A stretch of DNA of 64,000 bases, taken from positions 64,001-128,000 of the IMG/VR virus record IMGVR_UViG_3300045256_000135, one strand, 5' to 3'. A model generated the notes under the pieces. It did no database searches and had not been told where the DNA came from. It worked only from the letters and a program-made list of their open reading frames with translations. The position numbers were made by a program, and so were the translations under genes. This DNA is from a virus. Numbering within the stretch: the first letter of the stretch is position 1; each line of letters begins with the position of its first letter. Shown here piece by piece: positions 1-64,000 of this stretch.

Positions 1-1974
1 GTGGAGTGGATCGCTGGATCGAAGTTCCTAAACGTCGAGTCGATCTGGCAGTTTACTCGTCAGTACGAGTTAGTCCGTGATTTCTTCCAGCTTCGTTGTC
101 CCATTTGCAACAAAGGCGATGGAGACTGCTGGGGTAAAAGTCCAACACAGCTCCAAGACGAAGTCAGGCTGGTTTGGTCTCCAGCGTACAGTGAAGATGT
201 CTGTCCGAAGTGCAACACCACCCGGACAGAATTCAACCATGACCAACTATTGCGCTCCTTTGATACGTTCATTGGGGTCGCAGGAATGCGGTCTGGCAAG
301 AGTGTCATGGCAGGGATGCTAGGGACTTACATCCGACACGTCTACACGACGTTTGGGATTAAGGACAAAGGCAGCATCCACAAGATGTTTGGCCTTTTGC
401 CAACGCAAAACCTAGAACTGGCATTCGTTGCAACTACCGCAACTCAGGCTAAAGAGACAATCTGGGCTAACTTTCAGAAGCAATGCACAGCCTCGCCCTG
501 GTTTAAGCGCTACGCTGCTTGGATCACGAGGAAGATGAACCGACAGCTGGTTAGCCCTGGTCAGCGTCCCTGGATCTACAATGAGCTCACAGACTTCATC
601 CAGGACGACTGGCTGATGTTTAACTGTGCATCATTGAACAGCAACTCAGGTGGTCTAGCAGGGCGAACGAGAGTTGGGTTTCTCGCTGACGAGCTTTCAC
701 GCTTTGGTGTGACAGACTCAAAGATGGGCGCTGATGAAATCTGGGCTGTGTTCGATCACTCTCTGAAGACGATTCGGGGTGCTCGTATTCAATTCCAGAT
801 GAAGGAGCCATGGCTTGGCACTGCGATTACCGTAAGCTCACCCATCAGCATCGAAGACAAGACGATGCGTCTGTACAATGAAGCGAAGGAGTTGAAGAAC
901 TACTTCGCGTGGAAGTACCCCACTTGGGAGTTCAACCCGTTCCAGCCTCGCTCCAACTTTGAATCAGATTACAAAGCGGATCCAGTGATGGCGGAGCGTG
1001 ATTTCGGTGCCAGCCCGCCCAACGCCACGAACCCTCTGATTCAGGACCCTCTTCGGTTTTGGCTAAGCGTAGCCAAGTCGTCCACCCCCACAGCTATATT
1101 TAGAGCTACGCATCCCATCGACAAGTCTGGGCGTGAGTACGTAGGTGCTGAACTTGAGCACTCGATCGTTGAACGTCAACGTCCGTTGTACATCTTTGGC
1201 GACGCGGGCAAGAGTTTTGACCAGTTCGCTCTAGTCGCTTGTTCGGGTGTTTGGGCGCCGGCGTTCAACGAGCCTGCTGATCAATTTGCAGTGCCACTGC
1301 AGCCAGTTCAACTGGATCCATTGTACATCGAGCCACAGAACAACTCAGACCCTGAGCAGATGACATTGATGACCGTCCATGAGTGGTCTCTGCGGATCAT
1401 TCCAGAAGACGGTAACCCAGGCAAGCGAGAGGTTTGGTACGAATCTGTTGTGGACATTCTCAGGAAGTTGATGAAGTATCGAAAGATCGCCATGGTTGCT
1501 TTCGACTCATGGAACTCAGCTTCAACCTTGCAAACCATCTCAAACATGGGTATCCCAACCACCCAGGTTAGCTTGAACGTATCAGACTTCTCGAAGGCTG
1601 TTCAAGACGCAATGTTGGGTAGAGCTAAGCTGCTCCCACCACGACCATCTGACAAACTGTCTCTTGATCCATCGAATGGTTCACTGATTCTGGGCATCAA
1701 GCCACAGGATCTATCTGCAGAAGGTGCAACGCTTTACGAGCTGTTGAAGCTTGAGAGATCGAAAGATCTCAAGCAGGTTTTTAACCCATTGAAAGGCAAG
1801 GTTAGGGGAGCAAACTCTGACGACCTTGCTAACTGCTTTGCTGGTGCGCATCGCTTGGTTCAAGAAAGCATCGGTAAGATCACTAACACAGCCATGGAAA
1901 TCAGACGGTCCAAAGAAGAAGCTGGAGCTAGCAAGTTTGTTGGTGGCTTAGCAAGAGGTCCGCGATGGGGTTGA
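1..1974 (+). CDS. terL: Terminase large subunit (may begin upstream of the window)
   Basis: Walker A GMRSGKS, Walker B FLADE, VSSP coupling motif, RNase H-like nuclease motifs (IFGDAG, VAFDSWNS, SDDLA); first gene of head module. Confidence 0.9.
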   Translation: MEWIAGSKFLNVESIWQFTRQYELVRDFFQLRCPICNKGDGDCWGKSPTQLQDEVRLVWSPAYSEDVCPKCNTTRTEFNHDQLLRSFDTFIGVAGMRSGKSVMAGMLGTYIRHVYTTFGIKDKGSIHKMFGLLPTQNLELAFVATTATQAKETIWANFQKQCTASPWFKRYAAWITRKMNRQLVSPGQRPWIYNELTDFIQDDWLMFNCASLNSNSGGLAGRTRVGFLADELSRFGVTDSKMGADEIWAVFDHSLKTIRGARIQFQMKEPWLGTAITVSSPISIEDKTMRLYNEAKELKNYFAWKYPTWEFNPFQPRSNFESDYKADPVMAERDFGASPPNATNPLIQDPLRFWLSVAKSSTPTAIFRATHPIDKSGREYVGAELEHSIVERQRPLYIFGDAGKSFDQFALVACSGVWAPAFNEPADQFAVPLQPVQLDPLYIEPQNNSDPEQMTLMTVHEWSLRIIPEDGNPGKREVWYESVVDILRKLMKYRKIAMVAFDSWNSASTLQTISNMGIPTTQVSLNVSDFSKAVQDAMLGRAKLLPPRPSDKLSLDPSNGSLILGIKPQDLSAEGATLYELLKLERSKDLKQVFNPLKGKVRGANSDDLANCFAGAHRLVQESIGKITNTAMEIRRSKEEAGASKFVGGLARGPRWG

Positions 1975-4900
1975 AACCAAAGCCAAAACCAGCTTCAGTG
2001 GTTAATACGGCGAATGTTCAAAACCTTCAGTTCTCAGCTCAGGAGGTACAGGCGTTTCTTGCGTCTGATCTGGGCTCAGCTCTTGCTTCAAAGATGTTCA
2101 GCCATGGGGTACCACTACCAGCTCCGATAGAGCTAGAGACACCTGATGGGTCTAGCTACTATCAAGCGCAGGCTTTGTTAGAAGCATGGAACACACTCCC
2201 GTGGTTGGCGACACAAGTGAAAGGATTTTCTCAGACTGCTGCAAAAGGTCCCGGTGCTCCAGGATGGTGTGAACATCACAAGCAAAACCACCACAAAAAC
2301 ACCAAGTGCCCGTTTATGACGGGTGGTGGCGTTTCAGAAGTGCCACCAGAGGAGACAAAACCCACCCAGTCTGCAGCTTTCGCTGAGAAAGCTAAGGTCC
2401 TCAGTGCTATCTATGCTCCGCTCTCAAAGTATGATTGGAACGGGCACCTGGTAGAGACAGTCAAGGCAGTTACTGATTTCCTAACCTCCACCGAGGGCCA
2501 TACTCTAGTTAACGGAGACGGTTTAGAGTTCGAAGATCTCGCCAACTTTCTTTCCGAACCTCTAGGCGAAAGCTTGGAGTTTGGATCAGCGCTAGTCGAT
2601 ACATTACTCGCCGCTGGTCTTTTAAAATCGAGTGCAGGACTTGTGACAGCTACTCCAGCTTTGGCTGGACCTGTAGCCAAGTGGAAGAACGCTATTGAAG
2701 CTGAGGATGCTGAGGTAGCTACTTCGACCAAGCCCGAAGCACCACCAGAGCCTGTTGGGAAAAGCTTAGACAAGCTCACCACGGCTGAGAAGCAGGCTGT
2801 AGCCGACCAAGTCTTCACCAACATCACGAAGGGCTGGAACCCCACCTACCCCGACGCAATTAAGAAGAAGATCACTTGGTTGCTGACCAAGTCAAACGCC
2901 CTTCTTAGCGACGATACTTTGTCCAAGAATCAGTGGGTTGACGAGATATCAAATCAGACAGGGAATACTACGCTTTTCTGTCAAAAGCTTGTAAACGCGT
3001 TTATTGACGTTGGGATTCTAGTTCCAGACAAGCTGAACGGGTTGAAGGTCAACAAGCACATTGAAGTGTCTGATTCAGCCGATACGACGAAACCAAAGAC
3101 CAACCAGCTCGATAAGTCTTCCCTAACGAAAGCTAACCCGCATTACCTTAACTCAACCAAGCCCGAATCCTGGCTGCTTGAATCCCTTGTGGCTAGCCCA
3201 CCACCGTGGCCTCTTGACAAGATTGATCTGATCAAGCGAGTTCGGAACTACACTTGGTGTTTTCAGACATCGTATCAGCTCGGGTTGAAGGAAGCGAAAG
3301 ATCTTGTTGAAGCAGCAATTGCTGCAGGTCTCTTTCAACAGACTGACGTGGCGCATTCGAGCTATCCAAAGTTTACGCTGAAGCCTTTGGCACCCGATGT
3401 AGCAAAGCAGATTTCTGCGAATGTTAAGCAGCCAAAGCCAAAGCCAGATCCGATACAGACTCCGTCAGATGCACCTCAGTCCAACACACCAGCACCGTTC
3501 ACCACTTATGAGACCACCAAGAAGTCAGTACCAAATGCTACGAAGACGAATCTGAAGAGCCAAGCAATCGCTGATTTCGGATGGAACACAAATGGGAAGG
3601 GATCTAAGGTACTTGACACCCTGCTCTCTGGTGGACAGCACACTGTTGATAGTCTCCTCAAGAAGCTCTCTGCAGATGGTACGACTACTACCAAAGGAGT
3701 AGTTGTAAGCATTGTAGACGATCTGATCAGCAAAGGTTACGCGAAGCTTCAAGATGGGAAGATTCGCGCAGCAGAGCTAAAGTCTAAGCCTTGGTTGAAT
3801 CAGCCTCAGCAATTGCCAAAAAAGGGCAAGGGCCTGCATGTTGCTCCAGTGCAACCCAAGCTAACTGGGAAGACTCCTAAGACTGTGTACCAAGACGCAG
3901 ATGGACAAACGTTCCTTTTCAAGCAAGGGGAGCCAAACTCTCAGGCTGCTGATAAGGCGTCCAAGGTGTTTCAGAAGCTTCTGCCAGAGTTTGCGATTAA
4001 AGTTGAAGCCACAAAGATCGATAACATCGTTGGTTCAGTACAACCATACATGGATGCTGATGCACCTCCCGCAGTAGACAAGATGTCACCTGCTCAGAGG
4101 AGAAGCTTGCAGCAGCAGCAAGTGGTTGACTGGTTGATTGGAAACTACGATAACAAGCCTGACAACTTCATCCTGGTTGGCGATAAGGTGCTTGGGATCG
4201 ACAAAGATCAATCGTTCAAGGACTATGAATTGGTCCCAGCCCTCGAAGTGGAGCAGAAACACACGGGTAGCGGATCTATCTACAAGCAGCTAAACCAGTT
4301 CTTCAAAGACAATCCGAAAGAGCTGGATCCCAGTGCGTACCAAGACGTCGTAAAGAAGATCTCAAATCTGTCGGATGAGGAATGGACACAGCTTGTGCCA
4401 CCTTCAGCACTGGAAAGTGCCAAGGCGAGAAAGCAGTCGATCAAAGCTGATTTCGAGAAGCTAGTCAGTGAGCTGAAGGGTGAGCCAACACAGCTTGGTA
4501 CAACATCGCCACAAGAAGCTCCAGCTGTCTTGCCAGTACCTGAAGGTGGCAAGAAAGTGCTCCCGTCGGCTGAGCTACCATCAGTAGCCGAGCTTAAGCA
4601 CGAAGGTTCTGGAGCACATCTTGGTGGCGCGAAGCCAAAGGACATCTACTCTGACAAGAGCGGCAAGAAGTACCTGTTCAAGCCTGCTGCCGAACCGTGG
4701 AGACGTGCTGTTCAGCAGGCTGTTTCAGATCTTAGCAGTATGATTGTTTCGCCAGCAGAGTTTGTACCCGTGAAGGCTGACCATGCTGGTACACTTCAGC
4801 CATTGGTACCGAATGCTACACCATTGATCGGCAAGGCTCCCAAGTCTCTAACGCCGGCGCAGAAGTCGGGTGTGCAAAGAGAACGCTTGTTGGACTGGGT

Positions 4901-5345
4901 CTTCGGAAACCACGATAGCCATGGCAATAACATGATTCTCTCAGGCGACACTGTGCTCGGGGTCGATAAAGAGCAGGCTTTCAAGCACCTAGGCAGTGAT
5001 AAGCTAGACGTTGACTACCACCCGAATGCAGAGTTTGGTGAGAAGCCACCGTACTACAACCAGTTCTACAAGGATTATGCGGACAAGAAGATTGATCTGA
5101 ATCTGAACGAGCTTCTTCCGTATATCAAGAAGATCGAATCGATTCCAGATTCGACTTGGGAAACTGTAGTTCAACCCTACGTCGAGGGCCTTGCTAAGGA
5201 CACACCAAACGCTGGTGTGAAATGGAAGCAGAAGCTGACAAAGCAAATCCTCGAACGGAAGAACAACGTACGCAAGGATTTTGAGCAGTTCTTTAGTGAG
5301 CTTCGAAAGAAGCGGGGCGAAGGCCCATTCAAGTTTGGTGAATGA
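1965..5345 (+). CDS. Large multi-domain protein with two C-terminal HipA/PI3-4K-like kinase domains; putative head-packaged effector
   Basis: Two copies of [FY]LFK...DWxxGNxDxxxxN...G[IV]DK[DE]QxF; N-terminal His/Cys tag; wHTH-like repeats; L7/L12-like segment. Confidence 0.7.
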   Translation: MGLKPKPKPASVVNTANVQNLQFSAQEVQAFLASDLGSALASKMFSHGVPLPAPIELETPDGSSYYQAQALLEAWNTLPWLATQVKGFSQTAAKGPGAPGWCEHHKQNHHKNTKCPFMTGGGVSEVPPEETKPTQSAAFAEKAKVLSAIYAPLSKYDWNGHLVETVKAVTDFLTSTEGHTLVNGDGLEFEDLANFLSEPLGESLEFGSALVDTLLAAGLLKSSAGLVTATPALAGPVAKWKNAIEAEDAEVATSTKPEAPPEPVGKSLDKLTTAEKQAVADQVFTNITKGWNPTYPDAIKKKITWLLTKSNALLSDDTLSKNQWVDEISNQTGNTTLFCQKLVNAFIDVGILVPDKLNGLKVNKHIEVSDSADTTKPKTNQLDKSSLTKANPHYLNSTKPESWLLESLVASPPPWPLDKIDLIKRVRNYTWCFQTSYQLGLKEAKDLVEAAIAAGLFQQTDVAHSSYPKFTLKPLAPDVAKQISANVKQPKPKPDPIQTPSDAPQSNTPAPFTTYETTKKSVPNATKTNLKSQAIADFGWNTNGKGSKVLDTLLSGGQHTVDSLLKKLSADGTTTTKGVVVSIVDDLISKGYAKLQDGKIRAAELKSKPWLNQPQQLPKKGKGLHVAPVQPKLTGKTPKTVYQDADGQTFLFKQGEPNSQAADKASKVFQKLLPEFAIKVEATKIDNIVGSVQPYMDADAPPAVDKMSPAQRRSLQQQQVVDWLIGNYDNKPDNFILVGDKVLGIDKDQSFKDYELVPALEVEQKHTGSGSIYKQLNQFFKDNPKELDPSAYQDVVKKISNLSDEEWTQLVPPSALESAKARKQSIKADFEKLVSELKGEPTQLGTTSPQEAPAVLPVPEGGKKVLPSAELPSVAELKHEGSGAHLGGAKPKDIYSDKSGKKYLFKPAAEPWRRAVQQAVSDLSSMIVSPAEFVPVKADHAGTLQPLVPNATPLIGKAPKSLTPAQKSGVQRERLLDWVFGNHDSHGNNMILSGDTVLGVDKEQAFKHLGSDKLDVDYHPNAEFGEKPPYYNQFYKDYADKKIDLNLNELLPYIKKIESIPDSTWETVVQPYVEGLAKDTPNAGVKWKQKLTKQILERKNNVRKDFEQFFSELRKKRGEGPFKFGE
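2241..2330 (+). repeat. Copy 1 of ~90-bp coding repeat (AKGPGxPGWCEHHKQNHHKNTKCPFMTGGG)
   Basis: Near-identical to 8021-8110; the 3' ~57 nt are identical. Confidence 0.95.
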
Positions 5346-5346
5346 C

Positions 5347-7866
5347 ATGCGGCATATTTTCCCCAACAAAGAGCTGAGTTTTGAGGACGCATATGTCCCG
5401 TCTAGAACCATTTGCGGTGCCCTAGCCACAATCGGTGGTGATGGACCCACTTGTTCAGCGTGCTTGAGAAAACAAGCAGCTGTGAACATCATAGACAGAC
5501 CAGAACCCGGGGTTGGGAGCGAGTCTGGTGCTGGAGACGCTTCCGTTCTGAAAGAAGATGCTTTCTCATCAGTGCCATTGATCAATCGTCCAGAGGAGAA
5601 CAGCAACCCAGCTGGCTCTGCAGAGAGAGACTTTGGCATGCGTAGACGGACAGAAGGTAGTGGTTTTGGGAACAACCTCACTGATCTAACTGTTGCAGAG
5701 GCTCTTCACTACACCGCATCACCAGAAGGTGAATTTGCTGTCAGTGATGACGAGTTCATAGCCAAGTTGAACGATGGTATCGGGCTGGAGTACTCACAGC
5801 ATCTTCGCTATCTAACGTATGCTTCAACCCTACGGCTCGCCTTTAGAGAAGCTCTTGCTGAGGAGTTTGTAGAGCATGCGGATAAGGAGTCCGAGCATGC
5901 TCAGATTCTCTCTCGAAGAGTGGTAGCTCTCGGTGGCAAGCTGGACTTTAAAGTAGCTGAGCCGGTAGTGTTTGACCCCACCGACCCGAATGTGCTCGAG
6001 AAGATTCTTGCTGAGCTTTGGCAGCGAGAGCAATCTGGGCTAACGTACTACCGAGAGCTTTTGCAGATGTGTGGCAAGTCGGTCTTTAGTCACACAGTCG
6101 AAGAGATTCTTGTCACTGAACTCGAACACAATGATGACATCAAGCGATTTGGGTACTCGCCGAATGAATCGAAAGTGGCGACTCGAAGACTGGCTGAAGT
6201 CGTAAATCAAGCACCCCTGTCACAGCCAGAACAGTGGAAGCAGAGCTACCACGATGAGAACGCGTTTGAAGGCTTGGACAAGATGGGTGATTGTGCGACA
6301 TGCGGAGAAAGTCTACATGGCACTGATATACACGACTGTCCGATGTGTTCAAGTCGCCAAGCTATACTTTCTAAGTACGCATGCTTCCAATGTGTAACGT
6401 CAGGTAGATTGGTTATCTGTGGTTCTTGTTCAACAGTCTATAACATCGAGCCGATCTACTGGAACAATCGTCGAGTAGCAGCTTGGATCAAGCGAGCAGA
6501 CGCTGTAAAGCGAAAGATGCTCTTCGGTGGTCTCCCCATCCACATCGAATACAACGCGGGTGATACTAAGACGTACGAAAATGGCAACTCACGGCAGTAC
6601 CGAAACGACTATGGCTTCATTCCCGGCACTGTTGGAGCTGATGGCGAGCCTATTGACGTGTACATGGGGCACTACCCGAGCCACCAAGCGCACGTGGTGA
6701 GCCAACTCAAGCCAGACGGAAGCTACGACGAGGACAAGGTGATGCTCGGATTTCAATCACCTGAGCATGCAGAGGCTGCATATCGTCAGCACTACCCCAA
6801 CAACGGGGAAGGCCATTTCGGTGGGATGAAGTCTCTTGGCATGGAGCAGTTCATCTCCGACTACTGCCAACCATCACGTGAGGACCCCTGGAAGCCAAAG
6901 CTGATCATCAAGCAGGTGCCTCTCGAGGTGATCACTGCTCAGAAAGTCAAGGTCAAGAATCCACAGACTGGGTGGGTTGGCTGGGTAAACCCAGAGAACG
7001 CTGATAAGTACGAGCCTGCAGTTGATTCAGATTCACCATCTGACACACCCAACGAGTTCTCGATCGACCCAAGTCCCAACGATGTAGACGAGGCTGTAAA
7101 GCAGGTTCAAGAGAGATCTAAGCTTGCTCCTGATCAGTTCAGAGTCAACCCATTGCCTCAGGATGTTGAAGCCGCAGTGAACGAAGCTCTGAATAGGCTA
7201 GACAGTTTCGTTAAGCAAAACCCAGATTTTGCACTTGCTCCAGATCAGGTGTCTGTAACGCATCTTGACCCTAGCCAAACCTCTGGTAATCCGACGGTTG
7301 ACAAGGTATCAGATGCAATTGTTGCTTCAGTCGAATCGCCTGAAGTAGCTAAAGAGGTGCTTCCAGCTGTTGTTCAGTCTATCTCAAAGAGTTCTCCAGT
7401 AGCTGGAGAAGCTGTCAGTGCTCTAGCAGAGACGTTGGCAAAGGCGCCAACACCAGAGGACGCACAGTCAGCGCTGAAAGAAGTGCTAGCGGACACACCA
7501 ATCGCTTCTCGTTACAGCAAGACTGAGACCTTACCACAGGCTAAGCCTAAGCAGAAATTGCCACAGGTTGCTCCACCAAAGGCGCCATCACAAAGTCAGC
7601 CGATGCAACCCCAGATCAAACCGAAGCCAGACTCTGTCGATATGTCGGAGGCCATCTCACCAGTAGAGCAAGAGTGGCAAAAGGAACGTGGTAAGCTCAA
7701 GGAGCTTTGGTCTCAGATGTGGCGTCTTATCGGCGGGCCTGGATATCAACCTGGCCCTTACCTGAAGGAATCAGCAAAAGAATACGAGATGCCAGACCAC
7801 GGTCCTTTAGGCAATGATGGCGAGATTGATCACCCAGTGGAAGACAAGGTGACCACATATGCTTGA
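5347..7866 (+). CDS. Multi-domain protein: ferritin/Dps-like four-helix bundle, Zn-finger cluster, InPase (inorganic pyrophosphatase-like) domain
   Basis: E..HADKESEH and EQSG..YY..ELEH ferroxidase-like motifs; several CxxC pairs; DYGFIPGT.GADGEPIDVY...DEDKVMLGF. ATG 5347 preferred over the track's TTG 5281. Confidence 0.75.
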   Translation: MRHIFPNKELSFEDAYVPSRTICGALATIGGDGPTCSACLRKQAAVNIIDRPEPGVGSESGAGDASVLKEDAFSSVPLINRPEENSNPAGSAERDFGMRRRTEGSGFGNNLTDLTVAEALHYTASPEGEFAVSDDEFIAKLNDGIGLEYSQHLRYLTYASTLRLAFREALAEEFVEHADKESEHAQILSRRVVALGGKLDFKVAEPVVFDPTDPNVLEKILAELWQREQSGLTYYRELLQMCGKSVFSHTVEEILVTELEHNDDIKRFGYSPNESKVATRRLAEVVNQAPLSQPEQWKQSYHDENAFEGLDKMGDCATCGESLHGTDIHDCPMCSSRQAILSKYACFQCVTSGRLVICGSCSTVYNIEPIYWNNRRVAAWIKRADAVKRKMLFGGLPIHIEYNAGDTKTYENGNSRQYRNDYGFIPGTVGADGEPIDVYMGHYPSHQAHVVSQLKPDGSYDEDKVMLGFQSPEHAEAAYRQHYPNNGEGHFGGMKSLGMEQFISDYCQPSREDPWKPKLIIKQVPLEVITAQKVKVKNPQTGWVGWVNPENADKYEPAVDSDSPSDTPNEFSIDPSPNDVDEAVKQVQERSKLAPDQFRVNPLPQDVEAAVNEALNRLDSFVKQNPDFALAPDQVSVTHLDPSQTSGNPTVDKVSDAIVASVESPEVAKEVLPAVVQSISKSSPVAGEAVSALAETLAKAPTPEDAQSALKEVLADTPIASRYSKTETLPQAKPKQKLPQVAPPKAPSQSQPMQPQIKPKPDSVDMSEAISPVEQEWQKERGKLKELWSQMWRLIGGPGYQPGPYLKESAKEYEMPDHGPLGNDGEIDHPVEDKVTTYA

Positions 7867-10800
7867 CGTTAAGAAGGCCTTGGGTATGACGCCAGATTCG
7901 TGGGTTCTGGACGAGAACTATGAGGTTGGTGACAACGCTCCCCACGAGAGGACAGATCTCGCCGTTGGAAGAACTGATCTCGATGAACTCTCGGTTCGGA
8001 CCGCGTTTGATCTGACAGCGGCAAAGGGCCCAGGCACCCCCGGATGGTGTGAGCATCACAAGCAAAACCACCACAAAAACACCAAGTGCCCGTTTATGAC
8101 GGGTGGTGGCACTTCTGAAACTTCTGCCCCACCCGAACACTCCAACCACAACAAGGCTAAGGAAAGTATCAAGGCGACGATATTTGACGCCTGCAAGAAA
8201 CTTGGCCTTGGCTTGGCACCATCAGCCGATTTGTCGGGATTCATTGCCACTCTCCAGGATCTTGGAGAACCTACTTGGCACACTGCGAAGAGTACGTTCA
8301 TTGCTACTATCAAGGGGGAGATGCAATGCTCCACCGAGCAGGCTGAGTCTATTTTTAAACAGTTGACTGAAACTGGTCTCTTCAAAGAGCAAAATGGAGA
8401 AGTTGTGTATGACCCAGGTGGGGAATCAACCAGTCCAACTCCACAGAAGGGTTTGAAGCCGAAAAAAATCGAAGCACCGCTGGATAAGTCGAAGTTCTCA
8501 CCTGGTGACGTAGCTGCGTTAGTTGATAAACTAGACCTGGCTCCTGGATCAGCTGAGTTGGGGTTTGTCAAGGCTTTGTCAAATGCTGGGGTCGATGGTC
8601 TGACCAAGACTGAACTCCTCGAATCTTCACATCTAGACCCGCAGGAAGCGGAAGCCGCGCTTAAAACTCTGTTAGCTGATGCTGGTAAAGCGATCACCAC
8701 AGATGGGTCTGGCAACGAACAGAAGATCTATTTCGGTGACTTCTCCGGCAACCCCAACCCGAGAGCGAACACCGGATGGACTGCTCAAGATCCTTTGGTC
8801 GTAACTAAAGCGATGGGTTGGAATGTTGGTGGCAAGGGTGAGGCAATGCTCCGGACCCTCGCCAAGGCAGCAGAAGACGGTATGACGGTAGAACAGCTTA
8901 TTACCGCCATGCCAAAGCCGAAAGCCGGTTCTAACAAGCCAAATGCTGCCTTGGCTAAGACTCTGTTAGATGCAGTCGTTGACAAGGGTCTTGCAAGCTA
9001 TGATGCAAAGACGAAGAAGTACACGCTTGGGGTTGACAAAGCAAAGCTTGAGGCTGACAAGCTGAAGAAACTGAAAGAAATTGAGGAGAAAGCCAAGCAA
9101 GATGCTATTGCAGCAGCTGAGAAGGCTAAGCAGGATCTGATCCAAAACAAACTGAAGTCTCTGACTTATCCGCCAAACACTTATGCAGCTGGTTCTGTGC
9201 CAAAGCCACAGTATGCGTCGAAACCTGCTCCACAAGGTGTTCCAGTAGACGTGCATCAAATAGCTCAGTTTTTGGGCAAGGACCTGCACAACGCTGAAGA
9301 GCTGAAACAGTTCGAGAGTTCGTCGGAGGGACAGCTGCTCAAGAAAATCAGTAACGGGGTGATGAACGCGAAGCACCTCTGCTCAACAAGTGAGAACCGA
9401 AAAGCGATGCTAAACCTCGTCAATTCAGGAGTTATTGACTGCACAAGTCCAGCTGCCCTGTTTGACGAAACGGTTAGCGACGCTGTTCTTGGAGCTACGT
9501 TTTTCTCGAAGAAGAAGCTACCGGGTTCAGCACAGGTAGCCAAGTTCATGCCAGCTCCATCAAAGACTGAGTTGAGCTATGCTGACGGGCAGATCACTCG
9601 CAAGGTGATAGTCTCAGAGGAGCTGGAGGACTCGATTGCTGCAGCGCAGGAAGTTACAACGATCGACGCTAACGCGATCAAGTTTATGTCTACTGAACCC
9701 GGTCGCTGGTGGCGTGAATCTGAGTTGGCTGAGCTACTTGGGAAGAAGGTGAAGCTGTCCTCAGACTTGTTAGAGAGCCGAGGTGAAGGAATACGAGTGA
9801 AGTGGCGGTCTTTGATGGCGTATAGCCTCAAGACAGGAACGAAGTGCCCAAAGTGTCACGTCAACCATCGTGACGGACATTTGTGCCCAGGTGCCCCACC
9901 ACCGAAGACCAAGCCTAACGCGGTGATGCCGTCATTCGATACTTTAGCATTAACGCCTGCAAAGCCTGCGTACAGTACCTATAGCCAAGCAGTAGCAGCT
10001 GCTAAAGCGCCAATGTCCTTTCCGCAGAAAGTTGAAGTTGCTGTCAAAGCTGCTAAAGAGATGCAAGCAAGTCCAGGAACGATGACGCACAAAATCATCT
10101 CATTGCTTGTTCAGCCTCAGAACCCAAGCACGATTGCTGCAGTTCTTCAAAATGCAGGGTTCAAGCAATCACCCGCTTCTGTTTTGTCTAAGTTAGTTTC
10201 AAAGGGGATCGTGGTTCAACAACCTGATGGATCATATCTTCTTAGTGGTCTGCCAAACCAGACGTCGGAGCTTCCGACTAAACCCGGCGAGGAGCTGCTC
10301 AAAGCCACGTCGACTCAACCAGCTGAAGGTGTCAGTGAGATCAGAGCTCAGTATCCAGCTGATCACCCGATTCAGTTCATGTCAGAGAAGCATGCGAAGA
10401 TGTTCCACCAGTTGGTCGACTACTATCATCAATTCGCAGCACCAGAAACGAACGGAGCTGCCTTTGGAACCAACAACGTTGACGACATTAAGTTCAACGA
10501 AATGCTGAACGCAGCGTCCAGTCAGATTCCGAAAAAAGTACAACAGGTACTGAAAGCATTTGCTGCGAGTTGGATCGGAAATTCACAATCGTGGGCTGGA
10601 CAGATCTTTAATGGTGCGTTGGTTCAGATGAAGATCACTCAGCAGGAGTTTGCTGGAAAGAGTCCAGCAATTCAGTTGAATGGTTCGCATTCACACGAAG
10701 GTTTCGTGTTCAACAGCTCCGACGTCGAAGCTCCAATCAAAATGAAGGATGGTACACCTGGCCCAAGTATTGCAGAAGTGGTCTTGCATCAATACGCAAT

Positions 10801-11320
10801 GACACAAGCAGCGTGTAAGGCAGCTGGTATCACATCGTTCACGATTAGCAGAAATGTTGAGAACAAGTACGGTAATGCTGGTATCGTTAGTCAAATGGTG
10901 GCTGACTACGCTACGAATTCTAAGAACGGTGGCGGAGGTCAGCTAATCGCTAACCCATTGACCAGCTGGTCGCAAAAGAAGCTCGGAAGTTTCGGAAGCT
11001 TTACGATGCAAAAGAACACCCCGGTACATCTGATCTTCATGCACCACCAGCAGGAAGCTGGCTCGATTAACTTGTTTGGCAGTTACACCGACAACGAACT
11101 CGAGTTGGTTGCAATCTCTCAGAAATGCTCTTCGGTTGCACCTATAACATCAACATCAGGTGTTGTGAAGTTTGCTCAAATCTCGGTTGCTGATTCTGTT
11201 GACACCCAAGAGCCTGATAAATCGTTGCCTACAGGGCTAGGTAAATACGTGTATAGAGCCAAGGATCTGTGGTGGTGGATCACCAACAACAGCGTTGAAC
11301 CTGTTTACTACGTAGGCTGA
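7859..11320 (+). CDS. Large multi-domain protein with wHTH-like repeats and C-terminal ADP-ribosyltransferase-like domain
   Basis: Same His/Cys tag as 1965 ORF; C-terminal ISRNV...PLTSWS...NELELV resembles the R-S-E ART motif triad. Confidence 0.55.
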   Translation: MLDVKKALGMTPDSWVLDENYEVGDNAPHERTDLAVGRTDLDELSVRTAFDLTAAKGPGTPGWCEHHKQNHHKNTKCPFMTGGGTSETSAPPEHSNHNKAKESIKATIFDACKKLGLGLAPSADLSGFIATLQDLGEPTWHTAKSTFIATIKGEMQCSTEQAESIFKQLTETGLFKEQNGEVVYDPGGESTSPTPQKGLKPKKIEAPLDKSKFSPGDVAALVDKLDLAPGSAELGFVKALSNAGVDGLTKTELLESSHLDPQEAEAALKTLLADAGKAITTDGSGNEQKIYFGDFSGNPNPRANTGWTAQDPLVVTKAMGWNVGGKGEAMLRTLAKAAEDGMTVEQLITAMPKPKAGSNKPNAALAKTLLDAVVDKGLASYDAKTKKYTLGVDKAKLEADKLKKLKEIEEKAKQDAIAAAEKAKQDLIQNKLKSLTYPPNTYAAGSVPKPQYASKPAPQGVPVDVHQIAQFLGKDLHNAEELKQFESSSEGQLLKKISNGVMNAKHLCSTSENRKAMLNLVNSGVIDCTSPAALFDETVSDAVLGATFFSKKKLPGSAQVAKFMPAPSKTELSYADGQITRKVIVSEELEDSIAAAQEVTTIDANAIKFMSTEPGRWWRESELAELLGKKVKLSSDLLESRGEGIRVKWRSLMAYSLKTGTKCPKCHVNHRDGHLCPGAPPPKTKPNAVMPSFDTLALTPAKPAYSTYSQAVAAAKAPMSFPQKVEVAVKAAKEMQASPGTMTHKIISLLVQPQNPSTIAAVLQNAGFKQSPASVLSKLVSKGIVVQQPDGSYLLSGLPNQTSELPTKPGEELLKATSTQPAEGVSEIRAQYPADHPIQFMSEKHAKMFHQLVDYYHQFAAPETNGAAFGTNNVDDIKFNEMLNAASSQIPKKVQQVLKAFAASWIGNSQSWAGQIFNGALVQMKITQQEFAGKSPAIQLNGSHSHEGFVFNSSDVEAPIKMKDGTPGPSIAEVVLHQYAMTQAACKAAGITSFTISRNVENKYGNAGIVSQMVADYATNSKNGGGGQLIANPLTSWSQKKLGSFGSFTMQKNTPVHLIFMHHQQEAGSINLFGSYTDNELELVAISQKCSSVAPITSTSGVVKFAQISVADSVDTQEPDKSLPTGLGKYVYRAKDLWWWITNNSVEPVYYVG
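8021..8110 (+). repeat. Copy 2 of ~90-bp coding repeat
   Basis: Near-identical to 2241-2330. Confidence 0.95.
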
Positions 11321-11322
11321 GA

Positions 11323-13719
11323 ATGACTACCAAAAGATGGAATTCTGACATCATTATCCCAGGTTCGAGCTATGGTGACGTTCGGCGTCAAGCTTCAGCT
11401 CCTCTTCCTAGTCAGGATCCAACGATCCACGGGATGACAGTCAATCAAGCTGCTGCTTTGAACAGCAGGTTTGACGAGATGATGCCTCGTCTAGCTTCTG
11501 CAAACCCGCACACCACTAAGCGAGATTTGTTCAGTGGCGATCTTCCGAAGGGAGCAACTTGGGCTCCACGCACTGCCAACTTCGGTGGGGGCGCGATGGG
11601 GGTTTCTGGCCTAAACAACAGTGGAGGGGGCGGTCGCAATATGATGACCGTCCAGAAGCCCTACCAGCCTGAGTTTGCTTCCTCTGATCGACAGAACTAT
11701 CCTGTTCACCGCATCCTAGCTAATCGTTACTGGCGTTTGTTTATCAAGCTTGACCCCGTCATTGGTACGGGTCTTGACATGTACAGCGAGATGCCTTGGA
11801 GCGATTGCAAGCTCACCGGAGAAGGTGTCGAGGGTGAGGTGCGATCTGTTTACGAGGCGATGTGGGAGAAGTGCTCTGTTCTGAGCGTTCTTCCAGCGAT
11901 CGTAAGAGAGTTTCTTGGCCTTGGTGAGTGCATCCCCCATTGCTTCTTTGACAACAGTGAAGGGATCTGGACCTACATTGCTCTTCACGATCCTGATACG
12001 CTTGAGGTCATTGACGCTCCATTCATCAGAATGGATCCAGTTGTCGAGTTTGTTCCGGACGACCGTCTTCGGTCGATTCTGACCAGCACTGACCCAGAGC
12101 TTGCTGTTATCAGATCGAAGATGCCTCCCGAGTTACTAGCTCGTTTGCAGAGCCGGCAAAACATCCGGATCAACACTGAGACGAATGCAACGTTTCTTGC
12201 GAGGAAGTTGCATCCGTATGAGACTCGAGGAACTTCGATCCTCTCAAGAATGTGGCGTGTCCTCATGTACGAGGATGCGATTTTCGAAGCATCACTTGCT
12301 ACCGCTCGGCGCCATGCTGGGCCTTTGAAGATCGCCAAGTTGGGAAATCCACAGACCAACTGGATTCCTGGACCTGAGCACGAACGTCGGTTCATGGAGC
12401 TTGTTGCTCAAGCAGAGATGGACCCGCATGCCTGGATTGTGTATCACTACGGCCTCTCGTTGGAGGCGTTTGGTACCACCGATCGTGTTCTGACCATCAA
12501 CAAGGAGTGGGAGATCATCGAGAGGATCAAGCTGGCAGCGCTTGGCATCTCTCGAAGCTTCCTCAGTGGTGAGCTTACTTATGCATCCGCTACTGCTGGT
12601 CTGCAAGTGTTTCTCCGTCGAGCACTCTCGATGCGAAACTATCTTGAGTCCGCCTGGCTGAAGCCAAAGTTCTTCAAGCCAGTTGCTGAGATCAATGGTT
12701 TCTACAAGCCAACTCCAGCAGAGGTAGCCCATCGAACCAAAGTCAAGCGAACAGCTCAGCAAGCTAGAGACGAAGGACGTCTCATCATTCCAAAGATTGA
12801 GTGGGCTAACAAGCTCAGTCCCTCGATTGAGAATGATCTGCTCAATGCCTACAACACTCTGGAGAAGCAATTGGGCGTTCGGATCTCGAAGACCAAGAAG
12901 ATGGCAGTAGCCAACCTCTCATTCGAAGAGGAGTTGAAGCGGTCGCTAGAAGAGGACAAGTTCGAGGACGATGTTCGCAAGCTGCACGGGGTTGATGATA
13001 AGAAGACTGACCCGGCTGAGATTCAGAAGATCATCGACAACACAGACGAGACAAAGGACGATGATTCTAAATCAGAGGGGAAGCCAGATGCTGGTCCTGA
13101 CAACACACACGGTGGCAAGCACCCGCCAAACCCAATGCTGAAGCAAGACCAGCAGTATCAGGAGTCCGAGAAGGTTAATCCTCCAGCTCTCGAAGGGCCA
13201 CAAGCTGATCCGGTTGACAACCCTGGACCTGTAGACAAAGGGTTGGGTAACGACTCAACTGACAAGTTCTGGGGTGCAAACCGAAAGTTCGGCGTCTGGG
13301 AGCAAGATGACATCGAGGGGCTGATCGATCTTCTTGAAAGTGGAGAGACTGAATCTGCCTTCTGGTCAAAGCTCACGCCGAAAGTTGTGAAAAAGCAGAT
13401 CAAGCACCCCGATGGGTCGTATGTCTTTACGAAAGTCCTCGAAGGTTACGCTCCGTACAAGGCACTTCAGAACGGAGACCAAGATTCAGCTTGGGAGCAG
13501 ATTGAAGCCTTTCTTGACGAGGAGGGTTTCCCGCCAAAAGACATAGCTGATCTGCAGAAGATACTGTACCATGAGGGCACGTTTGAGTCGCCACATGAGA
13601 AGTTTCTCGAAGCTTTACCTGAAGATCCGAGCCAGCTCTCTGATGAAGCATTCGGCAAGCTATTCGCCGAAAAGGTTGAAAACCACCCTTTAGCCCAGAG
13701 GGCGCGGAGAGCTCGGTAA
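11323..13719 (+). CDS. Portal protein with acidic C-terminal extension
   Basis: DPVIGTGLDMYSEMP, LHPYETRGTSIL, ALGISRSFLSGE...YA motifs typical of large-myovirus portals; position between terminase and MuF/protease. Confidence 0.8.
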   Translation: MTTKRWNSDIIIPGSSYGDVRRQASAPLPSQDPTIHGMTVNQAAALNSRFDEMMPRLASANPHTTKRDLFSGDLPKGATWAPRTANFGGGAMGVSGLNNSGGGGRNMMTVQKPYQPEFASSDRQNYPVHRILANRYWRLFIKLDPVIGTGLDMYSEMPWSDCKLTGEGVEGEVRSVYEAMWEKCSVLSVLPAIVREFLGLGECIPHCFFDNSEGIWTYIALHDPDTLEVIDAPFIRMDPVVEFVPDDRLRSILTSTDPELAVIRSKMPPELLARLQSRQNIRINTETNATFLARKLHPYETRGTSILSRMWRVLMYEDAIFEASLATARRHAGPLKIAKLGNPQTNWIPGPEHERRFMELVAQAEMDPHAWIVYHYGLSLEAFGTTDRVLTINKEWEIIERIKLAALGISRSFLSGELTYASATAGLQVFLRRALSMRNYLESAWLKPKFFKPVAEINGFYKPTPAEVAHRTKVKRTAQQARDEGRLIIPKIEWANKLSPSIENDLLNAYNTLEKQLGVRISKTKKMAVANLSFEEELKRSLEEDKFEDDVRKLHGVDDKKTDPAEIQKIIDNTDETKDDDSKSEGKPDAGPDNTHGGKHPPNPMLKQDQQYQESEKVNPPALEGPQADPVDNPGPVDKGLGNDSTDKFWGANRKFGVWEQDDIEGLIDLLESGETESAFWSKLTPKVVKKQIKHPDGSYVFTKVLEGYAPYKALQNGDQDSAWEQIEAFLDEEGFPPKDIADLQKILYHEGTFESPHEKFLEALPEDPSQLSDEAFGKLFAEKVENHPLAQRARRAR

Positions 13720-13739
13720 AACCGAGAGTTCTCCACGCC
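13686..13739 (+). promoter_or_regulatory. Putative programmed -1 frameshift signal (C CCT TTA + hairpin) joining portal to MuF
   Basis: X XXY YYZ heptamer 13686-13692 in portal frame, 8-nt spacer, ~16-bp hairpin 13701-13739; -1 frame open from 13680 into the MuF ORF. Confidence 0.65.
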
Positions 13740-13814
13740 GAAGACACCTTCCTGATTGGTGAAGGGAACGGAACGCGACATAGAGCACGACCTGGTACTA
13801 GAGCAGCTGACTTC

Positions 13815-15707
13815 ATGTTCTCTCGAAGTGGTGATATCCGCACCGAGAAACAAGTTCAGCAGTTGATCCATGGTGTCAACTGCACTTGCCACAAAACTGC
13901 GATAAAGACACCTGACTTTCTAGCTCCGAAGAACTACGAGAGTCGGGAACACTGGCAGAAGCGATTGCACCTAAGCAAGATCCCGCTTGATGCAAAACGC
14001 TACATCAAACAGCTTGAAAATGACGTTATTGACGGTAACGCCAAGTCGTTTGAAGCCTTGTGGAGCAAGATTGAGAAGGTTCTCGAAATGCCTGGTGGGT
14101 TGAGCCAGTCCACGTTAGTTGGCCTGATTGATTCAGCTCTCGCAACCCAACTCAATCATGTGGATCGCGGTGCTATCGATAATGCACTGACCGGTCTGTA
14201 TAGCTCTGGCAAGGAGCATGCGTACAGCCTGACAGACTTTAAAGCGAAGAAGATCAAGCGTCTGAAGAAACTGTCCTCTAAGCAGGCCTTCTTGAAGGAG
14301 GCGGTAACAATTGACACGGTTGAGGACAAACTTATGCTCCAGCATCTGAAGGAGACTGCTCTTAAGAATGTCAAGAGCATAGCGAACAAAGAGCTTAGGG
14401 ACAAAATCCTCGAAGCTCTAACTGCTGCTGGGTCTGAGAACGAGAATCCGCTTGAGCTCGCGAATAAGATCATCCAGGAAGAGTCAGAGAAGCTCAAGGA
14501 AAAGGGCAAAGAGCAGTTCAAGAAGATGCTTGAAGAGCTTTATGGAAAGCAGCAGTATCAGATTCAGCGCATTATGCGTACAGAGTCGATGAATGGCTTC
14601 GTACTAGCACAACTTCAAGGTTACAAAGAGCAAGGCATCGTAGCTGTTCGTTGGAAAGCGTTACAGAACGATCCAAAGGTATGTAACCTCTGCAAAACAC
14701 TTGACGGGAACACGTTCGAGATTGAGTACCTACTGTCTGAGGGTGGACGTTATCCTTTGACGTTTATGAGTCACCCGAACTGCAGGTGTGGGTTTGAGCC
14801 TGTTATAGCATTCGTGTCTTTCGATGATTTCGAAAAAGAGTATGCAAAGACACACCCGGATCAGTTCATTCAAGGTGAGCCTATCTTCAACGAAGAACTG
14901 CTCGGTCTAGAAGACATTCTGAAAGACTTCAAGGCTGGTTCGACGAAGTTTGATCGTGTTCCAGTTGAGCATGCCGAAGAGTTGGAGTCGTTTGCCAAGA
15001 AGGTTGACAACTCACCACTGGCTGACTCAGCACCACCACAAGTGAAGTTTGTGCAGGATGTGTTTGAGACTGATGCGTATCAACAGCGAGGCCGAACTGA
15101 TGAATCGAAGAAAGGTCAGGTCGACTCTTGGTATGATCCGGAAACAAAGACGACCTGGGTCTCTTCATACGCTACGCAATTCTCTTCCCCAAGTGAGGTA
15201 ATGGCTCGTGACTGGGCATCAAGAGTCTGGAGAGATAATGGCACAGTCAGGAAGTGGTTTACGTCACACTTTGATGGTGAGACTGTCTCCGACAGAAAAG
15301 TGTCCCCAGCAGCACTGGAGATACTCCAGCAAACCTTCAAGCCATTTGCTCTAGCGAGCACCTACTACCTAGAGTCTGGAGACGCTCTGGGGTTGACAGC
15401 AAAGACTCGAGCCCTACCAGAGGATCAATTGCGAGAGATACTAAGTAAGCTTGGGCTCTCGAAAACTGATGTAAGCTCGGTTTTAAAGGGAAGAGATAGC
15501 CATACACTGTGGTCGATGACTAGTGGAGAGGTAGTAGACACAGAAGAAACGAACAAATTCGTTTCTGAGCACTCACGTAACTCAGCCCTTCAACTGTTCG
15601 TAGACTCGTTTGTGAGTTACGTAACGTCTCCTTACATACTAGAACACAAAGATCCCAAAGCGTTTGAGTTTCTCAGAGACTCTGTGTTCAAGGGCGAGGC
15701 ATTCTGA
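13815..15707 (+). CDS. MuF / SPP1 gp7-family head morphogenesis protein with C-terminal extension
   Basis: RIMRTE...W..LQNDPKVCNLC..LDG...HPNCRC signature; reading frame open upstream to 13680. Confidence 0.85.
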   Translation: MFSRSGDIRTEKQVQQLIHGVNCTCHKTAIKTPDFLAPKNYESREHWQKRLHLSKIPLDAKRYIKQLENDVIDGNAKSFEALWSKIEKVLEMPGGLSQSTLVGLIDSALATQLNHVDRGAIDNALTGLYSSGKEHAYSLTDFKAKKIKRLKKLSSKQAFLKEAVTIDTVEDKLMLQHLKETALKNVKSIANKELRDKILEALTAAGSENENPLELANKIIQEESEKLKEKGKEQFKKMLEELYGKQQYQIQRIMRTESMNGFVLAQLQGYKEQGIVAVRWKALQNDPKVCNLCKTLDGNTFEIEYLLSEGGRYPLTFMSHPNCRCGFEPVIAFVSFDDFEKEYAKTHPDQFIQGEPIFNEELLGLEDILKDFKAGSTKFDRVPVEHAEELESFAKKVDNSPLADSAPPQVKFVQDVFETDAYQQRGRTDESKKGQVDSWYDPETKTTWVSSYATQFSSPSEVMARDWASRVWRDNGTVRKWFTSHFDGETVSDRKVSPAALEILQQTFKPFALASTYYLESGDALGLTAKTRALPEDQLREILSKLGLSKTDVSSVLKGRDSHTLWSMTSGEVVDTEETNKFVSEHSRNSALQLFVDSFVSYVTSPYILEHKDPKAFEFLRDSVFKGEAF

Positions 15708-16147
15708 TGGCTGACCACCCGCTACTAACGAAAGCGATCCAAAACCAGCGAATGTCGTTCGACGACTTCTGCAAAGTTGGCAATCTGGTGCATCCTAGTT
15801 GGTTTGTGGAGCACAGTGTGGTTGTCATGCCTCGAACAGCGTTATACCATCACGAGCGTGGTAGGAAGTTCAGGCCTACGAAATCTGAAGCCCAGTCTGG
15901 CAGGTTTAGCTGTCCGAAATGTCAGAAGGTGCTTGTCAAAGTGCGATTCAGAGCTGGGGAATTTGGATACACGTGTCCACGCTGCAACTGGAGCATTCAT
16001 CGGGATGATATCTGGTCACCACAGCAGAAGGAAGTGCCTGTAGCTAGAGAGCCAGGTGACATCACAGATCTGAACGATGCTTCAAACACAATTGGGATTG
16101 ATATCAGCATGGAAGAGCTTGACAATGAAGGGATTCCGGTGGTTTGA
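15707..16147 (+). CDS. Zn-ribbon protein
   Basis: CPKC...CPRC; coupled to upstream stop (TGATG). Confidence 0.65.
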   Translation: MADHPLLTKAIQNQRMSFDDFCKVGNLVHPSWFVEHSVVVMPRTALYHHERGRKFRPTKSEAQSGRFSCPKCQKVLVKVRFRAGEFGYTCPRCNWSIHRDDIWSPQQKEVPVAREPGDITDLNDASNTIGIDISMEELDNEGIPVV

Positions 16148-16479
16148 TGCAATTCGCAGTGATTGTCAACAACGTCGGAAAACCTTTTGCGATCTTTGTG
16201 CATGATCCATCTGTTGGAAGGGTGGTGTTTAAGGGTCCAACAGGTTCTGACTTAGCTGCCTCATTCGCATTTAGCGCCACCAAACCAGTGGTCCGAGGTA
16301 CTGTCGTTGGTGGGTCGATTATCAGAAAGAAGATTCCGTCGAACGATCCCAGTTACCTCAGAGAAAAGCTTGATGACATGATTTTCCCGCCTTACCGTGT
16401 TCAACAGGTCAGCGACATATCCAGTTCGAAGGCTCTGGATGATGTTGCAGACGATCTAGAGAAAGAGTGGCTCGTATGA
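16144..16479 (+). CDS. Hypothetical protein
   Basis: Tight overlaps with both neighbours on the operon strand. Confidence 0.6.
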   Translation: MMQFAVIVNNVGKPFAIFVHDPSVGRVVFKGPTGSDLAASFAFSATKPVVRGTVVGGSIIRKKIPSNDPSYLREKLDDMIFPPYRVQQVSDISSSKALDDVADDLEKEWLV

Positions 16480-16652
16480 GTTTCAAAAAGACCGGAATTG
16501 CTCCAGTGATTGGTGATCCAATCCAACAGTCACCAGCAACTGAAGTGCACACGTGCATCAATACAGCAACGACCAACGACGGCTTGCCTCCGCCGCCATG
16601 CAAGGCGTGCCAGTCACAATTTCGTCAGAAATTCACTACACCGCAGAAGTAG
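16476..16652 (+). CDS. Small hypothetical protein
   Basis: ATGA overlap with the upstream stop; C-terminal CxxC. Confidence 0.4.
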   Translation: MSFKKTGIAPVIGDPIQQSPATEVHTCINTATTNDGLPPPPCKACQSQFRQKFTTPQK

Positions 16653-16756
16653 TCTGTTACATCGAGTAAGAGCAGTGCTCGCCGTATACTCGATGTGGTT
16701 TCCTGAATCGAGAAATAGATTCGTACTGACGAACTGTATCTTCTTTGAAGAAGTTC

Positions 16757-17674
16757 ATGTTCGTCAAGACTGCTAAAGCTGATGTACTCGCGCATTGGGA
16801 GGGACAGGGTGGCACTCTGTCCCGTACAGCAGGGTTAGAAAAGACAGCATCACACTTCGTTCAGAATGCTGGACGTATCGATGTGACATCAGCTCTAGCT
16901 GATGTAGCTGCATTCTACAACATCAGCTCAAATCCGCAGGACTACTTCTTCATTCCAGTACGTGCCAATTCAATCGACGTTCCAAACGAGAACGGCGATT
17001 GTTTCATGAATGGTGAGATGCTTCGATTTGATCCCAAGCTGGGTCGTCGAGTGTATCAAACCTACATGCTGAAGCCTCACCACGTCAACCACAGAGCTGA
17101 TAACCCACTTATGGCTCGTGGATTTATCGTTGACGTGCACTACAATAATCAGAATGCAATGCCTGATGAGTGGCGGAAGAAGTACGCCGATGCCACAGGT
17201 GTTGATCATCCACAGGACTTGTTCATCGAAGCTCTGCTTGCTGTTGATTCGACCAAAGACAAGCATTTAGCTGCCGGACTAAAGAGTGGACAGATCAAAG
17301 CATTCAGCATGGGCTGTGAATGCGCTATGACAGAGTGTTCAGTTTGTGGCAATCAAGCTACGAACAGGATGCAGTTCTGCGCTCACATTAGAACTGGCAA
17401 CAAAAACAAGCTGTTCTTTTCAGAGAAACTCGGTCGTAACATCAAAGCATTTGAACGTTGCTATGGTGTTTGTTTCTCTGAGTTGTCAGCCGTCGATACT
17501 CCGGCTGATCCAAGAGCTTTTGCCTCTGGTGAAGTTTTCCAACTGCATGCTAGCTCCCAGGTTGATCGGGAAGAGCTACTGCAGATTGTCGCATTCGCAA
17601 AGAAACACAAGGACTCCATGCCGAAGACTCTACAGGGTTTTTTGGCGGAGGTTCTGAATGACTATGCTGAATAA
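16757..17674 (+). CDS. Putative prohead (capsid maturation) protease
   Basis: PNENGD, HHVNH, AFSMGC and ELSAVDTPAD resemble HK97/assemblin-type serine protease motifs, with a Cys-rich insert; sits between MuF and scaffold. ATG 16757 preferred. Confidence 0.7.
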   Translation: MFVKTAKADVLAHWEGQGGTLSRTAGLEKTASHFVQNAGRIDVTSALADVAAFYNISSNPQDYFFIPVRANSIDVPNENGDCFMNGEMLRFDPKLGRRVYQTYMLKPHHVNHRADNPLMARGFIVDVHYNNQNAMPDEWRKKYADATGVDHPQDLFIEALLAVDSTKDKHLAAGLKSGQIKAFSMGCECAMTECSVCGNQATNRMQFCAHIRTGNKNKLFFSEKLGRNIKAFERCYGVCFSELSAVDTPADPRAFASGEVFQLHASSQVDREELLQIVAFAKKHKDSMPKTLQGFLAEVLNDYAE

Positions 17675-19544
17675 GGAACTCGAATCCAAGATCGCCGCTT
17701 TTGAAGCAAGTCTTTCTGACGAAGAAAGAGCAAGATTCTCTGACCTCGGGAACGGGAAAATGGCAAACACGAAGACTACTAAGGTTTCTCAGCAAGTTCC
17801 TCCGGTTCCTCCGCAGGAAGACGAACTTCAAGCAGCAACCTCGGCTACTTCTCAGCCAGTTGCTCCCAACCCATCGATGCCGCAGCCTGAGGCACCGGTG
17901 GAAGCTGCTACGTCTGCTAATTCACAGATGCAAGCTCCACCCGCTCCCGCCCCTCCAGCTGGTGTTCCAGAAGCTCCAGTGCAGGCAGCAACCTCTGCTA
18001 ATTCTCAAATGAATCCAGCCCCGGCTCCAATGGAGCCACCCGGCGTTGAAGCAGCTACATCCGCAACATCTCAGCCTGTGACTCCTCCGGCCCCTCCCGC
18101 AATGGGAGACATGGACGAGGTCGAGGCACAGGACATCTCTAATTATGTTGATGAGCATAAGCCTGAAGCTCAACAGCAGATGTCCAATGATGAGATGGGC
18201 ATTCGCCCGCAAGCGCGCTATGCTTCAGTCTATGGCCACTTGAGAATCAGAGCCAACAGTGAAGGCAATCTCGAGGTCATTGATCCTCAAGATACCTCGA
18301 AGACTGCGCTTCTGACCGTTCGTACAAACAATGCAACTAAGCGTTCGAAAGTTGCGTTGCAAGGTTGTGCGGTCAGAGTTCTGCAGGGCATTGCCAAAGA
18401 TGGATTGGTAGTAACCGCGCGGAAGTGGAAGGCTCTTGTCAAGAAGGCAGACGGTGGGGTGGTTGACTATGGTGACACCAACATGGTTGACGCACCGTCT
18501 TACGACAAGAGCTCGATCACTGAGGACGGTGCTTCAGTTCTCAAGAATGAGAACTATGATGCCAACGGCGTCACTAGCACCACGAAGGAAGACGGACTCA
18601 CTGCCAAAGAGAAGCACCCAGCTCGCAATGTTCCAGGTCTTGGTGGTCCATTGAAGACTGCTCAGATCAGTGGTGGTTCACTCTCAGATCGGGAAACTAA
18701 CCTAGCCGATGAGAACAACGATCGCAGTGAGAAGTCGTTGTCCTCTACTGAGGGGCGAGAGTCAAACATGGCAGAAGACTACACGCCGTTTAAGATGTCT
18801 GATACCTCTCTGGAAGATGCAGAGAATGTTCTTGCGGACCCTGAGTATCAGAACAAGGCTGCAGCATCCTTCATTGAAGAAAAGAATGACAAGCCGGAGT
18901 CTGGCCTCAGTGAGGAAGACGAAGCTAAGATTGCTGCATACTACGACAAGAAGGCTCAGAAACTCGCGGCCGAGAAGGTCAAGGAATTCTCAGCTCGACT
19001 TGCTCGGTGCATTCGAATGGCTGCTCGTCGTCAGGCGCTCAACCTTGAATCGAATCAGATCAAGATTGCACTCGCTGACGTGCTCATGAGCCCAGCATTC
19101 ATGAGCCGCCATGAAGAGTACGTTCCGATGGATGAGCGTACTGCAACGTTCGTAATTGAGCGCGCACTAGACCAGAAGGCAGCTGTATCCTACATTGACT
19201 CTCTGTTTGAGAGAGCTGCTTCGCTCATGAAGATGTCTGATGAATCCCTCGCTCAGCTTGAGGCAGATCTCAAGCGATCGTTGCCAGTGAACGTAACAGC
19301 TCAGTTTGGCACTGATGACGGCTTCCCTGAAGAGGAAGAGGTCGAGGTCGAGGAGGAAACTCCTGAAGCGAAGGCTGCCTCCCGCCGCCGTAGTGCTGAT
19401 GAAGGCAACTTCGACATCTCTCCTGCCTTTGGTAAGACCTCGGAAGAGGAAGACCTAAATCCAAAGCGTAGACAAATTTCGGCAGCTCTCAACGGTACGA
19501 GAGCTGCTTCACGCCACTCAGCGTTCTTCCCACAGGGGCGCTGA
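17658..19544 (+). CDS. Putative scaffolding / internal head protein
   Basis: Acidic, Pro/Ala-rich low complexity with four [EQ]AATSA[TN]SQ repeats; lies between protease and capsid genes. Confidence 0.55.
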   Translation: MTMLNKELESKIAAFEASLSDEERARFSDLGNGKMANTKTTKVSQQVPPVPPQEDELQAATSATSQPVAPNPSMPQPEAPVEAATSANSQMQAPPAPAPPAGVPEAPVQAATSANSQMNPAPAPMEPPGVEAATSATSQPVTPPAPPAMGDMDEVEAQDISNYVDEHKPEAQQQMSNDEMGIRPQARYASVYGHLRIRANSEGNLEVIDPQDTSKTALLTVRTNNATKRSKVALQGCAVRVLQGIAKDGLVVTARKWKALVKKADGGVVDYGDTNMVDAPSYDKSSITEDGASVLKNENYDANGVTSTTKEDGLTAKEKHPARNVPGLGGPLKTAQISGGSLSDRETNLADENNDRSEKSLSSTEGRESNMAEDYTPFKMSDTSLEDAENVLADPEYQNKAAASFIEEKNDKPESGLSEEDEAKIAAYYDKKAQKLAAEKVKEFSARLARCIRMAARRQALNLESNQIKIALADVLMSPAFMSRHEEYVPMDERTATFVIERALDQKAAVSYIDSLFERAASLMKMSDESLAQLEADLKRSLPVNVTAQFGTDDGFPEEEEVEVEEETPEAKAASRRRSADEGNFDISPAFGKTSEEEDLNPKRRQISAALNGTRAASRHSAFFPQGR

Positions 19545-19582
19545 CTAAGCTTGATTGATGTGGAGAAAGGAGTGAAACGAAC

Positions 19583-20374
19583 ATGCCTATTGTTTTGAAT
19601 CCAAATGATCCCCGCGTTCAGGCATACAGATCTGATCCGTTTCCGACCGGCATCGACCTTCGCCGTTCGGTAATCAACAACGATCCAGGGCAGTTTGTCG
19701 TTGACCCAACAGCAACGTTCCGTGCTGGTATGGTTATGGCGATGAACTCATCTGGTCAGTTGGCAGTCTGCGATGGCCTCGGCGTTGCACCGCTCAACGT
19801 TCCCTTTGGCTTTGCCAAGTGGAACAAGTTGACCACCCTGGTTGGCGCAGCTTCGGATGAACCCGTCGTACTCACAGGAGTCGTCGCGTCTGCTCTGAAG
19901 CACTCAAACCTCACCCCCGCCGCTGCTGGCATTCGTGTTTCGTCAGCACCGAACGGAGGTACGGTCTACACAGAAGGTGGTGGTGCTGACTACACCGTCA
20001 ACTACACCAACGGTACTGTCGTCCGCACTGCCGGCTCGACCATCCCGTCTGGTGCAACTGTGTACGTCACGTACAACTGGTTGATTCCTGAAGCTGACCT
20101 GGACTTCCAGGGCCGCAACTTCTGGAACTCGCTGGACGACGTGACGGTCGCTCAAGGTCGTCTCGCAGTTATCACTAACTGGGCGGTGCTTTATACACTT
20201 GCCTACGACCCCTCGATTACCTTCACTGTTGGTGCGAACCTCACGGTTGACACTGCGGCGAAGGCTGGCCTGCTTACCACTGCTGCGGGCGGTCGCCCAA
20301 CGTTTGGTAAGTGCATTCAGGTTCCCACGGCGGACGACCCCTTCCTGGGAATCGTTTCGTCCGGACACTACTGA
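19583..20374 (+). CDS. Putative head decoration protein with inserted beta-sandwich domain
   Basis: Immediately upstream of MCP; strong RBS; F.AGMV...G.C..VPT.DDPFLG pattern; YTEG..DYTVNY..GTV insert. Confidence 0.6.
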   Translation: MPIVLNPNDPRVQAYRSDPFPTGIDLRRSVINNDPGQFVVDPTATFRAGMVMAMNSSGQLAVCDGLGVAPLNVPFGFAKWNKLTTLVGAASDEPVVLTGVVASALKHSNLTPAAAGIRVSSAPNGGTVYTEGGGADYTVNYTNGTVVRTAGSTIPSGATVYVTYNWLIPEADLDFQGRNFWNSLDDVTVAQGRLAVITNWAVLYTLAYDPSITFTVGANLTVDTAAKAGLLTTAAGGRPTFGKCIQVPTADDPFLGIVSSGHY

Positions 20375-20390
20375 TAGGAGTTAGACAGCG

Positions 20391-21605
20391 ATGCTTCGCG
20401 ATAATCCGTATCGTCGGATGTCAGGGCCCGCTCCGGCTCCTGCTCCAACTGCACCAAGCTTTGCTAAGAGCGCGTCAGCGAAGGCGCCTCTCAAGGCAAA
20501 CCCCAACAGCAAGCAAGCTTCTCAGCTTGCTGGCCAAGATGGCGAGTTCAACCCGGCCGGGTTCGGCGGGTGGCGCTCAGCGGTTCGCTCCGCAGTTCCA
20601 TCTGGTCACAAGATGTTCGACAAGAAGGGCTCGATCAATGCTGTCGACAAGCGCGACGCATTGACTCAGATTGCTCACCTTATGCAGAACATGGTTAAGT
20701 CGGCTGGTATGAGAGACTTCTCTCGTACTGCTGAGAACCGTGAAGCTAAGGCAGAGAAGCTGAAGGTCCTTGCGGCTGCGATGAACGATCCTTCGGGTGA
20801 GGGCTTCGCAATCGTTGGTCAGGAGCTTCTGCTCCCGATCAAGTCGATCATCGACTACGAAGGCTGGGCACGGAAGATCTTCCGTGTTCGTCCGCTAGCC
20901 CAAGGTGAGCTCTTCCGCCTCGCCAAGGACGTTCGCGCTTCAGCGTTCGTCATCGGCCAGGACGGCCAGGGTATCGAAAGCCGTCTCTTCGGTAAGTACA
21001 TCACCCCGTCTGAGTTCAAGATCACTTCGTTCCCCACGGTGGACATCGAAGAGATCTACCAAATGAACTACGACGTTCTCGACCGCGCTCAGGACACTGC
21101 GCGCCAAGAGATCGAGCTCAATGAGGACAAGCGCGCCCTCATGCTCATTGATCGCGCTTCACAGGCGGTCAACACCACGACGATCTTCGGTACGCTCGGT
21201 ATCGGCGCATTCGAAGATACTCGCTATCAGGTTGAGCGTCACCGGCTCATCGTTGAGAAGTTCCTGATTGCTCGTGCAGAGCTGTCGGACATCGTCAAGA
21301 CGATGAGCACGGTCGTTGACCCTGTTACTGAACGTGAACTGATCCTTGCGGGCTACATCGGCAACGTGTTGAACGCAAGCATCATCACCACGGCAGGCAC
21401 GGGTGTCGAAGAAGTTGTGCCAGCAGGCGTCATGTACGCTGTAACAGCTTCTGACTACCTCGGCGAGATGGGTATCCGTATTGAACTGTTCTCTGAGCCG
21501 TTCAATCAGTACTCTGAGCGTCGTCTCGTGAAGGGCTGGGCGTTCGGTGAGCTTCTCGGATTCGCAATCCCAGAAGCCCGCGCGTGCGCGAAGGCAAGCA
21601 AGTAA
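20391..21605 (+). CDS. Major capsid protein
   Basis: AGGAG RBS, strongly biased codon usage, PIKSIIDYEGWARK and DVLDRAQDTARQEIELNED HK97-fold-like segments, strong terminator downstream. Confidence 0.85.
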   Translation: MLRDNPYRRMSGPAPAPAPTAPSFAKSASAKAPLKANPNSKQASQLAGQDGEFNPAGFGGWRSAVRSAVPSGHKMFDKKGSINAVDKRDALTQIAHLMQNMVKSAGMRDFSRTAENREAKAEKLKVLAAAMNDPSGEGFAIVGQELLLPIKSIIDYEGWARKIFRVRPLAQGELFRLAKDVRASAFVIGQDGQGIESRLFGKYITPSEFKITSFPTVDIEEIYQMNYDVLDRAQDTARQEIELNEDKRALMLIDRASQAVNTTTIFGTLGIGAFEDTRYQVERHRLIVEKFLIARAELSDIVKTMSTVVDPVTERELILAGYIGNVLNASIITTAGTGVEEVVPAGVMYAVTASDYLGEMGIRIELFSEPFNQYSERRLVKGWAFGELLGFAIPEARACAKASK

Positions 21606-21624
21606 GCTCTACAGAGCTGAAGGT

Positions 21625-21664
21625 AAAGAGAGGGCTGGTTGGAAACAACTAGCCCTCTCTTTTT
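21625..21664 (+). terminator. Intrinsic terminator after MCP
   Basis: AAAGAGAGGGCTGGTTG-GAAA-CAACTAGCCCTCTCTTTTT. Confidence 0.9.
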
Positions 21665-21676
21665 GTGTCTGGTATA

Positions 21677-21750
21677 TTTGACGTAACCTTAGTTCTAGAT
21701 TGCACAGCTATCCTATTAGCTGTGCAAAATCGACATCTAATAGACAAGGT
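21677..21750. promoter_or_regulatory. Composite intergenic element copy 1 (TTTGAC...ACAGCTA-N6-TAGCTGT...AGACAAGGT)
   Basis: 11-bp perfect inverted repeat 21700-21727; same layout as 27686-27760. Confidence 0.6.
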
Positions 21751-21810
21751 GACTATTTTCAACGAACTTGTTCGAGGGCCTTGATTTCTCGTACCGAATC
21801 ATTATGATCA

Positions 21811-22110
21811 TTGTATGGAACTCTGGAAGTTGATCCTGCTGATGGTAGTCTTCTCGGCTATCGGATTCTCGAGCGGATGGAGCTTTTGCAAGCGCTACCA
21901 TGGGGGACGATGATGACGGAAGATGAAATCAAGGCGTTGATCATGGAGACTATGATGGAACGCTTGGAGATCGAACTGAGCCTGGATTACGACAGACTAA
22001 AACCGGCACTCAGAGTCAGAGTCGGAGTTCGATTCGACGGTCGCGTCATCTGGAGCAAGGAAGACGGCTCTTCGGTTGACCTTGCTCAACTCAAAGGGGC
22101 ACTGGAATGA
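21811..22110 (+). CDS. Hypothetical protein (accessory island; true start may be 21910)
   Basis: ATGA coupling to the next gene; G-rich RBS before 21910. Confidence 0.5.
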   Translation: MYGTLEVDPADGSLLGYRILERMELLQALPWGTMMTEDEIKALIMETMMERLEIELSLDYDRLKPALRVRVGVRFDGRVIWSKEDGSSVDLAQLKGALE

Positions 22111-22460
22111 CTCGAGACCAAGAACTGGCCACGCTAATCATTGATTGGGTCGAAGACCATCTGATGCGACAAGGTCGAGCTTCAGAGCTTCACCAACGCA
22201 ATGGAATCATCAATGCGTACCGAGGAGAGGGCGATACCAAGTGTGCCATTGGGTGCTTGATCTCTGATCAAGACTATGACCCGAAGATTGAGGGAAAGAC
22301 GGTAGAGCAGATTTTCTATCTCATGCCGTTCCATTGTTCAGAAGCTATCGAAAGTCTGCTGGTCCGCCTTCAGTCTCTCCACGATATTGATGATATCACA
22401 AGGTGGCCTATTGAGTTCAGTGAACTTCGAGACTGGGTTGAGTCAGGTTTTACGGATTGA
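22107..22460 (+). CDS. Phage hypothetical protein
   Basis: YRG..KCAIGCLI.D..Y...EG...LQ.LHD pattern resembling a recurrent small phage protein family. Confidence 0.65.
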   Translation: MTRDQELATLIIDWVEDHLMRQGRASELHQRNGIINAYRGEGDTKCAIGCLISDQDYDPKIEGKTVEQIFYLMPFHCSEAIESLLVRLQSLHDIDDITRWPIEFSELRDWVESGFTD

Positions 22461-22469
22461 GAGGGTACA

Positions 22470-22667
22470 ATGACAAAGGGTAATCACGAATTCTACACCA
22501 CTTGGCGGGAGCGGGTCTACCTCGAGGTAGGCTTCCTTACTCGGGCTGAAATCGACCGTCTTCACGAGTCAAAGGACATCAACCAAGACATGACCATGCA
22601 CCAGGTAGCTATCAAGGCTGGGGAGGTGTTGGGTCTTTCAGAAGTGGAGGAGTTCGATGGCGAGTAG
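22470..22667 (+). CDS. Hypothetical protein
   Basis: GAGGG RBS; overlaps the next gene. Confidence 0.55.
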   Translation: MTKGNHEFYTTWRERVYLEVGFLTRAEIDRLHESKDINQDMTMHQVAIKAGEVLGLSEVEEFDGE

Positions 22668-22887
22668 TATGACTGCGGACGAGATCATACACAGGCTCAG
22701 CTTGCTTGGTGTGAAAGCACAACTCTGTGGCTGTGGCTGTTCTTCTGTCGAAATTGATCCGAGGTCTCTTAACACGGCGATCTGCAAAGAGTGCTGTGTA
22801 GCATACACACCGGATGAGGTGCTTGACGACGGGTTTTGCGAATCTTCTTGCCGGGCTTCGTATCTGCACCGTTCCGCACGAGGCTGA
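22657..22887 (+). CDS. Cys-rich hypothetical protein
   Basis: GGAGGAG RBS; CGCGC, CKEC and CESSC motifs. Confidence 0.55.
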   Translation: MASSMTADEIIHRLSLLGVKAQLCGCGCSSVEIDPRSLNTAICKECCVAYTPDEVLDDGFCESSCRASYLHRSARG

Positions 22888-22888
22888 C

Positions 22889-23224
22889 GTGAACCTGTTC
22901 ACATTCCGAGAAGAACACGAAAGCGCACCAGAGATCAAAAGCTGTGGTCGTAGAGGGTGGCGGTGGGCACTAGCACTTGGCAGAGGTCAGCGCTACGTGT
23001 CAATTGGACTTCAGCGTCAGGTGATCTTTCACGATGTTGGGAAGGTCTGGCACCCAGCTGGAGAATACTTCGATCTGGTGTGTCGATGGGATCGATTCAC
23101 CATCGCCTCGGATCACATCTATTACGATGGTCCGCACTGTGCGTTCCAGTTCGGATTCTTGCAAGCGTGCTGGAGTTACTGGAACTGTGAGAAGTGCTAC
23201 CCCACTACTGAGGAGGGGACATGA
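22889..23224 (+). CDS. Hypothetical protein
   Basis: GTG start just after upstream stop; ATGA coupling downstream (track start 22814). Confidence 0.5.
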   Translation: MNLFTFREEHESAPEIKSCGRRGWRWALALGRGQRYVSIGLQRQVIFHDVGKVWHPAGEYFDLVCRWDRFTIASDHIYYDGPHCAFQFGFLQACWSYWNCEKCYPTTEEGT

Positions 23225-23451
23225 CTGAGTACAACGATGGTTGGCGGAGATGTGAGAACTGTGATGACAGCTACACGTGGGATGGTGATCCTGCGGAAGT
23301 TTGCTCAGCATCGTTGTGTGAGAATTGCACTAGACTGGTGCAGAGAGTGGCTCGGTATCTGTCGGAGGACGTTGGGTGTCGAGACTTGATCCAAGCCTAC
23401 GATGAGCGAATCGAGTCTCTGAAGAACGGCCGCTGGTGGAACGAGACTTAG
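23221..23451 (+). CDS. Small Cys-rich hypothetical protein
   Basis: GAGGAGG RBS; two CENC motifs. Confidence 0.6.
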   Translation: MTEYNDGWRRCENCDDSYTWDGDPAEVCSASLCENCTRLVQRVARYLSEDVGCRDLIQAYDERIESLKNGRWWNET

Positions 23452-23557
23452 GCTTTCGTTATCACGCACTCTATCATCATGTTTGACCTTACAGGGACTA
23501 AGCTCTGTAAGAGGTGGGATCAATCCTGACGACTGATCTTTCTGCGTCGAACAATGA

Positions 23558-24379
23558 ATGTACGAACAGGTTTCTGTTCTCGATAGCACTGGTAAACCAG
23601 TCTCCCCTTGTTCTCCAGCTAGAGCAAGGATCCTAGTCAACTCGTCAGAGGCTGATTGGGTAACGACTGATCCACCCGTTCTTCGTCTACGGCGAGCTGT
23701 TCGTACAACCCCAGAGGTATACACCATGATTTCGAATTTCACCGACTACTTTCGTGAAGAGAAGGACATCTGGATCCAGAACATCTCTAGCAACCAGGTG
23801 ACTTGTCAGTTTGAGATTAGCACGGGCAACTACCAGTCAGTGCTGATTCAAAAGTCGCGAGATCCGATCAATCTAACTCAGCAAATTCCGTTTCAGATCA
23901 TCAAGAATTCACCAGATTTCAGAAAGCTGGCGAATCGTCGACCGCCGGTGTTTCGGGTGATGACTGAAGATGAAGTCAAGGCATACTACCTCCAGAAGGC
24001 TGGAAATGCTGGTGATTGGCGTGAAGCGTATGAAGCAGCTGAAGAGAAACGGTTGAACGTTGCTAACCGCGTCATTCCAGAGAACACGACAGTACTCCCA
24101 GCTACTGAGGTCAAGCCTGAGGTGGTCGAGCGTGTTTCGGAAGAAGACGTTATTCATCCGAAAGTGGTGTACCTTATGATCCAGGTTGATGGACAAATTC
24201 CAGACGCCGAGAAGATGAAAGCACACGAACTGCTCACAGAGCTTCAGTTGATCGAAGACGAACTGAAGACGGATGACCTCGACTACATTCTTGCGAAGGG
24301 TTTCTGGAAGTCCGTGAAGACCTGGGCCAAGTCAGTGATGGCAAAGAAGTCTGCCAATACAGCTGAAGGCGACGGCTGA
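23558..24379 (+). CDS. Phage protein with N-terminal RRXRR/PLMP (IscB-type) domain; second in-frame start at 23726
   Basis: VSVLDSTGKPVSPCSPARARILV...LRL matches the IscB PLMP pattern; GAGGT RBS before ATG 23726. Confidence 0.65.
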   Translation: MYEQVSVLDSTGKPVSPCSPARARILVNSSEADWVTTDPPVLRLRRAVRTTPEVYTMISNFTDYFREEKDIWIQNISSNQVTCQFEISTGNYQSVLIQKSRDPINLTQQIPFQIIKNSPDFRKLANRRPPVFRVMTEDEVKAYYLQKAGNAGDWREAYEAAEEKRLNVANRVIPENTTVLPATEVKPEVVERVSEEDVIHPKVVYLMIQVDGQIPDAEKMKAHELLTELQLIEDELKTDDLDYILAKGFWKSVKTWAKSVMAKKSANTAEGDG

Positions 24380-24387
24380 TCTAGCCT

Positions 24388-24428
24388 AAAGAAACAGAGG
24401 GTTGCATACAGCTTCCCTCTGTTTCTTT
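24388..24428 (+). terminator. Intrinsic terminator (possibly bidirectional)
   Basis: AAAGAAACAGAGGG ... CCCTCTGTTTCTTT inverted repeat. Confidence 0.8.
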
Positions 24429-24475
24429 GTTTACGTTTTCGAAACGTTGCACAATAATCTTGGCTGAGGAGTCAC

Positions 24476-24943
24476 ATGTACCCGATTATCAAACGCTACC
24501 AAGTACTGTTAGAAGCCACCGGCGTTAATCCCGGGTCAAGTGCTGACGTTCCCTTCAACTGTGACGATGTCTCTACTCAACTTTTGGTTAGAGTCTACTC
24601 ACTTGATCCAGCCCAAGCGTTGGGCACGGGAACTGCTCAAGTGTACAGAAACGGTACTGCTCTTGGCTCAGCTACCGCGTTTGCTGGCACCATGATCACA
24701 GTTGCGGCAGATCCCTTTGCCTTCGCCGGCGCTAACTCGGAGCTGGTAGGACTGTTTCCGCCAACCGTGAACAGTGCTAAGTCTGACGGGTACATTCGCC
24801 TGTCTGGTGGTGCAATGGTGATGGATCAAAGCTCTCAGATCCCGCCTACGCCACCTCTACCAATGTTTGTTCGAGTTACGAATGGCAACGCATCAAAACT
24901 AGCGATTGCTGTGGTGTGGACTGGGCTCATCTGGAGGCCATAA
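24476..24943 (+). CDS. Hypothetical, probably structural protein
   Basis: GAGGAG RBS; beta-rich composition. Confidence 0.65.
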   Translation: MYPIIKRYQVLLEATGVNPGSSADVPFNCDDVSTQLLVRVYSLDPAQALGTGTAQVYRNGTALGSATAFAGTMITVAADPFAFAGANSELVGLFPPTVNSAKSDGYIRLSGGAMVMDQSSQIPPTPPLPMFVRVTNGNASKLAIAVVWTGLIWRP

Positions 24944-25236
24944 TGCTAGACACTATTGAGAAGCACTGGATCGCGATTAACATTGCGTGGGTGATCCTCA
25001 CTGGACTCCTCACTGTGGTTTTCAAGAAGCCATCTGATGCGTTTGCTCAGAAGTGGCCTCGGATTGCAGCAATTCGACGTATTCCGAGTGATGCCGGGCT
25101 CAACGTCCCCAACCTGATGAAGAACCTGTTCATCTTGGTTGCTGGACGCCCTCCACTGACGTTTGGTGCAAAAGCTCCAGAACAAGCTAAACCGTCAGAG
25201 GTTGTTGAACAACCAGTTCAAGGTAAGACCGAGTAA
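24943..25236 (+). CDS. Small membrane protein (holin-like)
   Basis: TAATG coupling, GGAGG RBS, N-terminal hydrophobic helix. Confidence 0.5.
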   Translation: MLDTIEKHWIAINIAWVILTGLLTVVFKKPSDAFAQKWPRIAAIRRIPSDAGLNVPNLMKNLFILVAGRPPLTFGAKAPEQAKPSEVVEQPVQGKTE

Positions 25237-25766
25237 TGGACATGGGTGCTGAGTTAGTGGGTGGTCTGGCAGCAGTAGGTCTGGCTGTTGGTGGCTACCT
25301 ACTCAAGCGAGAGATGGCTCGCATTGACAAAGCAGTTGAGCAGCTGTCTGACGTTGTCAAGGCACTGGACACCTCTGTTAAGACGAAGCCACTTGAAGCA
25401 GAGCTTGCCAGATCTCAGTTGGAGCTGAGATTTGACAATCTAAAGACAGCACTGGAGTCAAAAAACGCAACGGACATTGCTACAGCAACAGCTGCAGTGC
25501 TTAGCCAGTTAGAGAAGGTAAAAGCAGAGCTAGCATCAGCTCAAAGAGCTTCATCAAACGACCTTGAGTCTAGTGACGAGAAGTTTGAGAAAAGACTTGC
25601 TGAGCTAGAGCGTCTGTTCAATGAGTGGCGACTGACAGCGGCGGAGAAGTTTGTGTCCAAGACTGACTTCATCCGAGAGTCGACCGTCATTGAGAGCCGG
25701 ATTTCCAATACTAAGCGTTCGGTAGAGAACTTGGACGATTTGTTAAAAACCTACCTAAGGAAATGA
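25236..25766 (+). CDS. Membrane-anchored coiled-coil protein
   Basis: N-terminal TM segment followed by heptad-rich helix. Confidence 0.6.
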   Translation: MDMGAELVGGLAAVGLAVGGYLLKREMARIDKAVEQLSDVVKALDTSVKTKPLEAELARSQLELRFDNLKTALESKNATDIATATAAVLSQLEKVKAELASAQRASSNDLESSDEKFEKRLAELERLFNEWRLTAAEKFVSKTDFIRESTVIESRISNTKRSVENLDDLLKTYLRK

Positions 25767-25770
25767 CACA

Positions 25771-25965
25771 ATGGCGGCAGAACGTGAGGGGTTGCTTGTT
25801 ATCACAACGAGTAAGGAACCGGGTTCCAGCGTTCGTAGGAAGACTCGACACGAGCTTTTCCTCTCTGATGAGTCACCATTACAACCAGCAGAGATTATGC
25901 TGAACGACATTGACGATCTGTTGTTCAGAATGACAACTGCTCTGCAAACCGGTAAGCATGGCTAA
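25771..25965 (+). CDS. Hypothetical protein
   Basis: AAGGA RBS; overlaps the next gene. Confidence 0.45.
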   Translation: MAAEREGLLVITTSKEPGSSVRRKTRHELFLSDESPLQPAEIMLNDIDDLLFRMTTALQTGKHG

Positions 25966-27049
25966 GCTTCAGTTCAACCCACTCGCAACATTGGTAGCCA
26001 AAGGCATAACCAGCATTGTGTCTGGGTTGAAGAATGCTTCACCAGGCACAATCGAGTCAGTTAGGGCTACTAACTCATGCTGGGTTGCAGTTAATGGTGA
26101 TGACACCCTCGGCGATGGATCTATTTCGAATCCTTTTGCCACGATAACGAGGGCAGTCACGTTGCTTGGGAATGGAACACAAGCAAAGGTGATCTTTCTG
26201 GGGCCTGGTTCCTTCTTGAACTCAACTCTTCCGGTTACCAACACTACGTTTATAGGTTGTGGGTCGTCTAACACAATCCTGACAACGGTGGGTGGTGGAT
26301 GGAGTGAGACGTCAGGTCCGCTGCACTTTGAGTTTGTTGACCTGCAGTTCTCTGGCACGTTCACTGGCAAGAATGGCGGGAATTTTGAGGCGTGGTTCAC
26401 CCGTTGCCAGGTTGATGGCACCTTTAACCTAGTGGGTGACGCCAAGTTTACAGAATGTGCACTAGCACCCACACTTGTACTCAACAACTCAACCCCAACC
26501 CTACTGCAAACGCCTGGGTTCTCGACTGTCACCATCTCACTTAACTCGGGTGCGGGAACAAACGGAAACGTAGCATCTATCGAGATTGATGGTGGCGTAT
26601 GGCTAAACATCACATTTGGATCAGTTTCTAACGATAAGCCGCTCAATGTTCGAAATGCGGTGATCGCGGAGCTAGTTACTACTGGGCTTGCTGTAGCATC
26701 AATTGCTGTTGGCACCACGGTATATTCGTTGGTAGCTCAAGATGCTGGCTCACAGATTGTTGATGCGAGTCCATATTATTCATCCAAAACCTACAGCGGC
26801 TTGGGTGAATTTGTCTGGGAACAGATCCAACTTACTAAGACGATGCCAGCTAACGCTGGTGAGACCGACGTAACGCTACCAATGCCAAGGCGAAACGCGG
26901 CTACTAACTACAAAACGTATGCCGCAACGACTTTGAATGGAGTCGACATAAGCTACGTCTCAAGTACGCCCACCACAATCACAGTGCACGTGAAGCCACC
27001 TTCGCCAACTCACGCGTCCTACAGCTTCTCGATCCTGGTGCTAACATGA
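25958..27049 (+). CDS. Putative virion fibre protein with beta-helix region
   Basis: WVAVNGDD..GDGS.SNPFATI.RA (DUF1565-like cap) followed by G/S/T-rich beta repeats. Confidence 0.55.
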   Translation: MAKLQFNPLATLVAKGITSIVSGLKNASPGTIESVRATNSCWVAVNGDDTLGDGSISNPFATITRAVTLLGNGTQAKVIFLGPGSFLNSTLPVTNTTFIGCGSSNTILTTVGGGWSETSGPLHFEFVDLQFSGTFTGKNGGNFEAWFTRCQVDGTFNLVGDAKFTECALAPTLVLNNSTPTLLQTPGFSTVTISLNSGAGTNGNVASIEIDGGVWLNITFGSVSNDKPLNVRNAVIAELVTTGLAVASIAVGTTVYSLVAQDAGSQIVDASPYYSSKTYSGLGEFVWEQIQLTKTMPANAGETDVTLPMPRRNAATNYKTYAATTLNGVDISYVSSTPTTITVHVKPPSPTHASYSFSILVLT

Positions 27050-27690
27050 TCACGTACCACCCAAGTGGCCGAAACACACTGTTTAGAATGCTTTTGGTCT
27101 CCGGTAGTGGGACGGGGCTAACTGGCCAAACGCCAACAATCTCGATTCAACGTAGATCTGATAGCAAATGGTGGGATGGTTCTGCTTGGCAAAACGCGAA
27201 GCAGGCTATCACCATGACTCAGACGGATGCAGTGAATCTTCCAGGCGACTACAGCTATGCGTTTAACCAAGCTTCAGCTGGTGGTGGCACCGAAGAGTAT
27301 CTTGTTCGTTACGAACAAAACGGAGTTGCTCCTAACATCGGAATAGATGAAGAGCAACACGTGTTTATACCTTTTGCTTCGACTCTGGTGCCTGAGAAGA
27401 AGCTTGGTATTGTCATGTCTGATGACGGAATTAACGTCAAGATCAGCGTCTGGATGGAGGAAGGTGGTCTGAGAGCGAACAACTACAATTCCATGGCCGC
27501 TCAAGTGAAGGACCCTTCAGGGAACCTGATCGTTGATCTAGGTACTGCAACCACCCAGAGCGTGGATGGTGTGTTCTCGTTTTTGACGACTGACTCTGCG
27601 ATTGTTCGGAACACGCCCTATCTGGTAACGGTACAAGCTACTCGAGGTGCGTCCGTCGATCTCGTACAGCAAGGTTTCGTTAGAGTTTGA
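27046..27690 (+). CDS. Putative structural protein
   Basis: ATGA coupling; beta-rich with WWDGSAW motif. Confidence 0.55.
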   Translation: MITYHPSGRNTLFRMLLVSGSGTGLTGQTPTISIQRRSDSKWWDGSAWQNAKQAITMTQTDAVNLPGDYSYAFNQASAGGGTEEYLVRYEQNGVAPNIGIDEEQHVFIPFASTLVPEKKLGIVMSDDGINVKISVWMEEGGLRANNYNSMAAQVKDPSGNLIVDLGTATTQSVDGVFSFLTTDSAIVRNTPYLVTVQATRGASVDLVQQGFVRV

Positions 27691-27760
27691 CTTTACCTAA
27701 GGTTGGTTTCAGACAGCTAACTAGTTAGCTGTAGGTTCTAGAACCTAACTACAGACAGGT
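27686..27760. promoter_or_regulatory. Composite intergenic element copy 2 with two abutting perfect palindromes
   Basis: ACAGCTAACTAGTTAGCTGT (27713-27732), TAGGTTCTAGAACCTA (27732-27747), AGACAGGT (27753-27760). Confidence 0.65.
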
Positions 27761-27769
27761 ATACACACG

Positions 27770-27973
27770 GTGTTAGTGGCTCCCACAAGTTCCTGGACAG
27801 TGTTACGCACCATCGGAGGCGATTTCAGTGTTGTTGGCGATCTGAACGCTAGATACTGTGATGTTCAGTTGTCAACTCCTGCTGATCGCTGTGTACCAGT
27901 TCTGTCGGATGCTGATTGTGAGTGCCCTGATGGACCTTGTGACACCCAACCACCCCTTAGGACCATCACATGA
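27770..27973 (+). CDS. Small Cys-rich hypothetical protein
   Basis: ATGA coupling to the next gene. Confidence 0.4.
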   Translation: MLVAPTSSWTVLRTIGGDFSVVGDLNARYCDVQLSTPADRCVPVLSDADCECPDGPCDTQPPLRTIT

Positions 27974-29163
27974 GTGTTGTAGTACGCAATAACGCACAGT
28001 TCATTCGGCGTGGTGCTGTTGGCCGTGTAACCGTACAGTTGGTTGATTGCGACGGAAACGCGATCAATGCTAGTTCTGTGAAGCTGAATGTTATTCGTGG
28101 TGACTGTGTAATCTACAGCGAGGACCTCAATCAGGTGTATGTGGCACCTAGGGTCCACCGCATCTTCAAAATCTCTGGAAGCGTAGGGCAGTACGCTATT
28201 GATTGGGGAGATCAAGAGTTTCCAGCGACTATCACTGGTAGTGCTGGAGTGTACCCAACTGGCTTTGTCGGTGGGGAGACACTACGTCTTCAACTGGATG
28301 ATCAGATTCAAACGATTGCTTTTCAAAACACCGATCAGACGTTGGACCAGTGCATTAATCGAGTGAATGCTACATATGGCCCGATTTTTGGTCAGTTGGT
28401 AGCTTTCAACGACAGTGGACAGATCCAGTTTAGATCAAAGCGGCTTGGGCGAATTGGATCTACTGGTGTTGTCAATCCTGGTACGTCCCCATCTGTTTCA
28501 ACAGCTTTTGGTATCCCTGTAAACACATCCGTCACTGGTACATACAGAGAGCAAGAGACATCCTGTACTGACACCCTGTTGTTTGAGTGGATTGCTACTG
28601 ATGCTCTGCATCCTTCTGAAGAAATTCGAGTGATGCAAGTTGTATATGTACTTCCGCCAGTGATCTTTCAGATCCTTCCACAATTTCGGCTAATGCTGGA
28701 CAAGAGCTTAAAGCTAGTTGACCCAGCAGCTGGAAACATGCTCGGGTACACCGATAGCATGCTCCTGCAATACCTGATTGGTGGGATTCAAACGATCAAC
28801 CAAGCACAGCCAAGTATCTTTTTCTCGTTGGACAACTACCCGTACCGAGACTTTGGGAGTTTACTGATGGAGGCTTCCCTATATTGGGGCCTTTTGTCAC
28901 AAGTGCTGTATGCTGTTGATACAGACGTGCCCAATTACTCGGACCAAGGTGCGAGCTTCGTTATCAACCACTTCCAATCGCTCAAGGGCGTGCTTGATTC
29001 AATGAGCCAAGCACTTGAGCGAAAGATCCCGTTGATGAAGCTCCACTTCGTTAATACTGGATCAGTGCTAACTCAGATGGGTCCGTCCTTCAGACTTGAA
29101 GCTCTCTTGGTTGCTGCACCTAACGGAAGTTTGTTCAGGAACACATTCATGGGTGGCAACTGA
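27970..29163 (+). CDS. Putative head-tail adaptor (neck) protein
   Basis: C-terminal YTDSMLLQYL...IN...NYSDQGASF helical adaptor-like region; position after head genes. Confidence 0.55.
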   Translation: MSVVVRNNAQFIRRGAVGRVTVQLVDCDGNAINASSVKLNVIRGDCVIYSEDLNQVYVAPRVHRIFKISGSVGQYAIDWGDQEFPATITGSAGVYPTGFVGGETLRLQLDDQIQTIAFQNTDQTLDQCINRVNATYGPIFGQLVAFNDSGQIQFRSKRLGRIGSTGVVNPGTSPSVSTAFGIPVNTSVTGTYREQETSCTDTLLFEWIATDALHPSEEIRVMQVVYVLPPVIFQILPQFRLMLDKSLKLVDPAAGNMLGYTDSMLLQYLIGGIQTINQAQPSIFFSLDNYPYRDFGSLLMEASLYWGLLSQVLYAVDTDVPNYSDQGASFVINHFQSLKGVLDSMSQALERKIPLMKLHFVNTGSVLTQMGPSFRLEALLVAAPNGSLFRNTFMGGN

Positions 29164-30896
29164 TGACTGCAAGAGAAGAAAACAGTGTTGAGAAGTGGGA
29201 CGCAATCTGGGTGAGTGAAGGCTCTGAGACATGGAGAGCTACAGCACTAGATGCAGTGTATCAGAGAATTGTTCAGCTGATCCCTCGTGGCTCCAAGGTG
29301 ATAGATCTTGGTGGTGGCGTTGGTGTTCTTGGAAAGCTACTTCAAGAAGCCGGACACGACGTTGAGATTTGGGAGCAGTCAGGAGCAGCAATAGCAGCTG
29401 CTAAACAGGCTGGATTGAATGCTCAGCAAGTTGATTTTGTGACGGACCTACCCACCTTCCCAGAGGGATCAGTTATAGTAGCTACTGAGGTGTTGGAACA
29501 TTTTGACCGAGAGCTTAGATTCAAGATTCTAAACCAAGCTAGAGGTCATCTGTGCCTCTTTTCAGTGCCTAACGATCGGTTAGGACCAGAAGAGGAACCA
29601 CAGCATGCTGTGAAGTACACTGCTTTGAAGTTCCTACAAGATTTGCGAGAGCAGTGCAGTAAAGATGCACGTGTTGAGGTACTTGGTCCACCGAAAGATC
29701 GAAGACGCGTACCAGCGTTCTTACTTGGGGTGTGTGGTCAGCCAAAAGCTCACACACTCTCTATGACGATGCCAGTTCGAGATGAGGCTGAGGACATCGA
29801 AGAAGTCTTAGCCTCTTTTCGTGGCGTATCCGACGAGATCGTCATTGGGGTAGACCCGCGAACCAAAGATGACACGTTTGCAATTTGTGAGAAGTATTGC
29901 GAGAAGGTCTTTTACCTAACCGAGCTACTTGGTCCACCTGACGAGCAAGTACCTGAAGGTGGCTTCCATTTCTCTCATGCTCGCAATCAGTGCATCAATC
30001 GTTGTTCGAGCGAGTGGATCTTTATGACTGAAGGTCATGAACGGCTTGGTTCTGGACAGGATGCACTATTGAACCTCGGAAAGCTCTGCCCACCTGAGGC
30101 AATGGTTGGTTTTGTTTTGCGGACGGGGCAGGGTCAGCAGTGGGGGTTCCCGTGGCTGTTTAGGAACAAGCCTACGATTAGATTTCGAAGAGCGACACAT
30201 AATGACCTCGACTTTCCGCAAAGCTACCTCGTTGTACGATTGCCACAGGTTAAGACTATTCACCAGCGAGTCCACGAACGAGACATTGCTAGACAAAAGC
30301 AGAGAAAGGTTCAGAACAGAGTCACACTTATGCAGGACTGGATGGCAAACCAGTCGGAAATGTCGCTCTATTACTTGGGTTCTGAGTGGAGAGAATACGA
30401 CGACGAGCGAGCGATGTCGTATCTCAAACAGTTCATTACGATCAATAGATCGAATGGCCCAATGCGGTACAATACTCGTCTAATCCTTTGCAAGATGCTT
30501 GGTAATCTAGGTAGACTAGATGAAGCACGAGAAATACTCATACCAGCGGTTGGTGATGATTGGAGTAGGACTGAGCACTGGATCTGGCTCGGTGACATTA
30601 TGCACGTGCAAGAGCGGTACGAAGAAGCTCTGCAGTACTACCAGTATGGTGCTACGCGGATTGGTGATCCACCCTTCACTCTCTGGTGGATAGACCTATC
30701 ATTCTATTCGTACATTCCCGCACAAAGGCTTGCGATGTGCTATAGTGCTCTAGGCCGTTTGGAGGATGCACTTCAGTGGGCTAAAGCATCGAAGGACTTA
30801 CTACCACCCGATGTTCCAGAAGAGCTCGTTCAAGAGCACATTAAAAACATAGAGACAATTGAGGAGGCTTTAGCCAATGCATCTGCAAGACAATGA
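29163..30896 (+). CDS. SAM-dependent methyltransferase + GT2-like glycosyltransferase + TPR protein
   Basis: IDLGGGVG and ATEVLEH (class I MTase); SMTMPVRDEAEDI...DEIVIGVD...DDT...FSHARN (GT2); C-terminal TPR-like helices. Confidence 0.8.
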   Translation: MTAREENSVEKWDAIWVSEGSETWRATALDAVYQRIVQLIPRGSKVIDLGGGVGVLGKLLQEAGHDVEIWEQSGAAIAAAKQAGLNAQQVDFVTDLPTFPEGSVIVATEVLEHFDRELRFKILNQARGHLCLFSVPNDRLGPEEEPQHAVKYTALKFLQDLREQCSKDARVEVLGPPKDRRRVPAFLLGVCGQPKAHTLSMTMPVRDEAEDIEEVLASFRGVSDEIVIGVDPRTKDDTFAICEKYCEKVFYLTELLGPPDEQVPEGGFHFSHARNQCINRCSSEWIFMTEGHERLGSGQDALLNLGKLCPPEAMVGFVLRTGQGQQWGFPWLFRNKPTIRFRRATHNDLDFPQSYLVVRLPQVKTIHQRVHERDIARQKQRKVQNRVTLMQDWMANQSEMSLYYLGSEWREYDDERAMSYLKQFITINRSNGPMRYNTRLILCKMLGNLGRLDEAREILIPAVGDDWSRTEHWIWLGDIMHVQERYEEALQYYQYGATRIGDPPFTLWWIDLSFYSYIPAQRLAMCYSALGRLEDALQWAKASKDLLPPDVPEELVQEHIKNIETIEEALANASARQ

Positions 30897-31359
30897 CGAG
30901 TTGATCGGTGGTTACGTTACACTCGAGCTGATTCGTGATGGGAAGAATGGCCCCGAGGTTATTCACACGGAGACTCAGCACAACCTCGTTGTCAATACGG
31001 GAAAACGTCAACTTTGGCGTCAGTCTATGGGATTGAATACCAAAGTGTGGAACTTTTTCCGCATTGGAACGTCGTCTGGTGCAGCCAACTCAGCTCAGAC
31101 CAACCTGATCAGTCCCGTAACGAACACACTGAAGACTGCTGATGCAAAAACGCTTCTTTCAGGTACGCGAACCGCTCAGTGGGTGATAAGCTACCCATCC
31201 GGCGCAGGCACCAAGAGCGTCACTGGTATCAAGGAGGTTTGTCTCTTCAATCAGAGAACCTCACCAGGTGGTTCTGCTCTAATGCGCACCACGTTCACCT
31301 CTGTCAATAAGACCACAGCGGACAAGCTTCGGATTACGTACAAGGCGAGAGTGACCTGA
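30877..31359 (+). CDS. Putative virion structural protein
   Basis: GAGGAGG RBS; HNLVVNTGK...IGT...IKEVCLFN...VNKT..D.L.ITY pattern resembling phage fibre/collar proteins. Confidence 0.6.
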   Translation: MHLQDNDELIGGYVTLELIRDGKNGPEVIHTETQHNLVVNTGKRQLWRQSMGLNTKVWNFFRIGTSSGAANSAQTNLISPVTNTLKTADAKTLLSGTRTAQWVISYPSGAGTKSVTGIKEVCLFNQRTSPGGSALMRTTFTSVNKTTADKLRITYKARVT

Positions 31360-31550
31360 TGCTGGATAAGGTTGCAACCACTGATGAGATTACCACTGAG
31401 CTAGCTGAGTTGGTTCAACCGAACAACCCGTGCTACTCCTGTGGGAAAGAGACAGTTGAATACACGTATGAAGTCGATCCAGTAACTCAGCGACCAGGTG
31501 CAGTGCTTTCACGTATATGTTCGTCTGATTCCTGTAGAAAGATCCAGTGA
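31359..31550 (+). CDS. Small Zn-ribbon protein
   Basis: CYSCG...CSSDSC; TGATG coupling. Confidence 0.5.
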   Translation: MLDKVATTDEITTELAELVQPNNPCYSCGKETVEYTYEVDPVTQRPGAVLSRICSSDSCRKIQ

Positions 31551-31562
31551 TGGTGTGGTTGT

Positions 31563-33512
31563 ATGGCACTGCACACCAAAACGATTGAGTATGTTGTTCA
31601 AGGGCAAGCAGCGCAACAAGCTGCTAACACGCTCTTAACATTTAGCTCAATCAATATTGACATCCCTGAGACAGTGGGCAGGACGTTTAAGTCTTGCATT
31701 CTTGTTATAACGTACACATCGTTCAGGACAACATCAACGTCATCGACGACTGCTCCAACAGCTTCAATCAAGCTTGGTGCAGCTACAGCCACGAACTTCA
31801 CGATTGGCACTGACACTGGCAATGGTGTCACGTACATCGACTACAGGCCATTAGAGCATTGGTTAGATTGTACGTCACACTTTGTTAGCAACTACTCTGG
31901 TACTTCACTTGGCTGCGTAATTACGTTTCAGAGTCCTGTAGCAACTCAGTCCATTTGCGCTAAAGTCATCATCACATACGAGTATGATGACAGCAATACC
32001 ACCAGAGCGAAGACTGTTCGGATCCCTCTGGAGGGAAGTAAGATCGATCAAACAACGTCACTGGTCTCGGTTGGTAGTTCGACCGAGATACCAAATCTGA
32101 GTTCATTCTTACCTGAATCGTCGATTACGTACAAGGACATCTTCTTCGAGGTACAGATCGCAACTCGAAACAATGGCTCTGACGCAACACATTCAGTGTC
32201 GCTAGACGCAGAAGCAGCAACTGACTGGACTCTTATGCACACTGGTGGTAGCACATCAGGTGATGTTGGGTTCACAAAGTTCTTCTGGAAGCGAACTGAT
32301 ATGACTACTTCTGCAACTCACGACTTTAAGGCAAAGTGTAGTCAGGCGAGCTCTGGTTATGAAGTCGCAGTCGTACTGGTGGTGACCTACACGTACGATC
32401 ACTCATCATCGACCCGGATTCTGAATTCGATCATTGTACCGTTTGACATTCAGGGTTTTGGTATGCAGGAGATAACTGCACTAGCTAACGACCTTGTCTA
32501 TGGATGTGAAGTTTGGGTTGAGGAACCAGGTACGATTACCTTACTGCAAAGCGCAGTAAGAATCAACGCTGGTTATCAACGCACTGACAATGCTGGAGAT
32601 CAGCTTCGATTAAAGATCGGGTCACAGGTTGCGTATACGAATTACACTTCACCACTCCTAGCTGGATTTGTTACTGCTTGGGGTATAACTGCAACCCCGC
32701 TACAGCAACGAGTTGATTCAGGTGCTGCATCAGGACAAGCTCTGACACTGGCCAGGGGAAGGAACCTACTCAACTTCAGCCTGTACGCGAATGGTACATT
32801 CCTTTCGACGTACAATTTCATGGTTGTCACCTGCTCTGTTCTGTACCTGAACTACACATCTGACAAGCATGCTGGTGGTGACGGTATGCACAACCGAACC
32901 ATTCAGTGGTTGGGGCAAGCCGACATCTACAACGGTGTCATAGTTCAGTCTTCTGTAGGCTTCACACCGTCTGAATCCAATTGGTGGAACAACGGTTTTA
33001 CGCCACTGTTTAAAGTGAACGAGTTCGACGGGATCGAGTTACGCTTTCAGATTTTGCCCGGGGAGGGCCTGGGTGATGGGTGGCGAACTGCCGCATCGTA
33101 TGTTCTACCCAACTGGGCTCCACGGTATGAGACTCAACAAGCAACAAATCGACTAGCTTGGGATCGATACACTAACGACGCAGATACTTCTAGAAGCAAC
33201 CCATTTTCAACGAGAAACTGGAGAATGTCGGGGTCTCCGGTTACGGGCATCTCGCTAGCTCTCTCGTTTTGGATCACGTATCATTCGATTACCTATACGG
33301 TGAGTGGGAATGCATCTGGATATACTGGTGGTGGATCAGGTATTACAATAGGTGTACATCGATCTGATACTGGTGAGCTTGTTGGTACTTCTACCACATC
33401 AGCTGGTGGTAACTATTCGTTTACCTGGTACGACAATGTGGTTGATGTATACGCTGAAGCTCAACAGGACGCTACGCACGTAGGTCGTAGTGCAAATAAC
33501 GACGGAGTGTGA
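31563..33512 (+). CDS. Putative virion fibre / structural protein
   Basis: Thr/Ser-rich all-beta composition with internally repeated modules ending V.ITYEYD / VVTYTYD. Confidence 0.55.
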   Translation: MALHTKTIEYVVQGQAAQQAANTLLTFSSINIDIPETVGRTFKSCILVITYTSFRTTSTSSTTAPTASIKLGAATATNFTIGTDTGNGVTYIDYRPLEHWLDCTSHFVSNYSGTSLGCVITFQSPVATQSICAKVIITYEYDDSNTTRAKTVRIPLEGSKIDQTTSLVSVGSSTEIPNLSSFLPESSITYKDIFFEVQIATRNNGSDATHSVSLDAEAATDWTLMHTGGSTSGDVGFTKFFWKRTDMTTSATHDFKAKCSQASSGYEVAVVLVVTYTYDHSSSTRILNSIIVPFDIQGFGMQEITALANDLVYGCEVWVEEPGTITLLQSAVRINAGYQRTDNAGDQLRLKIGSQVAYTNYTSPLLAGFVTAWGITATPLQQRVDSGAASGQALTLARGRNLLNFSLYANGTFLSTYNFMVVTCSVLYLNYTSDKHAGGDGMHNRTIQWLGQADIYNGVIVQSSVGFTPSESNWWNNGFTPLFKVNEFDGIELRFQILPGEGLGDGWRTAASYVLPNWAPRYETQQATNRLAWDRYTNDADTSRSNPFSTRNWRMSGSPVTGISLALSFWITYHSITYTVSGNASGYTGGGSGITIGVHRSDTGELVGTSTTSAGGNYSFTWYDNVVDVYAEAQQDATHVGRSANNDGV

Positions 33513-33513
33513 T

Positions 33514-33720
33514 ATGATTAAGCAACGTGTTCTCTTTTCTGGTGGGCCATTTGGTGGTGAGTTGGGTGACTGGGACGTGCCTCAAGGTATGACCACTTTG
33601 CCTAACAATCATGAGGATGTGCTTACTGCTGGTGATGGGCTCAAGTATCGATATCGGTTCATTGTAGATAACGCACACCCAGCTGGTGGCTATGCTATCT
33701 ATGTAGGAGCAGAGGGCTAA
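33514..33720 (+). CDS. Small hypothetical protein
   Basis: GGAG RBS; FSGGPFGG motif; TAATG coupling. Confidence 0.5.
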   Translation: MIKQRVLFSGGPFGGELGDWDVPQGMTTLPNNHEDVLTAGDGLKYRYRFIVDNAHPAGGYAIYVGAEG

Positions 33721-34007
33721 TGGGCACACAGGGAAGCACTGTCATTGACTTTGGAGCTTTCCCAAGCTACGACGCAACCGTTGTTATCACGGGGCAAGGT
33801 GCGATTTCTGGAGGGTCCCTTGTCGAAGCTTGGATTGATCCAACCCAAGGTGCAACGACAGACCATACCGTTGATGAACATGTCGTTGAAGGAATCCAGG
33901 TGACATGCACTAATATTGTTCCTGGAGTTGGATTTACAATTCGAGCTGTCTTGTTAGGTTACGGTCCAACCTATGGGCAATATCGAGTGTCCTGGGTTTG
34001 GAACTAA
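33720..34007 (+). CDS. Small putative structural protein
   Basis: Beta-rich; ends GQYRVSWVWN. Confidence 0.55.
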   Translation: MGTQGSTVIDFGAFPSYDATVVITGQGAISGGSLVEAWIDPTQGATTDHTVDEHVVEGIQVTCTNIVPGVGFTIRAVLLGYGPTYGQYRVSWVWN

Positions 34008-34016
34008 GGAGCTACA

Positions 34017-35462
34017 ATGGGAATCACACTTGTTGACGGGCAGGGTGGAGCGAACTTAGCGAGGGTTGATAGCAACGGTTCGGTACAGACCCGCCTGTTC
34101 GGTGCAAATAGCCCCTTGGCTTTGCTCAATTCGAGTACAGCTGACCCAACCACAACCTATGGTTTGCCCATTATGGGCACTGACCATAGAGTTGCGAGAT
34201 TGGTTAGAGCAGACTCAGATCAATCGCTACGCGTTAATACTGCTACGACTCTGTACCTCTATGATGAGGCGGAAGGTGCAGCAGTAGACACCAACAAGTG
34301 GATTCAGTCTACCACTACCCAGACAATCACACAAGCAGGCGGAGTAATCACACTGAATGCTGGTAGCTCTGTGGCAACGACCACAGGGTCTATGCACACT
34401 TCGCATAAGCAGTTCCCTTATGTGAAGAAGGGCGGATTGATTTTTAGGGTTAGAGCTAGACCTACAGCACATTTTGCTAACAATCAACACCAGCTCGGGT
34501 TTGGTACGGCTACCTCGGTTACTGCTATAGCAGTAACAAACGGGGCTTTCTGGCGTAAGGATGGCACTGGACAATATGTACCAGTCCTATCCATCGGTGG
34601 GTCAGAGTTTCTTGGGAACGCTATCTCAGACGCAACTTTCAGAGCCTCAATACCGACCACGGATTACTGCATCTTCGAGATAGTATTAGAGCAGACAAGA
34701 GCCACGTTTAGGATTTTGCTTAGTGCTGGTACGTTGCTCAATGAGCAGATTATCGAATTCCCTGCGTCTGCTACAGTTCTGCAAGTAACTCACCTACCCG
34801 TATTTTATCAAAATGTTAATACAGGTGCTACTGGTACAGCTGTACAACTTCTGATCGACGGCGTTAGCGTTTGGGGTACTGATGGTTTTGTTGGACGCCC
34901 ATGGTCGCACGCCATGGCTGGTATGAACTATGGTGCCGTAACTAGCCCCACAGCTTATACCCAGTTGTCTAACTATGCGAACTCAGCAGCACCAACCTCG
35001 GCAACACTCTCGAACACTGCTGCTGGTTACTCCACTTTTGGTGGTCAGTGGCAATTTGCAGCAGTAGCCGGTGCAGAAACAGATTATGCATTGTTCGGTG
35101 TAGCTGTCCCAGCACCCTACGATCTGTATGTTACTGGCATCCAGATTGCAACGTGGAACATGGGTGCTGCAGTAGCTACAACACCAACCCTGTTGGCATG
35201 GTCACTAGCAATTAACTCTTCAGCGGTGTCGCTAGCTACCGGTGCTCCTTACACGCCAATGAGAGTGAATCTTGGCTCACAATCGCTCCCAGTTGGTGCG
35301 GCGATTGGTGCGAACGTACCTGACATCGTTAGAACTTTCCAGACACCACTTCACGTATTTCAGAGCAGATTCCTACACGTAATTCTGAAGATGCCTGTTG
35401 GCACAGCTACCGCTTCGCAAATCGTTCGTGGTACTGTGTCAATCGACGGCTACTTCGAATGA
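34017..35462 (+). CDS. Putative virion structural protein (beta-sandwich, possibly lectin-like)
   Basis: AAGGAG RBS; A/T/G-rich all-beta composition. Confidence 0.55.
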   Translation: MGITLVDGQGGANLARVDSNGSVQTRLFGANSPLALLNSSTADPTTTYGLPIMGTDHRVARLVRADSDQSLRVNTATTLYLYDEAEGAAVDTNKWIQSTTTQTITQAGGVITLNAGSSVATTTGSMHTSHKQFPYVKKGGLIFRVRARPTAHFANNQHQLGFGTATSVTAIAVTNGAFWRKDGTGQYVPVLSIGGSEFLGNAISDATFRASIPTTDYCIFEIVLEQTRATFRILLSAGTLLNEQIIEFPASATVLQVTHLPVFYQNVNTGATGTAVQLLIDGVSVWGTDGFVGRPWSHAMAGMNYGAVTSPTAYTQLSNYANSAAPTSATLSNTAAGYSTFGGQWQFAAVAGAETDYALFGVAVPAPYDLYVTGIQIATWNMGAAVATTPTLLAWSLAINSSAVSLATGAPYTPMRVNLGSQSLPVGAAIGANVPDIVRTFQTPLHVFQSRFLHVILKMPVGTATASQIVRGTVSIDGYFE

Positions 35463-35482
35463 TCTAGCGAGCGGGGTGAACT

Positions 35483-37519
35483 ATGTCACTCCTACTCGCC
35501 CAACCTAGTTCCAAGTTCTTTGACATTGTTGTCAGTGATACTGTCAGTATCACTGAAGACACTGGTGTTGTTCTTAATGGCAAGTTCAACCTGGTTCTCA
35601 GAGACCCAGGCGTTGCCTTTAATTTGGTACTGTCTCAGGGTACGGGGTCCCTGATTGATGTAACTGTATCTGACACAGTAACAGTTACAGATGCCGTAGT
35701 TCGCGAGGGCTTCTTCGACAGATCCCTTGCGGATAGTGCTTCTGTCACCGACTCAACCACGACCAATGTTGACTACAGCAGAGCTGGTAGTGATTCTGTT
35801 ACAGTTACTGATGTTGTAACGGCTGGTAGTGAGTTCGCTAGATCAGTTTCCGATACGATCAGCGTAACCGACTCGACATCCATCAACCTTGAGTATGGTC
35901 GTTCGATTTCCGATACGGTTACCGTAACTGACTCAACTACACTTTCAACCGAATACGCCAGATCAGTTTCTGATACAGTCACAGTCACTGACTCGATCAC
36001 TGTTGGTATTGAGTACAGCAAGTCTGTCTCGGACACAATCAGCGTAACTGACTCTACCACTGTTGGTGTTGAGTATGGTCGTTCAGTTGCTGATACAGTT
36101 ACTGTTTCAGATTCAACCGCGCTTAGCATTGACTATGGTAGAAATGTCCCCGACTCGGCCTCTACCACAGACTCAGTAGCAACAAGCTCAGACTATTCTA
36201 GAACTGCGTCTGATTCAATCAGCGTCACTGATTCAGTAGTAGTAGAAAAAGCACTGGACGTGTCGGTCTCGGACACAGTCAGTGTCACTGATTCGACATC
36301 GAGCACAGTTGAGTTTGGCCGAGTTCTTTCGGATAACGTTACGGTTACAGAAGCAACCGTTCGCGAACTCTTTGCCGATCGCTCGGGATCCGACACGATT
36401 TCGGTTACAGATTCTACGTCTGTAACCCGTGAAGTTTCAGCTAATGTCTCAGATACCATTGTAGTCACTGACTCAGCTACGACATCGGCTGAGTATGGCA
36501 GAGCACTTTCGGATTCAGTCACTGTAGCAGATCAAACCACCACCTCAGCTGATTACAGTAGAGTTGCCACAGATTCTGTGGCTGTTACAGATTCCGTAAC
36601 AGTTGATCTGATTCGGCAGATTGAGGTTTTAGTATCAGACACAATTAGCGTCTCTGATACGACCACTACTACAACAGAGCACAACCGCAGCCTCTCGGAT
36701 ACGGTTAGCGTATCTGATCAGGTGGTTAGATCGGCCGAATTTGGCCGTAGTGTAAGTGACTCTGTAGCTGTCACAGATTCTACGAGTGCTGCCAGAGAAG
36801 TTGGACCTACGCTATCAGATGTCGTCACTGTCTCTGATACTCTTACTACTTCGGTTGACTACCTTCGTTCTACGTCAGACTCTATTAGCGTAACAGATCA
36901 AGTAGCGGTTCAGACGAGTACAATCTTCTCTCTGAACCTGTCCGACACAATTAGTATCACAGATCAAGTAACAGTTCAGCTATACAAGCTGCTTAATGTC
37001 TCTGTCAATGACAACGTCGTTGTAACAGACTCTGTTAATACAGAGGTCACCAAGGCACTATCTGATTCGATCGTAATTAGTGATAGTCTAGACATACTGC
37101 TGTATCGAAGAATCGACATTCAGTTGTCGGATTCTGTTGTCGTTACAGACCAGGTATCGTTTGGCAATGATGTTATTGCCAATGACAACATTTCTGTAAC
37201 TGATTCTACAGTAGCAGAGCTACTAGCAGACAGAAGTGTTGCTGACACTATAAATGTCACTGACAGCGTCCAAGTAACTGGTGACAGAGACGTACGTCTC
37301 CTTGATTCGATTGATGTAACGGATCTAGTCGTTGTAGAGATGGCGTTCAACGTCATCCTCAGCGATTTGATAGCTATCAACGATAATATCAGTCTTGGGT
37401 ATGATCTTATCCCGCCAACCTACCCAGACACAGATAAACGACTTCTTTCTGAGAACTTCAGAGGTGGTTTCACCACTAGTACTGATACACCCCTAGTGAA
37501 TGTTAGGACGCGACGCTAA
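35483..37519 (+). CDS. Ser/Thr/Asp/Val-rich protein of ~20-aa tandem repeats (putative fibre)
   Basis: Roughly 28-30 copies of RSxSDxxxVTDS; 60-nt periodicity visible at 35821-36120. Confidence 0.8.
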   Translation: MSLLLAQPSSKFFDIVVSDTVSITEDTGVVLNGKFNLVLRDPGVAFNLVLSQGTGSLIDVTVSDTVTVTDAVVREGFFDRSLADSASVTDSTTTNVDYSRAGSDSVTVTDVVTAGSEFARSVSDTISVTDSTSINLEYGRSISDTVTVTDSTTLSTEYARSVSDTVTVTDSITVGIEYSKSVSDTISVTDSTTVGVEYGRSVADTVTVSDSTALSIDYGRNVPDSASTTDSVATSSDYSRTASDSISVTDSVVVEKALDVSVSDTVSVTDSTSSTVEFGRVLSDNVTVTEATVRELFADRSGSDTISVTDSTSVTREVSANVSDTIVVTDSATTSAEYGRALSDSVTVADQTTTSADYSRVATDSVAVTDSVTVDLIRQIEVLVSDTISVSDTTTTTTEHNRSLSDTVSVSDQVVRSAEFGRSVSDSVAVTDSTSAAREVGPTLSDVVTVSDTLTTSVDYLRSTSDSISVTDQVAVQTSTIFSLNLSDTISITDQVTVQLYKLLNVSVNDNVVVTDSVNTEVTKALSDSIVISDSLDILLYRRIDIQLSDSVVVTDQVSFGNDVIANDNISVTDSTVAELLADRSVADTINVTDSVQVTGDRDVRLLDSIDVTDLVVVEMAFNVILSDLIAINDNISLGYDLIPPTYPDTDKRLLSENFRGGFTTSTDTPLVNVRTRR

Positions 37520-38547
37520 TGCCACAACGTAGAACATTGGTTGGCTACTGGGGACGAGATCTCCGTCAAAGAGTCAAGGCAGAGATGACTCTGGAGAAGA
37601 CTCGTACCTTGCTTCAAGACCAACTTCTTGGCGGCGGCATTAGAGCTGCACTATGGCAAAATGTGTGGGATGTTCGTTTTGGTGCTCCAACCATCGCTGG
37701 AACACTTCCATGCAGCTGTGTTACAGCTACTAATCAGCACGCTGATCGAAGATGCAATAGCTGCTATGGGATCAATTTTCAGCCAGGTTACACCAAGTTT
37801 GGGTTTGAAACCATCTGGTTTTCGAGTATTTCGCCTAATCTAACGTTGACTAACGTATATCTGAACGACATCCTCAAGCCAAACCGACTTGAATTGACTC
37901 AAACGGCTACCCACGGCTACATTGTCACCCCAGACATACCTTATGTGCGTTCGGTAACAAACTTGCCGTGGGAGTACAAGGTTGACTACATCACCAAGAG
38001 TGCTAGCAGCGCAGTTCAGGTGGCTTGGTCAGTGGACCAAGGAGCTACGTGGCAACCAATTGAGCAACTAGCTGGGTTCAACCCAATCTCTGGCAAGATC
38101 CGCTTCAAAGTCTCGCTTACTCGAACGAATGTGTCCATTCCTTCACCTAGTTTTGAGATTCTGAGAGCGCGATTCCCTCGAGTTGGTGTTACCGGACGAT
38201 TGGGACCCTGGATTTTGGTGCTCAAGTCGATCAGTCCAGATAAGCTTAGCGAGGACCTACGAGGGATTACGATCGACTCACAATCGAACAACTTCTGGAC
38301 AGCTCCGTTGTCGTTCTTTGACTGTGGGATTCCAGATCAGCTCGGAGTTGGTGGTGAGTTCAACCCAGGCAATCTAATCGCTGACCAAGCCTTCATTGAG
38401 TTCATGGACGGTGTTAGACAGGGTCCAGTCGACCAGAGGTGGAGCTTGGTCAACAACACCTACTCTGAACCGTTTGCTTACATGACCCGTCAGTACTTCT
38501 CAGCGAGATTGCAACAAGAGCGAGAGTACACCTCCTTGGTGTGGTGA
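37519..38547 (+). CDS. Putative head-closure / neck protein
   Basis: CSC...CNSCYG.NF..GY motif resembling large-myovirus neck proteins; position. Confidence 0.55.
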   Translation: MPQRRTLVGYWGRDLRQRVKAEMTLEKTRTLLQDQLLGGGIRAALWQNVWDVRFGAPTIAGTLPCSCVTATNQHADRRCNSCYGINFQPGYTKFGFETIWFSSISPNLTLTNVYLNDILKPNRLELTQTATHGYIVTPDIPYVRSVTNLPWEYKVDYITKSASSAVQVAWSVDQGATWQPIEQLAGFNPISGKIRFKVSLTRTNVSIPSPSFEILRARFPRVGVTGRLGPWILVLKSISPDKLSEDLRGITIDSQSNNFWTAPLSFFDCGIPDQLGVGGEFNPGNLIADQAFIEFMDGVRQGPVDQRWSLVNNTYSEPFAYMTRQYFSARLQQEREYTSLVW

Positions 38548-39092
38548 TGAAAATCTCTGTCAGAATCAACAAGAGCAACGAGAAGGCTAAGCGGAAGCTC
38601 GAGAACCCAGAGTTCCGGAAGGCCTACATGGAGAAGATTCTGCAGGAAGTAGCACTTCAGGCACCCATGTACATCACCAGGTGGATCAAAGAGCACAACC
38701 CGTTTGTTAGTCGAACTGGTTCAGCTGCAAACAAGTGGTCTGCCAAGGTTGAAGGATCAAAGGTACGCGTAGGGTCACTAATGCCCTACGTTCAATGGTT
38801 GAACGACGGTGTCAGACCACACCAAATGACGTATCTGTTGAATTCAAAGCTTAAGCAACAGATTGCGTTTGGCAAATACCCGTATTTGGGCCGGCCAGCA
38901 GTTCCAATCAAGACGTCCTTTGGTACCGCGTTCCGAGTTCCGACAGAGAAAGCGATGGCTCAAGGCAAATGGAAGCACCCCGGCAGGAAGCCGACTAGGT
39001 TCTTTGAACAATCACTAGAGATGCTGATCAAAGATCTGCAAGAGGCGCATCCTGAGCTAACCTTCAAGATGGAGTTGACTGATGCCCATTGA
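38541..39092 (+). CDS. HK97 gp10-like tail-completion protein
   Basis: P..RTG...PYVQWLNDG.RPH...W.HPG.KP..FF. Confidence 0.7.
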   Translation: MVMKISVRINKSNEKAKRKLENPEFRKAYMEKILQEVALQAPMYITRWIKEHNPFVSRTGSAANKWSAKVEGSKVRVGSLMPYVQWLNDGVRPHQMTYLLNSKLKQQIAFGKYPYLGRPAVPIKTSFGTAFRVPTEKAMAQGKWKHPGRKPTRFFEQSLEMLIKDLQEAHPELTFKMELTDAH

Positions 39093-40266
39093 TGACTTGT
39101 CTCTGCGGAGAAACATTCCCACACTGCCACTGGACCCAAAAGACCCAGGCAGATTCTCTCAACTGACCGAAGTAGCGAAGAACGCATTCGTAACGGAGTT
39201 GCAGCGCTACTTTGACTACAACCAGCCTTACTTCAATCTTCGCAAGATGGAGACTCCGACAATCGAGAAGTACAACCTGGGGTTTTCCGAGTTCGAATCG
39301 CCAATTGAGACGTGGGTGAAGATCATCAGACAGCATCCAGACACACTTGAGCACATGCCACTGGTTGCAGTCACGACGTCTCCAGGTAGCAATCTAAAGT
39401 TGGGGTTCAATACGCAGTTTGTTTCAGCTGTGCAAATGCCTGCTAGAGTTCGAGCAACCAAGACCGGACCCTACGCTTTAGTTGATGGCGACAAGATTGC
39501 GTTCAGAACAACACCGAACAACGTTCCGACAGTATCCACGGTGTTGTTCAAGTCCCAGCTATTCTCGAACATCGGGCAAGCAACAATCGAGGAAGTTCTA
39601 GCAGCTCTGAAAGCTCAGGTTTTGTACGTATCAGCTGACGTACCAAAGTACACATCTCCAACTGATGTCTTACGTGTGTTTGCAATCGGTGTACTGGCAC
39701 AAGCCTACCCAAACTCAATCACGGTACTCGGGCCACCCTATAGCACACAAAACGCTCTTGATCAGCTTGGGTTCGTAGCTGGGCAATCAGATCTCAGCAC
39801 TAGTCGGCCACCAGCAAATCGATACCAACAAGCTGCGAATCTTACCATTGGCATTGACATCGGAGCAGAATCAGAGAACACCAGAACTGAAATCACAGAT
39901 CTGTTGAACAACTGGCTGTCTTTGGTGATGGATGAGCGTGACTTTACGTTCTATGGTAGAACTGTCTTTGACGACGAGTTTCGACAAAGTGATGGGAGCT
40001 CCGAGAACTATCAAGTAGTGATGCTAGATCGACATTCGCTAGCTGGTGAAAGCGAAGTACCACGACAAGGTGGATCTGGCGAAGCGAAAGATTTGATCTA
40101 CGTGAATCGAATCTCGATTCCGATCACGATCCTGGATTACGTCGATAGATCTGTTGTTTCCGCGCCGCAATATCTTGATCAAGCAACGATTAAGAACAGT
40201 CCGTCGGATTCGGATGGTCTGCCAGCTGGGGACTACGTGAATAGTGGTGAGTCATCGAAACCGTGA
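39082..40266 (+). CDS. Putative tail terminator / completion protein
   Basis: Directly upstream of sheath; MPLVAVT...IDIGAES...R..ITD pattern. Confidence 0.55.
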   Translation: MPIDDLSLRRNIPTLPLDPKDPGRFSQLTEVAKNAFVTELQRYFDYNQPYFNLRKMETPTIEKYNLGFSEFESPIETWVKIIRQHPDTLEHMPLVAVTTSPGSNLKLGFNTQFVSAVQMPARVRATKTGPYALVDGDKIAFRTTPNNVPTVSTVLFKSQLFSNIGQATIEEVLAALKAQVLYVSADVPKYTSPTDVLRVFAIGVLAQAYPNSITVLGPPYSTQNALDQLGFVAGQSDLSTSRPPANRYQQAANLTIGIDIGAESENTRTEITDLLNNWLSLVMDERDFTFYGRTVFDDEFRQSDGSSENYQVVMLDRHSLAGESEVPRQGGSGEAKDLIYVNRISIPITILDYVDRSVVSAPQYLDQATIKNSPSDSDGLPAGDYVNSGESSKP

Positions 40267-40341
40267 GCGTATTAGAACTCGTTGTACGTTTACATAGAAT
40301 CTGAGAGTCTAGAGACTTGCTCTACTCTCAGAGGATGACCC

Positions 40342-42786
40342 ATGCCCGTAGCTAGCAACGTGTACCTGGATCCCGGGGTATACCAAGAGGAAGTGATTAA
40401 CCCCAATGCCCTTGCACTTGGGCAGCTGGTTTCACTTCTGGCGGTAGTTGGCATTGCGCCGAGACTTCGCTATGTATACAACGAAGCGGTCCGTCGTGGT
40501 CAAGTGGCAAATGAGTCTGTTACCTTTGCGGGTAGCTCACCTCACACAGCTACGACGATTAACATCGCTACTAGAAAGCAGGATGACACAGTTCTGATTC
40601 GCAACGGAACTGATGTGATGCCGGATAACTCGTATCAGTGGCTACCCGCCACTGTTACGGGAATCAATGGCACATTCAACATTGCTGCCAACTCGTTCTT
40701 GACCATGAACATGGACAAGAAGGGTTGGATCTCGATCCCGATCACTGCTGGAGCTGCTCGAACAGCAGCGCAGGTATGCACTGACATCAATTCAGCTTTG
40801 GCTGCAAGCCCTCTGTATGGTGTTGCATACAACAACGTGGCGACTGTCTCTGGCTCGGCAGTTAAGCTGTTGTCTCCGAACAGTGCTTCACCGCAACTAA
40901 GCGATATTCGGTTCATTGCAACCCCCACTGATACTCCCACGTATGGAGCTGATGCTAAAGTCATCATCTTTGGTGGCTCCAACCCGTTCATTGCTCAGTC
41001 AACGCTCCAACTGTTTGATGCGTTCTGGACTGGCACAGATACGTTCACTATCAGCTACGTAGCGGTTGACACGCTACTCGATGCGTTAGCCAACACGAAC
41101 GTTCAAGAGATCAACCGTGTTGGTATGTTCGCGAACGTAACGAGTTTCCAGAATCTGGTTGATTACACACTGAACAGCAACTCAGTGGACTGGACTCTGA
41201 ATACGAGTGCGACACTCACTGGTCTGAACGGTACATTCAACATCACCGCTGGTAACAACATTCTGCGGTGTTCGTTCAACGGCCTGGGTGTAGTTAACGT
41301 CACCCTACCAATTGGTGCAGCGATTACTGCAGCTCAGATCGCAACTGCGATTAACCAAGCGCTAATTGCTAGCAGCTTGTACGGCCCACTGTATGGTGCA
41401 GTGGCTTCAGTATCAGGTTCAGCTGTTGCTCTGACACTTCCAAGTCCGTTTAAGGACATGCCAGTTGCTCAGGGTACAAACAGCACCATCGAGTTCTATG
41501 CTGTTGCGGCCAACGCTGTAACCACGGTCTTTGGCATCTCGACACTAAGTCTGCCATTCCAAGCAAATGGTTCTGCCGACCAGCCTGTGGTTGGAGCTAC
41601 CTACTTCGTGTCATACGACTATACGAGACCAGCGACGGACTACAACTCGTCGGATCCAACCACGCACCTGTTCTACAACTCCGACGATGCTCTGGCGTAT
41701 ACCGGACCTCTGACGAAGACCAACGCGGCTCAAAATACTCTTGGCATTGCTGCCAAGATTGCGTTTGAGAACAATGCTCAGCGATTGCTTCTCATCCAGG
41801 CTAATGACTCAACCACGCCTGGGTTCCCTACAATCAATCAGATGAAAGCAGCTATTGACTCAGCTGCAAACAATTCTGGGATCACGGAGCTAGTGGTACT
41901 AGACACCAGACTTGGTGTACAGACCTATCTAGTAACTCACGTTACTAACCAAAGCTCGATCACAGAGAAGAACTACCGCAGAGGTTGGTTTGGCATGGCG
42001 CGGAACACCCCAGTTGGTGATAAGGACACCGCTGGGTCGTTTGTGTATACTGCTCAGAGAACTCTGCAGGTAACACCAGACTCACCCGGTCGCGGAAGAA
42101 TGTTACTTTCAGCGCCATCGAACGTGTCGAAGACAATCACTCTGAGTGATGGCTCAGAGAAGACAATCGCTCTCGATTCAACCTATCTCGCCGTAGCTAC
42201 TGCTGCTACAATGACTTCGTTTATCTCTCCAGCCACCGCTCTGTTGAGAAAGACGATAGTTGGCTTTGATCTTGATACATTCCAACTGTATCAGAAGGGT
42301 GAGCGCAAGACTCTCGCTGCAAGCGGTGTAAACGTCATCACTCCACTTGGAGGGAGACTAGTTCTGACAGATCCGGTTACCACTGAACAGGGAGCTGGTG
42401 GTCTGCCAGAGTTCATCGAGCCATCAGCAGGTGCTCAGAAGGACAATGCGGTTCGGGCGATTGACTCAGCATTGGATGCGAACATGGTGGGTCTGGTCCC
42501 ATCAGACCTAGCAGACTTCGTGAATGATATCAAGGGCTTTATCGCAGTTGCGATTAGAGCTCTGATCGAAGCTGGGTCCCTGGGGCGCTACACTGATCGA
42601 AACGGTCGGACTAGAGACATTGACCTCGCCACCGACATTCAAGTGTATCAGTCACCAACTGATCCAACCAAGTTCTTCTTCCGGTACTGGTTCAACATCC
42701 GCTACCCAGCCAAGCGTCTAATGGGTCAGTACTCGGTTGACAACCCGTTCGTTAACAACAACCAGAACTCAATCCAGACATCGTAA
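40342..42786 (+). CDS. Tail sheath protein
   Basis: N-terminal YLDPGVYQEE; C-terminal Y...YPAKRL; AFENNA; directly before tube gene. Confidence 0.85.
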   Translation: MPVASNVYLDPGVYQEEVINPNALALGQLVSLLAVVGIAPRLRYVYNEAVRRGQVANESVTFAGSSPHTATTINIATRKQDDTVLIRNGTDVMPDNSYQWLPATVTGINGTFNIAANSFLTMNMDKKGWISIPITAGAARTAAQVCTDINSALAASPLYGVAYNNVATVSGSAVKLLSPNSASPQLSDIRFIATPTDTPTYGADAKVIIFGGSNPFIAQSTLQLFDAFWTGTDTFTISYVAVDTLLDALANTNVQEINRVGMFANVTSFQNLVDYTLNSNSVDWTLNTSATLTGLNGTFNITAGNNILRCSFNGLGVVNVTLPIGAAITAAQIATAINQALIASSLYGPLYGAVASVSGSAVALTLPSPFKDMPVAQGTNSTIEFYAVAANAVTTVFGISTLSLPFQANGSADQPVVGATYFVSYDYTRPATDYNSSDPTTHLFYNSDDALAYTGPLTKTNAAQNTLGIAAKIAFENNAQRLLLIQANDSTTPGFPTINQMKAAIDSAANNSGITELVVLDTRLGVQTYLVTHVTNQSSITEKNYRRGWFGMARNTPVGDKDTAGSFVYTAQRTLQVTPDSPGRGRMLLSAPSNVSKTITLSDGSEKTIALDSTYLAVATAATMTSFISPATALLRKTIVGFDLDTFQLYQKGERKTLAASGVNVITPLGGRLVLTDPVTTEQGAGGLPEFIEPSAGAQKDNAVRAIDSALDANMVGLVPSDLADFVNDIKGFIAVAIRALIEAGSLGRYTDRNGRTRDIDLATDIQVYQSPTDPTKFFFRYWFNIRYPAKRLMGQYSVDNPFVNNNQNSIQTS

Positions 42787-42851
42787 TCGAACTGGAAATT
42801 GCAAGCTAGACACCCTTGAGTGGGTTGACGCCCGAGAGCCAGGAATGACAG

Positions 42852-43313
42852 ATGCCCGTTAATCCGCCGAACACACAAGTCCGTACCTCCCATGCGATTA
42901 CACTCAGAGCCAACGGTATCACAGTTGGCATCATCCAGAGCTGGTCGCCGAACCAATCGAGAACGATTACACCGATCTACGAGATCAATCAGGCAACGTC
43001 TGGTGAGCCGATTGAGAACGTTCCGGGTAACGTGGGTGGTCTGACCATCGGTGTTTCTCGATACGATTTGTACACCAAGCGGATGGAGCAGGCGTTTGGC
43101 ACTCCAGATTCCGCAATGCTTGGTGATCACAACAACCCGTTCACCGTGCTGGAAGTTTGGAGATTCCCAAACAATACGGTGGAATCGTTGCTTTACACAG
43201 GCTGCTGGTTCTCGTCAATCGGCAGACAGTACAGCGCAACTGATGCACGCGTTGTCCTTGCCAATGCACAGCTCTCGTACGTCCGCAAGATGTTCGTCCA
43301 GAAGGGTGCGTGA
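42852..43313 (+). CDS. Tail tube protein
   Basis: 153 aa after sheath; VGIIQS...IYEI...E.VPG...YTGCWF. Confidence 0.8.
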   Translation: MPVNPPNTQVRTSHAITLRANGITVGIIQSWSPNQSRTITPIYEINQATSGEPIENVPGNVGGLTIGVSRYDLYTKRMEQAFGTPDSAMLGDHNNPFTVLEVWRFPNNTVESLLYTGCWFSSIGRQYSATDARVVLANAQLSYVRKMFVQKGA

Positions 43314-43783
43314 TGAAGAAGTTGCTCTTTAGTTTCACTCTGATCTGTATGCTGGTCGTTCCAGAGGGGTGCTCTGATTGGGTTTCGAACTTCAAGAAGG
43401 ATCCAGTTGCTCAGACGCAATCCATTCTGACAACCGTACAGACTGTAGTAGACATCGCTACGATGATCTTCAAGCAGGCCTTGACGGCTCTTCCAAAGGA
43501 CAAGGTTGACGAACTTCAGAAGAAGTTTGACGATATTGTTCTTGTTATCAACAACTCGAAGACCCTGCTGATGGATGGTCTCGAAGTTGCTAAGACCGCA
43601 GGGACAAACCCAACCCTCGGAACGATTGTTGATCAGCTAACCAAGGGCGTTGTTGATCTTCAGGCCTTGGTCAACTCGATCAAGGCGACTACGGGGTCGA
43701 AATTCGGAGCTGGATCTGGACATGAAGACGATCTAGACAAGGCCGTTCACACATACCAGAAGTTCGCTGTTGAACTGAAGTGA
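43310..43783 (+). CDS. Putative lipoprotein
   Basis: MMKK + hydrophobic stretch + EGC lipobox-like site; helical remainder. Confidence 0.55.
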   Translation: MMKKLLFSFTLICMLVVPEGCSDWVSNFKKDPVAQTQSILTTVQTVVDIATMIFKQALTALPKDKVDELQKKFDDIVLVINNSKTLLMDGLEVAKTAGTNPTLGTIVDQLTKGVVDLQALVNSIKATTGSKFGAGSGHEDDLDKAVHTYQKFAVELK

Positions 43784-43789
43784 TCTGAG

Positions 43790-43821
43790 ATCTAGGGTCG
43801 ACCTCTTGGTTGGCCCTAGAT
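43790..43821 (+). terminator. Stem-loop after the lipoprotein gene
   Basis: ATCTAGGGTCGACC-TCTT-GGTTGGCCCTAGAT; only a weak U tract. Confidence 0.55.
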
Positions 43822-43946
43822 TCACGTTTAAACAGTCTCTAGTTGAAGCAGACTCCATACTGATATACATGCTAAGGGCGTTACAGAACTCCGTGTAGAG
43901 ACAAGTCTGGAAACGCTACGTAGGTAAATAGCTCTCCGGAGAGGAC

Positions 43947-44552
43947 ATGGAAAAGGAAATCAAGGACGCGAAGGTTAGTGAAGCTCTAAGCTTGATGGAC
44001 GACTTAGAGCAAGAGCTAGATTCAGGCTTTCTCGAAGAGATCGTGCAGGTCCGAGGGAGACTGTGGAAACTTCGTCTGTTGTGTGACCATGAGCAGGCTT
44101 GGGCGATGGGCTATGTGAAGGGTACAACGTTCTCAGCGATTGTACTCTCTCAGAAGACTCCCACACTTGCTATCGCGATCAGAGAGATTGGCAAGTTGAA
44201 CGCTGACGGGTCAAAGTCAATGTTCAGCATCCAAGACTTCTTTGTGAAGGAGTGGGAAGAGGTGACTAAGGGCAGTGCTGCTGAGATTCAGCGCGTGCTG
44301 AACTCCACCAACCCATATGCAGCGCAGTATTGGTTAGCGGAACGAATGTTTGAGTGGCTGTCAAAGCGCCCGCACGAGTTCACCACCGAGTTGTGGACGA
44401 AGTATCAAGAGCTCATGACTCGTCGGGAGAAAGCGGAAACAGCCATGGGAAAATCCTCAGAGGAGGGTGGGAACTCGTCCCAGACGAAGACGACGAGCTC
44501 GTCTCCCTCCTCAGAGACCACCCAGAGCTCCACTGGCGCTGGCAACAGCTAA
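43947..44552 (+). CDS. Tail assembly chaperone (G-like)
   Basis: Between tube and tape measure; contains G GGA AAA slippery site; GAGAGG RBS. Confidence 0.75.
   Translation: MEKEIKDAKVSEALSLMDDLEQELDSGFLEEIVQVRGRLWKLRLLCDHEQAWAMGYVKGTTFSAIVLSQKTPTLAIAIREIGKLNADGSKSMFSIQDFFVKEWEEVTKGSAAEIQRVLNSTNPYAAQYWLAERMFEWLSKRPHEFTTELWTKYQELMTRREKAETAMGKSSEEGGNSSQTKTTSSSPSSETTQSSTGAGNS
44447..44512 (+). promoter_or_regulatory. -1 frameshift signal of the tail chaperone
   Basis: GGGAAAA 44447-44453 then branched stem GAGGAGGG/CCCTCCTC. Confidence 0.85.
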
Positions 44553-45100
44553 AGATCAAGGCACGCGTCTGTTCTGACAAGCACATCCTACTCTCGGATC
44601 CGAGAGTACGGGAGATGTCACGTACACGATGGCTATTCGAAGCTTGGCAGCTTCGAATGAAGGATGCGAAACACCAGAAAGAGGTCAATACCATCGGGAA
44701 ACAGGGACTTGAGGCGATTCGTGATATACTAATCTCATTACTCGGTTTGAATCTTGCGCCAATTCCCGATGGCACTGATGAGAAAGGTGAGCCAAAGTAC
44801 CGATGGCCTGGCGAGGGTGAATATACACCCATGTTGTTTGCTATCGCAAGGCCAGACTATGCTTCAACTGTGTCAGAAGCAGTCAAAACACTCATCCCGC
44901 AAGAGTTTGACGATCAGCCAGTTCAAGATTTCTCCGAGGACGATCTGGAGTTCTTTGACGAGCTTCAAGCTGACCCAAAGACAGCTTTTTGGAATTCAGA
45001 CGAGATGATCCAGCAACGGAAGGCGTACATCAAAGAGGATGCCTCGATTCCAGCAACCAAGCCTACGCGTGTGAAGATAGAGATAGACGATGACACTTGA
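44453..45100 (+). CDS. Tail assembly chaperone T portion (expressed as GT fusion, ~384 aa)
   Basis: -1 frame of the 43947 ORF; track ORF 44354..45100 lacks a convincing independent start. Confidence 0.75.
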   Translation: MLRGGWELVPDEDDELVSLLRDHPELHWRWQQLKIKARVCSDKHILLSDPRVREMSRTRWLFEAWQLRMKDAKHQKEVNTIGKQGLEAIRDILISLLGLNLAPIPDGTDEKGEPKYRWPGEGEYTPMLFAIARPDYASTVSEAVKTLIPQEFDDQPVQDFSEDDLEFFDELQADPKTAFWNSDEMIQQRKAYIKEDASIPATKPTRVKIEIDDDT

Positions 45101-47477
45101 CGCAGAGATTGAGCTAGAGGGCTTTGCTGCGGGTACAGATGCAGCAACTGAACTCGGTAAAGCTGTCACCGAGTATGACGCGCTCGTTGCAAAACTCAAT
45201 GCTCAATTCACTGACTTCGAGAAACTGTTTGACAGACTGAACCAAACAGTTGACAAAGAAACTGCTAAGGTCGGCAAGAACAGCGAAGCTGAGAAGGGTA
45301 AGAAGCAGGAGCTTGATCGTAAGAAACAGCAAGAGCAACAAGAGGCTGAAGAGAAACGACTAAAAGCTCAGATGTCCAAGATGCTTGGGGGCGGCGTGAA
45401 CATGATCGCCTATCAAGCTCAACTGGATAAGCTGAAGGATCAGATGTCTGCTATTGAGCAGGCTGAGAAAAAGGGGTTGGTTACATCTGGTGAGGCAAGT
45501 GACGCGCTAAGCAAGTTGTCAAAGCAATACTCGAAGCTTGAGACTGAGGCTACAGCCTATGCTATTGTTGGTGGTGGCAACATCGGCAAGATGGCGGCTA
45601 AAGCAACTGCCACGCTTCAGTCTCTTCCGGGAGCAGCTCAAGGAGCGGTCAAGAATCAGATTTCAGGCATTGGTACTGGCTTGATGGGGTTGATGAGCGG
45701 ACTTCCAATCGCTGGTGGTCTGTTTGGGCTGATGCTTTACGGTGTTACCAATCGAGATCGGTTAAACGCCGACGCAGGAGAGCTTAGCAACATCTTCCTA
45801 GCTACTGGAAAACGAGCTACTAGTGAAGCGATGGGGTACTTTAGCAGTTTTCAAGAGCAGGCTCAGAAGTACTTGGGGATGTCGAAAGCGGACGTACAAA
45901 CGGTGCTAAACACCTTTGTCAGTGCTGGGATCTCTATTGACCAGATTATGACGAAGCAGCAAGGCAACCTAGGGATGGTCACGCATGACATTGCAACCCT
46001 TTCCCTAGCCATTGATAAGCACTTCGAGATGGCTTCTGGAACATCAGCACGCAATATTGTCACTTTGATCAATGACTTTGGCATGGAGGTAGCCAAAGCT
46101 GGATCAATGTACGAGAAACTTGCGTTTGCTGGCATTCAATCTGGAGTCGGGGTTCAGAATTTCGTCGGTCAGGTGATGCAGTCAGCAACTGCACTCAAGC
46201 AGTACGGTGTGTCAGTTGAAAGTGTAGCTGCATTGTTCTTGAAAGTGCAAGAACATTACGAGAGCCTTGGTATGCCTAAGCAGCTAGCCGGAAACCAGGC
46301 GAGCATCGCGATGGGCCAAATTACATCGGGTCTAGCAAACCTCTCGAACGGTGAACAGTCGTACTTAGGCGAGCGAATGGGGCTAGGTTCTGGGCTTGAG
46401 GCTAGAATGCGGTTCCGTGAAGGTATGACACGATTGACGGGTGGGGAGGGTGGCTCCCCCGACTTCTTGGAGAATCTGCTCCGTGAAAAATACAAGGCAA
46501 CGCTCGAAGCGACTGGTGGGGACAAGACACAAGCTCGATATATCCTCGAACAGACTGGAATGGGCTACGAAGGAGCTAAGCTACTGTCTGAAATTGGCGA
46601 TGATCTTGGCAAAGGTTTGAAGCTATCAGCTTTGACCAAAGAGCAGCGTGATGCTCTAAAAGACTCGTTCATGACTGAAGGGCAGAAGCAATCAGAGCTT
46701 CAAAAAGATCAAAATCGAATCATGGCTGACATGGCGAAGATGGGTGAGGGCACTCTGCAGGTGCTAACCAATCTTGCAGGATGGTTGATCATCTATTTCA
46801 AAGAGTTCCCTGTCTTGTTGATGGGTACCAGTCAAGAGAAGTCTGAGATCAAAGCTGTTGTAGCTGAGTTTCAGCAAGGCATGAAGACCGGGTTGGGCAC
46901 TGTTTGGGATGGTTTGAAATCACTTGGAGCTGACATGGAAGCAGCTTTGAAGCCGATCATCAAACCAATCTTTGATGCATTAGAGTTCGACCCAAATAAG
47001 GCAGCTGGTGTACCAACAATGGCTACCACCATGGGTGACAAAGCTGCGAATGCTGATGCAACCACTAAAGCAGTTGCAGCTCCCTTCATGGCATGGCATA
47101 CAGCCCTAGACTCTGGTGGCGCAGCACTGCAAAAGCATGCTACAGGAATTGCAAATGTGTTGAACCGGAGTGGCTTGATCAAAGACGATCCAGCCCACAA
47201 AGGGTCTACGACTCAGGTTGTGAAGAAACTCGGTGAGTGGTCACAGTTGGGTGGGCAGATCGATTATGATATCGCTGCTGGTTTGGGTTCGCAACAGGCT
47301 AGAGCGTCTCAGTGGGCAAAAGACACCACTGGTTCTGGTGTCTTCAGTGGTGATACCACTGCTACCGCCAGAAAGAAGGAAGAGGACGACTGGGCCAAAC
47401 GAACCACCACCGTGACGGTTGACGTGTACCCCACCTCAAAGCAGGATCAACGACCTACAACGAACACGGGGCAGTAA
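45090..47477 (+). CDS. Tape-measure-like protein A
   Basis: Directly after G/GT chaperone; A/G/Q/M-rich helical; paralogous to 48252 and 50410. Confidence 0.75.
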   Translation: MTLDAEIELEGFAAGTDAATELGKAVTEYDALVAKLNAQFTDFEKLFDRLNQTVDKETAKVGKNSEAEKGKKQELDRKKQQEQQEAEEKRLKAQMSKMLGGGVNMIAYQAQLDKLKDQMSAIEQAEKKGLVTSGEASDALSKLSKQYSKLETEATAYAIVGGGNIGKMAAKATATLQSLPGAAQGAVKNQISGIGTGLMGLMSGLPIAGGLFGLMLYGVTNRDRLNADAGELSNIFLATGKRATSEAMGYFSSFQEQAQKYLGMSKADVQTVLNTFVSAGISIDQIMTKQQGNLGMVTHDIATLSLAIDKHFEMASGTSARNIVTLINDFGMEVAKAGSMYEKLAFAGIQSGVGVQNFVGQVMQSATALKQYGVSVESVAALFLKVQEHYESLGMPKQLAGNQASIAMGQITSGLANLSNGEQSYLGERMGLGSGLEARMRFREGMTRLTGGEGGSPDFLENLLREKYKATLEATGGDKTQARYILEQTGMGYEGAKLLSEIGDDLGKGLKLSALTKEQRDALKDSFMTEGQKQSELQKDQNRIMADMAKMGEGTLQVLTNLAGWLIIYFKEFPVLLMGTSQEKSEIKAVVAEFQQGMKTGLGTVWDGLKSLGADMEAALKPIIKPIFDALEFDPNKAAGVPTMATTMGDKAANADATTKAVAAPFMAWHTALDSGGAALQKHATGIANVLNRSGLIKDDPAHKGSTTQVVKKLGEWSQLGGQIDYDIAAGLGSQQARASQWAKDTTGSGVFSGDTTATARKKEEDDWAKRTTTVTVDVYPTSKQDQRPTTNTGQ

Positions 47478-48259
47478 TGGCGCTCGCAGATTTGGCTTCA
47501 GCACTGACTCAGTCACTTTTTAACAAAGGTGATGGTCTTCAACCGGTTCGAGTCCCAATGGTGTTCTCTTGCACTAGTTGGAGAGCACGGAACATACCAC
47601 CGCTTGCGTTTAGAGTCAACCCTCACCAAGTGGTATTCAAACAAGCGAAGCGTATCTCGAAGAAGAACACTCGAGGTGGGACCGTTTACTGGCACTGGGC
47701 CGACGATCAGGGATCCGACAACGACATCCTGGAGATGCAGTTTCGTGGTAGAACTGGTTCGATTCTGAACAAACCAAACGATGCTAGTGCAGCACCAGGT
47801 GGACCAGCATCAGCCAACTCTCCACTTGTCGGACTAACCAATCCAATCAGTCAAGACAACCCCACTCCAACTGCTGGTGCAACAAAACACTATCAGTGGG
47901 CTCGATTGTATCAGTTGACTAGCCTCCCGACTCTGGACAAAGAGCTGAACCAACTCAACCTGTCTACCGTAATCTACAGAAGCCCACTCTTTCCCAACCC
48001 TGTTCAGTTTACGGGGTTCTTCAACCAAGTCTTGGACTTTGACGAAGTTGCCGAACGTCCGTTTATGACTGAGTATTCGTTCACGTTTGTGGTTCAGAAG
48101 ACACAACCAAACCTAAACACGCTGACTGAGTACCTAGCGCAGGCTCTGCTGATCAACCCACAACAGTCTGCTGCAATCAACAATGCAGTAGCAACAGCTA
48201 ATGCACAACAACAAGCGAACACTGGAGCTGTAACAGGGTCAAACACGAGAAATGGCTGA
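47477..48259 (+). CDS. Putative tail tube initiator / baseplate hub-proximal protein
   Basis: F.VNP...K...TRGG...HW...F.G.TG...GFF..F.E....PF..Y.F.F. Confidence 0.6.
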   Translation: MALADLASALTQSLFNKGDGLQPVRVPMVFSCTSWRARNIPPLAFRVNPHQVVFKQAKRISKKNTRGGTVYWHWADDQGSDNDILEMQFRGRTGSILNKPNDASAAPGGPASANSPLVGLTNPISQDNPTPTAGATKHYQWARLYQLTSLPTLDKELNQLNLSTVIYRSPLFPNPVQFTGFFNQVLDFDEVAERPFMTEYSFTFVVQKTQPNLNTLTEYLAQALLINPQQSAAINNAVATANAQQQANTGAVTGSNTRNG

Positions 48260-50417
48260 CATCAAGCTTGAAGGTGCGGTCGACCGATTTAAGAAGCTCG
48301 GAAATGAGCTAGAAAAGCTAATCTCGAGCAAAATCTCGGTAAACGACTCCCTCGCTTCTGTAATTGCTAAGTACAATCAGCCGTCTCCAGCAGAGGTAGA
48401 AGTCCTGCGAACTGAGTTGGTCACAAAGCAAAGAGAGCTGAAAGAGTATGCTCCCTTGTTTGGTGATCGCAGTACTTTGAAGCAAGCGCTCGAATTGAAT
48501 CAGATTCACCAGAAGGTGGTGGATGTTCAAAAAGCAATGCGTATGGGCATTGTGGACATCGAAGCGGGTGAGGAGCAGCTAGCAAAGCTCAGACATGAGA
48601 TGAGTCTTGCTGAGCTAAAAGCACACTCTTTTAGCATGTCTGGCTTGACAGATGAACAGGGTGGTAAAAGTAGCGGTGGGCTTGGATCAAAGCTAGAGGC
48701 TGGAGCAACTGAAGGCATAAACGCAGCAATCACAAAAGTATGCTCAACAATCAGTGGCGAGGCTGCCGGAATTGCGGAAGGTTTACTCGGTTTGTCATCA
48801 GCTCTTCCGGTGGCCGGTGGTCTGTTTGGCTTACTGATGTACGGTGTTAAGGAGCACGATAGACTTCAGCAACAGTCTGGTGCTTTGCTGAACGTCGTGA
48901 GTGCTTACGGAGCAGAAAGCTATCGGAAGTCGATAGCTTGGCTTGACGGTTTTCAAGAGCGAGCCCAGAAATTCTACGGTATTAGTCGAGGAGCAGTTCT
49001 AAGCATCGTTTCGCAATACGTAAACGCAGGCGTAAGCTTGTCTGATTTTCTTTCGGTTTATGATGCTAGCTTAGGCGAAGTGGGGACTAATGCCGTCACA
49101 GCAACCCTAGCTCTGGATAGGACCTTCGAATTGGCAAATGGGTTCACTGCTCGCGGAGCCATTGCACAGATGCGTGCTCATGGCTACTCGATGCATGATG
49201 CCGTGTCTAGAATGGCCTTGATGGAGTCTGCCGTAGCAAAAGCAGGGCTTGGAGTTGAGCGAACTATCACTTGGGCTCTCCAAGCTGCTCAAAACGTGCG
49301 TAGGTTTGGTATAGACGCACAGCAACTAGTAGAAGCATCAATCGCGTTCAGCAGATCACGGAGAAACAAAGGCCTCGGCCAGCAAACTGGTGTTGCACAG
49401 GGTCTGTCCGAATTCACACAGGGACTCTCTTCGTTGTCGACCGCTCGTGAGCTGTGGATGGCGGAACAACTTGGGTACGGTAAGGGTCTACTTGGTCGAT
49501 GGGCTATGCGTGACATGTTGAAGAACGTTGATTCAACTCGTCTCTTGCAGATTGCTAAGATGTTCAGAGATGAAGCTGTCAGGTCTGGTGGAGATGAGAC
49601 TAATGCTCGATTCTTCCTTGAGCGGCAGGGTTTCGGGTTTGAAGGAGCTAGAGCTATCTACGAGCTGGGGGATTTGACTAACAAGGACTTGAAGTTGTCT
49701 GAGCTTGATGCGCAAGCTCTTGGAAACCTCCGCTCTGCATTTGTTGACGAGGGCAGTAAGGTTTCTGAAAATCAACGAAAACTGAACGCGATTTTGGCGA
49801 GTATGCGAACTGTTGCTCAAACCTCTATGAGCATCCTCAGTGACGCGGTTGCGTTTGTGATTGTTGGTGTAGAGTCGCTTCCGTATATCATGTTGGGTAC
49901 CGGTGCTCAGAGAAGGGCAGCATATGCTGAGCTAGAGAGGATCACAGGTGATCTGACCGGAAACGCAGCACTGTTTTGGTCTGGCTTGAAAAGCACCGGC
50001 GAAGGGATAGGCCAGATTCTTGAGCCACACATTCGACCAATTGTCAAAGCATTGGTGTTTGATCCAAAAGTCTCACTAGCACAAAGGGACGCTGCCATAC
50101 AAGCTGCTTCAGATACTGAGAAGCACACTAATCGAGTTGCCGCTTGGCAGAATCCAGTACTCAGACCGGTTGGTGATGCAATGCTATTTGGAGCAAAGAC
50201 AGTTAACCAGGGTCTAAAGGCAACAGGGGCTGATACAACTGACACGGACAAGTGGGGAATTGTCTCTGATCAGAGGATTCAAAAGACCGAACAAACGAGA
50301 GATGAGGCCGATAGCAATGGACCACATTCGATGGCACCAGTTATCAAGCGGCGGATGCACCCTGGAGCTGATTCAGCTGATTCAGTACGTGTTCAAGTGA
50401 CGGTTGCTTATGGCTGA
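48252..50417 (+). CDS. Tape-measure-like protein B
   Basis: LPVAGGLFGLLMYGV, FQERAQKFYGIS and GFGFEGA motifs shared with A and C. Confidence 0.7.
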   Translation: MADIKLEGAVDRFKKLGNELEKLISSKISVNDSLASVIAKYNQPSPAEVEVLRTELVTKQRELKEYAPLFGDRSTLKQALELNQIHQKVVDVQKAMRMGIVDIEAGEEQLAKLRHEMSLAELKAHSFSMSGLTDEQGGKSSGGLGSKLEAGATEGINAAITKVCSTISGEAAGIAEGLLGLSSALPVAGGLFGLLMYGVKEHDRLQQQSGALLNVVSAYGAESYRKSIAWLDGFQERAQKFYGISRGAVLSIVSQYVNAGVSLSDFLSVYDASLGEVGTNAVTATLALDRTFELANGFTARGAIAQMRAHGYSMHDAVSRMALMESAVAKAGLGVERTITWALQAAQNVRRFGIDAQQLVEASIAFSRSRRNKGLGQQTGVAQGLSEFTQGLSSLSTARELWMAEQLGYGKGLLGRWAMRDMLKNVDSTRLLQIAKMFRDEAVRSGGDETNARFFLERQGFGFEGARAIYELGDLTNKDLKLSELDAQALGNLRSAFVDEGSKVSENQRKLNAILASMRTVAQTSMSILSDAVAFVIVGVESLPYIMLGTGAQRRAAYAELERITGDLTGNAALFWSGLKSTGEGIGQILEPHIRPIVKALVFDPKVSLAQRDAAIQAASDTEKHTNRVAAWQNPVLRPVGDAMLFGAKTVNQGLKATGADTTDTDKWGIVSDQRIQKTEQTRDEADSNGPHSMAPVIKRRMHPGADSADSVRVQVTVAYG

Positions 50418-53019
50418 TTTGCATTCATTGACTGCAGCCCTGCAAGGATTCGGGGCTGGAATGGTCAAGCTGAATGGTTTGCTTGGAAAGTTCTCAGAGA
50501 CTCGAGAGAAGTGGCTAGAGAAACCTGTTGAACTTCCAGCACCTCCACAGCCAAAGCACCCTCTCGGTGATGAGCATCAAGAGCTTCTTGACATCAAGCT
50601 CGACGCTGGGAAGATTGGTGGACTACTCGAAGAGAGTTACTTCGAGCAGATGGCTACTATTCAGGTTCAGATCAGTGAGGTGAATGCTGCTGTTCGTTTG
50701 GGTGTGGTTGATAAGAAGCATGCGTCAGAGCTGCTAGCAGAGCTGGAAGAGAAGTATGCTACTCTTGGTCGTGAAGCAAAAGCGCACGACTTTGGTGGTG
50801 CTGGCGCAGTGGAGCTTCTTCGGCAGGTGTCAGACGCTCCAAACAAAGCCATGCAGTTCGTGAAGGATCAGTTTGCTGGAATCGCAACTGGCACTTTGGG
50901 GCTTGCAGCAGGTTTACCAATAGCTGGTGGTCTGTTTGGTTTGCTGATGTACGGTGTCACTGAAAAAGATCGTATGGCGGTGCAAGCTGGTGAACTGACG
51001 AACATTATGTCTGCGTCTGGTAGATCGGTATCGTCTAGTTTTCTGCAATTTTACGCCAGTTTCCAAGAGAATGCTCAGCAATTCATGGGCATGAGCAGAA
51101 GCGATGTTCAGTCGATTATCTCGACTCTTGTGCAATCAGGGGCAGTGCTAGATGGGTTAAGCACTAACTGGCACTCAGAGCTGGGGGTTGTTGGGCATGA
51201 CGTGATTACGATGTCTCTAGCGTTTGATAAGCTCTTTGAGGAGGCCACGGGGACAACGATCAGTGAGGCTATAGAAACCTCTCGAAACTACGGGGTAAGT
51301 CTAGAATCAGCCACGCTATCTATGATCAAGATCGGGTTCTCTGCAAGTAAGGCTGGAACATCGATCTCTGGCTTCATGAAATACGTGACGGATCTAGAGC
51401 CACAGCTTCGCTATTACAGAGCTGACGCTGAATCGATTGCAGCACTCACTATCTCTCTTCAGGAGGAGTACGAAAACGCGGGGATGGTAGCCTCTGTTGC
51501 AATGGCGACCGCAAAGCAAGGTATGCAACAGATTAGTCAGGGGTTGTCCAATCTTAGCATTGGTGTGAAGGCTCACGTTGGCGAGCAGTTAGGGCTGGGT
51601 GATGGCGTTGATGCCGCCTACGCTCTGACTGATTCGATTAAGAACGCTGATTCGCAGATGTTCTTCAGCACGTTGAAGCAGATCGCCTCACTCGCCGAAA
51701 AAGAGACAAAAGGTACTGGTACTGAGCTCCTGAGTCCAGACGATAAGATCCGCTATTACCTAGAGAACCAGCTTGGGATGGGTTTCGAGGGTGCTTTGGC
51801 TCTATCCAAGATTCTGAAAATGCAAAGCTCTCAAGCAAAGCTTGGAGAAGTTGAAGCGTCGGATTGGGCGTTGTTACGAGACTCGTTCAAGACTGAAGCA
51901 GAGAAGCAGTCCGAGCTAGAGAAGGACAAGAACGAGATTCTGAAGGGGATGGCGAACGTTGGGCAGGGCATGCTTGGCACGCTTCTCTCGTTTTCTGGAT
52001 TTGCGATTATTGCGATCAAGGGCCTGTTCTCGATGCAGTATGGTGATTGGAATGCCATGTTAGCCAATTTTGGAGGGCAAGCGTTGTCGGCTGGGCTAGG
52101 CGCTATTGACGTTGATATCACATCAATCAACTTCGTTCCGAGATCTGCTCAAAATCTGGCAGTTTACCAAAAAGAGCAGGAATTCTTCAATCAGATGGGT
52201 GACCAGTTCCACCAGGTGGTTACAGGTACCAGCATGATTGGAAATGGCATCGGAAAGATTGCGTATCCACTCATTGTACCGTTATTAAAAGCACTAGGTT
52301 ACAAGTCTGGCTGGACTTCAATTGTTGGACAAGCTGCGGGACAGACAATTGCAAACTTTGACGCCGCAGTAGCTAAGGCAGCTCCAGGTGTTTACAAAAC
52401 CCTTGCTGATGCTCCAAAGAAGTTGGTTCAAGCTGATGGCAAATACACTGCCTACGCACCAGCTGGTTCAACACTGGTTGAGACCAAAAAGATGCCTGTA
52501 ACCTACGAGCAAGTCAGGGCTGCGGTTGCTGAGGCGTTCAAGCAAGTGACTGGTGCTATGCCGTCAGAAGAGCTAGCTGACACATTAGCCGCGCAGGCGT
52601 GGTTTGAATCGGGTCAAACAGGTGGGCTCTACAACTACAACTTCGGCGGTGTGAAAGGAAAAGGCACAACGGGGCAAACTGCTCTGTTTGCAACCCATGA
52701 AGTGATCAACGGTGAGACCTTAGCTGTGAAGGACTTCTTTCGAGCATACGAAACCCTGCTCGATGGTGCCATTGACTACGTCAAGATCCTCAAAGGTCGC
52801 TATCAGTCTGCGATTGACGCTGCTCAGCATGGGGATGTTGAAGGGTACGTACACAAGCTGAAGGAACGTGGTTACTTCACTGGTGATGAAGCGAAGTACA
52901 AGCAGTTCATTTCGTCGATCATCAAAGCACACCAGAAACCCAAAGTTAACGTCACAGCAACGATGAACAAGACGCCAGACGGCAACGAAGTAAGAGTCGT
53001 TACGCAGATCTCTCATTAG
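50410..53019 (+). CDS. Tape-measure-like protein C with C-terminal GH73/FlgJ-like glucosaminidase
   Basis: Shared motifs with A/B; AQAWFESG...YNFGGVKG...FRAY.T..DG..DY...GYFT. Confidence 0.75.
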   Translation: MADLHSLTAALQGFGAGMVKLNGLLGKFSETREKWLEKPVELPAPPQPKHPLGDEHQELLDIKLDAGKIGGLLEESYFEQMATIQVQISEVNAAVRLGVVDKKHASELLAELEEKYATLGREAKAHDFGGAGAVELLRQVSDAPNKAMQFVKDQFAGIATGTLGLAAGLPIAGGLFGLLMYGVTEKDRMAVQAGELTNIMSASGRSVSSSFLQFYASFQENAQQFMGMSRSDVQSIISTLVQSGAVLDGLSTNWHSELGVVGHDVITMSLAFDKLFEEATGTTISEAIETSRNYGVSLESATLSMIKIGFSASKAGTSISGFMKYVTDLEPQLRYYRADAESIAALTISLQEEYENAGMVASVAMATAKQGMQQISQGLSNLSIGVKAHVGEQLGLGDGVDAAYALTDSIKNADSQMFFSTLKQIASLAEKETKGTGTELLSPDDKIRYYLENQLGMGFEGALALSKILKMQSSQAKLGEVEASDWALLRDSFKTEAEKQSELEKDKNEILKGMANVGQGMLGTLLSFSGFAIIAIKGLFSMQYGDWNAMLANFGGQALSAGLGAIDVDITSINFVPRSAQNLAVYQKEQEFFNQMGDQFHQVVTGTSMIGNGIGKIAYPLIVPLLKALGYKSGWTSIVGQAAGQTIANFDAAVAKAAPGVYKTLADAPKKLVQADGKYTAYAPAGSTLVETKKMPVTYEQVRAAVAEAFKQVTGAMPSEELADTLAAQAWFESGQTGGLYNYNFGGVKGKGTTGQTALFATHEVINGETLAVKDFFRAYETLLDGAIDYVKILKGRYQSAIDAAQHGDVEGYVHKLKERGYFTGDEAKYKQFISSIIKAHQKPKVNVTATMNKTPDGNEVRVVTQISH

Positions 53020-53040
53020 TCTTTAAGAGTGGTTAAACCC

Positions 53041-53091
53041 ACAGCTTACTATATAGCTACGTCAACCTGGAACAGTGTGTAAGACAGGTAT
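53041..53091. promoter_or_regulatory. Degenerate copy 3 of the composite element
   Basis: ACAGCTT-N6-TAGCTAC, then AGACAGGTAT 21 nt downstream. Confidence 0.45.
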
Positions 53092-53100
53092 GGAGAGAAC

Positions 53101-55581
53101 ATGTCTAGGGCTACTGGTGTAGAACAGGGCAAGGTACGGAACTTCTTCCCTGCCTACCGAGTGTTCATTGCTGGGGTCGAAGTAACAAGACTTTGCTCGT
53201 CAGTGCGGAACAGCTGGTCAGACCACAACCCAGCACAGGTGGTTGTCGAGCTTGTTAACCCAAACCAGTTGATGACTCTGACAGCGTACGACATGCTGCT
53301 GATTGCTGCGTACAAGCAACAAGCAGTGTCCCAGGCTCTCGCCGAACTGTCAGCAGAATTTAACTCGAGATTGTTGCGGCTTGGGTCAGAGAACGTATTC
53401 CAGAGAGCGCTGGGGGAGCTACAGGATCAGTTTCCCATTGATCCCCAGGACGTCTTGAACTACTATGCTGACATTGCGCGTCAAGATTTGATTTTTCCTC
53501 AGGTGGGGAATTTGCCACCTCCACTCGATATCTTCGCCGATCTGAAAAACACGATTCTAGCGAAGAAGCTTGAGTTGGTGTATCAGCAGGGCACAATTGG
53601 CATTGATGGTCAGCCCTTACCGAACGAAGCTTTCTTCAAGTACCCAATGGTTCAAGGGCAGTGGATCTGGCATACTGAGGATCCAGTAGTCGTTGCAGTT
53701 CGAGATGTCGCGGACCCGAGCAGGTGGTATTGGTTTGGTCGTGGAACAATCACGGACATCTCTGAAGACGAAGACGAGAACATGCAGTCGAAGCTCAACA
53801 TTACTGTTGAGGGTGTTCTCAAACCGTTCAGAAATTCCCGTGTAGCAAACTTCACTGGCGCAATTTTGTCACCACGAGAATTCAAAACTGCAGCTGGGGA
53901 CGTAACTACGATCAGTCCAGAGGATTACTCTCAGATCCAGAATGCAAGCTATACCAACTTTCTGCAAAACCTCACGATTCAACAGATCGTGGAGATCATG
54001 GTGTTTGGATCTCAGTCGGTGCTTGACGACTTGGGTCAGGCAGTGCGAGCTGTGCAGCAGGGTGATGAGCCAGAAGCTCTGCTGCAAGAACGCTTCGGTA
54101 TACCTGTAAACTCTGAGGGAGCTATCTCTGATCAGGCGATCTCTGCGTTTCAGCAACAACTGCGGAATCTGAATATCTCTGGATTAGGTGGATTCAAACG
54201 TTTTTCTCGGGTTTCTGGTGTGGACGTACGAATTCTGGGTGGCGGAAACGCAGACAATGCTTCGGACGTTGTTCTTGGTACTCAGACACCGTCTCTCAGT
54301 GAGTGGCACAAGCTGCTAGATAATGAGATCACTACTGCAGACTTCTACAACATGTACATTCCAGACGCTGTTCAGACCGGCGTTACGTCGAACACGTCTG
54401 GCAGGCCTGTGCCACCCCTACAGTGGTTGGCACAAGGTACAGTTCGAGGCAACCAGCTGAATTTGAACACACAAGTTGACCAAGGAACACTGCTAGAGCA
54501 GGTGATCACCGCAATCGGAACGCACCCAGAAAACTACCCAATTCGTCAACGTGTCCTAATGCTGCTCCCGGCAAACTTGGGCGCCAGATTGGGGCGGAAG
54601 GTGCTAGACCTAGAGATAGCAAACTCAGCTGGCTCTGTAGCAGAATTCTACGACAGATTATCCTTGCTTCAGCAGATTCTCAGCAGAATGGAGTTCTCGT
54701 TTTACGACACACCTCGAGGTGACGTAGTGATTGAGATGCCATTGTACGACTTTGAACCTAGACACTTTGCTAACACCAACGAGCTTTCTGATCAGTACAC
54801 TGAGGGTCCAACTGGAACAGGAAACGTCACCCAAACGTTTACCAATGTTGAGGAGCAACTTACAGCTGACGCTGCATTCCAAGAGCTTACGGCCATTGAG
54901 AAAGCGAATCTTGAGTCAGTTGTGCCAACCACGACTGCGTATGATCGAACCTTTCGGATCTTTCCGTTCGAACAGATCCGGATCAATATCACTCGCAGTG
55001 ATCAAGACGCAAAGACTGTTTGGGTGGCAACACCTAGATGGACCGAGGCAATTGCTAGAGATGGTTCACAAGCATCTCGACAAAGGGTTGCAGTTGCTCT
55101 GCCGAATTTGATCCCGTTGTACGGTATCCGCGTAGAGCAAGGAGACCCACCAGGCAATATTCGAACGGATGAAGCTGCACGACTCTACTGCTACCTGCAA
55201 CTGATGAAGTGCAATGCGGATATTGTCAGTCTTCGTGTGCCATGTTTGCCAAATTGGGGAGCATGGCTAAACCGCCCGGTGCAAGTCGACTCTCGCAACA
55301 TCATTGGATCGACCAAGTCAATCACGCACTCCATTGTCTGGCAGTCGGATTGTTCGACGGAGTATGGGTTCTGGCACTGCAAGTTTTGGGATGGACGATT
55401 TGTACCAACAGCTACAGGTCCTAGAAAGCTGTATTCTACGTTTGGTGGGGTGAACTCCCAACCCTTCAACTACTCGTATCTCCTGCAAATCGACAAGATC
55501 TCAGCAGCACTTGGAGCTCAACCTGGCCAAGCTGATGCAAATCTCAGTGCAGTCTTTGACACGATTAGGAATGGACGATGA
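53101..55581 (+). CDS. Putative baseplate hub protein
   Basis: RVFIAGVEV start; EFSFYDTPRGDVVIEMPLYDF; YGIR; position before spike. Confidence 0.6.
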   Translation: MSRATGVEQGKVRNFFPAYRVFIAGVEVTRLCSSVRNSWSDHNPAQVVVELVNPNQLMTLTAYDMLLIAAYKQQAVSQALAELSAEFNSRLLRLGSENVFQRALGELQDQFPIDPQDVLNYYADIARQDLIFPQVGNLPPPLDIFADLKNTILAKKLELVYQQGTIGIDGQPLPNEAFFKYPMVQGQWIWHTEDPVVVAVRDVADPSRWYWFGRGTITDISEDEDENMQSKLNITVEGVLKPFRNSRVANFTGAILSPREFKTAAGDVTTISPEDYSQIQNASYTNFLQNLTIQQIVEIMVFGSQSVLDDLGQAVRAVQQGDEPEALLQERFGIPVNSEGAISDQAISAFQQQLRNLNISGLGGFKRFSRVSGVDVRILGGGNADNASDVVLGTQTPSLSEWHKLLDNEITTADFYNMYIPDAVQTGVTSNTSGRPVPPLQWLAQGTVRGNQLNLNTQVDQGTLLEQVITAIGTHPENYPIRQRVLMLLPANLGARLGRKVLDLEIANSAGSVAEFYDRLSLLQQILSRMEFSFYDTPRGDVVIEMPLYDFEPRHFANTNELSDQYTEGPTGTGNVTQTFTNVEEQLTADAAFQELTAIEKANLESVVPTTTAYDRTFRIFPFEQIRINITRSDQDAKTVWVATPRWTEAIARDGSQASRQRVAVALPNLIPLYGIRVEQGDPPGNIRTDEAARLYCYLQLMKCNADIVSLRVPCLPNWGAWLNRPVQVDSRNIIGSTKSITHSIVWQSDCSTEYGFWHCKFWDGRFVPTATGPRKLYSTFGGVNSQPFNYSYLLQIDKISAALGAQPGQADANLSAVFDTIRNGR

Positions 55582-57011
55582 GACCTAGAACACCGCAAGA
55601 CAAAAACCCAACTACTGCTGCAAGAAACGCGGATCAATTCTACTCTCGGGTCCAAAGAGCGGTTATCACAACCATCGATACGCAGCGAGGAGTTTGCTCG
55701 CTCGAATTCGAGAACACACCTGGAGAGCGGTCCGGTGTAACAGTTCCCATCGGTTGGCTCTCCTTGCCTCGCTCGAGAGCAAGGGCTGCTTGGAGCCGAT
55801 ACATGCCCCAACTCGGGGATGTGGTGCTGGTTGGCTTTGATTCAAACTCAGACGCCAGAATCCTTGGTTATGATGCGATTTCGTATGAGCTTTTGACCAA
55901 GCTACAGGAAGAGGAGAACATTACGTTCTTCGACCTTCAACCGGGTGAGTTTGACAGCAAAAGCTCAGGGAACGCGTATATCAAGGGTGATCGACTTGGG
56001 GTGCTTTTACTTGCTGGTGGTCTTCAGAGCATTGTACTGGACAAGCAGAGACGAGAGTTGGTCGTAAAAGCATCGACCCACAAAGAGGTTCTAGATGCGT
56101 CGATTTCTCGACTTGGTGTGGCAAAACGAACCTCCACCACGAATAGCTCTGACGTAGTAGCTAAGCGTGGGTTTGGGGTTCCTGCTGAACCTAATGGTGC
56201 AACAGCTTCAGCACCTAATCTATACGAGAAGACAGTAGATCTTCGCCAGGTAACCACTGGAGTCCCGTTTGGTACTCCGATGGCCTTTGAGTCTTTGGGC
56301 GATGTACTAGATCCCGATGTGGATGAGATTGAGCAAGGTAACTGGGGAGCTGCTGGCCCAGCTGGAGTCAAGCAGATGAGGGCCACCGGGCAGTTCGTCA
56401 GAGCACTACTTCGAGTATACGACTCAACCCCTAATGGCACAGCTCTGGGGACTCCAGGCCCCGTTGGCGGGTCTGCAAAGCGTCCATTCGAATATGCTAT
56501 TGACGTACTTGGTAATGTTGTCGTGAACCAAGGTCAGCTTGCGTCAGCGGGTGTATTCGCTTACCTACCTATAAGTGTAGAGCTTCAAACTCTGCTGTTC
56601 ACACTTCACACTGCTACCGCAAAACTTGGGGACAAAAACACCGCTACCGAGCCAGTTGTATGTGGCAACTTGTTCTTAGACGCTACGTCTACGTTCATGA
56701 CAGCACATGCTACATACATAGCTGCAGTTGAAGCGTGGTCAGCAGCAGTAACCGCATACAACGTTGCGGTTGGAGGTGCATTTGCAACAGCTGGTTCAGG
56801 AAGCGGCTTGATTACTCCAGCTATTGCTGCTACAATGGCTGCTGCCGCTACTGCGTATGGGTTAGCTGAAGTCAACTTCGCAGCTGCTACTACAACTTTC
56901 AATGCAGCTATTTCAGCGTATGTTACTGCAGTGACGAATGCTCTGTCTAAGGCAGTTTTTGTCTCGTTGAATCCAGGTGTTCTGCAACCTACGAGTGAGA
57001 AACAGATATGA
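55578..57011 (+). CDS. Putative baseplate spike (gpV/gp5-like OB fold)
   Basis: ITTID..RG...MPQLGDVVLVGF...LQPGE; EPVVCG followed by Ala-rich helix. Confidence 0.65.
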   Translation: MRPRTPQDKNPTTAARNADQFYSRVQRAVITTIDTQRGVCSLEFENTPGERSGVTVPIGWLSLPRSRARAAWSRYMPQLGDVVLVGFDSNSDARILGYDAISYELLTKLQEEENITFFDLQPGEFDSKSSGNAYIKGDRLGVLLLAGGLQSIVLDKQRRELVVKASTHKEVLDASISRLGVAKRTSTTNSSDVVAKRGFGVPAEPNGATASAPNLYEKTVDLRQVTTGVPFGTPMAFESLGDVLDPDVDEIEQGNWGAAGPAGVKQMRATGQFVRALLRVYDSTPNGTALGTPGPVGGSAKRPFEYAIDVLGNVVVNQGQLASAGVFAYLPISVELQTLLFTLHTATAKLGDKNTATEPVVCGNLFLDATSTFMTAHATYIAAVEAWSAAVTAYNVAVGGAFATAGSGSGLITPAIAATMAAAATAYGLAEVNFAAATTTFNAAISAYVTAVTNALSKAVFVSLNPGVLQPTSEKQI

Positions 57012-57511
57012 GCTTCTGCACGGATATCAAGCTGGGCAAGTTCGAGGTGTGTATTGTCAACACACTGTTAAATCTTAGTTCTACTGCACTGCAGCAACTG
57101 CAGAACCTTCTACGAGCTCAGATCCCGATTCTCGACGCCTTGATCTGTGAAGCAATCCTCAGTATCGGATCCGCTGATCTGCAAACCCAACAGCTCCGAA
57201 TACAGTCTGACATAGCACAGCAGGCGATCACCCAAGCGAAGTCAACACTCAACAGCATCCCTCTGGGTACTTTGGACACTGCATGTACTGATTGGGCGAT
57301 TGTGAATGGCTCGATCAACAGTCTGTTTCAGAATGAGATCTTTGCTCGTGCAGACCAATTACTGCAAGAGTTTAAGCGAGCCACCTCAATCCAAAGTGAA
57401 GCTTCAGCTCTGAAAGCCGAGTACGAGGAGCAGAAGCAGTTGCTGTTGGATTTCATCTCTCTGTTAGATTCGATCATTCTCGAAGCAAAGTGTCGAGAAG
57501 CTAAGGCGTGA
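57008..57511 (+). CDS. Hypothetical helical protein
   Basis: ATGA coupling; L/Q-rich. Confidence 0.6.
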   Translation: MSFCTDIKLGKFEVCIVNTLLNLSSTALQQLQNLLRAQIPILDALICEAILSIGSADLQTQQLRIQSDIAQQAITQAKSTLNSIPLGTLDTACTDWAIVNGSINSLFQNEIFARADQLLQEFKRATSIQSEASALKAEYEEQKQLLLDFISLLDSIILEAKCREAKA

Positions 57512-57556
57512 AACAATCCTTTGGTGGAGGGATTGTTAACATTGTCTTAGCTGGGA

Positions 57557-57982
57557 ATGTCGCAAACGTTCAAGTTCCGCAATCAAGATGTAGTTCTCGA
57601 TGCAGCTGGCGCTCTCGAGATGGTCGCTGACTACGACAAACTACGTCAAGACCTATCGGAACTGTTCTCTATCGGCATCACCAACAATGGGTTTGGTGCC
57701 GGACTCATTGACCTTGTTGGCGCGTCAGATTCGTTTGATGACGGATATGCTAGCAACGTCGAGTTCACACTTCGTGATCGAATCGAGTCTGCAATTTCTC
57801 GGTTCCAGGTCCTGCAGAAGCGCAATTTGAACAATATGCCACCAGCAGAGCAAGTGGTAGGATTGTCGGATCTTAACGTACAACAAGACCCAACCAACCC
57901 CACTACCTACCGGTGGAAAGTAGTCCTGCGGACTCTCGCTGGTGAAGTCACGCGATCCGGCAAGCTCTCTATTCCTGGTTGA
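57557..57982 (+). CDS. Baseplate wedge protein, gp25/GpW-like
   Basis: KLRQDL...FGAGL..LVG...I..AI...QDP.NPT; precedes baseplate J. Confidence 0.7.
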   Translation: MSQTFKFRNQDVVLDAAGALEMVADYDKLRQDLSELFSIGITNNGFGAGLIDLVGASDSFDDGYASNVEFTLRDRIESAISRFQVLQKRNLNNMPPAEQVVGLSDLNVQQDPTNPTTYRWKVVLRTLAGEVTRSGKLSIPG

Positions 57983-57985
57983 ACC

Positions 57986-59419
57986 ATGCCCGTTCCCAAG
58001 ACAACTGCCACCCAGTTTGAACAGAAGATTGCGCTAGGTATTAACCAGCGTGATCAACGGCAAAAGACAGAATACGGTCCGATCCGAGACATCGTTTGCC
58101 GAGCTCCATCAGTTGTACTGGAAGCGCAGAATGAGCGAATCAGGTCTCTGTTTCAGCTGTTGTCCTTACAGCAGGTTGATTCACTTGATCCAGCAGATAT
58201 TGACGCGTTTGTGTACAACGAACAGGTGATCCGCAGTCAAGGAACGTCATCGTTCACAACTCTGACGTTCTTTAGAAAGACGCTACCAGTTTCAAACATT
58301 ACAGTCCCGACTGGGTTTCCGGTCGGAACTGATCGCGACCCGGTAACAGGAGCTCAGATCACGTATGTTACGCTTGAGCCTGTTACGCTTGTGGCACTAA
58401 ACGCATCTGCGTACTTTAACGGCGTGACTGGTCGATACGAGTTAACCGTAACTGCAGGGTCCGTAACCACGGGAACCAATACCACTGTAGCAGCTGGTGC
58501 TCTCAAGAACCCACTACGACCTCTGATTGGGTTCGATGGCGTGACCAATTCTGAGTCAACTGGTGGTCTTCCAGCAGAAACAAACCAACAAGTAGCTGAT
58601 CGATATGGACTTAGAGTTCGTGGTACAGAGATTGGTACACCACCAGGTCTTAGTAGATATGCTAGGCAAACGTTTGGTAGCATCCAAGACCTCTACCTTG
58701 TCTATGGGAATGATCCATTTCTAACCAGAGCAGCAAAAGACGCGGGTGCGGTTGACGTTTGGGTGCTAGGTAGCAGTCCGGTTCAACGGGTAATGACTGC
58801 TCCGTTTCCTGGGCGCTTGATCCCAATTGCATTCGATAAACAACCAGGGATCGACATTGTTTCGGTTCAGTCAGGTGTAACCTACACACAGAACGTCGAT
58901 TATCAATACTACAGCGACCCCGGTGTTTGGTCTAGATCAACACGTGGTTCAGACGGAGTCGTCTTCACATCCACAGGTGCAGCTCCCGCGATTGGGGATC
59001 CCGTTACAATAACGTATCGATACGACAATCTTATCATTGCTTTGCAGTCGTTTTTTACCATTCCAGAGTACTACGAAACAGGTCGTGATGCACTGTTCCG
59101 CAGAGGAATTGAAGTTGGCTTCTCAATCTCAGGCAATTTGAAAGTGAATGCTGGGAATCCGCTAGTAGTGCAGGGCCAGTCAGCTCAAGCACTTCTAGAC
59201 TACTTCAATGGCAACCAAATCCAGCGTGGCCTCAGATTGGGGCAAGCTGTCGAGCTGTTTGACCTTGATGCTGAACTAAGTCGTGTACCCGGCGTGGACA
59301 ACTTTACCTACACACAACTTGCTCCTTTAGGAGTAGTTGGTGTAAATCAAGACACTCCCATGCTTCCAAACCAATACGCAAGACTCAACATTGCTGACCT
59401 AACGATCACGTTGGTGTAA
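57986..59419 (+). CDS. Baseplate J-like protein
   Basis: VTN.ESTGG..AETN...GT..G...GAVDVWV...VPGVD. Confidence 0.8.
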   Translation: MPVPKTTATQFEQKIALGINQRDQRQKTEYGPIRDIVCRAPSVVLEAQNERIRSLFQLLSLQQVDSLDPADIDAFVYNEQVIRSQGTSSFTTLTFFRKTLPVSNITVPTGFPVGTDRDPVTGAQITYVTLEPVTLVALNASAYFNGVTGRYELTVTAGSVTTGTNTTVAAGALKNPLRPLIGFDGVTNSESTGGLPAETNQQVADRYGLRVRGTEIGTPPGLSRYARQTFGSIQDLYLVYGNDPFLTRAAKDAGAVDVWVLGSSPVQRVMTAPFPGRLIPIAFDKQPGIDIVSVQSGVTYTQNVDYQYYSDPGVWSRSTRGSDGVVFTSTGAAPAIGDPVTITYRYDNLIIALQSFFTIPEYYETGRDALFRRGIEVGFSISGNLKVNAGNPLVVQGQSAQALLDYFNGNQIQRGLRLGQAVELFDLDAELSRVPGVDNFTYTQLAPLGVVGVNQDTPMLPNQYARLNIADLTITLV

Positions 59420-59420
59420 G

Positions 59421-62400
59421 ATGAGCACAGCCCTCATTACGATCAATCAGTCCGGTAAGCCTGCAGGTGTCTCCGATCAATCAAGAGATGACCTCGCTCT
59501 CTACACAGGACCAGGGACTGAGATTCAACTAAGCTATTCAGGGGTCGGAGCGACCACGTTTCAGTGGCTTATCATTGATCAGCCACCCGGAGCAACCGCC
59601 ACTCTTTCAACACCAACTCTCGCAACTACCAACTTGGTAAATGCAACGGTAGCTGGTAGCTACCTAATCCAACTGGTAGTCGATGGTGGTGGTTCTATTG
59701 GGCAGATTACCCGAAGAATTGCCGCAATTCAGATGAACACTCCAAGCTGGGTAACTCCAAGCTTGAACCGGCCACTCCGCATCCCCGCCACCTCCGAGAC
59801 CAACGAGTTTAACGTTGACTCAAGTCCTGGGTCAGGCACCAACCTTCGCGGTTGGGCTTTGGAGATGGACCACTTTTTCAGAACAATCGTCAACTTTGCG
59901 TTTGGCACGATTGTCTCAGTTAACGGTGTTCAAGTTGGCACAGAAGCATTTCGACAGATTAACTTCTCCTCAGCGTTCTCCGGTGCTGATGCTGGTTCTG
60001 GGCAGGTAGACATTGGCTTGTCTGGATCGGTAGGTGGGATCTCAAACCTCAAGAACAACAATGTTGCTGTTGCTGGTTCTCCCTTCACAACCCTAGATTC
60101 GATCACACCAGACATCGCCACATCGTTTACGTATCAACCCACGCTAAACGTACAGTTTGAGAATGGTAGTAGCAATACCGGAAGACTGATCGCGACTGCA
60201 GGTGCCCACCAAGATCTTTCGCACGCACCTGGTATCGTTAAGGATCCAACTGTAACGCAGGCTGGGCTAGCCACTACGGTTAACACGGGTCCGAATCCGA
60301 TGACAGTTGCTGTCGCCGCACTTAATGCAGGTGGCACGCCAATTAGTGTGGTAACAAAGGGTCGAGTCGTAACACCTACCCAACTCCCATCAGGGTTTAC
60401 TGTCTCGCTCGCATCTCCTGGTACTACGCGCACTTTATACGATGTGTACCTCAAGTCGACCGACCTAACCCTAGACTTGTACGTGTACGCACAGACACTG
60501 AGTGCTAATGCTCCAGCAGTTCTGATTAACACGTCTCCGAATTTTCCAACGGGTTCCTACACTCTTGCAGTTGATGGGGCTGGTTTGTGGACGTTTGGGG
60601 GTGGTGAAAGCGTACTACAAGACGTGACCCAAGCTCAAGAAGTGATGCGGCTGTATTTGCCGAACGCCGTTGACTGGGTTGAGATCTATCGTTACACCAC
60701 CTCCGGTGCTGTTTCTGATAGTTGGACGATCAATGCCTGCAACCCCAACCACTACCTACCAATCTTTAGAGCACCCTACTGGCTAAACCCAGCTGGTAGC
60801 GTTAGCACATGGGGTTGGGCACAAAGCGGAACCCAGCGAGTCATTGACACTCGTCCCTACGGTACTGAGGATCTAGCACATGCACAAGACTCAATTCTGA
60901 AGCGAATCGATCTTGTTGGTGCTGACCAATGTCTGGACTTCGGGGTTGTGTTTTCGCACAAGCGAACTCTCAATTCTGCAACAGACCAAGGTGTTGACAG
61001 CTTTGCACTTACTACAGCAGGCGGTGCAGCTCCAGCAAACGCTACAGGTATCACAGGCGGTGCTGTTTGGATTCGAGGCCGCCGCTATGAAGTGAAGAGT
61101 ACGACACTGTTCTCTTCGCTCGGGTTGCTTTCAACCTACGCTGTTGTGGGTGTGACCGTTGGGCCAAATCAAACTCCAGCGATCACTGCAGTAACTGCGG
61201 TTTCTCCGGCAAATCTTATCAGTTTCGTACGCGCTCAAGTGCTGAAGCTGAAGCTGAATCCAACAGGGCAAGACATTGAAGAGACTGTGTTTTGCCCGCT
61301 GTACTTTGGGTCGATTAACGCCAGCTCCGTTATGGTGGTAGACGAACGAATCGATCTGCGCAGAAACGTTGGCAGTCTCAATACGTGGACTGTCGGAACT
61401 CGTACCTACGATGCTCTGACTGCTATCGGCACTGCCCTTCAAGGTTCAGTTGCGTACAACGGCAACATGGTAACCGATTACTTCGGTCCAGAGTACGAGA
61501 GCGTAGCATCCGCTCTACTTTGGCACGGTGTGATCACAGGTTCGAACAACCTGGAGCGTAACGGTGGTACGCTAGATAACCCGCCAACAAAGATTGAAAT
61601 CATTCGCGACACTTACGAGACCTTCCCGATTACGCTGTGGAATAACGTCTCTATCAGGGGTTGTGGCTTCCCTGCCATCAATATCACTCCGAGAGGCAAC
61701 TCAGCCTATCATGGGGCTGGGTTTCTCTACATTGGTGGCACTACGGCGCTAGCTGCTGGTGTTGGTAATCAGCTCTGCTACAACGTTGAAGTCAGTGGTG
61801 TTCGAATTGTAGCTACTGCTATCACTGGCACTGCCGTTGGCACGGAGCTGCTAAAGCTTACCGCGCCGAAGTGGGACAACACCAACTACACAAACGTTAA
61901 GCAGCCCTACGCGAGCTTGAAGAACGTCAAGATTTCGAACGTAGAGTTTGCTGTCAGCAACGGTGCAGGTTATGTGGTTGGCTCGGGGCTTGCTGCCATC
62001 CGTGTAGTTCCAGAGAGCGGAACAGCACCGTTTACGTCTGGATTCACAAGTGATCTGAAGTTTGATCACCTAGAGCTCGCACCTCAGGCTTTCGATTCAA
62101 CTGCTGCTTCCACTCTGGTGTTTTGGGACACAGCAATTCATTTTGCCGGGACCTCAGTTGCACCACAAGTTTATACGGGTGAGAACACACTGATCGAAGG
62201 CTCCGATCTTCGTTCAAATGTGGTCGGGTTAAAGTTTGCTTCTGCTGGACAGAAGAAGCTGAGACTGTGCAATAACAAGGTTGATGTCCTAAGCAGCACA
62301 GCATCTAAGGGTCTGGAAATCACAGACTCAAAGATGCAATTGCAGGTGGTTGACAACATTTTTACACTGACATCGACAGTTGCCACTGCATATGGTGTTG

Positions 62401-64000
62401 AGGTAACATCGTCAGCACTTCTGCAGTCGATCATCTCTAGAAACACACTTGGGTTAAGTGGCACCAACAACTCTCTGTCAATTGGTGTTTATCTCAATTC
62501 AGCTGGTACGAATGACCTGCAGTTCACAGGCAACAGACTTGCTGGATTTAGAACGGGATTCTCTGCTCAAGACGTTACCACTGTGACCGTAGCTCAGAAC
62601 ACGTTCACGATTGGTACGGCTTCAATCGATGGAAGCTCGAGAGGGTTGGTACAGTCCGGGCTGCAGACTGATTTCAATGTACGTGGAAACACATTCATTG
62701 GCTTCAGAGAAGCGATTGAGTTGACTGGTTCAGGTGCTTGCCAAGGCATTCTGGTTGCGGAAAACACGATTCGCGGCCAGATTGACTACATCACTGAGGG
62801 TAGCTACCATGCCAGAGGGGTACTTTACACCTACTCTGGTGCCGTATCGTCGGTTGACATCGGATTGGTGATCCGCGACAACCTCATCCAAGACCTGGTT
62901 GGCGACGCTGGAGTCAGTGATCCTTATGGCATGCCTGGTGGTGGCATCATTGTTGGAACCTCCGCAAGAACTGGCGTGTTTTACGGCGTGACCATAAAGG
63001 GTAACACGATCAGATTCAATCATGGCGTGAGTCGAACCAGCATCTCCACAATGTGGGCCGCGGGAATCTACTGCGCTGGAAACTTCGCTGGCAGTTCTAT
63101 TCGGCAAAACCACATCATCAATAACGACACAAAGTTCAACAACACAGCCCTCGGAAACAATGGCATCGTTGTTGACAACGCTGTGGCCTATGCTGGATTG
63201 GTGGATGCAGGGGTAGACATCTCTGACAACACCATTCTGTGGATGTCTTGCAATGCCGTTGACTCTGGCGGCACTCCAGTCTGGGACAAGCAGGCGGGCA
63301 TCTCGCTATTCGGTCGTTCCGACTTGTCCTCGATCAAGAATAACACAATCAAGCTTCAGTGCAGATTGGAAACTGCTGGTAGCCGGTATGGCTACATGCA
63401 TGGCATTCTTGTTGGCCAGATTGGCACTTTGACGAATGCAGCGCAAAGACTGTCAATTGTCGGTAACACAATCGAGGGTTGTCAGATTGATTCGACTGTC
63501 AATATTCCAGGGACTGTTGGTGCTGCTATTCAGGTTGCTGGAAACGCGGTGGACATTGACATCCTCGACAACAGTGTGAAGGGCATTTTCGTCGCGCATC
63601 CCAGCTACACGATTCCAGCACTGACCAGCCTGATAACTGTTGCTGTTGAAGGTAGTGCTGCACACTCTGGCATCGGTATCAATAACAACAAGATTGTCGG
63701 ACTCAGCTCTGCAGCATTTTCTGGCGTTCCTGGTGCTCAACTTGGCGCAGGTATCAGAGTTGGATCGACCGTCTGCGCAACTTCTTCGAACGTAAGCATT
63801 CGTGGAAATCATGTTGATGTTGAGCTTAACAGTAATGCGTCTCTAACTCACTCTGGTGCGATCGTACTAGAAGCACTTGATGCGGGGGTAACCACGGTTG
63901 GTTCTCATGCAATCATCAGCGCCAACTTTGTAAAGCGTACAGACCAAGGAGGTGCTCAGAGATCTAGAGGCATCAAGGTGGTTGGGTACAACTACGGGTC
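59421..64000 (+). CDS. Large tail fibre / tailspike with right-handed beta-helix repeats (3'-truncated; absent from ORF track)
   Basis: Manual translation: MSTALITINQSGKPAG...FQW.IIDQP.G (PKD/Ig-like); spot checks downstream in the same frame give many [IV]xxN[TL][IF] repeats; not every codon was checked. Confidence 0.75.
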   Translation, partial: MSTALITINQSGKPAGVSDQSRDDLALYTGPGTEIQLSYSGVGATTFQWLIIDQPPGATATLSTPTLATTNLVNATVAGSYLIQLVVDGGGSIGQITRRIAAIQMNTPSWVTPSLNRPLRIPATSETNEFNVDSSPGSGTNLRGWALEMDHFFRTIVNFAFGTIVSVNGVQVGTEAFRQINFSSAFSGADAGSGQVDIGLSGSVGGISNLKNNNVAVAGSPFTTLDSITPDIATSFTYQPTLNVQFENGSSNTGRLIATAGAHQDLSHAPGIVKDPTVTQAGLATTVNTGPNPMTVAVAALNAGGTPISVVTKGRVVTPTQLPSGFTVSLASPGTTRTLYDVYLKSTDLTLDLYVYAQTLSANAPAVLINTSPNFPTGSYTLAVDGAGLWTFGGGESVLQDVTQAQEVMRLYLPNAVDWVEIYRYTTSGAVSDSWTINACNPNHYLPIFRAPYWLNPAGSVSTWGWAQSGTQRVIDTRPYGTEDLAHAQDSILKRIDLVGADQCLDFGVVFSHKRTLNSATDQGVDSFALTTAGGAAPANATGITGGAVWIRGRRYEVKSTTLFSSLGLLSTYAVVGVTVGPNQTPAITAVTAVSPANLISFVRAQVLKLKLNPTGQDIEETVFCPLYFGSINASSVMVVDERIDLRRNVGSLNTWTVGTRTYDALTAIGTALQGSVAYNGNMVTDYFGPEYESVASALLWHGVITGSNNLERNGGTLDNPPTKIEIIRDTYETFPITLWNNVSIRGCGFPAINITPRGNSAYHGAGFLYIGGTTALAAGVGNQLCYNVEVSGVRIVATAITGTAVGTELLKLTAPKWDNTNYTNVKQPYASLKNVKISNVEFAVSNGAGYVVGSGLAAIRVVPESGTAPFTSGFTSDLKFDHLELAPQAFDSTAASTLVFWDTAIHFAGTSVAPQVYTGENTLIEGSDLRSNVVGLKFASAGQKKLRLCNNKVDVLSSTASKGLEITDSKMQLQVVDNIFTLTSTVATAYGVEVTSSALLQSIISRNTLGLSGTNNSLSIGVYLNSAGTNDLQFTGNRLAGFRTGFSAQDVTTVTVAQNTFTIGTASIDGSSRGLVQSGLQTDFNVRGNTFIGFREAIELTGSGACQGILVAENTIRGQIDYITEGSYHARGVLYTYSGAVSSVDIGLVIRDNLIQDLVGDAGVSDPYGMPGGGIIVGTSARTGVFYGVTIKGNTIRFNHGVSRTSISTMWAAGIYCAGNFAGSSIRQNHIINNDTKFNNTALGNNGIVVDNAVAYAGLVDAGVDISDNTILWMSCNAVDSGGTPVWDKQAGISLFGRSDLSSIKNNTIKLQCRLETAGSRYGYMHGILVGQIGTLTNAAQRLSIVGNTIEGCQIDSTVNIPGTVGAAIQVAGNAVDIDILDNSVKGIFVAHPSYTIPALTSLITVAVEGSAAHSGIGINNNKIVGLSSAAFSGVPGAQLGAGIRVGSTVCATSSNVSIRGNHVDVELNSNASLTHSGAIVLEALDAGVTTVGSHAIISANFVKRTDQGGAQRSRGIKVVGYNYG

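Follow-up and report, generated by a model that had tools for sequence, protein, structure and literature searches.

A programmed -1 ribosomal frameshift near the end of a phage portal gene probably yields two products, a plain portal protein and a 1462-aa portal-MuF fusion, as judged from the nucleotide sequence and its homologues. The genes lie in the window, the 64,000-nt stretch of DNA analysed here (positions 64,001 to 128,000 of IMG/VR virus record IMGVR_UViG_3300045256_000135). In the mechanism that we propose, the majority of ribosomes on the portal mRNA would stop at the TAA at 13717–13719 and release the 798-aa portal, and a fraction would pause at the hairpin at 13701–13739, with CCU occupying the P site and UUA the A site. 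After a backward slip of one base, to CCC UUU, these ribosomes would read on in the -1 frame, through a conserved linker (DTFLIGEG) and into MuF, to give the 1462-aa fusion. This fusion would join the portal dodecamer with MuF toward the capsid interior; with MuF thus tethered, the slip rate would set the number of MuF copies per head. From the features described below, we infer that slippage occurs at this site, at a rate that would matter for stoichiometry.

Slip signals and frame anatomy

By homology, the product of 11323–13719 is a phage portal protein. A tblastn search matched 321 phage records, many of them annotated as portal (Bacillus phage G, for example, at 31%); a Pfam search with the portal protein returned no match. 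The downstream protein matches phrog_4728 (head morphogenesis, 7.9e-17) and also phrog_115 (minor head protein). PF04233 is borderline for it in Pfam (27.9 bits, under the cut-off of 29.6; E 4.3e-6) and appears as well in the precomputed annotation of the same protein (P0123). In the head module, the portal gene (11323–13719) and MuF (13815–15707) are followed by a prohead-protease-like ORF at 16745–17674. The source phage is a large hot-spring phage. The features relevant to the junction are:

11323–13719, + strand: portal gene, zero frame, 798 aa (ORF; phrog_16240 portal protein, E 2.6e-78)
13677–13679, + strand: -1-frame stop codon TGA, 2 codons 5' of the heptamer; 5' limit of a possible shift
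13686–13692, + strand: slippery heptamer C CCT TTA, X XXY YYZ phase in the portal frame
13692–13814, + strand: -1-frame linker codons without a start codon of their own (conserved linker coding)
13693–13700, + strand: 8-nt spacer from heptamer to hairpin
13701–13739, + strand: 16-bp imperfect hairpin without a T-run after it, putative frameshift stimulator
13717–13719, + strand: zero-frame portal stop TAA, within the hairpin loop; 3' limit of a possible shift
13743–13766, + strand: DTFLIGEG motif, -1 frame (D-x-F/Y-L-x-G-x-G in alignments of the fusion proteins)
13815–15707, + strand: MuF / SPP1 gp7-like head morphogenesis gene, 630 aa (gene-caller boundaries), whose product would make up the C-terminal portion of the trans-frame protein

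Read directly from the sequence, the portal codons at the slip site are AAC CAC CCT TTA, and C CCT TTA is therefore in the X XXY YYZ phase of ORF 11323–13719. Stops in both frames confine any shift to only 37 nt (13680–13716), an interval that contains the heptamer. The zero frame meets its stop 8 codons past the heptamer, and the plain portal product ends in a short Arg-rich tail (AQRARRAR). Past the same point the -1 frame is open for 671 codons, through to the MuF stop at 15707, and its first ATG, GTG or TTG is the ATG at 13815, 129 nt downstream of the slip site. The heptamer in its phase, the -1-frame stop followed by an open frame into MuF, and the ~16-bp hairpin 8 nt past the heptamer had all been pointed out in a preliminary description of this DNA, and each is present in the sequence. 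The frame anatomy of the fusion that it put at ~1461 aa also stands, with the length corrected to 791 + 671 = 1462 aa. Its remark that the MuF ATG lacks a clear SD is true and at the same time uninformative, as an SD-like match of even 4 nt is found upstream of only 15 of the 38 long + strand ORFs.

The heptamer alone is not rare, because the 806-codon portal frame contains six in-phase X XXY YYZ sites (three with Y = A or T), and the octamer CCCTTTAG shows no enrichment (1 found vs 1.02 expected). In E. coli, the A-site tetramer U_UUA is only 1.8–3.6 times above background in the data quoted from PMC4066793, which counts against the programmed -1 frameshift reading. No SD-like stimulator was identified upstream of the heptamer in the window. 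The hairpin comprises 16 pairs with a folding energy of -24.1 kcal/mol (z -6.07), which none of 200 shuffles equalled; in an 81-nt context the value is -30.9 (z -3.57, again 0 of 200 shuffles). Its 8-nt distance from the heptamer lies within the range of about 5–9 nt considered suitable for a stable stimulatory structure. Over the window's 64 kb, + strand segments of 45 nt that reach -24 kcal/mol form only four clusters; the other three are canonical terminators, with T-runs just 3' of stop codons, and the hairpin at 13701–13739 is the sole non-terminator of such strength.

We also considered the hairpin as an intrinsic transcription terminator, and rejected this: CCACGCCGAAGACACC follows the stem, without a T-run. 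A search of the + strand from 13300 to 14100 found no terminator-like site.

Portal-MuF junctions in relatives

The evidence that we regard as decisive comes from sequence comparison with relatives, namely their in-frame fusions and the junction profile. Natural in-frame portal-MuF fusions, which the preliminary description had proposed looking for, were found, and they are the nearest homologues of the window's MuF. We counted five loci with DNA (L050, L051, L061, L005 and L063) and five further proteins, 1161–1950 aa: P0131 (1911 aa), P0132 (1950), P0133 (1464), P0135 (1431) and P0138 (1161), which come from 15 MuF matches with E <= 1e-30. Among the relatives with DNA, identity to the window is at most 62% in portal and 43% in MuF. 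P0133 aligned to window portal residues 15–787 at 54%, and in L050, the closest relative with DNA, the portal match stops at window residue E787 and the MuF-frame match begins at -1-frame residue 3. Colinear alignment of the fusion linkers mapped the frame switch to 13686–13719: in the junction profile, the portal frame matches HMM positions 4–113, ending at 13686, and the -1 frame matches positions 125–201, starting at 13719. This colinearity of fusions and linker, with portal and then with the -1 frame, supports the interpretation originally put forward, a portal-MuF fusion made by frameshifting.

Coding conservation extends upstream of the annotated MuF start. The 45-aa peptide of 13680–13814 scored 9.4 bits (E 5.5e-5) against the profile of 10 in-frame fusion junctions, a score equalled by 0 of 2000 shuffles, and the other two frames gave none and -2.5. 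As the profile matches the -1 frame, the 45 codons 5' of the MuF ATG encode a conserved linker, including DTFLIGEG. Relatives' tblastn and phmmer matches begin at P0001 residues 3–21.

Conservation of the slip signals themselves, which it had also been suggested to check, is divided. In L050, the homologous position is occupied by C CCT TTT, likewise in phase, within a fusion that is there in frame; the hairpin is not kept, the homologous region having no significant structure (z +1.0). Slip sites also lie inside the clade's in-frame fusions, and a slip in those of L050, L051 or L063 would lead to a stop after 3–13 codons. L060 has the polarity of the window with a different heptamer: A AAA AAG is followed by a zero-frame stop 7 codons later and by 683 -1-frame codons running via DTFLTG into MuF, and the first start codon comes 87 nt after the slip site, past the DTFLTG motif. 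At five further loci (L052, L053, L056, L057 and L036), an invariant CCC_TTT_CGN stands in the portal frame and MuF is in the +1 frame; four of the five have a GTG 17–20 nt upstream as a possible alternative MuF start. In 18 more distant relatives, the downstream gene's frame opens only at least 100 nt after the portal stop, and recoding is therefore not general to this portal family.

Tentatively, the portal-MuF linker of this large-phage clade may be a selected recoding hot-spot with three interchangeable solutions. One would be an in-frame fusion, in which an in-phase slip site would release plain portal; another, a -1 shift into MuF, as proposed for the window and L060; and the last, entry into MuF by a +1 shift, on CCC_UUU_CGN.

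Other explanations for the frame break

The main rival to a programmed -1 frameshift is recent gene fission, which we consider rather unlikely. A 1-nt deletion in the linker T-run would have split an ancestral in-frame portal-MuF fusion, leaving portal with its present end at 13719 and MuF with separate translation from the ATG at 13815, or with none; the conserved pre-ATG frame would be a young relic, and the hairpin incidental or for mRNA stability. L050 has in-frame C CCT TTT GGC at the homologous spot, and the loss of one T therefore gives the window's arrangement. However, a chance deletion would not also place a hairpin of -24 kcal/mol precisely 8 nt 3', given that such clusters number four in 64 kb and the others are terminators. 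There is indeed an ATG at 13815, and absence of an SD is the usual state among the genes of this phage, but the Met of this ATG shows no conservation in the alignment of relatives, and no promoter-like site was found in the 95-nt gap 3' of the portal stop. Fission would also accord with the dispensability of MuF in SPP1, as described in PMC6316719, and with the more distant relatives, in which portal and the gene after it are as a rule separate. Against it, all 45 pre-ATG codons are open in the -1 frame with the motif retained, and L060 and the five +1 loci are frame-broken junctions persisting across diverged lineages.

A combination of both routes, in which free MuF is made from the ATG at 13815 in addition to a portal fusion by frameshifting, seems improbable: this ATG and the slip signals do coexist in the sequence, but initiation there would proceed without an SD or a conserved Met. 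Least probable is an assembly or sequencing error that conceals an uninterrupted fusion, even though the record is a metagenome assembly and its closest relatives are in-frame fusions. Contigs from the run assemblies X1 (depth 30) and X2 (depth 44.6) agree over 13200–14200, with 0 differences and 0 indels, all runs being of a single sample, possibly the very one that yielded the window; a third, low-depth contig (X5, same sample) is identical over 13666–13914, and CCC TTT is no long homopolymer. In the consensus DNA, the break between the frames is genuine.

Comparison with known systems

The -1 frameshift of the G/GT tail assembly chaperones was reportedly described by Levin et al. in 1993. 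It is attributed to lambda and most long-tailed phages (Xu, Hendrix and Duda 2004, as cited in PMC7302621 and PMC7911831). Like G/GT, the programmed -1 frameshift proposed here would join a pair of phage structural genes by a slip on X XXY YYZ late in the first gene, with the long product minor and the product ratio thought important for assembly. Unlike G/GT, the pair is portal and MuF instead of two tail chaperones, a strong hairpin lies 3' of the heptamer, and the fusion would be part of the virion, not a chaperone. In E. coli, dnaX produces tau and gamma through a -1 frameshift at a heptamer with a downstream stem-loop. This frameshift served as a measured control in bioRxiv 10.1101/2025.10.02.679949. 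The window shares with dnaX the heptamer and 3' stem-loop that would give two proteins with a common N-terminal part, and differs in its reversed polarity (the frameshift would lead to the long product), its heptamer (C CCU UUA vs A AAA AAG) and the lack of any identified SD-like stimulator upstream. The in-frame fusions of L050, L051 and L063 resemble the dnaX polarity, because of the early stop that a slip would give.

Microbacterium phages of subclusters EA3, EA5 and EA8 and of cluster EB have in-frame portal-MuF fusion genes (PMC7302621), which shows that a portal-MuF fusion can be a viable virion protein. As in the product proposed here, portal is followed by MuF in one polypeptide; these are single ORFs, for which the sections of that paper describing them report no recoding, whereas the halves in the window are in different frames. 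In SPP1, according to the account in PMC6316719, gp7 (MuF), few copies of which enter the procapsid, binds portal gp6. The covalent link made by a low-rate frameshift would equally bring few MuF copies in via portal, unlike SPP1, where gp6 and gp7 are separate and bound non-covalently; the window's MuF is related in sequence to SPP1 gp7 through family profiles only.

To our knowledge, SPP1, with its binding of gp7 to portal, is the only case in which it is known how MuF/gp7-type proteins enter heads in a defined low number of copies; toxins or enzymes are often fused to such proteins. If the frameshift is true, the tethering of MuF to some portal subunits would set copy number by simple genetic means, the annotation would need correction (a wrong MuF start and a missing fusion protein of roughly 160 kDa), and a second widespread recoding site would be added to phage structural modules. 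With their in-frame, -1 and +1 junctions, the relatives make up a natural series for studying the origin of recoding sites from plain fusions and their reversion to such fusions. Should the hot-spot reading be true, recoding would widely serve tailed phages to set the proportion of portal subunits with and without MuF. Such a rule would have a reach similar to that of the G/GT frameshift, and it is neither annotated nor described in the literature searched, where we found no paper on a portal-MuF frameshift.

The CCC_TTT_CGN of the five relatives with MuF in the +1 frame resembles the +1 motif of influenza A PA-X, UCC_UUU_CGU, with UUU_Ynn given as a +1-prone tetramer in PMC5009743. This likeness concerns the relatives, not the window, and unlike PA-X, the host of the +1 phages is prokaryotic.

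The portal-MuF junction in the window

The junction between the portal gene and the gene for the MuF head protein reads as it had been described preliminarily: a C CCT TTA heptamer in X XXY YYZ phase, a hairpin of ~16 bp eight nucleotides downstream, and a -1 frame open from a stop at 13677-13679 to the end of MuF were all confirmed. The source virus record is 183,244 bp long and rated complete, with the window corresponding to its bases 64001-128000. Virus Rctr197k provides the best named match of the window portal (43.5% identity, tblastn), and MuF matches PF04233 slightly below the 29.6 cut-off (E 4.3e-6, 27.9 bits) and PHROG head-morphogenesis families with a best E of 7.9e-17.

Features of the window discussed here
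11323-13719, + strand, portal protein, 798 aa (phrog_16240, E 2.6e-78; tblastn matches to annotated portals)
13677-13679, + strand, TGA in the -1 frame, then 671 codons to 15707; first ATG, GTG or TTG at 13815
13686-13692, + strand, slippery heptamer C CCT TTA, in phase with the portal frame as X XXY YYZ, read on the sequence
Between the heptamer and 13701, + strand, spacer of 8 nt
13701-13739, + strand, 16-bp hairpin; folded alone, -24.1 kcal/mol, z -6.07, 0 of 200 shuffles as stable
13717-13719, + strand, portal stop TAA, within the hairpin loop
13815-15707, + strand, MuF/SPP1-gp7-like head protein, 630 aa (PF04233 and PHROG head-morphogenesis families)
16745-17674, downstream of MuF, prohead-protease-like ORF (PHROG profile search)
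21625-21665, 24387-24430 and 43790-43825, + strand, the three other strongest hairpins; perfect GC-rich stems with T-runs, directly after ORF ends

Because the -1-frame TGA and the portal TAA bound the stretch, any shift is confined to 13680-13716, which includes the heptamer. The heptamer is indeed present and in phase, but it carries less weight as a signal than first proposed, as in-phase X XXY YYZ heptamers occur six times in the window portal frame. Likewise, the MuF ATG lacks a clear Shine-Dalgarno (SD) sequence, as had been pointed out, but this absence is uninformative because an SD-like 4-mer lies upstream of merely 15 of the 38 long ORFs of the window.

Stability of -24 kcal/mol or better was reached by just four clusters of 45-nt windows on the + strand of the entire 64 kb. 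The three others have T-runs and lie just after stop codons, and we therefore read them as ordinary terminators, probably intrinsic terminators of late operons. A terminator role for the hairpin at 13701-13739 was ruled out, since no T-run follows it, and a pattern scan of 13300-14100 found no + strand terminator or promoter. No known RNA family was detected at the locus, the sole match being a miRNA at chance level. An 85-nt fold of 13685-13769 (-39.3 kcal/mol) encloses the hairpin and pairs the heptamer with GAAGGG near 13760, which may represent an extended structure or a fold artefact. The octamer at the slip site, CCCTTTAG, was also considered as a dispersed regulatory motif and rejected, with one occurrence in the window against 1.02 expected, and three in the 183-kb genome against two for the reversed control.

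Relatives with portal and MuF in one frame

MuF diverges quickly: a word-indexed search returned only eight proteins, the best of which, besides the window's own, share 34-50% identity over the aligned part. An exhaustive HMMER search with MuF gave 15 proteins at E <= 1e-30, and five of these, including the top three, are long proteins that start as portal and match MuF at their C-terminus (P0131, 1911 aa, 47%; P0132, 1950 aa; P0133, 1464 aa; P0135, 1431 aa; P0138, 1161 aa). The two longest, P0131 and P0132, carry inserted inteins. P0133 aligns with window portal residues 15-787 at 54%, and the alignment stops just ahead of the heptamer codons. Portal and MuF also share one open frame at five loci for which DNA was available (L050, L051, L061, L005 and L063), so that the natural in-frame fusions proposed as a check in the preliminary description were found among both proteins and loci. 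In the closest of these loci, L050 (portal 62%, MuF 43%), the portal-frame match runs to window residue E787 and the match in the window's -1 frame starts at the third codon.

A profile built from ten fusion junctions matched the window in two frames, with profile positions 4-113 in the portal frame, ending at 13686, and positions 125-201 in the -1 frame, starting at 13719. The 45-aa peptide encoded ahead of the MuF ATG matched this profile by itself (9.4 bits, E 5.5e-5; 0 of 2000 shuffles equalled it), while the other two frames gave no score or -2.5. Its DTFLIGEG segment corresponds to the D-x-F/Y-L-x-G-x-G motif of the fusions. Because the peptide and its motif are conserved and the methionine at 13815 is not kept in relatives, we infer that the -1 frame already codes for protein ahead of the annotated MuF start, and portal offers the sole entry into that frame. 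By sequence comparison, these fusion relatives are the decisive evidence for the interpretation, and they support a -1 frameshift between portal and MuF as the probable reading.

Other routes to relatives yielded little. The region 13000-14600 had no blastn match among phage records, and neither MuF as a single-protein query nor P0132 retrieved a relative from viral contigs; P0131 retrieved 12 loci with distant portal relatives only, and P0004 only L076, on the same contig as L005. P0004, the closest full-length portal (66% identity, 811 aa), carries the motif AFGRIFAEAV and, directly after it, where the window has its shift site, a Pro/Arg-rich tail; its C-terminus may be a further frame-broken junction. 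Inteins or homing-endonuclease insertions (PF14528, PF14890, PF05203, PF07591), between one and three per gene, break up many portals of the family, among them P0131, P0132, P0010, P0061, P0064, P0076 and others, and L015 and L029-L044; MuF is likewise interrupted in P0128, L036 and L063.

Junction states across the clade

Locus L060 shares the polarity of the window but uses another heptamer: an in-phase A AAA AAG is followed seven codons on by the portal stop, 683 codons of the -1 frame run via DTFLTG into MuF, and no start codon occurs until 87 nt beyond the slip site. The in-frame fusions also carry heptamers in their linkers. In L050 an in-phase C CCT TTT (3525) lies at the spot homologous to the window slip site; the hairpin is not conserved there. 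The L051 linker has A AAA AAG (3973), the sole in-phase X XXY YYZ in 1442 codons; L063 has two in-phase A AAA AAG (1962, 1995); L061 has C CCT TTT (4073), followed 6 nt on by a 7-bp GC hairpin (z -2.54); and L005, the weakest case, has T TTA AAG (6290). Slippage by -1 at the principal site of these five fusions would reach a stop after 3-24 codons (2-24 over all the linker sites listed), giving a predicted plain portal; this is the polarity of dnaX, in which the slip leads to the short product. An in-phase linker heptamer occurs in all seven loci outside the class labelled B, a suggestive enrichment in which A-runs are favoured by Lys-rich linkers and the L060/L063 and window/L050 sites are shared by descent. 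Downstream structure was significant at the window and L061 only; 11 other sites tested were not significant.

Five further diverged loci (L057, L058 and L059 being the same and counted once) have an invariant CCCTTTCG at the portal/MuF junction, read CCC TTT CGN in the portal frame, with MuF in the +1 frame.

Sites of CCCTTTCG
L052:2650-2657
L053:3910-3917
L056:1590-1597
L057:447-454
L036:8616-8623

An SD-like GGRGGTGG, made up of poly-Gly codons, is conserved 15-20 nt upstream. These are candidate +1 frameshift sites of the UUU_C type, fitting the published +1-prone motif UUU_Ynn / UCC_UUU_CGU (PMC5009743). In four of the five loci a GTG located 17-20 nt upstream of the motif could serve as an alternative MuF start; in L052, the MuF frame is closed over that stretch by a stop shortly before the motif. 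The window, L060 and all five +1 loci have basic zero-frame tails beyond their slip sites. L056 also has a single in-frame stop (2821-2823) within an otherwise conserved MuF (…ATEEF*KAVELPE…), for which an error, pseudogenisation and a recoded stop are candidate explanations.

Routes to MuF

We think it probable that a programmed -1 frameshift in the window yields plain portal and a minority portal-MuF fusion. C CCU UUA would be the site of tandem -1 slippage, with the hairpin at 13701-13739 as stimulator, and the predicted products are plain portal and a minority of a 1462-aa portal-MuF protein. Against this reading stand the lack of the hairpin in L050 and the U_UUA tetramer, which is weak in E. 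coli (PMC4066793); E. coli may not be the host, and infrequent slipping would be in keeping with a protein present in few copies. The main rival holds that an in-frame fusion recently underwent a 1-nt deletion and that its own ATG now serves to make MuF. It gains from the fact that loss of one T from the L050 sequence gives the window arrangement, but leaves unexplained both the strong hairpin at the correct spacing and the persistence of a broken frame at the junctions of L060 and the five +1 loci, and we regard it as unlikely. A mixed model, in which both routes lead to MuF, seems to us improbable.

That an assembly error creates the frame break is highly improbable. Logan contigs from two runs (depth 30 and 44.6) cover 13200-14200 with zero differences and zero indels, and 13666-13914 is identical in a third, low-depth contig. 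Every run carries a hot springs or microbial mat metagenome label and comes from a single sample, which may be the window's source and is not an independent population; within the contigs of this sample, per-assembly error at the frame break is excluded.

The tail chaperones G/GT are the classic phage example of -1 frameshifting. In-frame portal-MuF fusions have been published for Microbacterium phages (PMC7302621), and SPP1 gp7 binds portal, with few copies entering the procapsid (PMC6316719). The word 'portal' is absent from the PRFect paper (PMC10885494) and from bioRxiv 10.1101/2025.10.02.679949, and does not occur in the opening 300,000 characters of the Atkins 2016 review (PMC5009743). 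The event proposed here would be -1 recoding of the canonical kind; in the open-access papers and preprints searched, we found no frameshift described at the junction of this gene pair.

Eighteen more distant portal relatives have at least 100 nt between the portal stop and the point at which the frame of the following gene opens, and further ones have overlapping or adjacent starts; their downstream genes have no detectable homology to the window MuF. Recoding would therefore be a feature of the MuF-homologous clade and not of all portals of the family. In Virus Rctr197k (L001:7224-7430), CCCTTTAG and a GC hairpin occur 13 nt past the portal stop. Beyond it the same frame has 67 open codons before a TAG that adjoins the GTG of the following gene (998 aa); both neighbouring genes are annotated as misc_feature only. 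We dropped the idea of the heptamer and hairpin as a conserved intergenic element, as this is a single case that may be due to chance and its downstream gene is no detectable MuF homologue. At L047:6537-6594, a 1298-aa ORF lies in the same frame 24 nt past the portal stop.

Follow-up and report, generated by a model that had tools for sequence, protein, structure and literature searches.

Why a phage head gene should begin with the PLMP domain of IscB-type nucleases is the question raised by this locus. The window analysed here is a stretch of 64,000 nucleotides from the genome of a hot-spring phage, and the gene in question lies within the capsid gene cluster. Its longest reading frame (plus strand, 23558-24379; stop codon at 24377-24379) encodes 273 aa plus a stop and opens with an ATG at 23558, which directly follows an in-frame TGA (23555-23557) and has no Shine-Dalgarno sequence within 20 nt. 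The frame comprises a PLMP domain (amino acids 5-52; 23570-23713), a linker and a body, X. Within the linker coding sequence lies an internal Shine-Dalgarno, AGAGG (23713-23717), spaced by 8 nt from a second ATG at 23726, and from there X alone (23726-24379, 217 aa plus stop) can be read in the same frame, as a preliminary description of this DNA had claimed for an unrelated protein of about 217 aa with its own ribosome-binding site. This short form (P0001) is exactly what the gene callers of public collections annotate for this genome. AF2 models divide X into a mid alpha/beta domain (23726-24085), a disordered acidic stretch and a helical C-terminal domain (24140-24376). A terminator-like hairpin on the same strand 3' of the gene (24388-24428; 14-bp stem, 13-nt loop, then a T-rich tail) was read directly from the sequence, the hairpin scan having missed it because its loop limit was 8.

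Identity of the N-terminal domain

The N-terminus had been aligned by eye with that of IscB and IsrB, and profile and fold comparisons agree with that alignment. Amino acids 5-52 match the Pfam family PF14239 (RRXRR) at E 2e-6 and 28.2 bits, above the cut-off of 25, with the match confined to profile positions 1-48 of 174; a search with just the first 56 aa gives 32 bits. In the AF2 model (pLDDT 89.1; 90-96 over amino acids 1-40), strands of the domain at residues 5-8, 14-18, 32-36 and 41-44 are combined with a helix at 20-28. PLMP is known from solved OMEGA effectors (PDB 9K2Z, 9K30, 8DMB, 7UTN and 9NVU); VIA-align pairs the predicted fold with 9k2z_A at Z 9.7 (rmsd 0.8 A, 48 aa), with 9k30_A at Z 9.4 and with 8dmb_P, an IsrB, at Z 8.6, and superposition of the model on solved IscB and IsrB PLMP domains gives rmsd values of 0.8-1.4 A over 48 aa. 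Foldseek returns IscB chains and the IF3 N-domain as the best matches of the model, and a profile of the phage family searched against PDB sequences finds TbaIscB at 5.6e-11, matching only IscB and only through PLMP. The eponymous motif in strand 2 reads P-V-S-P in the window, with both prolines retained, and F-L-E-Y or V-L-S-Y in most relatives, while the block that follows it, H-P-A-x-A-R-x-L-L-K-x-G-K-A, is kept. In IscB, the P-L-M-P motif touches both RuvC and RNA. The helix region of the window's domain has fewer basic residues than the family consensus.

No RuvC or HNH domain and no other Pfam family at E <= 0.01 is found in the 273-aa frame, and structure searches with the fold after amino acid 57 return no nuclease, so that the absence of a nuclease noted at the outset stands. 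By profile and predicted structure, the frame begins with a genuine PLMP domain that is nuclease-free. It resembles the PLMP of IscB and IsrB in having a homologous sequence and a small antiparallel beta-sheet with one helix at the extreme N-terminus. Unlike in these enzymes, it is accompanied by no RuvC, bridge helix, HNH, TI domain or TnpA and by no guide RNA detectable with Rfam (HEARO included), the P-L-M-P motif is not conserved in the phage family, and the partner is a phage protein predicted to bind capsid protein. The same small alpha/beta fold occurs in the IF3 N-domain, a likeness that Hirano et al. note in passages of their report (PMC9581776); Foldseek places 1tif (E 0.096, rmsd 3.7, 50 columns) and 6o6d after the IscB chains. 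Compared with the match to IscB PLMP, that to IF3 is far weaker; the protein lacks an IF3 C-domain and receives no IF3_N call from Pfam. PLMP outside a RuvC context also has parallels. Amino acids 3-48 weakly match phrog_16726, a phage 'HNH endonuclease' (E 0.017 for the 56-aa piece), and Altae-Tran et al. are said to have described in 2021 a small PLMP plus HNH protein, IshB. Unlike IshB, the present protein has no HNH, and as far as the searches show, the domain joined to its PLMP is not an enzyme. In the literature searched, PLMP is described only within IscB-type enzymes (IscB, IsrB and compact Cas9d), and a case in a phage head gene was not found.

Conservation of the fusion and its capsid neighbourhood

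A match to PF14239 at E <= 0.01 is present in 46 of 56 distinct frames of the family, and a PLMP profile built from the family, which is circular for its own members, places the domain in the same open frame as X in 51 of 56, with one site per locus and always before X. That dozens of distant relatives have this domain at the same position and in the same frame indicates that the PLMP match is more than chance. At least 156 clusters at 50% identity reach E <= 1e-30 in this phage family, and PLMP is present, as called, in at least 96 of 149 further representatives of 50%-identity clusters. P0160, the closest relative, shares 61% identity across 274 columns; PLMP and linker are ungapped, and 35 of 48 PLMP residues are identical. 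A start codon is conserved 2-13 codons (mostly 4-8) before the first PLMP strand in all but four PLMP-bearing frames. Unsaturated pairs give dN/dS values of 0.056, 0.11, 0.12, 0.13-0.18 and 0.25 for PLMP and similar ones for the body; nucleotide identity between the window and L002, L043 and L044 falls from 0.52-0.68 at the first two codon positions to 0.27-0.36 at the third. These comparisons, which the preliminary description had proposed as a check, indicate that the PLMP-X fusion is kept in frame under purifying selection in relatives. The eight sequencing runs listed as containing this DNA are all DNA runs. Contigs aligned to this DNA showed no variants, and searches of phage records gave no match at the nucleotide level and Virus Rctr197k only at the protein level.

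The family also contains departures from the common layout. PLMP is encoded as a separate upstream ORF in L070, X stands alone with a strong Shine-Dalgarno before it in L038, and in L047 the PLMP domain is broken while X is intact. Two tandem PLMP units occur in L035/L039, L036 and L078 and in 2 of the 149 representatives.

It had been suggested that the extension might be a decayed IS200/IS605 remnant. One would then be dealing with the residue of an IscB/IsrB gene, or of a PLMP-HNH homing nuclease, that is in frame by chance and untranslated or functionless. The window's long start without Shine-Dalgarno, the preference of public gene callers for the short form in this genome and the broken PLMP beside an intact X in L047 are what such decay would leave behind. 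However, an in-frame fusion in 46/56 (Pfam) or 51/56 (family profile) members at 30-60% identity, dN/dS values of 0.06-0.25 and a start codon before PLMP that only four frames lack do not fit a relic. Searches of the phage's own 183-kb genome point the same way. TnpA (PF01797) gives 0 matches there, with the search positive in 6 of 14 control genomes; HEARO (RF02033) gives none at E <= 1, a search that a diverged terminal-hairpin relic could escape; no second RRXRR match and no RuvC or HNH remnant is found. Likewise, Rfam returns nothing at E <= 10 for 21500-24500 or for the leader of a relative, so that the proposed comparison of the leader with omegaRNA/HEARO covariance models came out negative. 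The neighbours of the gene are phage head genes. As far as the comparative data go, the remnant explanation is refuted, and we consider it extremely improbable.

Nearly all loci that are long enough share the order protease, g17658, g19583, capsid gene and PLMP-X gene, and where the upstream sequence is long enough, the PLMP-X gene is almost always found downstream of the major capsid gene. By sequence comparison, PLMP-X is a conserved capsid-cluster gene in an extensive clade of large phages, most of them uncultured. Modelled in complex with the major capsid protein (encoded at 20391-21605), X scores 0.61, while the best of three controls scores 0.00. Of solved complexes, 58 of 80 attain this mark, as do 2 of 110 mismatched pairs; these counts apply only roughly here, since custom alignments were used. 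Between runs, at least 48% of contacts agree, and the pLDDT of the partner is at least 72. X is thus predicted to bind the major capsid protein.

Searches by sequence and by fold yielded no function for X. Pfam holds no family for it, PHROGs gives a weak match to phrog_17686 (2.6e-4), whose function is not known, and a protein atlas yields unnamed viral clusters only. The mid domain reaches at best Z 4.4 against solved folds and has no Foldseek match at E <= 1e-3; the C-terminal helices give only generic matches to known folds (Z <= 7), none of them clearly a decoration or scaffolding protein. In BFVD, the body matches uncharacterised jumbo-phage proteins of about 200-250 aa (PaBG S5VV81 at 1.1e-8, Motura and BcepSaruman). 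Profile comparisons did not relate X to PaBG gp081, PaBG gp078, Yoloswag gp136 or phage G gp28. PaBG gp81 is described as virion-associated in passages of PMC7412058; as a positional counterpart of X it was ruled out, since these place gp81 upstream of the capsid gene.

The internal start of X is conserved as well. It is an ATG in 54 of 55 family rows scored (one further row had no candidate), and the Shine-Dalgarno duplex energy before it is -6 kcal/mol or lower in 44 of these 55, with a median of -7.8 against a control mean of -3.0. In the window, this energy is +0.1 kcal/mol at ATG 23558 versus -7.2 at ATG 23726. A strong Shine-Dalgarno at the long start is found in only 18 of 47 rows, and the window has none. 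Given this conserved internal ATG and its strong ribosome-binding site, the main product is probably the short form, which lacks PLMP, and we infer from the sequences that both forms are made. Nested in-frame head genes with a long and a short product are known from phage lambda, where C and Nu3 share one frame. The present gene is like this pair in its single frame, its conserved internal start with its own ribosome-binding site and its place in a head gene cluster. It differs from it in that the extra N-terminal part is an RNA-binding-type domain rather than part of a protease, and in that the two forms are predicted here.

The leader RNA

The stems that had been noticed ahead of the long start are borne out by the sequence and by a hairpin script. 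On the plus strand, hairpin P1 (23488-23511) pairs CTTACAGGG (23488-23496) with CTCTGTAAG (23503-23511) in a 9-bp stem around the loop ACTAAG and appears in both the MFE and the centroid fold. A Shine-Dalgarno-like AGGU (23512-23515), part of AAGAGGUGG (23509-23517), forms the junction to hairpin P2 (23515-23528; UGGGA, loop UCAA, UCCUG), which was found by the hairpin script. The weak hairpin P3 (23530-23549; CGAC paired with GUCG, 4 bp, 12-nt loop) is followed by AACAAUGA and the start codon; around 23528-23549, GACG/CGTC and CGAC/GTCG are alternative pairings. In the window's MFE fold, GGGAUCA (23516-23522) pairs with UGAUCUU (23535-23541) and displaces P2 and P3. The folding energy of the 83-nt leader is -22.4 kcal/mol (z -2.14; 5 of 200 shuffles are as stable), and a 91-nt version gives z -2.84.

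Sequence searches with parts of the leader find little beyond its close relatives. The 16-mer AGGTGGGATCAATCCT (23512-23527) is identical in L002. The 15-mer AGGTGGGATCAATCC occurs once in the window exactly, and its three matches at up to 3 mismatches are no more than chance gives, since 13 of 100 shuffles have at least that number. An exact scan of viral contigs for this 15-mer gave 30 loci, 29 of them attributable to chance and one a known relative. A stricter criterion of AGGT plus hairpin is not specific within the window, where 7 of 262 plus-strand sites and 6 minus-strand sites pass. The spacer at 27690-27970, conserved in L002 and L043, bears no resemblance to the leader. A second hairpin pair elsewhere in the window is not supported.

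Among relatives, the arrangement recurs with other letters. At the place of P1, the closest relatives for which DNA is available also form a hairpin, though of another sequence (11 bp in L002, 9 bp in L043, 5 bp in L044), and P3 stems are longer and again different in sequence (7 bp in L043, 5 bp in L044, mostly 5-6 bp in group 1, with 3 bp in L052). In the window's clade, as in two larger groups of leaders, a pair of hairpins flanks AGGT or a near variant, and the stem homologous to P2 covaries among relatives as GGG/CCC, GGU/ACC and GAGC/GCUC. In group 1 (14 leaders), compensatory changes are seen in 20 of 29 predicted pairs; the start codon lies inside a small covarying hairpin, and the entire spacer of about 146 nt is a conserved multi-helix RNA with tetraloop hairpins. 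Group 2 (11 leaders) has compensatory changes in 5 of 12 pairs. The covariation counts are those of groups 1 and 2, and MAFFT did not bring the four leaders from the clade of the window into structural register. Covariance models of the two groups, R1 and R2, each find their own group only, apart from one weak match each (L019 at E 0.22 and L034 at E 0.048), and do not detect the window's leader. That this leader shares the hairpin layout of its relatives' leaders is suggested by the layout of the four sequences of its own clade, compared by eye. A loose hairpin criterion is passed by 15 of 28 leaders versus 313 of 1977 control AGGT sites, and MFE z-scores of leaders are modestly below those of a coding control (mean -1.33 versus -0.57, p 0.01).

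The leader model matches directly before the PLMP-X gene in L009, L013, L075 and L003. In the first three, other genes separate the capsid gene from the PLMP-X gene, as in the window, and L003 has no capsid match within its 6-kb flank. Because the model matches directly before the PLMP-X gene where other genes intervene, the leader travels with this gene. L067 has a leader-like AGGT with two hairpins and no PLMP within its 2.6 kb, so the cis linkage of leader and PLMP is not strict. The two larger groups have a normal Shine-Dalgarno near the long start besides the AGGU. The window's clade has only one strong Shine-Dalgarno-like run, which precedes the start by 36-49 nt; two hairpins followed by 4-16 nt occupy this interval.

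Possible roles of the PLMP extension

The best explanation, to which we give a probability of about 0.4, is a feedback on translation that is coupled to assembly. The main product would be the 217-aa X, made from ATG 23726 with its own ribosome-binding site and binding the major capsid protein. ATG 23558 would give a minor product of 273 aa that adds a nuclease-free PLMP. The long form would start just behind the hairpin leader P1-AGGU-P2-P3, and the PLMP on protein that is not yet assembled would bind these hairpins in its own mRNA and limit further synthesis, much as in ribosomal-protein operons. That PLMP binds RNA here, and that its target is the gene's own leader, we infer by analogy with its use in OMEGA enzymes. 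In IsrB, PLMP contacts the tandem 3' hairpins SL7 and SL8 and the Shine-Dalgarno just upstream of isrB, as passages of PMC9581776 describe, and passages of PMC9640706 describe its recognition of terminal hairpins as mainly sequence-independent. The present gene likewise has hairpins and a Shine-Dalgarno-like run immediately upstream of the start codon of PLMP. Self-regulation by the extension alone would need a further benefit, which the putative link to assembly would supply here.

Ribosomal-protein operons and gp32 and RegA of phage T4 are familiar cases of translational autoregulation, in which surplus assembly protein binds the leader of its own mRNA. In the relatives, the present gene is like these in its covarying leader over the initiation region and in a product with a domain of a type that binds RNA hairpins. 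It is unlike them in that only a minority isoform would carry the binding domain and that binding is proposed by analogy.

It is possible that leader and PLMP are functionally independent, the hairpins serving to stabilise or process the mRNA, or to bring a distant Shine-Dalgarno-like AGGU near the start in a split ribosome-binding site like those of T4 genes 38 and 25, and PLMP acting as a protein-protein adaptor or as a binder of other nucleic acid that modulates the behaviour of minority X subunits on the capsid. The leader-like element without PLMP in L067 would be expected under such independence, as would the window clade's sole strong Shine-Dalgarno-like run, 36-49 nt before the start with two hairpins between. 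However, in a split site the AGG junction would have only 3-4 nt between two helices and would be partly occluded, and groups 1 and 2 have a normal Shine-Dalgarno near the long start besides AGGU. An adaptor role would suit the predicted binding of X to capsid protein, and passages of PMC9581776 and PMC9640706 describe PLMP as also packing extensively on protein domains (RuvC, TI) in IscB and IsrB; tandem PLMP units suit an adaptor as well as an RNA binder. Yet the AF2 model, although its domains are confident (pTM 0.54; pLDDT 71 in the weaker linker, block 51-60), predicts no fixed docking of PLMP on X. On balance, we regard independence as rather unlikely. A structural role in a ribonucleoprotein is a further option, and a very unlikely one. 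The leader, or a longer piece of the transcript from the capsid gene to X, would then be a stable small RNA, and a few PLMP subunits would hold it on the procapsid or capsid as a cofactor like prohead RNA, or would anchor nucleic acid to the shell. The spacer of about 146 nt in group 1, with its 20 covarying pairs, exceeds the needs of a simple operator, X is predicted to bind capsid protein, and a PLMP that recognises hairpins mostly without sequence specificity (in passages of PMC9640706) could serve here too. But the leader adjoins and includes the start codon, as operators do, that of the window is only about 70 nt long, and no Rfam family matches.

Assembly-coupled feedback also permits a wider reading, which is quite unlikely as a whole. 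PLMP and a hairpin pair beside a Shine-Dalgarno would form an autonomous and portable RNA-protein module that exists outside OMEGA nucleases as well. Here, PLMP would tag a minority isoform of a capsid-binding protein, and unassembled protein would silence its own mRNA, which in most relatives would also be the capsid-gene transcript, so that translation would be coupled to capsid assembly. The contact of PLMP with the terminal hairpins of the omegaRNA in IscB and IsrB would be a second use of the module, and either use may have come first.

PLMP-X points to an undescribed control or assembly module. Across a large phage family, PLMP exists on its own, on a non-nuclease protein and behind covarying hairpins, which offers a small and tractable system for asking which RNA features PLMP recognises. 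This question bears on the origin of the partnership of IscB and omegaRNA and on the engineering of compact editors. For the biology of these phages, the gene suggests a new way in which the dose or isoform ratio of a capsid-associated protein may be set.

A PLMP domain without its nuclease

By sequence and predicted fold, the first ~50 residues of the protein encoded at 23558-24379 (273 aa) are a true PLMP domain, the small N-terminal domain with which IscB and IsrB contact RNA hairpins. Downstream of ATG 23558, the first codon past an in-frame TGA, residues 5-52 match RRXRR (PF14239) with 28.2 bits (cut-off 25), and the family profile finds TbaIscB at 5.6e-11. In an AlphaFold2 model (mean pLDDT 89.1; input, 56 family sequences) residues 3-50 superpose on the PLMP domain of solved IscB/IsrB complexes (9k2z_A, Z 9.7, rmsd 0.8 A over 48 aa; 9k30_A, Z 9.4; 8dmb_P, Z 8.6). 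Foldseek ranks IscB chains at the top, then IsrB (8dmb_P), then IF3 N-domains; a likeness of PLMP to IF3-N is mentioned in PMC9581776. The preliminary description had placed such a domain here with neither RuvC nor HNH behind it, and both points are borne out, the match being confined to profile positions 1-48 of 174 and the ORF having no other Pfam match. Since RuvC/HNH, an omegaRNA and TnpA were all looked for and not found, the gene is not an IscB/IsrB effector; it shares the PLMP domain, here N-terminal on a protein whose start follows hairpins and a Shine-Dalgarno (SD)-like junction. The rest of the 183,244-bp genome (the window being bases 64001-128000; rated complete by CheckV) holds no second RRXRR match, no Y1 transposase and no RNA of the omegaRNA-type family HEARO. 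The papers listed for PLMP and RRXRR place the domain within IscB, IsrB or Cas9d and, judged by listing, include none on a fusion in a phage head cluster.

The window's long ORFs all lie on the + strand and include a phage head module: portal (11323-13719; phrog_16240, 2.6e-78), MuF-like minor head protein (13815-15707), prohead protease (16745-17674; 3.4e-33) and major capsid protein (MCP; 20391-21605; phrog_2522, 2.3e-52). Metagenome runs containing this DNA come from hot springs and microbial mats. Directly 3' of the MCP gene stands a very strong intrinsic terminator (21625-21662; 17-bp stem and T run), and five small ORFs (99, 117, 65, 76 and 76 aa; 21811-23451) follow, then a 106-nt spacer that includes the leader, then the PLMP ORF; a terminator-like hairpin (24388-24428) ends the unit. 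Two of the small ORFs (22657-22887 and 23221-23451) are Cys-rich and zinc-ribbon-like in appearance, and another (22107-22460) matches phrog_17693, of unknown function (7.6e-14). Among relatives, almost every locus with enough upstream sequence has the gene 3' of the MCP gene, the conserved arrangement being protease - g17658 - g19583 - MCP - X, where X is the part behind PLMP; in most relatives the gene begins 100-250 nt past the MCP gene, as opposed to five intervening ORFs in the window. Further downstream, no gene is called in a 280-nt stretch (27690-27970) ahead of a conserved 397-aa gene at 27970. This stretch contains two hairpins at about 27715-27755 and is conserved in the loci of two relatives, L002 and L043, with 69% mean column identity; it may encode protein in a different frame or form a second RNA element.

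Conservation of the fusion and its nested starts

A word-indexed protein search returned PF14239-bearing relatives of 301-325 aa, matching over 95-99% of the query, along with short calls of the same genes, and two locus searches yielded 78 loci with 55 distinct open frames (56 with the window). RRXRR is detected at E <= 0.01 in 46 of these 56, the window included; a family-built PLMP profile, a circular test where its own members are concerned, locates a single site in each locus, invariably ahead of the body X, and in the body's own frame in 51/56. An exhaustive search gives 156 representatives (50% identity level) with E <= 1e-30, and PLMP is present as called in at least 96 of the 149 newly found ones, a minimum figure since gene callers frequently choose the internal start, as for the window genome (P0001). 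P0160, the long form of the nearest relative, shares 61% identity over 274 columns; PLMP and linker align without gaps, and 35/48 PLMP residues are identical. In L070 the fusion is naturally split, PLMP forming a separate 72-codon frame (5738-5953) followed by AAGGAG and a body ATG (5995 onward). In L047 an internal deletion or frameshift disrupts the PLMP coding part, while the body with its internal SD and ATG is intact; L038 lacks both PLMP and leader and shows just a terminator hairpin plus a strong SD; L067 has no PLMP, yet retains a leader-like AGGT with two hairpins; and L020 has a different gene upstream. Tandem PLMP pairs precede the body in L035/L039 and L036 (5821-6135), in L078 (3878-4192) and in 2/149 cluster representatives (P0021, P0031).

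One could regard the extension as a relic, and the preliminary description had offered a decayed IS200/IS605 remnant. In unsaturated pairs (Nei-Gojobori; saturated, very distant pairs left out), however, PLMP dN/dS is 0.056 (L011-L013), 0.11 (L007-L009), 0.12 (L074-L076), 0.13-0.18 (L014-L017, L014-L026, L017-L033), 0.16 (L021-L058) and 0.25 (L005-L054), comparable to that of the body, and the window is identical to L002, L043 and L044 at 0.52-0.68 of nucleotides in codon positions 1+2 and at 0.27-0.36 in position 3. In-frame conservation, low dN/dS and codon-position bias together indicate that the extension is translated and under selection in the family; the remnant reading fails on this ground, in a genome with neither Y1 transposase nor HEARO RNA, and a relic of any kind seems exceedingly improbable.

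That the body has its own ribosome-binding site and ATG in frame, as proposed earlier, holds across the family. An ATG lies 2-14 codons ahead of an invariant N-F-T-(D/E)-Y-F motif in 54/55 scored rows (L067 has GTG; a further row, L078, gave no candidate), and the linker codons before it encode an SD (AGGAG, GGGAGG; in the window AGAGG at 23713-17, before ATG 23726). Scored as duplex energy with an anti-SD motif, the internal start reaches <= -6 kcal/mol in 44/55 rows (median -7.8, against a mean of -3.0 elsewhere in frame) and the long start in only 18/47 (median -5.5; window +0.1), the window's clade being without an SD there. Long-form start codons are mostly ATG, else GTG or TTG; with 4 exceptions among the PLMP-bearing frames, the distance from the start to the first strand is 2-13 codons, mostly 4-8. 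Given the strong internal and weak upstream SD, the 217-aa X reads as the major form and PLMP-X as the minor one, both being predicted products.

The leader of the long form

Upstream of the long start lie P1 (23488-23511; 9 bp), an AGGU junction (23512-15), P2 (23515-28; 5 bp, loop UCAA) and P3 (23530-49; 4 bp), then AACAAUGA and AUG, in keeping with the stems first described; the 83-nt leader has a z of -2.14, with 5/200 shuffles folding equally well. In the MFE fold GGGAUCA (23516-22) pairs with UGAUCUU (23535-41), displacing P2 and P3, which are hairpins of the conserved type; this pairing, absent in L002, may be an alternative conformation. The closest relatives with DNA (L002, L043, L044) keep this order with P1 and P3 stems that differ in sequence, and a 16-nt AGGTGGGATCAATCCT block is identical in the window and L002. 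The window's leader clade comprises four sequences whose MAFFT alignments are out of register, and formal pair counts come from two larger sets of relatives' leaders. Group 1 (n=14, about 146 nt, spanning the entire spacer) has a multi-helix consensus with compensatory changes in 20/29 pairs, including a small start-codon hairpin, and group 2 (n=11) has them in 5/12. Each group's RNA model matches its own members only and does not detect the window leader, whose likeness to them is thus one of architecture. A hairpin-AGGT-hairpin test is passed by 15/28 AGGT-bearing leaders versus 313/1977 control sites, and mean MFE z-scores are -1.33 for leaders versus -0.57 for coding controls (p 0.01). In several group-1 loci (L004, L007, L008, L046, L048, L050, L052, L075) the frame has no stop over the 23-40 codons ahead of the long-start ATG, through the structured leader, which may be chance or reflect an upstream non-ATG start.

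The leader goes with the X gene. Other genes separate MCP and X genes in L009, L013 and L075, as in the window, and L003 has no MCP match in its 6-kb flank; in these four relatives the group-1 model matches directly before the X gene, and the window leader stays with X though the MCP gene is 1.9 kb away. Thus, the leader is an element of the X gene and no part of the MCP message's 3' end. The group-1 leader is also intact in L047 (1-280; 83.8 bits).

Predicted capsid protein binding and a possible role for PLMP-X

The X mid domain (pLDDT 90.4) has no solved counterpart (best Z 4.4; no Foldseek match at E <= 1e-3), the C-terminal helices give generic fold matches only, and BFVD holds similar predicted folds in uncharacterised ~200-250-aa jumbo-phage proteins, such as one from PaBG. 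A complex model of MCP aa 40-404 (36-row alignment) with the short form (50-row alignment) scores 0.61, the best of three controls 0.00, with at least 48% contact agreement between runs and partner pLDDT of at least 72; the mark is reached by 58/80 solved complexes and 2/110 mismatched pairs, counts that are only rough since the alignments were self-made. No solved relative of X exists that the predictor could have memorised, and a pass on that account seems unlikely. The closest contacts join MCP residues ~262-276 (chain numbering 223-237) to X residues 23-26 (aa 79-82 of the long form) on a mid-domain beta-strand, in what looks like edge-strand pairing. The model supports binding of X to MCP, which makes X a probable capsid-associated or capsid-assembly protein.

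Why such a protein should carry a PLMP domain invites several readings. In IsrB, according to PMC9581776, PLMP touches the tandem 3' hairpins SL7/SL8 together with the SD immediately ahead of isrB. In IscB, according to PMC9640706, PLMP recognises terminal hairpins mainly without sequence specificity, and the hairpins and SD-like junction before the PLMP-X start would be a candidate target. The scenario we favour, at a probability of roughly 0.4, is that PLMP on protein not yet bound to capsids binds the leader hairpins and limits initiation, which would keep the long form rare and perhaps match X to MCP. That leader and PLMP are independent, PLMP serving as an adaptor, we consider rather unlikely, and it is more doubtful still that PLMP-X keeps RNA from the leader, or some other nucleic acid, attached to the shell. 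The window adds a leader that stays with its gene 1.9 kb from the MCP gene, a clade without an SD at the long start, a series of fusion, fission and loss among relatives (L070, L047, L038, L067), and model support for X binding MCP.

Follow-up and report, generated by a model that had tools for sequence, protein, structure and literature searches.

In phages of the lambda type, the tail assembly chaperone gpG/gpGT is made through a programmed −1 frameshift. For the tape measure protein (TMP), a trimer of a single protein has been described that occupies the tail channel and has its C termini within the baseplate core (PMC11445458), and a first-pass annotation of the DNA studied here had likewise taken TMPs to be homo-oligomers as a rule, in agreement with that source. 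Some TMPs, namely P1 Sit, T5 pb2 and TM4 Tmp, carry a fused muralytic domain, according to PMC9024508. Here we describe a locus at which three TMP-like paralogs, A, B and C, follow one predicted chaperone pair. The window, a stretch of 64,000 nucleotides (positions 64,001 to 128,000 of IMG/VR record IMGVR_UViG_3300045256_000135), belongs to the 183,244-bp genome of a large, uncultured, contractile-tailed phage.

Three tape measure-like genes in one tail module

We found A, B and C downstream of a sheath-like gene, a tail tube candidate and the chaperone pair, and upstream of genes for a hub-like and a Baseplate_J protein (Table 1). The sheath-like protein had no match in Pfam or by PDB sequence search, and its assignment comes from the Atlas structure search, in which row 6 passes the naming bar (TM 0.90 per that row). 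The tube gene is a candidate by position and size: an approximately 150-aa gene lies directly 3' of the approximately 815-aa gene at 11 of the 13 listed loci (it is unlisted for L003 and L005), and a PDB sequence search gave no match. Neither Pfam nor PHROGs matched the hub-like protein, and the Atlas rows that suggest a hub, as a lead only, have TM values of 0.74–0.84 per those rows, every one below the naming bar. Contig records, one from each of two sequencing runs, cover positions 43900–55600 with zero differences, and these may be the source data itself.

Table 1. Features of the tail module, in window coordinates
Feature	Position	Strand	Description
Tail sheath-like protein	40342..42786	+	814 aa; Atlas structure search to clusters with PF04984/PF17482 Phage_sheath
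Tail tube candidate	42852..43313	+	153 aa; phrog_985 'virion structural protein', E 3.9e-11
Tail assembly chaperone, putative G-like zero-frame product	43947..44552	+	201 aa; directly 5' of A; overlaps −1 frame
−1 frame extension, putative GT-like chaperone part	44354..45100	+	Stop overlaps A start
Slippery heptamer GGGAAAA	44447..44453	+	X_XXY_YYZ register of G frame, read from sequence
TMP paralog A	45090..47477	+	795 aa; most conserved copy; between chaperone and X, ancestral position
X, tube-fold protein resembling baseplate tube initiators	47477..48259	+	260 aa; AF2 model and Foldseek
TMP paralog B	48252..50417	+	721 aa; without enzymatic domain
TMP paralog C	50410..53019	+	869 aa from ATG 50410; 871 aa from TTG 50404; lysin-bearing copy
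Predicted glucosaminidase (GH73, PF01832) domain of C	52576..52935	+	Residues 725–844; Pfam E 4.3e-10
Baseplate hub-like protein (lead)	53101..55581	+	826 aa; Atlas clusters with Phage_GPD, GpP-like/Gp44-like families
Baseplate J-like wedge protein	57986..59419	+	477 aa; PF04865, E 1.4e-4, 21.7 bits against cut-off 21.1

A, B and C are true paralogs, all open and intact, as the first-pass annotation had read them. BLASTP aligned A and B at 29% identity over 540 aa (E 3e-76), A and C at 36% over 513 aa (E 2e-85), and B and C at 31% over 570 aa (E 2e-67), and the motifs named in that annotation are among the invariant columns of the three-way alignment. A tblastn search of the whole 183,244-bp genome returned exactly these three copies of the family. 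The proposed coupling to neighbours was also borne out, with overlaps of 11 nt (GT/A), 1 nt (A/X), 8 nt (X/B) and 8 nt (B/C, if C starts at ATG 50410). In each paralog we found two 19-residue segments that are hydrophobic, with Kyte–Doolittle means of 1.3–1.8. An assembly artefact or duplication was considered and excluded, because the copies are only about 30% identical; four genomes of the window lineage also share their order. Separately, the program-made ORF list starts C at the TTG, and the ATG is an equally possible start.

The two ORFs directly before A had no sequence-family match in PHROG and Pfam searches. They overlap in the −1 frame around an in-register heptamer, as expected of a gpG/gpGT-type pair, and a −1 frameshift is predicted. 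A heptamer of the XXXYYYZ form lies in register in the −1 overlap just 5' of the first TMP copy at 13 of 13 loci examined.

We also found that A, B and C have the gene position, the helical and hydrophobic make-up and the structural resemblance of TMPs. The AF2 model of A is all-alpha; between about 220 and 610 its block-mean pLDDT mostly exceeds 90, with a dip near 441–460. Searching this model against BFVD with Foldseek gave 99 matches at E ≤ 1e-3 (best 9e-8), and the top 50 include 25 named rows, each of them a tape measure or minor tail protein; TM values against TMP models are low (0.17–0.31 by query), and 3Di matches of helical proteins are weakly specific. A non-TMP fold had been named beforehand as counter-evidence, and these rows speak for the TMP side at those TM values. 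The same model had nothing at E ≤ 1e-3 in the PDB, and family profiles against PDB sequences returned coiled-coil noise only.

By sequence searches, the paralogs appear to fall outside the curated TMP families. A, B and C had no significant TMP model in Pfam (PF10145 PhageMin_Tail, PF20155 TMP_3), PHROG or NCBIfam/TIGRFAM; no NCBIfam TMP model matched ten family members; and hhalign of family profile A3 with the TP901-1 TMP gave a probability of 0.7%. Weak Pfam matches among relatives came to 1 of 55 for TMP_3 and 1 of 55 for PhageMin_Tail, and 1 of 23 for each in a second set. The family comprises 392 representative clusters, and Pfam, PHROG and NCBIfam models miss it, so annotation pipelines leave the rulers of these phages unnamed.

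C carries a predicted peptidoglycan hydrolase domain, and A and B are predicted to have none, in line with the earlier assignment of GH73 to one of the three genes. The PF01832 match scores 40.7 bits, above the Pfam gathering cut-off of 30.2. The domain also matched NCBIfam FlgJ-type models (E 8.4e-8 to 4.4e-6, none above its own cut-off) and PHROG endolysin families (E 1.3e-6). Across the loci compared, a wall-hydrolase Pfam domain was present on 7 of the 13 last copies and on none of the 23 others.

The tube-initiator-like gene that had been placed between A and B, here called X, has such a fold as far as a modest model (mean pLDDT 61.7) and weak Foldseek matches indicate. Its top PDB rows are 206–238-aa baseplate chains of contractile injection systems (CIS) and myophages (E 8.5e-4 to 7e-3), and at E about 1e-2 the matches extend to ordinary tube proteins. 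X is homologous to an approximately 255-aa gene 3' of the last TMP copy in another lineage (E 1e-26 to 1e-37).

Copy number and divergence in relatives

We examined 23 records including the window; in 3 of them the locus is truncated by a contig end. Among the 20 uncut loci, three tandem copies occur at 15 and two at 5, and no locus has a single copy. All three copies thus occur in relatives, a check proposed in the first-pass annotation, and single-copy relatives, which that annotation had named as counter-evidence, were found at 0 of 20. In two complete genomes that have terminal repeats, there are exactly two copies each. The search patterns behind these loci came from three clades only, and scans of viral contigs with P0038 and P0101, from two other family clades, gave no loci; since these two clades are unplaced, lineages with a single copy may have escaped notice. 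Tblastn of C and P0063 against 50,697 phage records turned up no core match and no cultured relative; only the lysin domain of C matched. A scan of genome contigs found no relative, so there is no prophage or host link.

The architecture of the copies is nearly constant. The core between two anchor motifs spans 411–458 residues in 41 of 41 copies measured, in keeping with the similar core lengths noted earlier in A, B and C, and the N-terminal part spans 171–222 residues in all 41. Sheath-like genes, tube-size genes and synteny are all near-identical between relatives with two copies and those with three. X lies between A and B in the window lineage only; in the other lineage, all TMP copies lie between the chaperone and X.

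In the tree, A, B and C group in a single clade (SH-aLRT 98), and a second clade (89) unites first and second copies from the other lineage. An AU test rejected the grouping of C with the last copies of the other lineage (p 0.005, for a group named after the tree was seen). Because of the tree, the gene order and the AU test, the three-copy state appears to have arisen twice.

We also observed signs that the copies are maintained. By dN/dS, a check proposed in the first-pass annotation, purifying selection is seen in L019/L025, the one measurable pair, with values of 0.105 and 0.065 for its two copies and 0.04–0.07 for neighbour genes. Two three-copy pairs (L008/L009 and L003/L009) gave 0.12–0.31 at dS 1.7–3.3 and were not relied on. 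Between the window-lineage genomes dS is saturated, yet all copies stay open. Ortholog identity is 43–48% for A versus 28–38% for B and C.

Possible roles of unlike chains

We tentatively favour a tape measure that is hetero-oligomeric and includes a single lysin-bearing chain, in which co-assembly, stoichiometry and ejection roles are what we infer. A, B and C would be three diverged TMPs of one contractile tail, co-produced from a single translationally coupled operon, with one frameshifting G/GT-type chaperone handling all of them. The chains may lie parallel in the tube lumen, with their C-terminal ends at the tube-initiator/hub end. Every copy keeps a common N-terminal coiled-coil part, a common core about 430 residues long and a pair of hydrophobic segments, which suggests that each spans an equal length. 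With the bulky hydrolase on the last copy only, each tail would deliver one lysin-bearing chain type instead of three chains that are all alike. Contraction would be followed by expulsion of the chains; C would then cut the wall, while the hydrophobic segments would help to build a membrane conduit, as proposed for other TMPs.

Somewhat more hesitantly, we extend this proposal to an obligately heteromeric tape measure of an uncultured clade of 150–210-kb contractile-tailed phages, which would consist of unlike parallel chains (three kinds, or two as 2:1 or 3:3) with the hydrolase on one kind and would have followed at least two independent tandem duplications. The complete two-copy genomes show that a 1:1:1 trimer cannot hold throughout, and a trimer from two genes would need a 2:1 ratio. 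The heteromer suggested in the first-pass annotation therefore stands in part: the two or three copies in uncut relatives, the constant core, the last-copy lysin, the two apparently independent duplications and the purifying selection in one pair all favour it indirectly, but three copies are not obligatory. A complex prediction with the C-terminal half of each paralog scored 0.01 against a mark of 0.32, was run without controls and was counted neither way.

The greater conservation of A relative to B and C would also fit one true ruler with faster-evolving accessory proteins. Homotrimeric A alone would then measure the tail, and B and C would be TMP-derived ejection proteins in or below the tube that do not set length, C as a wall cutter and B as a membrane conduit after contraction. 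Besides the ortholog identities, the ancestral position of A next to the chaperone and X, the lysin on the last copy only and the variable copy number (2 or 3) are consistent with this account. We nevertheless consider it unlikely, given that B and C, across all 41 copies, keep a complete architecture with a core as long as that of A, which a non-ruler would not need, and that in the other lineage, with every copy between chaperone and X, position singles out no ruler.

It is improbable that A, B and C are not tape measures but a separate helical virion or ejection family within the tail module, the true ruler being another protein. The lack of a significant curated TMP family match, the failed hhalign comparison and the compact helical, rather than extended, AF2 core of A are points in its favour. 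Against these, there is no further long helical ORF in the window between the chaperone and the hub-like gene, the frameshift-type chaperone directly precedes the first copy at 13 of 13 loci, and the named BFVD rows among the top 50 are uniformly TMP or minor tail proteins.

A serial ruler is highly improbable. The paralogs would lie end to end in the lumen, and their summed length (about 2,400 residues) would set tail length; the intact copies, and their co-expression as predicted from coupling, are in its favour. At a TMP span of 1.5 Å per residue, a value quoted in PMC9024508, one copy's worth corresponds to about 100–130 nm and the serial arrangement to about 350 nm. However, core lengths are equal although a serial design needs no such equality, two-copy and three-copy relatives are alike in sheath-like and tube-size genes and in synteny with no sign of a one-third change in the tail, and no precedent was found in the literature searched.

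Alternative tails, also raised in the first-pass annotation, or redundancy (one paralog per virion by host or condition, or neutral extra duplicates) seem scarcely credible, because a single coupled operon holds A, B and C together with one chaperone pair, one X and one hub-like gene; nothing specific favours this idea beyond the variation in copy number, while both L019/L025 copies are under purifying selection, every copy is retained intact across saturated divergence and enzymatic content is complementary rather than redundant.

Comparison with known systems

As modelled, X appears to share with the tube initiators of PVC, AFP, Anabaena CIS, phiCD508 and phi812 a tube-type beta-sandwich plus helix, and it is alike in size and in its location near the TMP and hub-like genes. 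The resemblance is limited by weak match values (E about 1e-3, TM 0.30–0.39, from a model of pLDDT 61.7), and X differs in that in the window lineage it is placed between TMP copies rather than after them. As in lambda gpG/gpGT, two overlapping ORFs, the second in the −1 frame, lie right before the TMP, but here one predicted chaperone pair would serve three unlike TMP chains.

P1 Sit, T5 pb2 and TM4 Tmp, as described in PMC9024508, resemble A, B and C in being long, mostly alpha-helical proteins with hydrophobic segments, encoded between the tail chaperone and the baseplate, and in having a wall hydrolase near the C terminus, as with PF01832 in C. Those phages have a single TMP gene, whereas here each uncut relative has two or three diverged paralogs, the lysin is confined to one of them, and no curated TMP sequence model matched. 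Literature on multiple, duplicated, paralogous or heterotrimeric tape measures, including PMC3271669, PMC3447690 and PMC7302621 and with most subscription journals outside its scope, yielded no account of a phage that has several TMP paralogs.

If the hetero-oligomeric reading is true, this would be the first ruler of unlike chains, as against the one-gene trimer that PMC11445458 gives for solved tails. Its independent repeats would make the heteromer a selected solution and not a product of chance, for example one that fits a bulky enzyme into a threefold hub that is narrow. The locus also makes testable the number of TMP chains per contractile tail, the fit of a threefold ruler to a sixfold tube, the placing of fused enzymes in the hub, and which TMP parts are ruler and which are ejected conduit. 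A further parallel is T7, in which three different ejected proteins, gp14, gp15 and gp16, form a trans-envelope conduit and one of them has a wall-cutting domain. These proteins are mutually unrelated, reside in the head of a phage with a short tail and have no measuring role, and their likeness to A, B and C is a functional analogy only.

Three tape-measure-like paralogs in one tail module

The first-pass annotation had proposed three intact, full-length paralogous tape-measure-like genes in the window, which covers bases 64001-128000 of a single virus record of 183,244 bp. The three genes, A, B and C, are open, and BLASTP confirmed that their products are paralogous (A–B, 29% identity over 540 residues, E 3e-76; A–C, 36% over 513 residues, E 2e-85; B–C, 31% over 570 residues, E 2e-67). 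The collinear motifs listed by the annotation are invariant columns in the alignment of the three proteins. A tblastn search of the whole genome revealed these copies and none besides. The GH73 domain claimed for one copy was recovered above the Pfam cut-off at residues 725-844 of C (PF01832, Glucosaminidase), and the proposed coupling to neighbours held, with overlaps of 1 to 11 nt between successive starts and stops from the chaperone through C.

Features of the tail module and of other parts of the window
Feature	Window position	Strand	Description
Four very large ORFs (657+, 1126, 1153 and 798 aa)	1-13719	+	no Pfam match at E ≤ 1e-3
861-aa fusion ORF	5281-7866	+	PF00210 (E 1.1e-10); PF18823 InPase (E 4.9e-26)
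577-aa ORF	29163-30896	+	methyltransferase PHROG (E 3e-5); beta-1,4-glycosyltransferase PHROG (E 4.9e-12)
Tail sheath-like protein, 814 aa	upstream of A		Atlas model matches tail sheath clusters
Virion structural protein and tube candidate, 153 aa	upstream of A		phrog_985
Small ORF	43310-43783	+	between tube candidate and chaperone
201-aa ORF	upstream of A		overlapped by -1 frame open as far as A start
GGGAAAA heptamer	44447-44453		X_XXY_YYZ register, in overlap of 201-aa ORF and -1 frame
A, 795 aa	45090-47477	+	open ORF
B, 721 aa	48252-50417	+	open ORF
C, 871 or 869 aa	50404/50410-53019	+	open ORF
34-nt element	53040-53073		inside 81-nt gap between C and hub-like gene
Hub-like (gpD/gp44-like) protein, 826 aa	downstream		Atlas match, below naming bar
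Baseplate_J protein	downstream

Because A, B and C matched no tape measure model in Pfam, PHROG or NCBIfam, and the family matched no PDB sequence, the case for tape measure proteins (TMPs) rests on context and fold. Tail assembly chaperones of the gpG/gpGT type, whose genes precede that of the tape measure, characteristically have a -1 overlap with an in-register heptamer; in 13 of 13 loci examined, such an arrangement immediately precedes the first family copy. Modelled with AF2 from 55 family members, A was wholly helical; block-mean pLDDT was mostly >90 between about residues 220 and 610, with a dip near 441-460. Foldseek returned 99 BFVD matches to this model at E ≤ 1e-3; among the best 50 of these, 25 were named, and each of the 25 is a tape measure or a minor tail protein. 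The low TM-scores are unsurprising for helical proteins that are long and flexible. Each of A, B and C contains two hydrophobic segments. An hhalign comparison with the TP901-1 tape measure fails, and we therefore do not place the proteins in the TP901 family. From context and fold, we have good confidence that they are TMPs of a family beyond current curated models. That they are not TMPs would fit the missing model matches and is less likely.

The 260-aa product of the gene between A and B, X, had been called tube-initiator-like. It matched no family in Pfam or PHROG, and AF2 predicts a beta-sandwich accompanied by helices. The top-ranking PDB matches in Foldseek were baseplate chains of 206-238 residues (E 8.5e-4 to 7e-3) from PVC, AFP, an Anabaena contractile system, phiCD508 and phi812, with ordinary tube proteins matching more poorly. 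The mean pLDDT of the model is 61.7, and the predicted assignment is fair rather than secure.

Other features were observed in the window. The small ORF before the chaperone encodes an N-terminal hydrophobic stretch followed by a cysteine, which we take to resemble a lipoprotein signal peptide. The 34-nt element downstream of C may be a regulatory site; it occurs once more in the genome, inverted and with 4 mismatches (G000:C1, the whole virus record, at about 51697, - strand), and contigs from other runs also terminate on it. Downstream of the four very large ORFs come the genes for a Mu F-like head protein, a prohead protease and the major capsid protein. The 861-aa ORF fuses a ferritin/rubrerythrin-like domain to an inorganic pyrophosphatase domain; its neighbours are very large ORFs, and the head genes follow shortly after. 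The 577-aa ORF lies within the structural module.

Copy number and duplication history

An exhaustive profile search yielded 392 representative family proteins at E ≤ 1e-3, 209 of them at E ≤ 1e-30; the best 150 of the 392 span 411 to 1024 residues, mostly about 700-1000. The family core had no match among 50,697 phage records. We scanned IMG/VR and JGI contigs with the family profile and examined 23 records including the window, 3 of which were cut at a contig end. The multi-copy state that had been proposed extends to relatives: 15 of the 20 uncut loci carry three tandem copies and 5 carry two, and none of the 20 has a single copy, a state that the annotation had named, for relatives, as counter-evidence. 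Several records are near-identical, so the distinct phages are fewer (about 10 three-copy and 3-4 two-copy). Two complete genomes with terminal repeats each contain exactly two copies in whole-record searches. A protein identical to C (P0005) is also recorded on a 366,137-base contig, about twice the length of the 183,244-bp genome. The doubled length suggests that a circularly permuted or terminally redundant genome was assembled as a head-to-tail dimer.

Gene order is conserved, running from the sheath-size and tube-size genes through the chaperone pair and the TMP copies to the X homolog, a gene of about 820 aa and the baseplate genes. X is flanked by A and B in the window lineage (the window and related loci L001, L002 and L027/L028) and stands after the last TMP copy in the other lineage. 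A tree (IQ-TREE quick) was built from 38 copies at 14 loci. In it, the orthogroups of A, B and C (SH-aLRT 100, 99 and 99) form a single clade (98). Last copies of the other lineage form one clade (100). A separate one (100) holds that lineage's first and second copies and also the first copies in two-copy genomes; inside it, first and second copies from three-copy genomes group together (89). Grouping C with the other lineage's last copies, a group named after the tree was seen, was rejected by the AU test (p 0.005). B and C thus appear to have arisen by the window lineage's own duplications, and the other lineage's extra copy separately. Taken together, the tree, the AU test and the differing position of X indicate that the three-copy state arose at least twice, early gene conversion being an unlikely alternative.

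Constraint on the copies and a possible shared ruler

Anchor motifs mapped onto 41 copies delimited an N-terminal part of 171-222 residues and a core of 411-458 residues in all 41, followed by C-terminal tails of 109 to 374 residues that are longest in last copies. Wall-hydrolase domains (Hydrolase_2, Glucosaminidase, M23 or CHAP) were detected in 7 of the 13 last copies and in none of the 23 others, and the enzyme type is highly variable across 55 family members. A short alternating-hydrophobic run, which looks like a beta-strand, ends 9 of 9 copies (A, B and C of the window, L001 and L002) and could be a shared hub docking strand. The proposed dN/dS check was informative in part: for the two TMP copies of L019/L025, the only pair of loci close enough (dS about 1.3), values were 0.105 and 0.065, similar to neighbouring structural genes, but dS is saturated in the window lineage, where 12 of 12 TMP genes are open (window, L001, L002 and L028). 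Across these four loci, ortholog identity is 43-48% for A and 28-38% for B and C; because A is far more conserved, rates after duplication were asymmetric.

In the full-text literature, of which our coverage is incomplete, we found no phage described as carrying several tape measure paralogs, and we know of none. Tape measures as such are well known, but one that exists as a conserved, repeatedly evolved set of paralogs, with one lysin-bearing chain, is not.

The most economical reading is that A, B and C would lie in parallel as one hetero-oligomeric ruler, with the wall hydrolase contributed by one kind of chain. The main rival is a single ruler, A, accompanied by TMP-derived passengers, for which the slower evolution of A and the variable copy number speak. 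We prefer the hetero-oligomeric ruler because spans are equal and every copy retains the whole architecture, because there is one chaperone pair, one initiator-like gene and one hub-like gene, and because the lysin is restricted to the last copy. Serial stacking of the paralogs, which would not call for equal core lengths, and alternative tails, which sit poorly with translational coupling in one operon, are less likely.

PMC9024508 reports TMPs fused to muralytic domains and gives a figure of 1.5 Å per residue. According to PMC10966104, the TMP of a myophage is visible as a six-fold helical bundle, and three distal helices were modelled. According to PMC11445458, a trimer of one TMP fills the tail channel and has its C-termini in the baseplate core; its proposed fate is expulsion, to form a membrane channel. 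Whereas that trimer is built from one protein, the phage of the window encodes three diverged paralogs.
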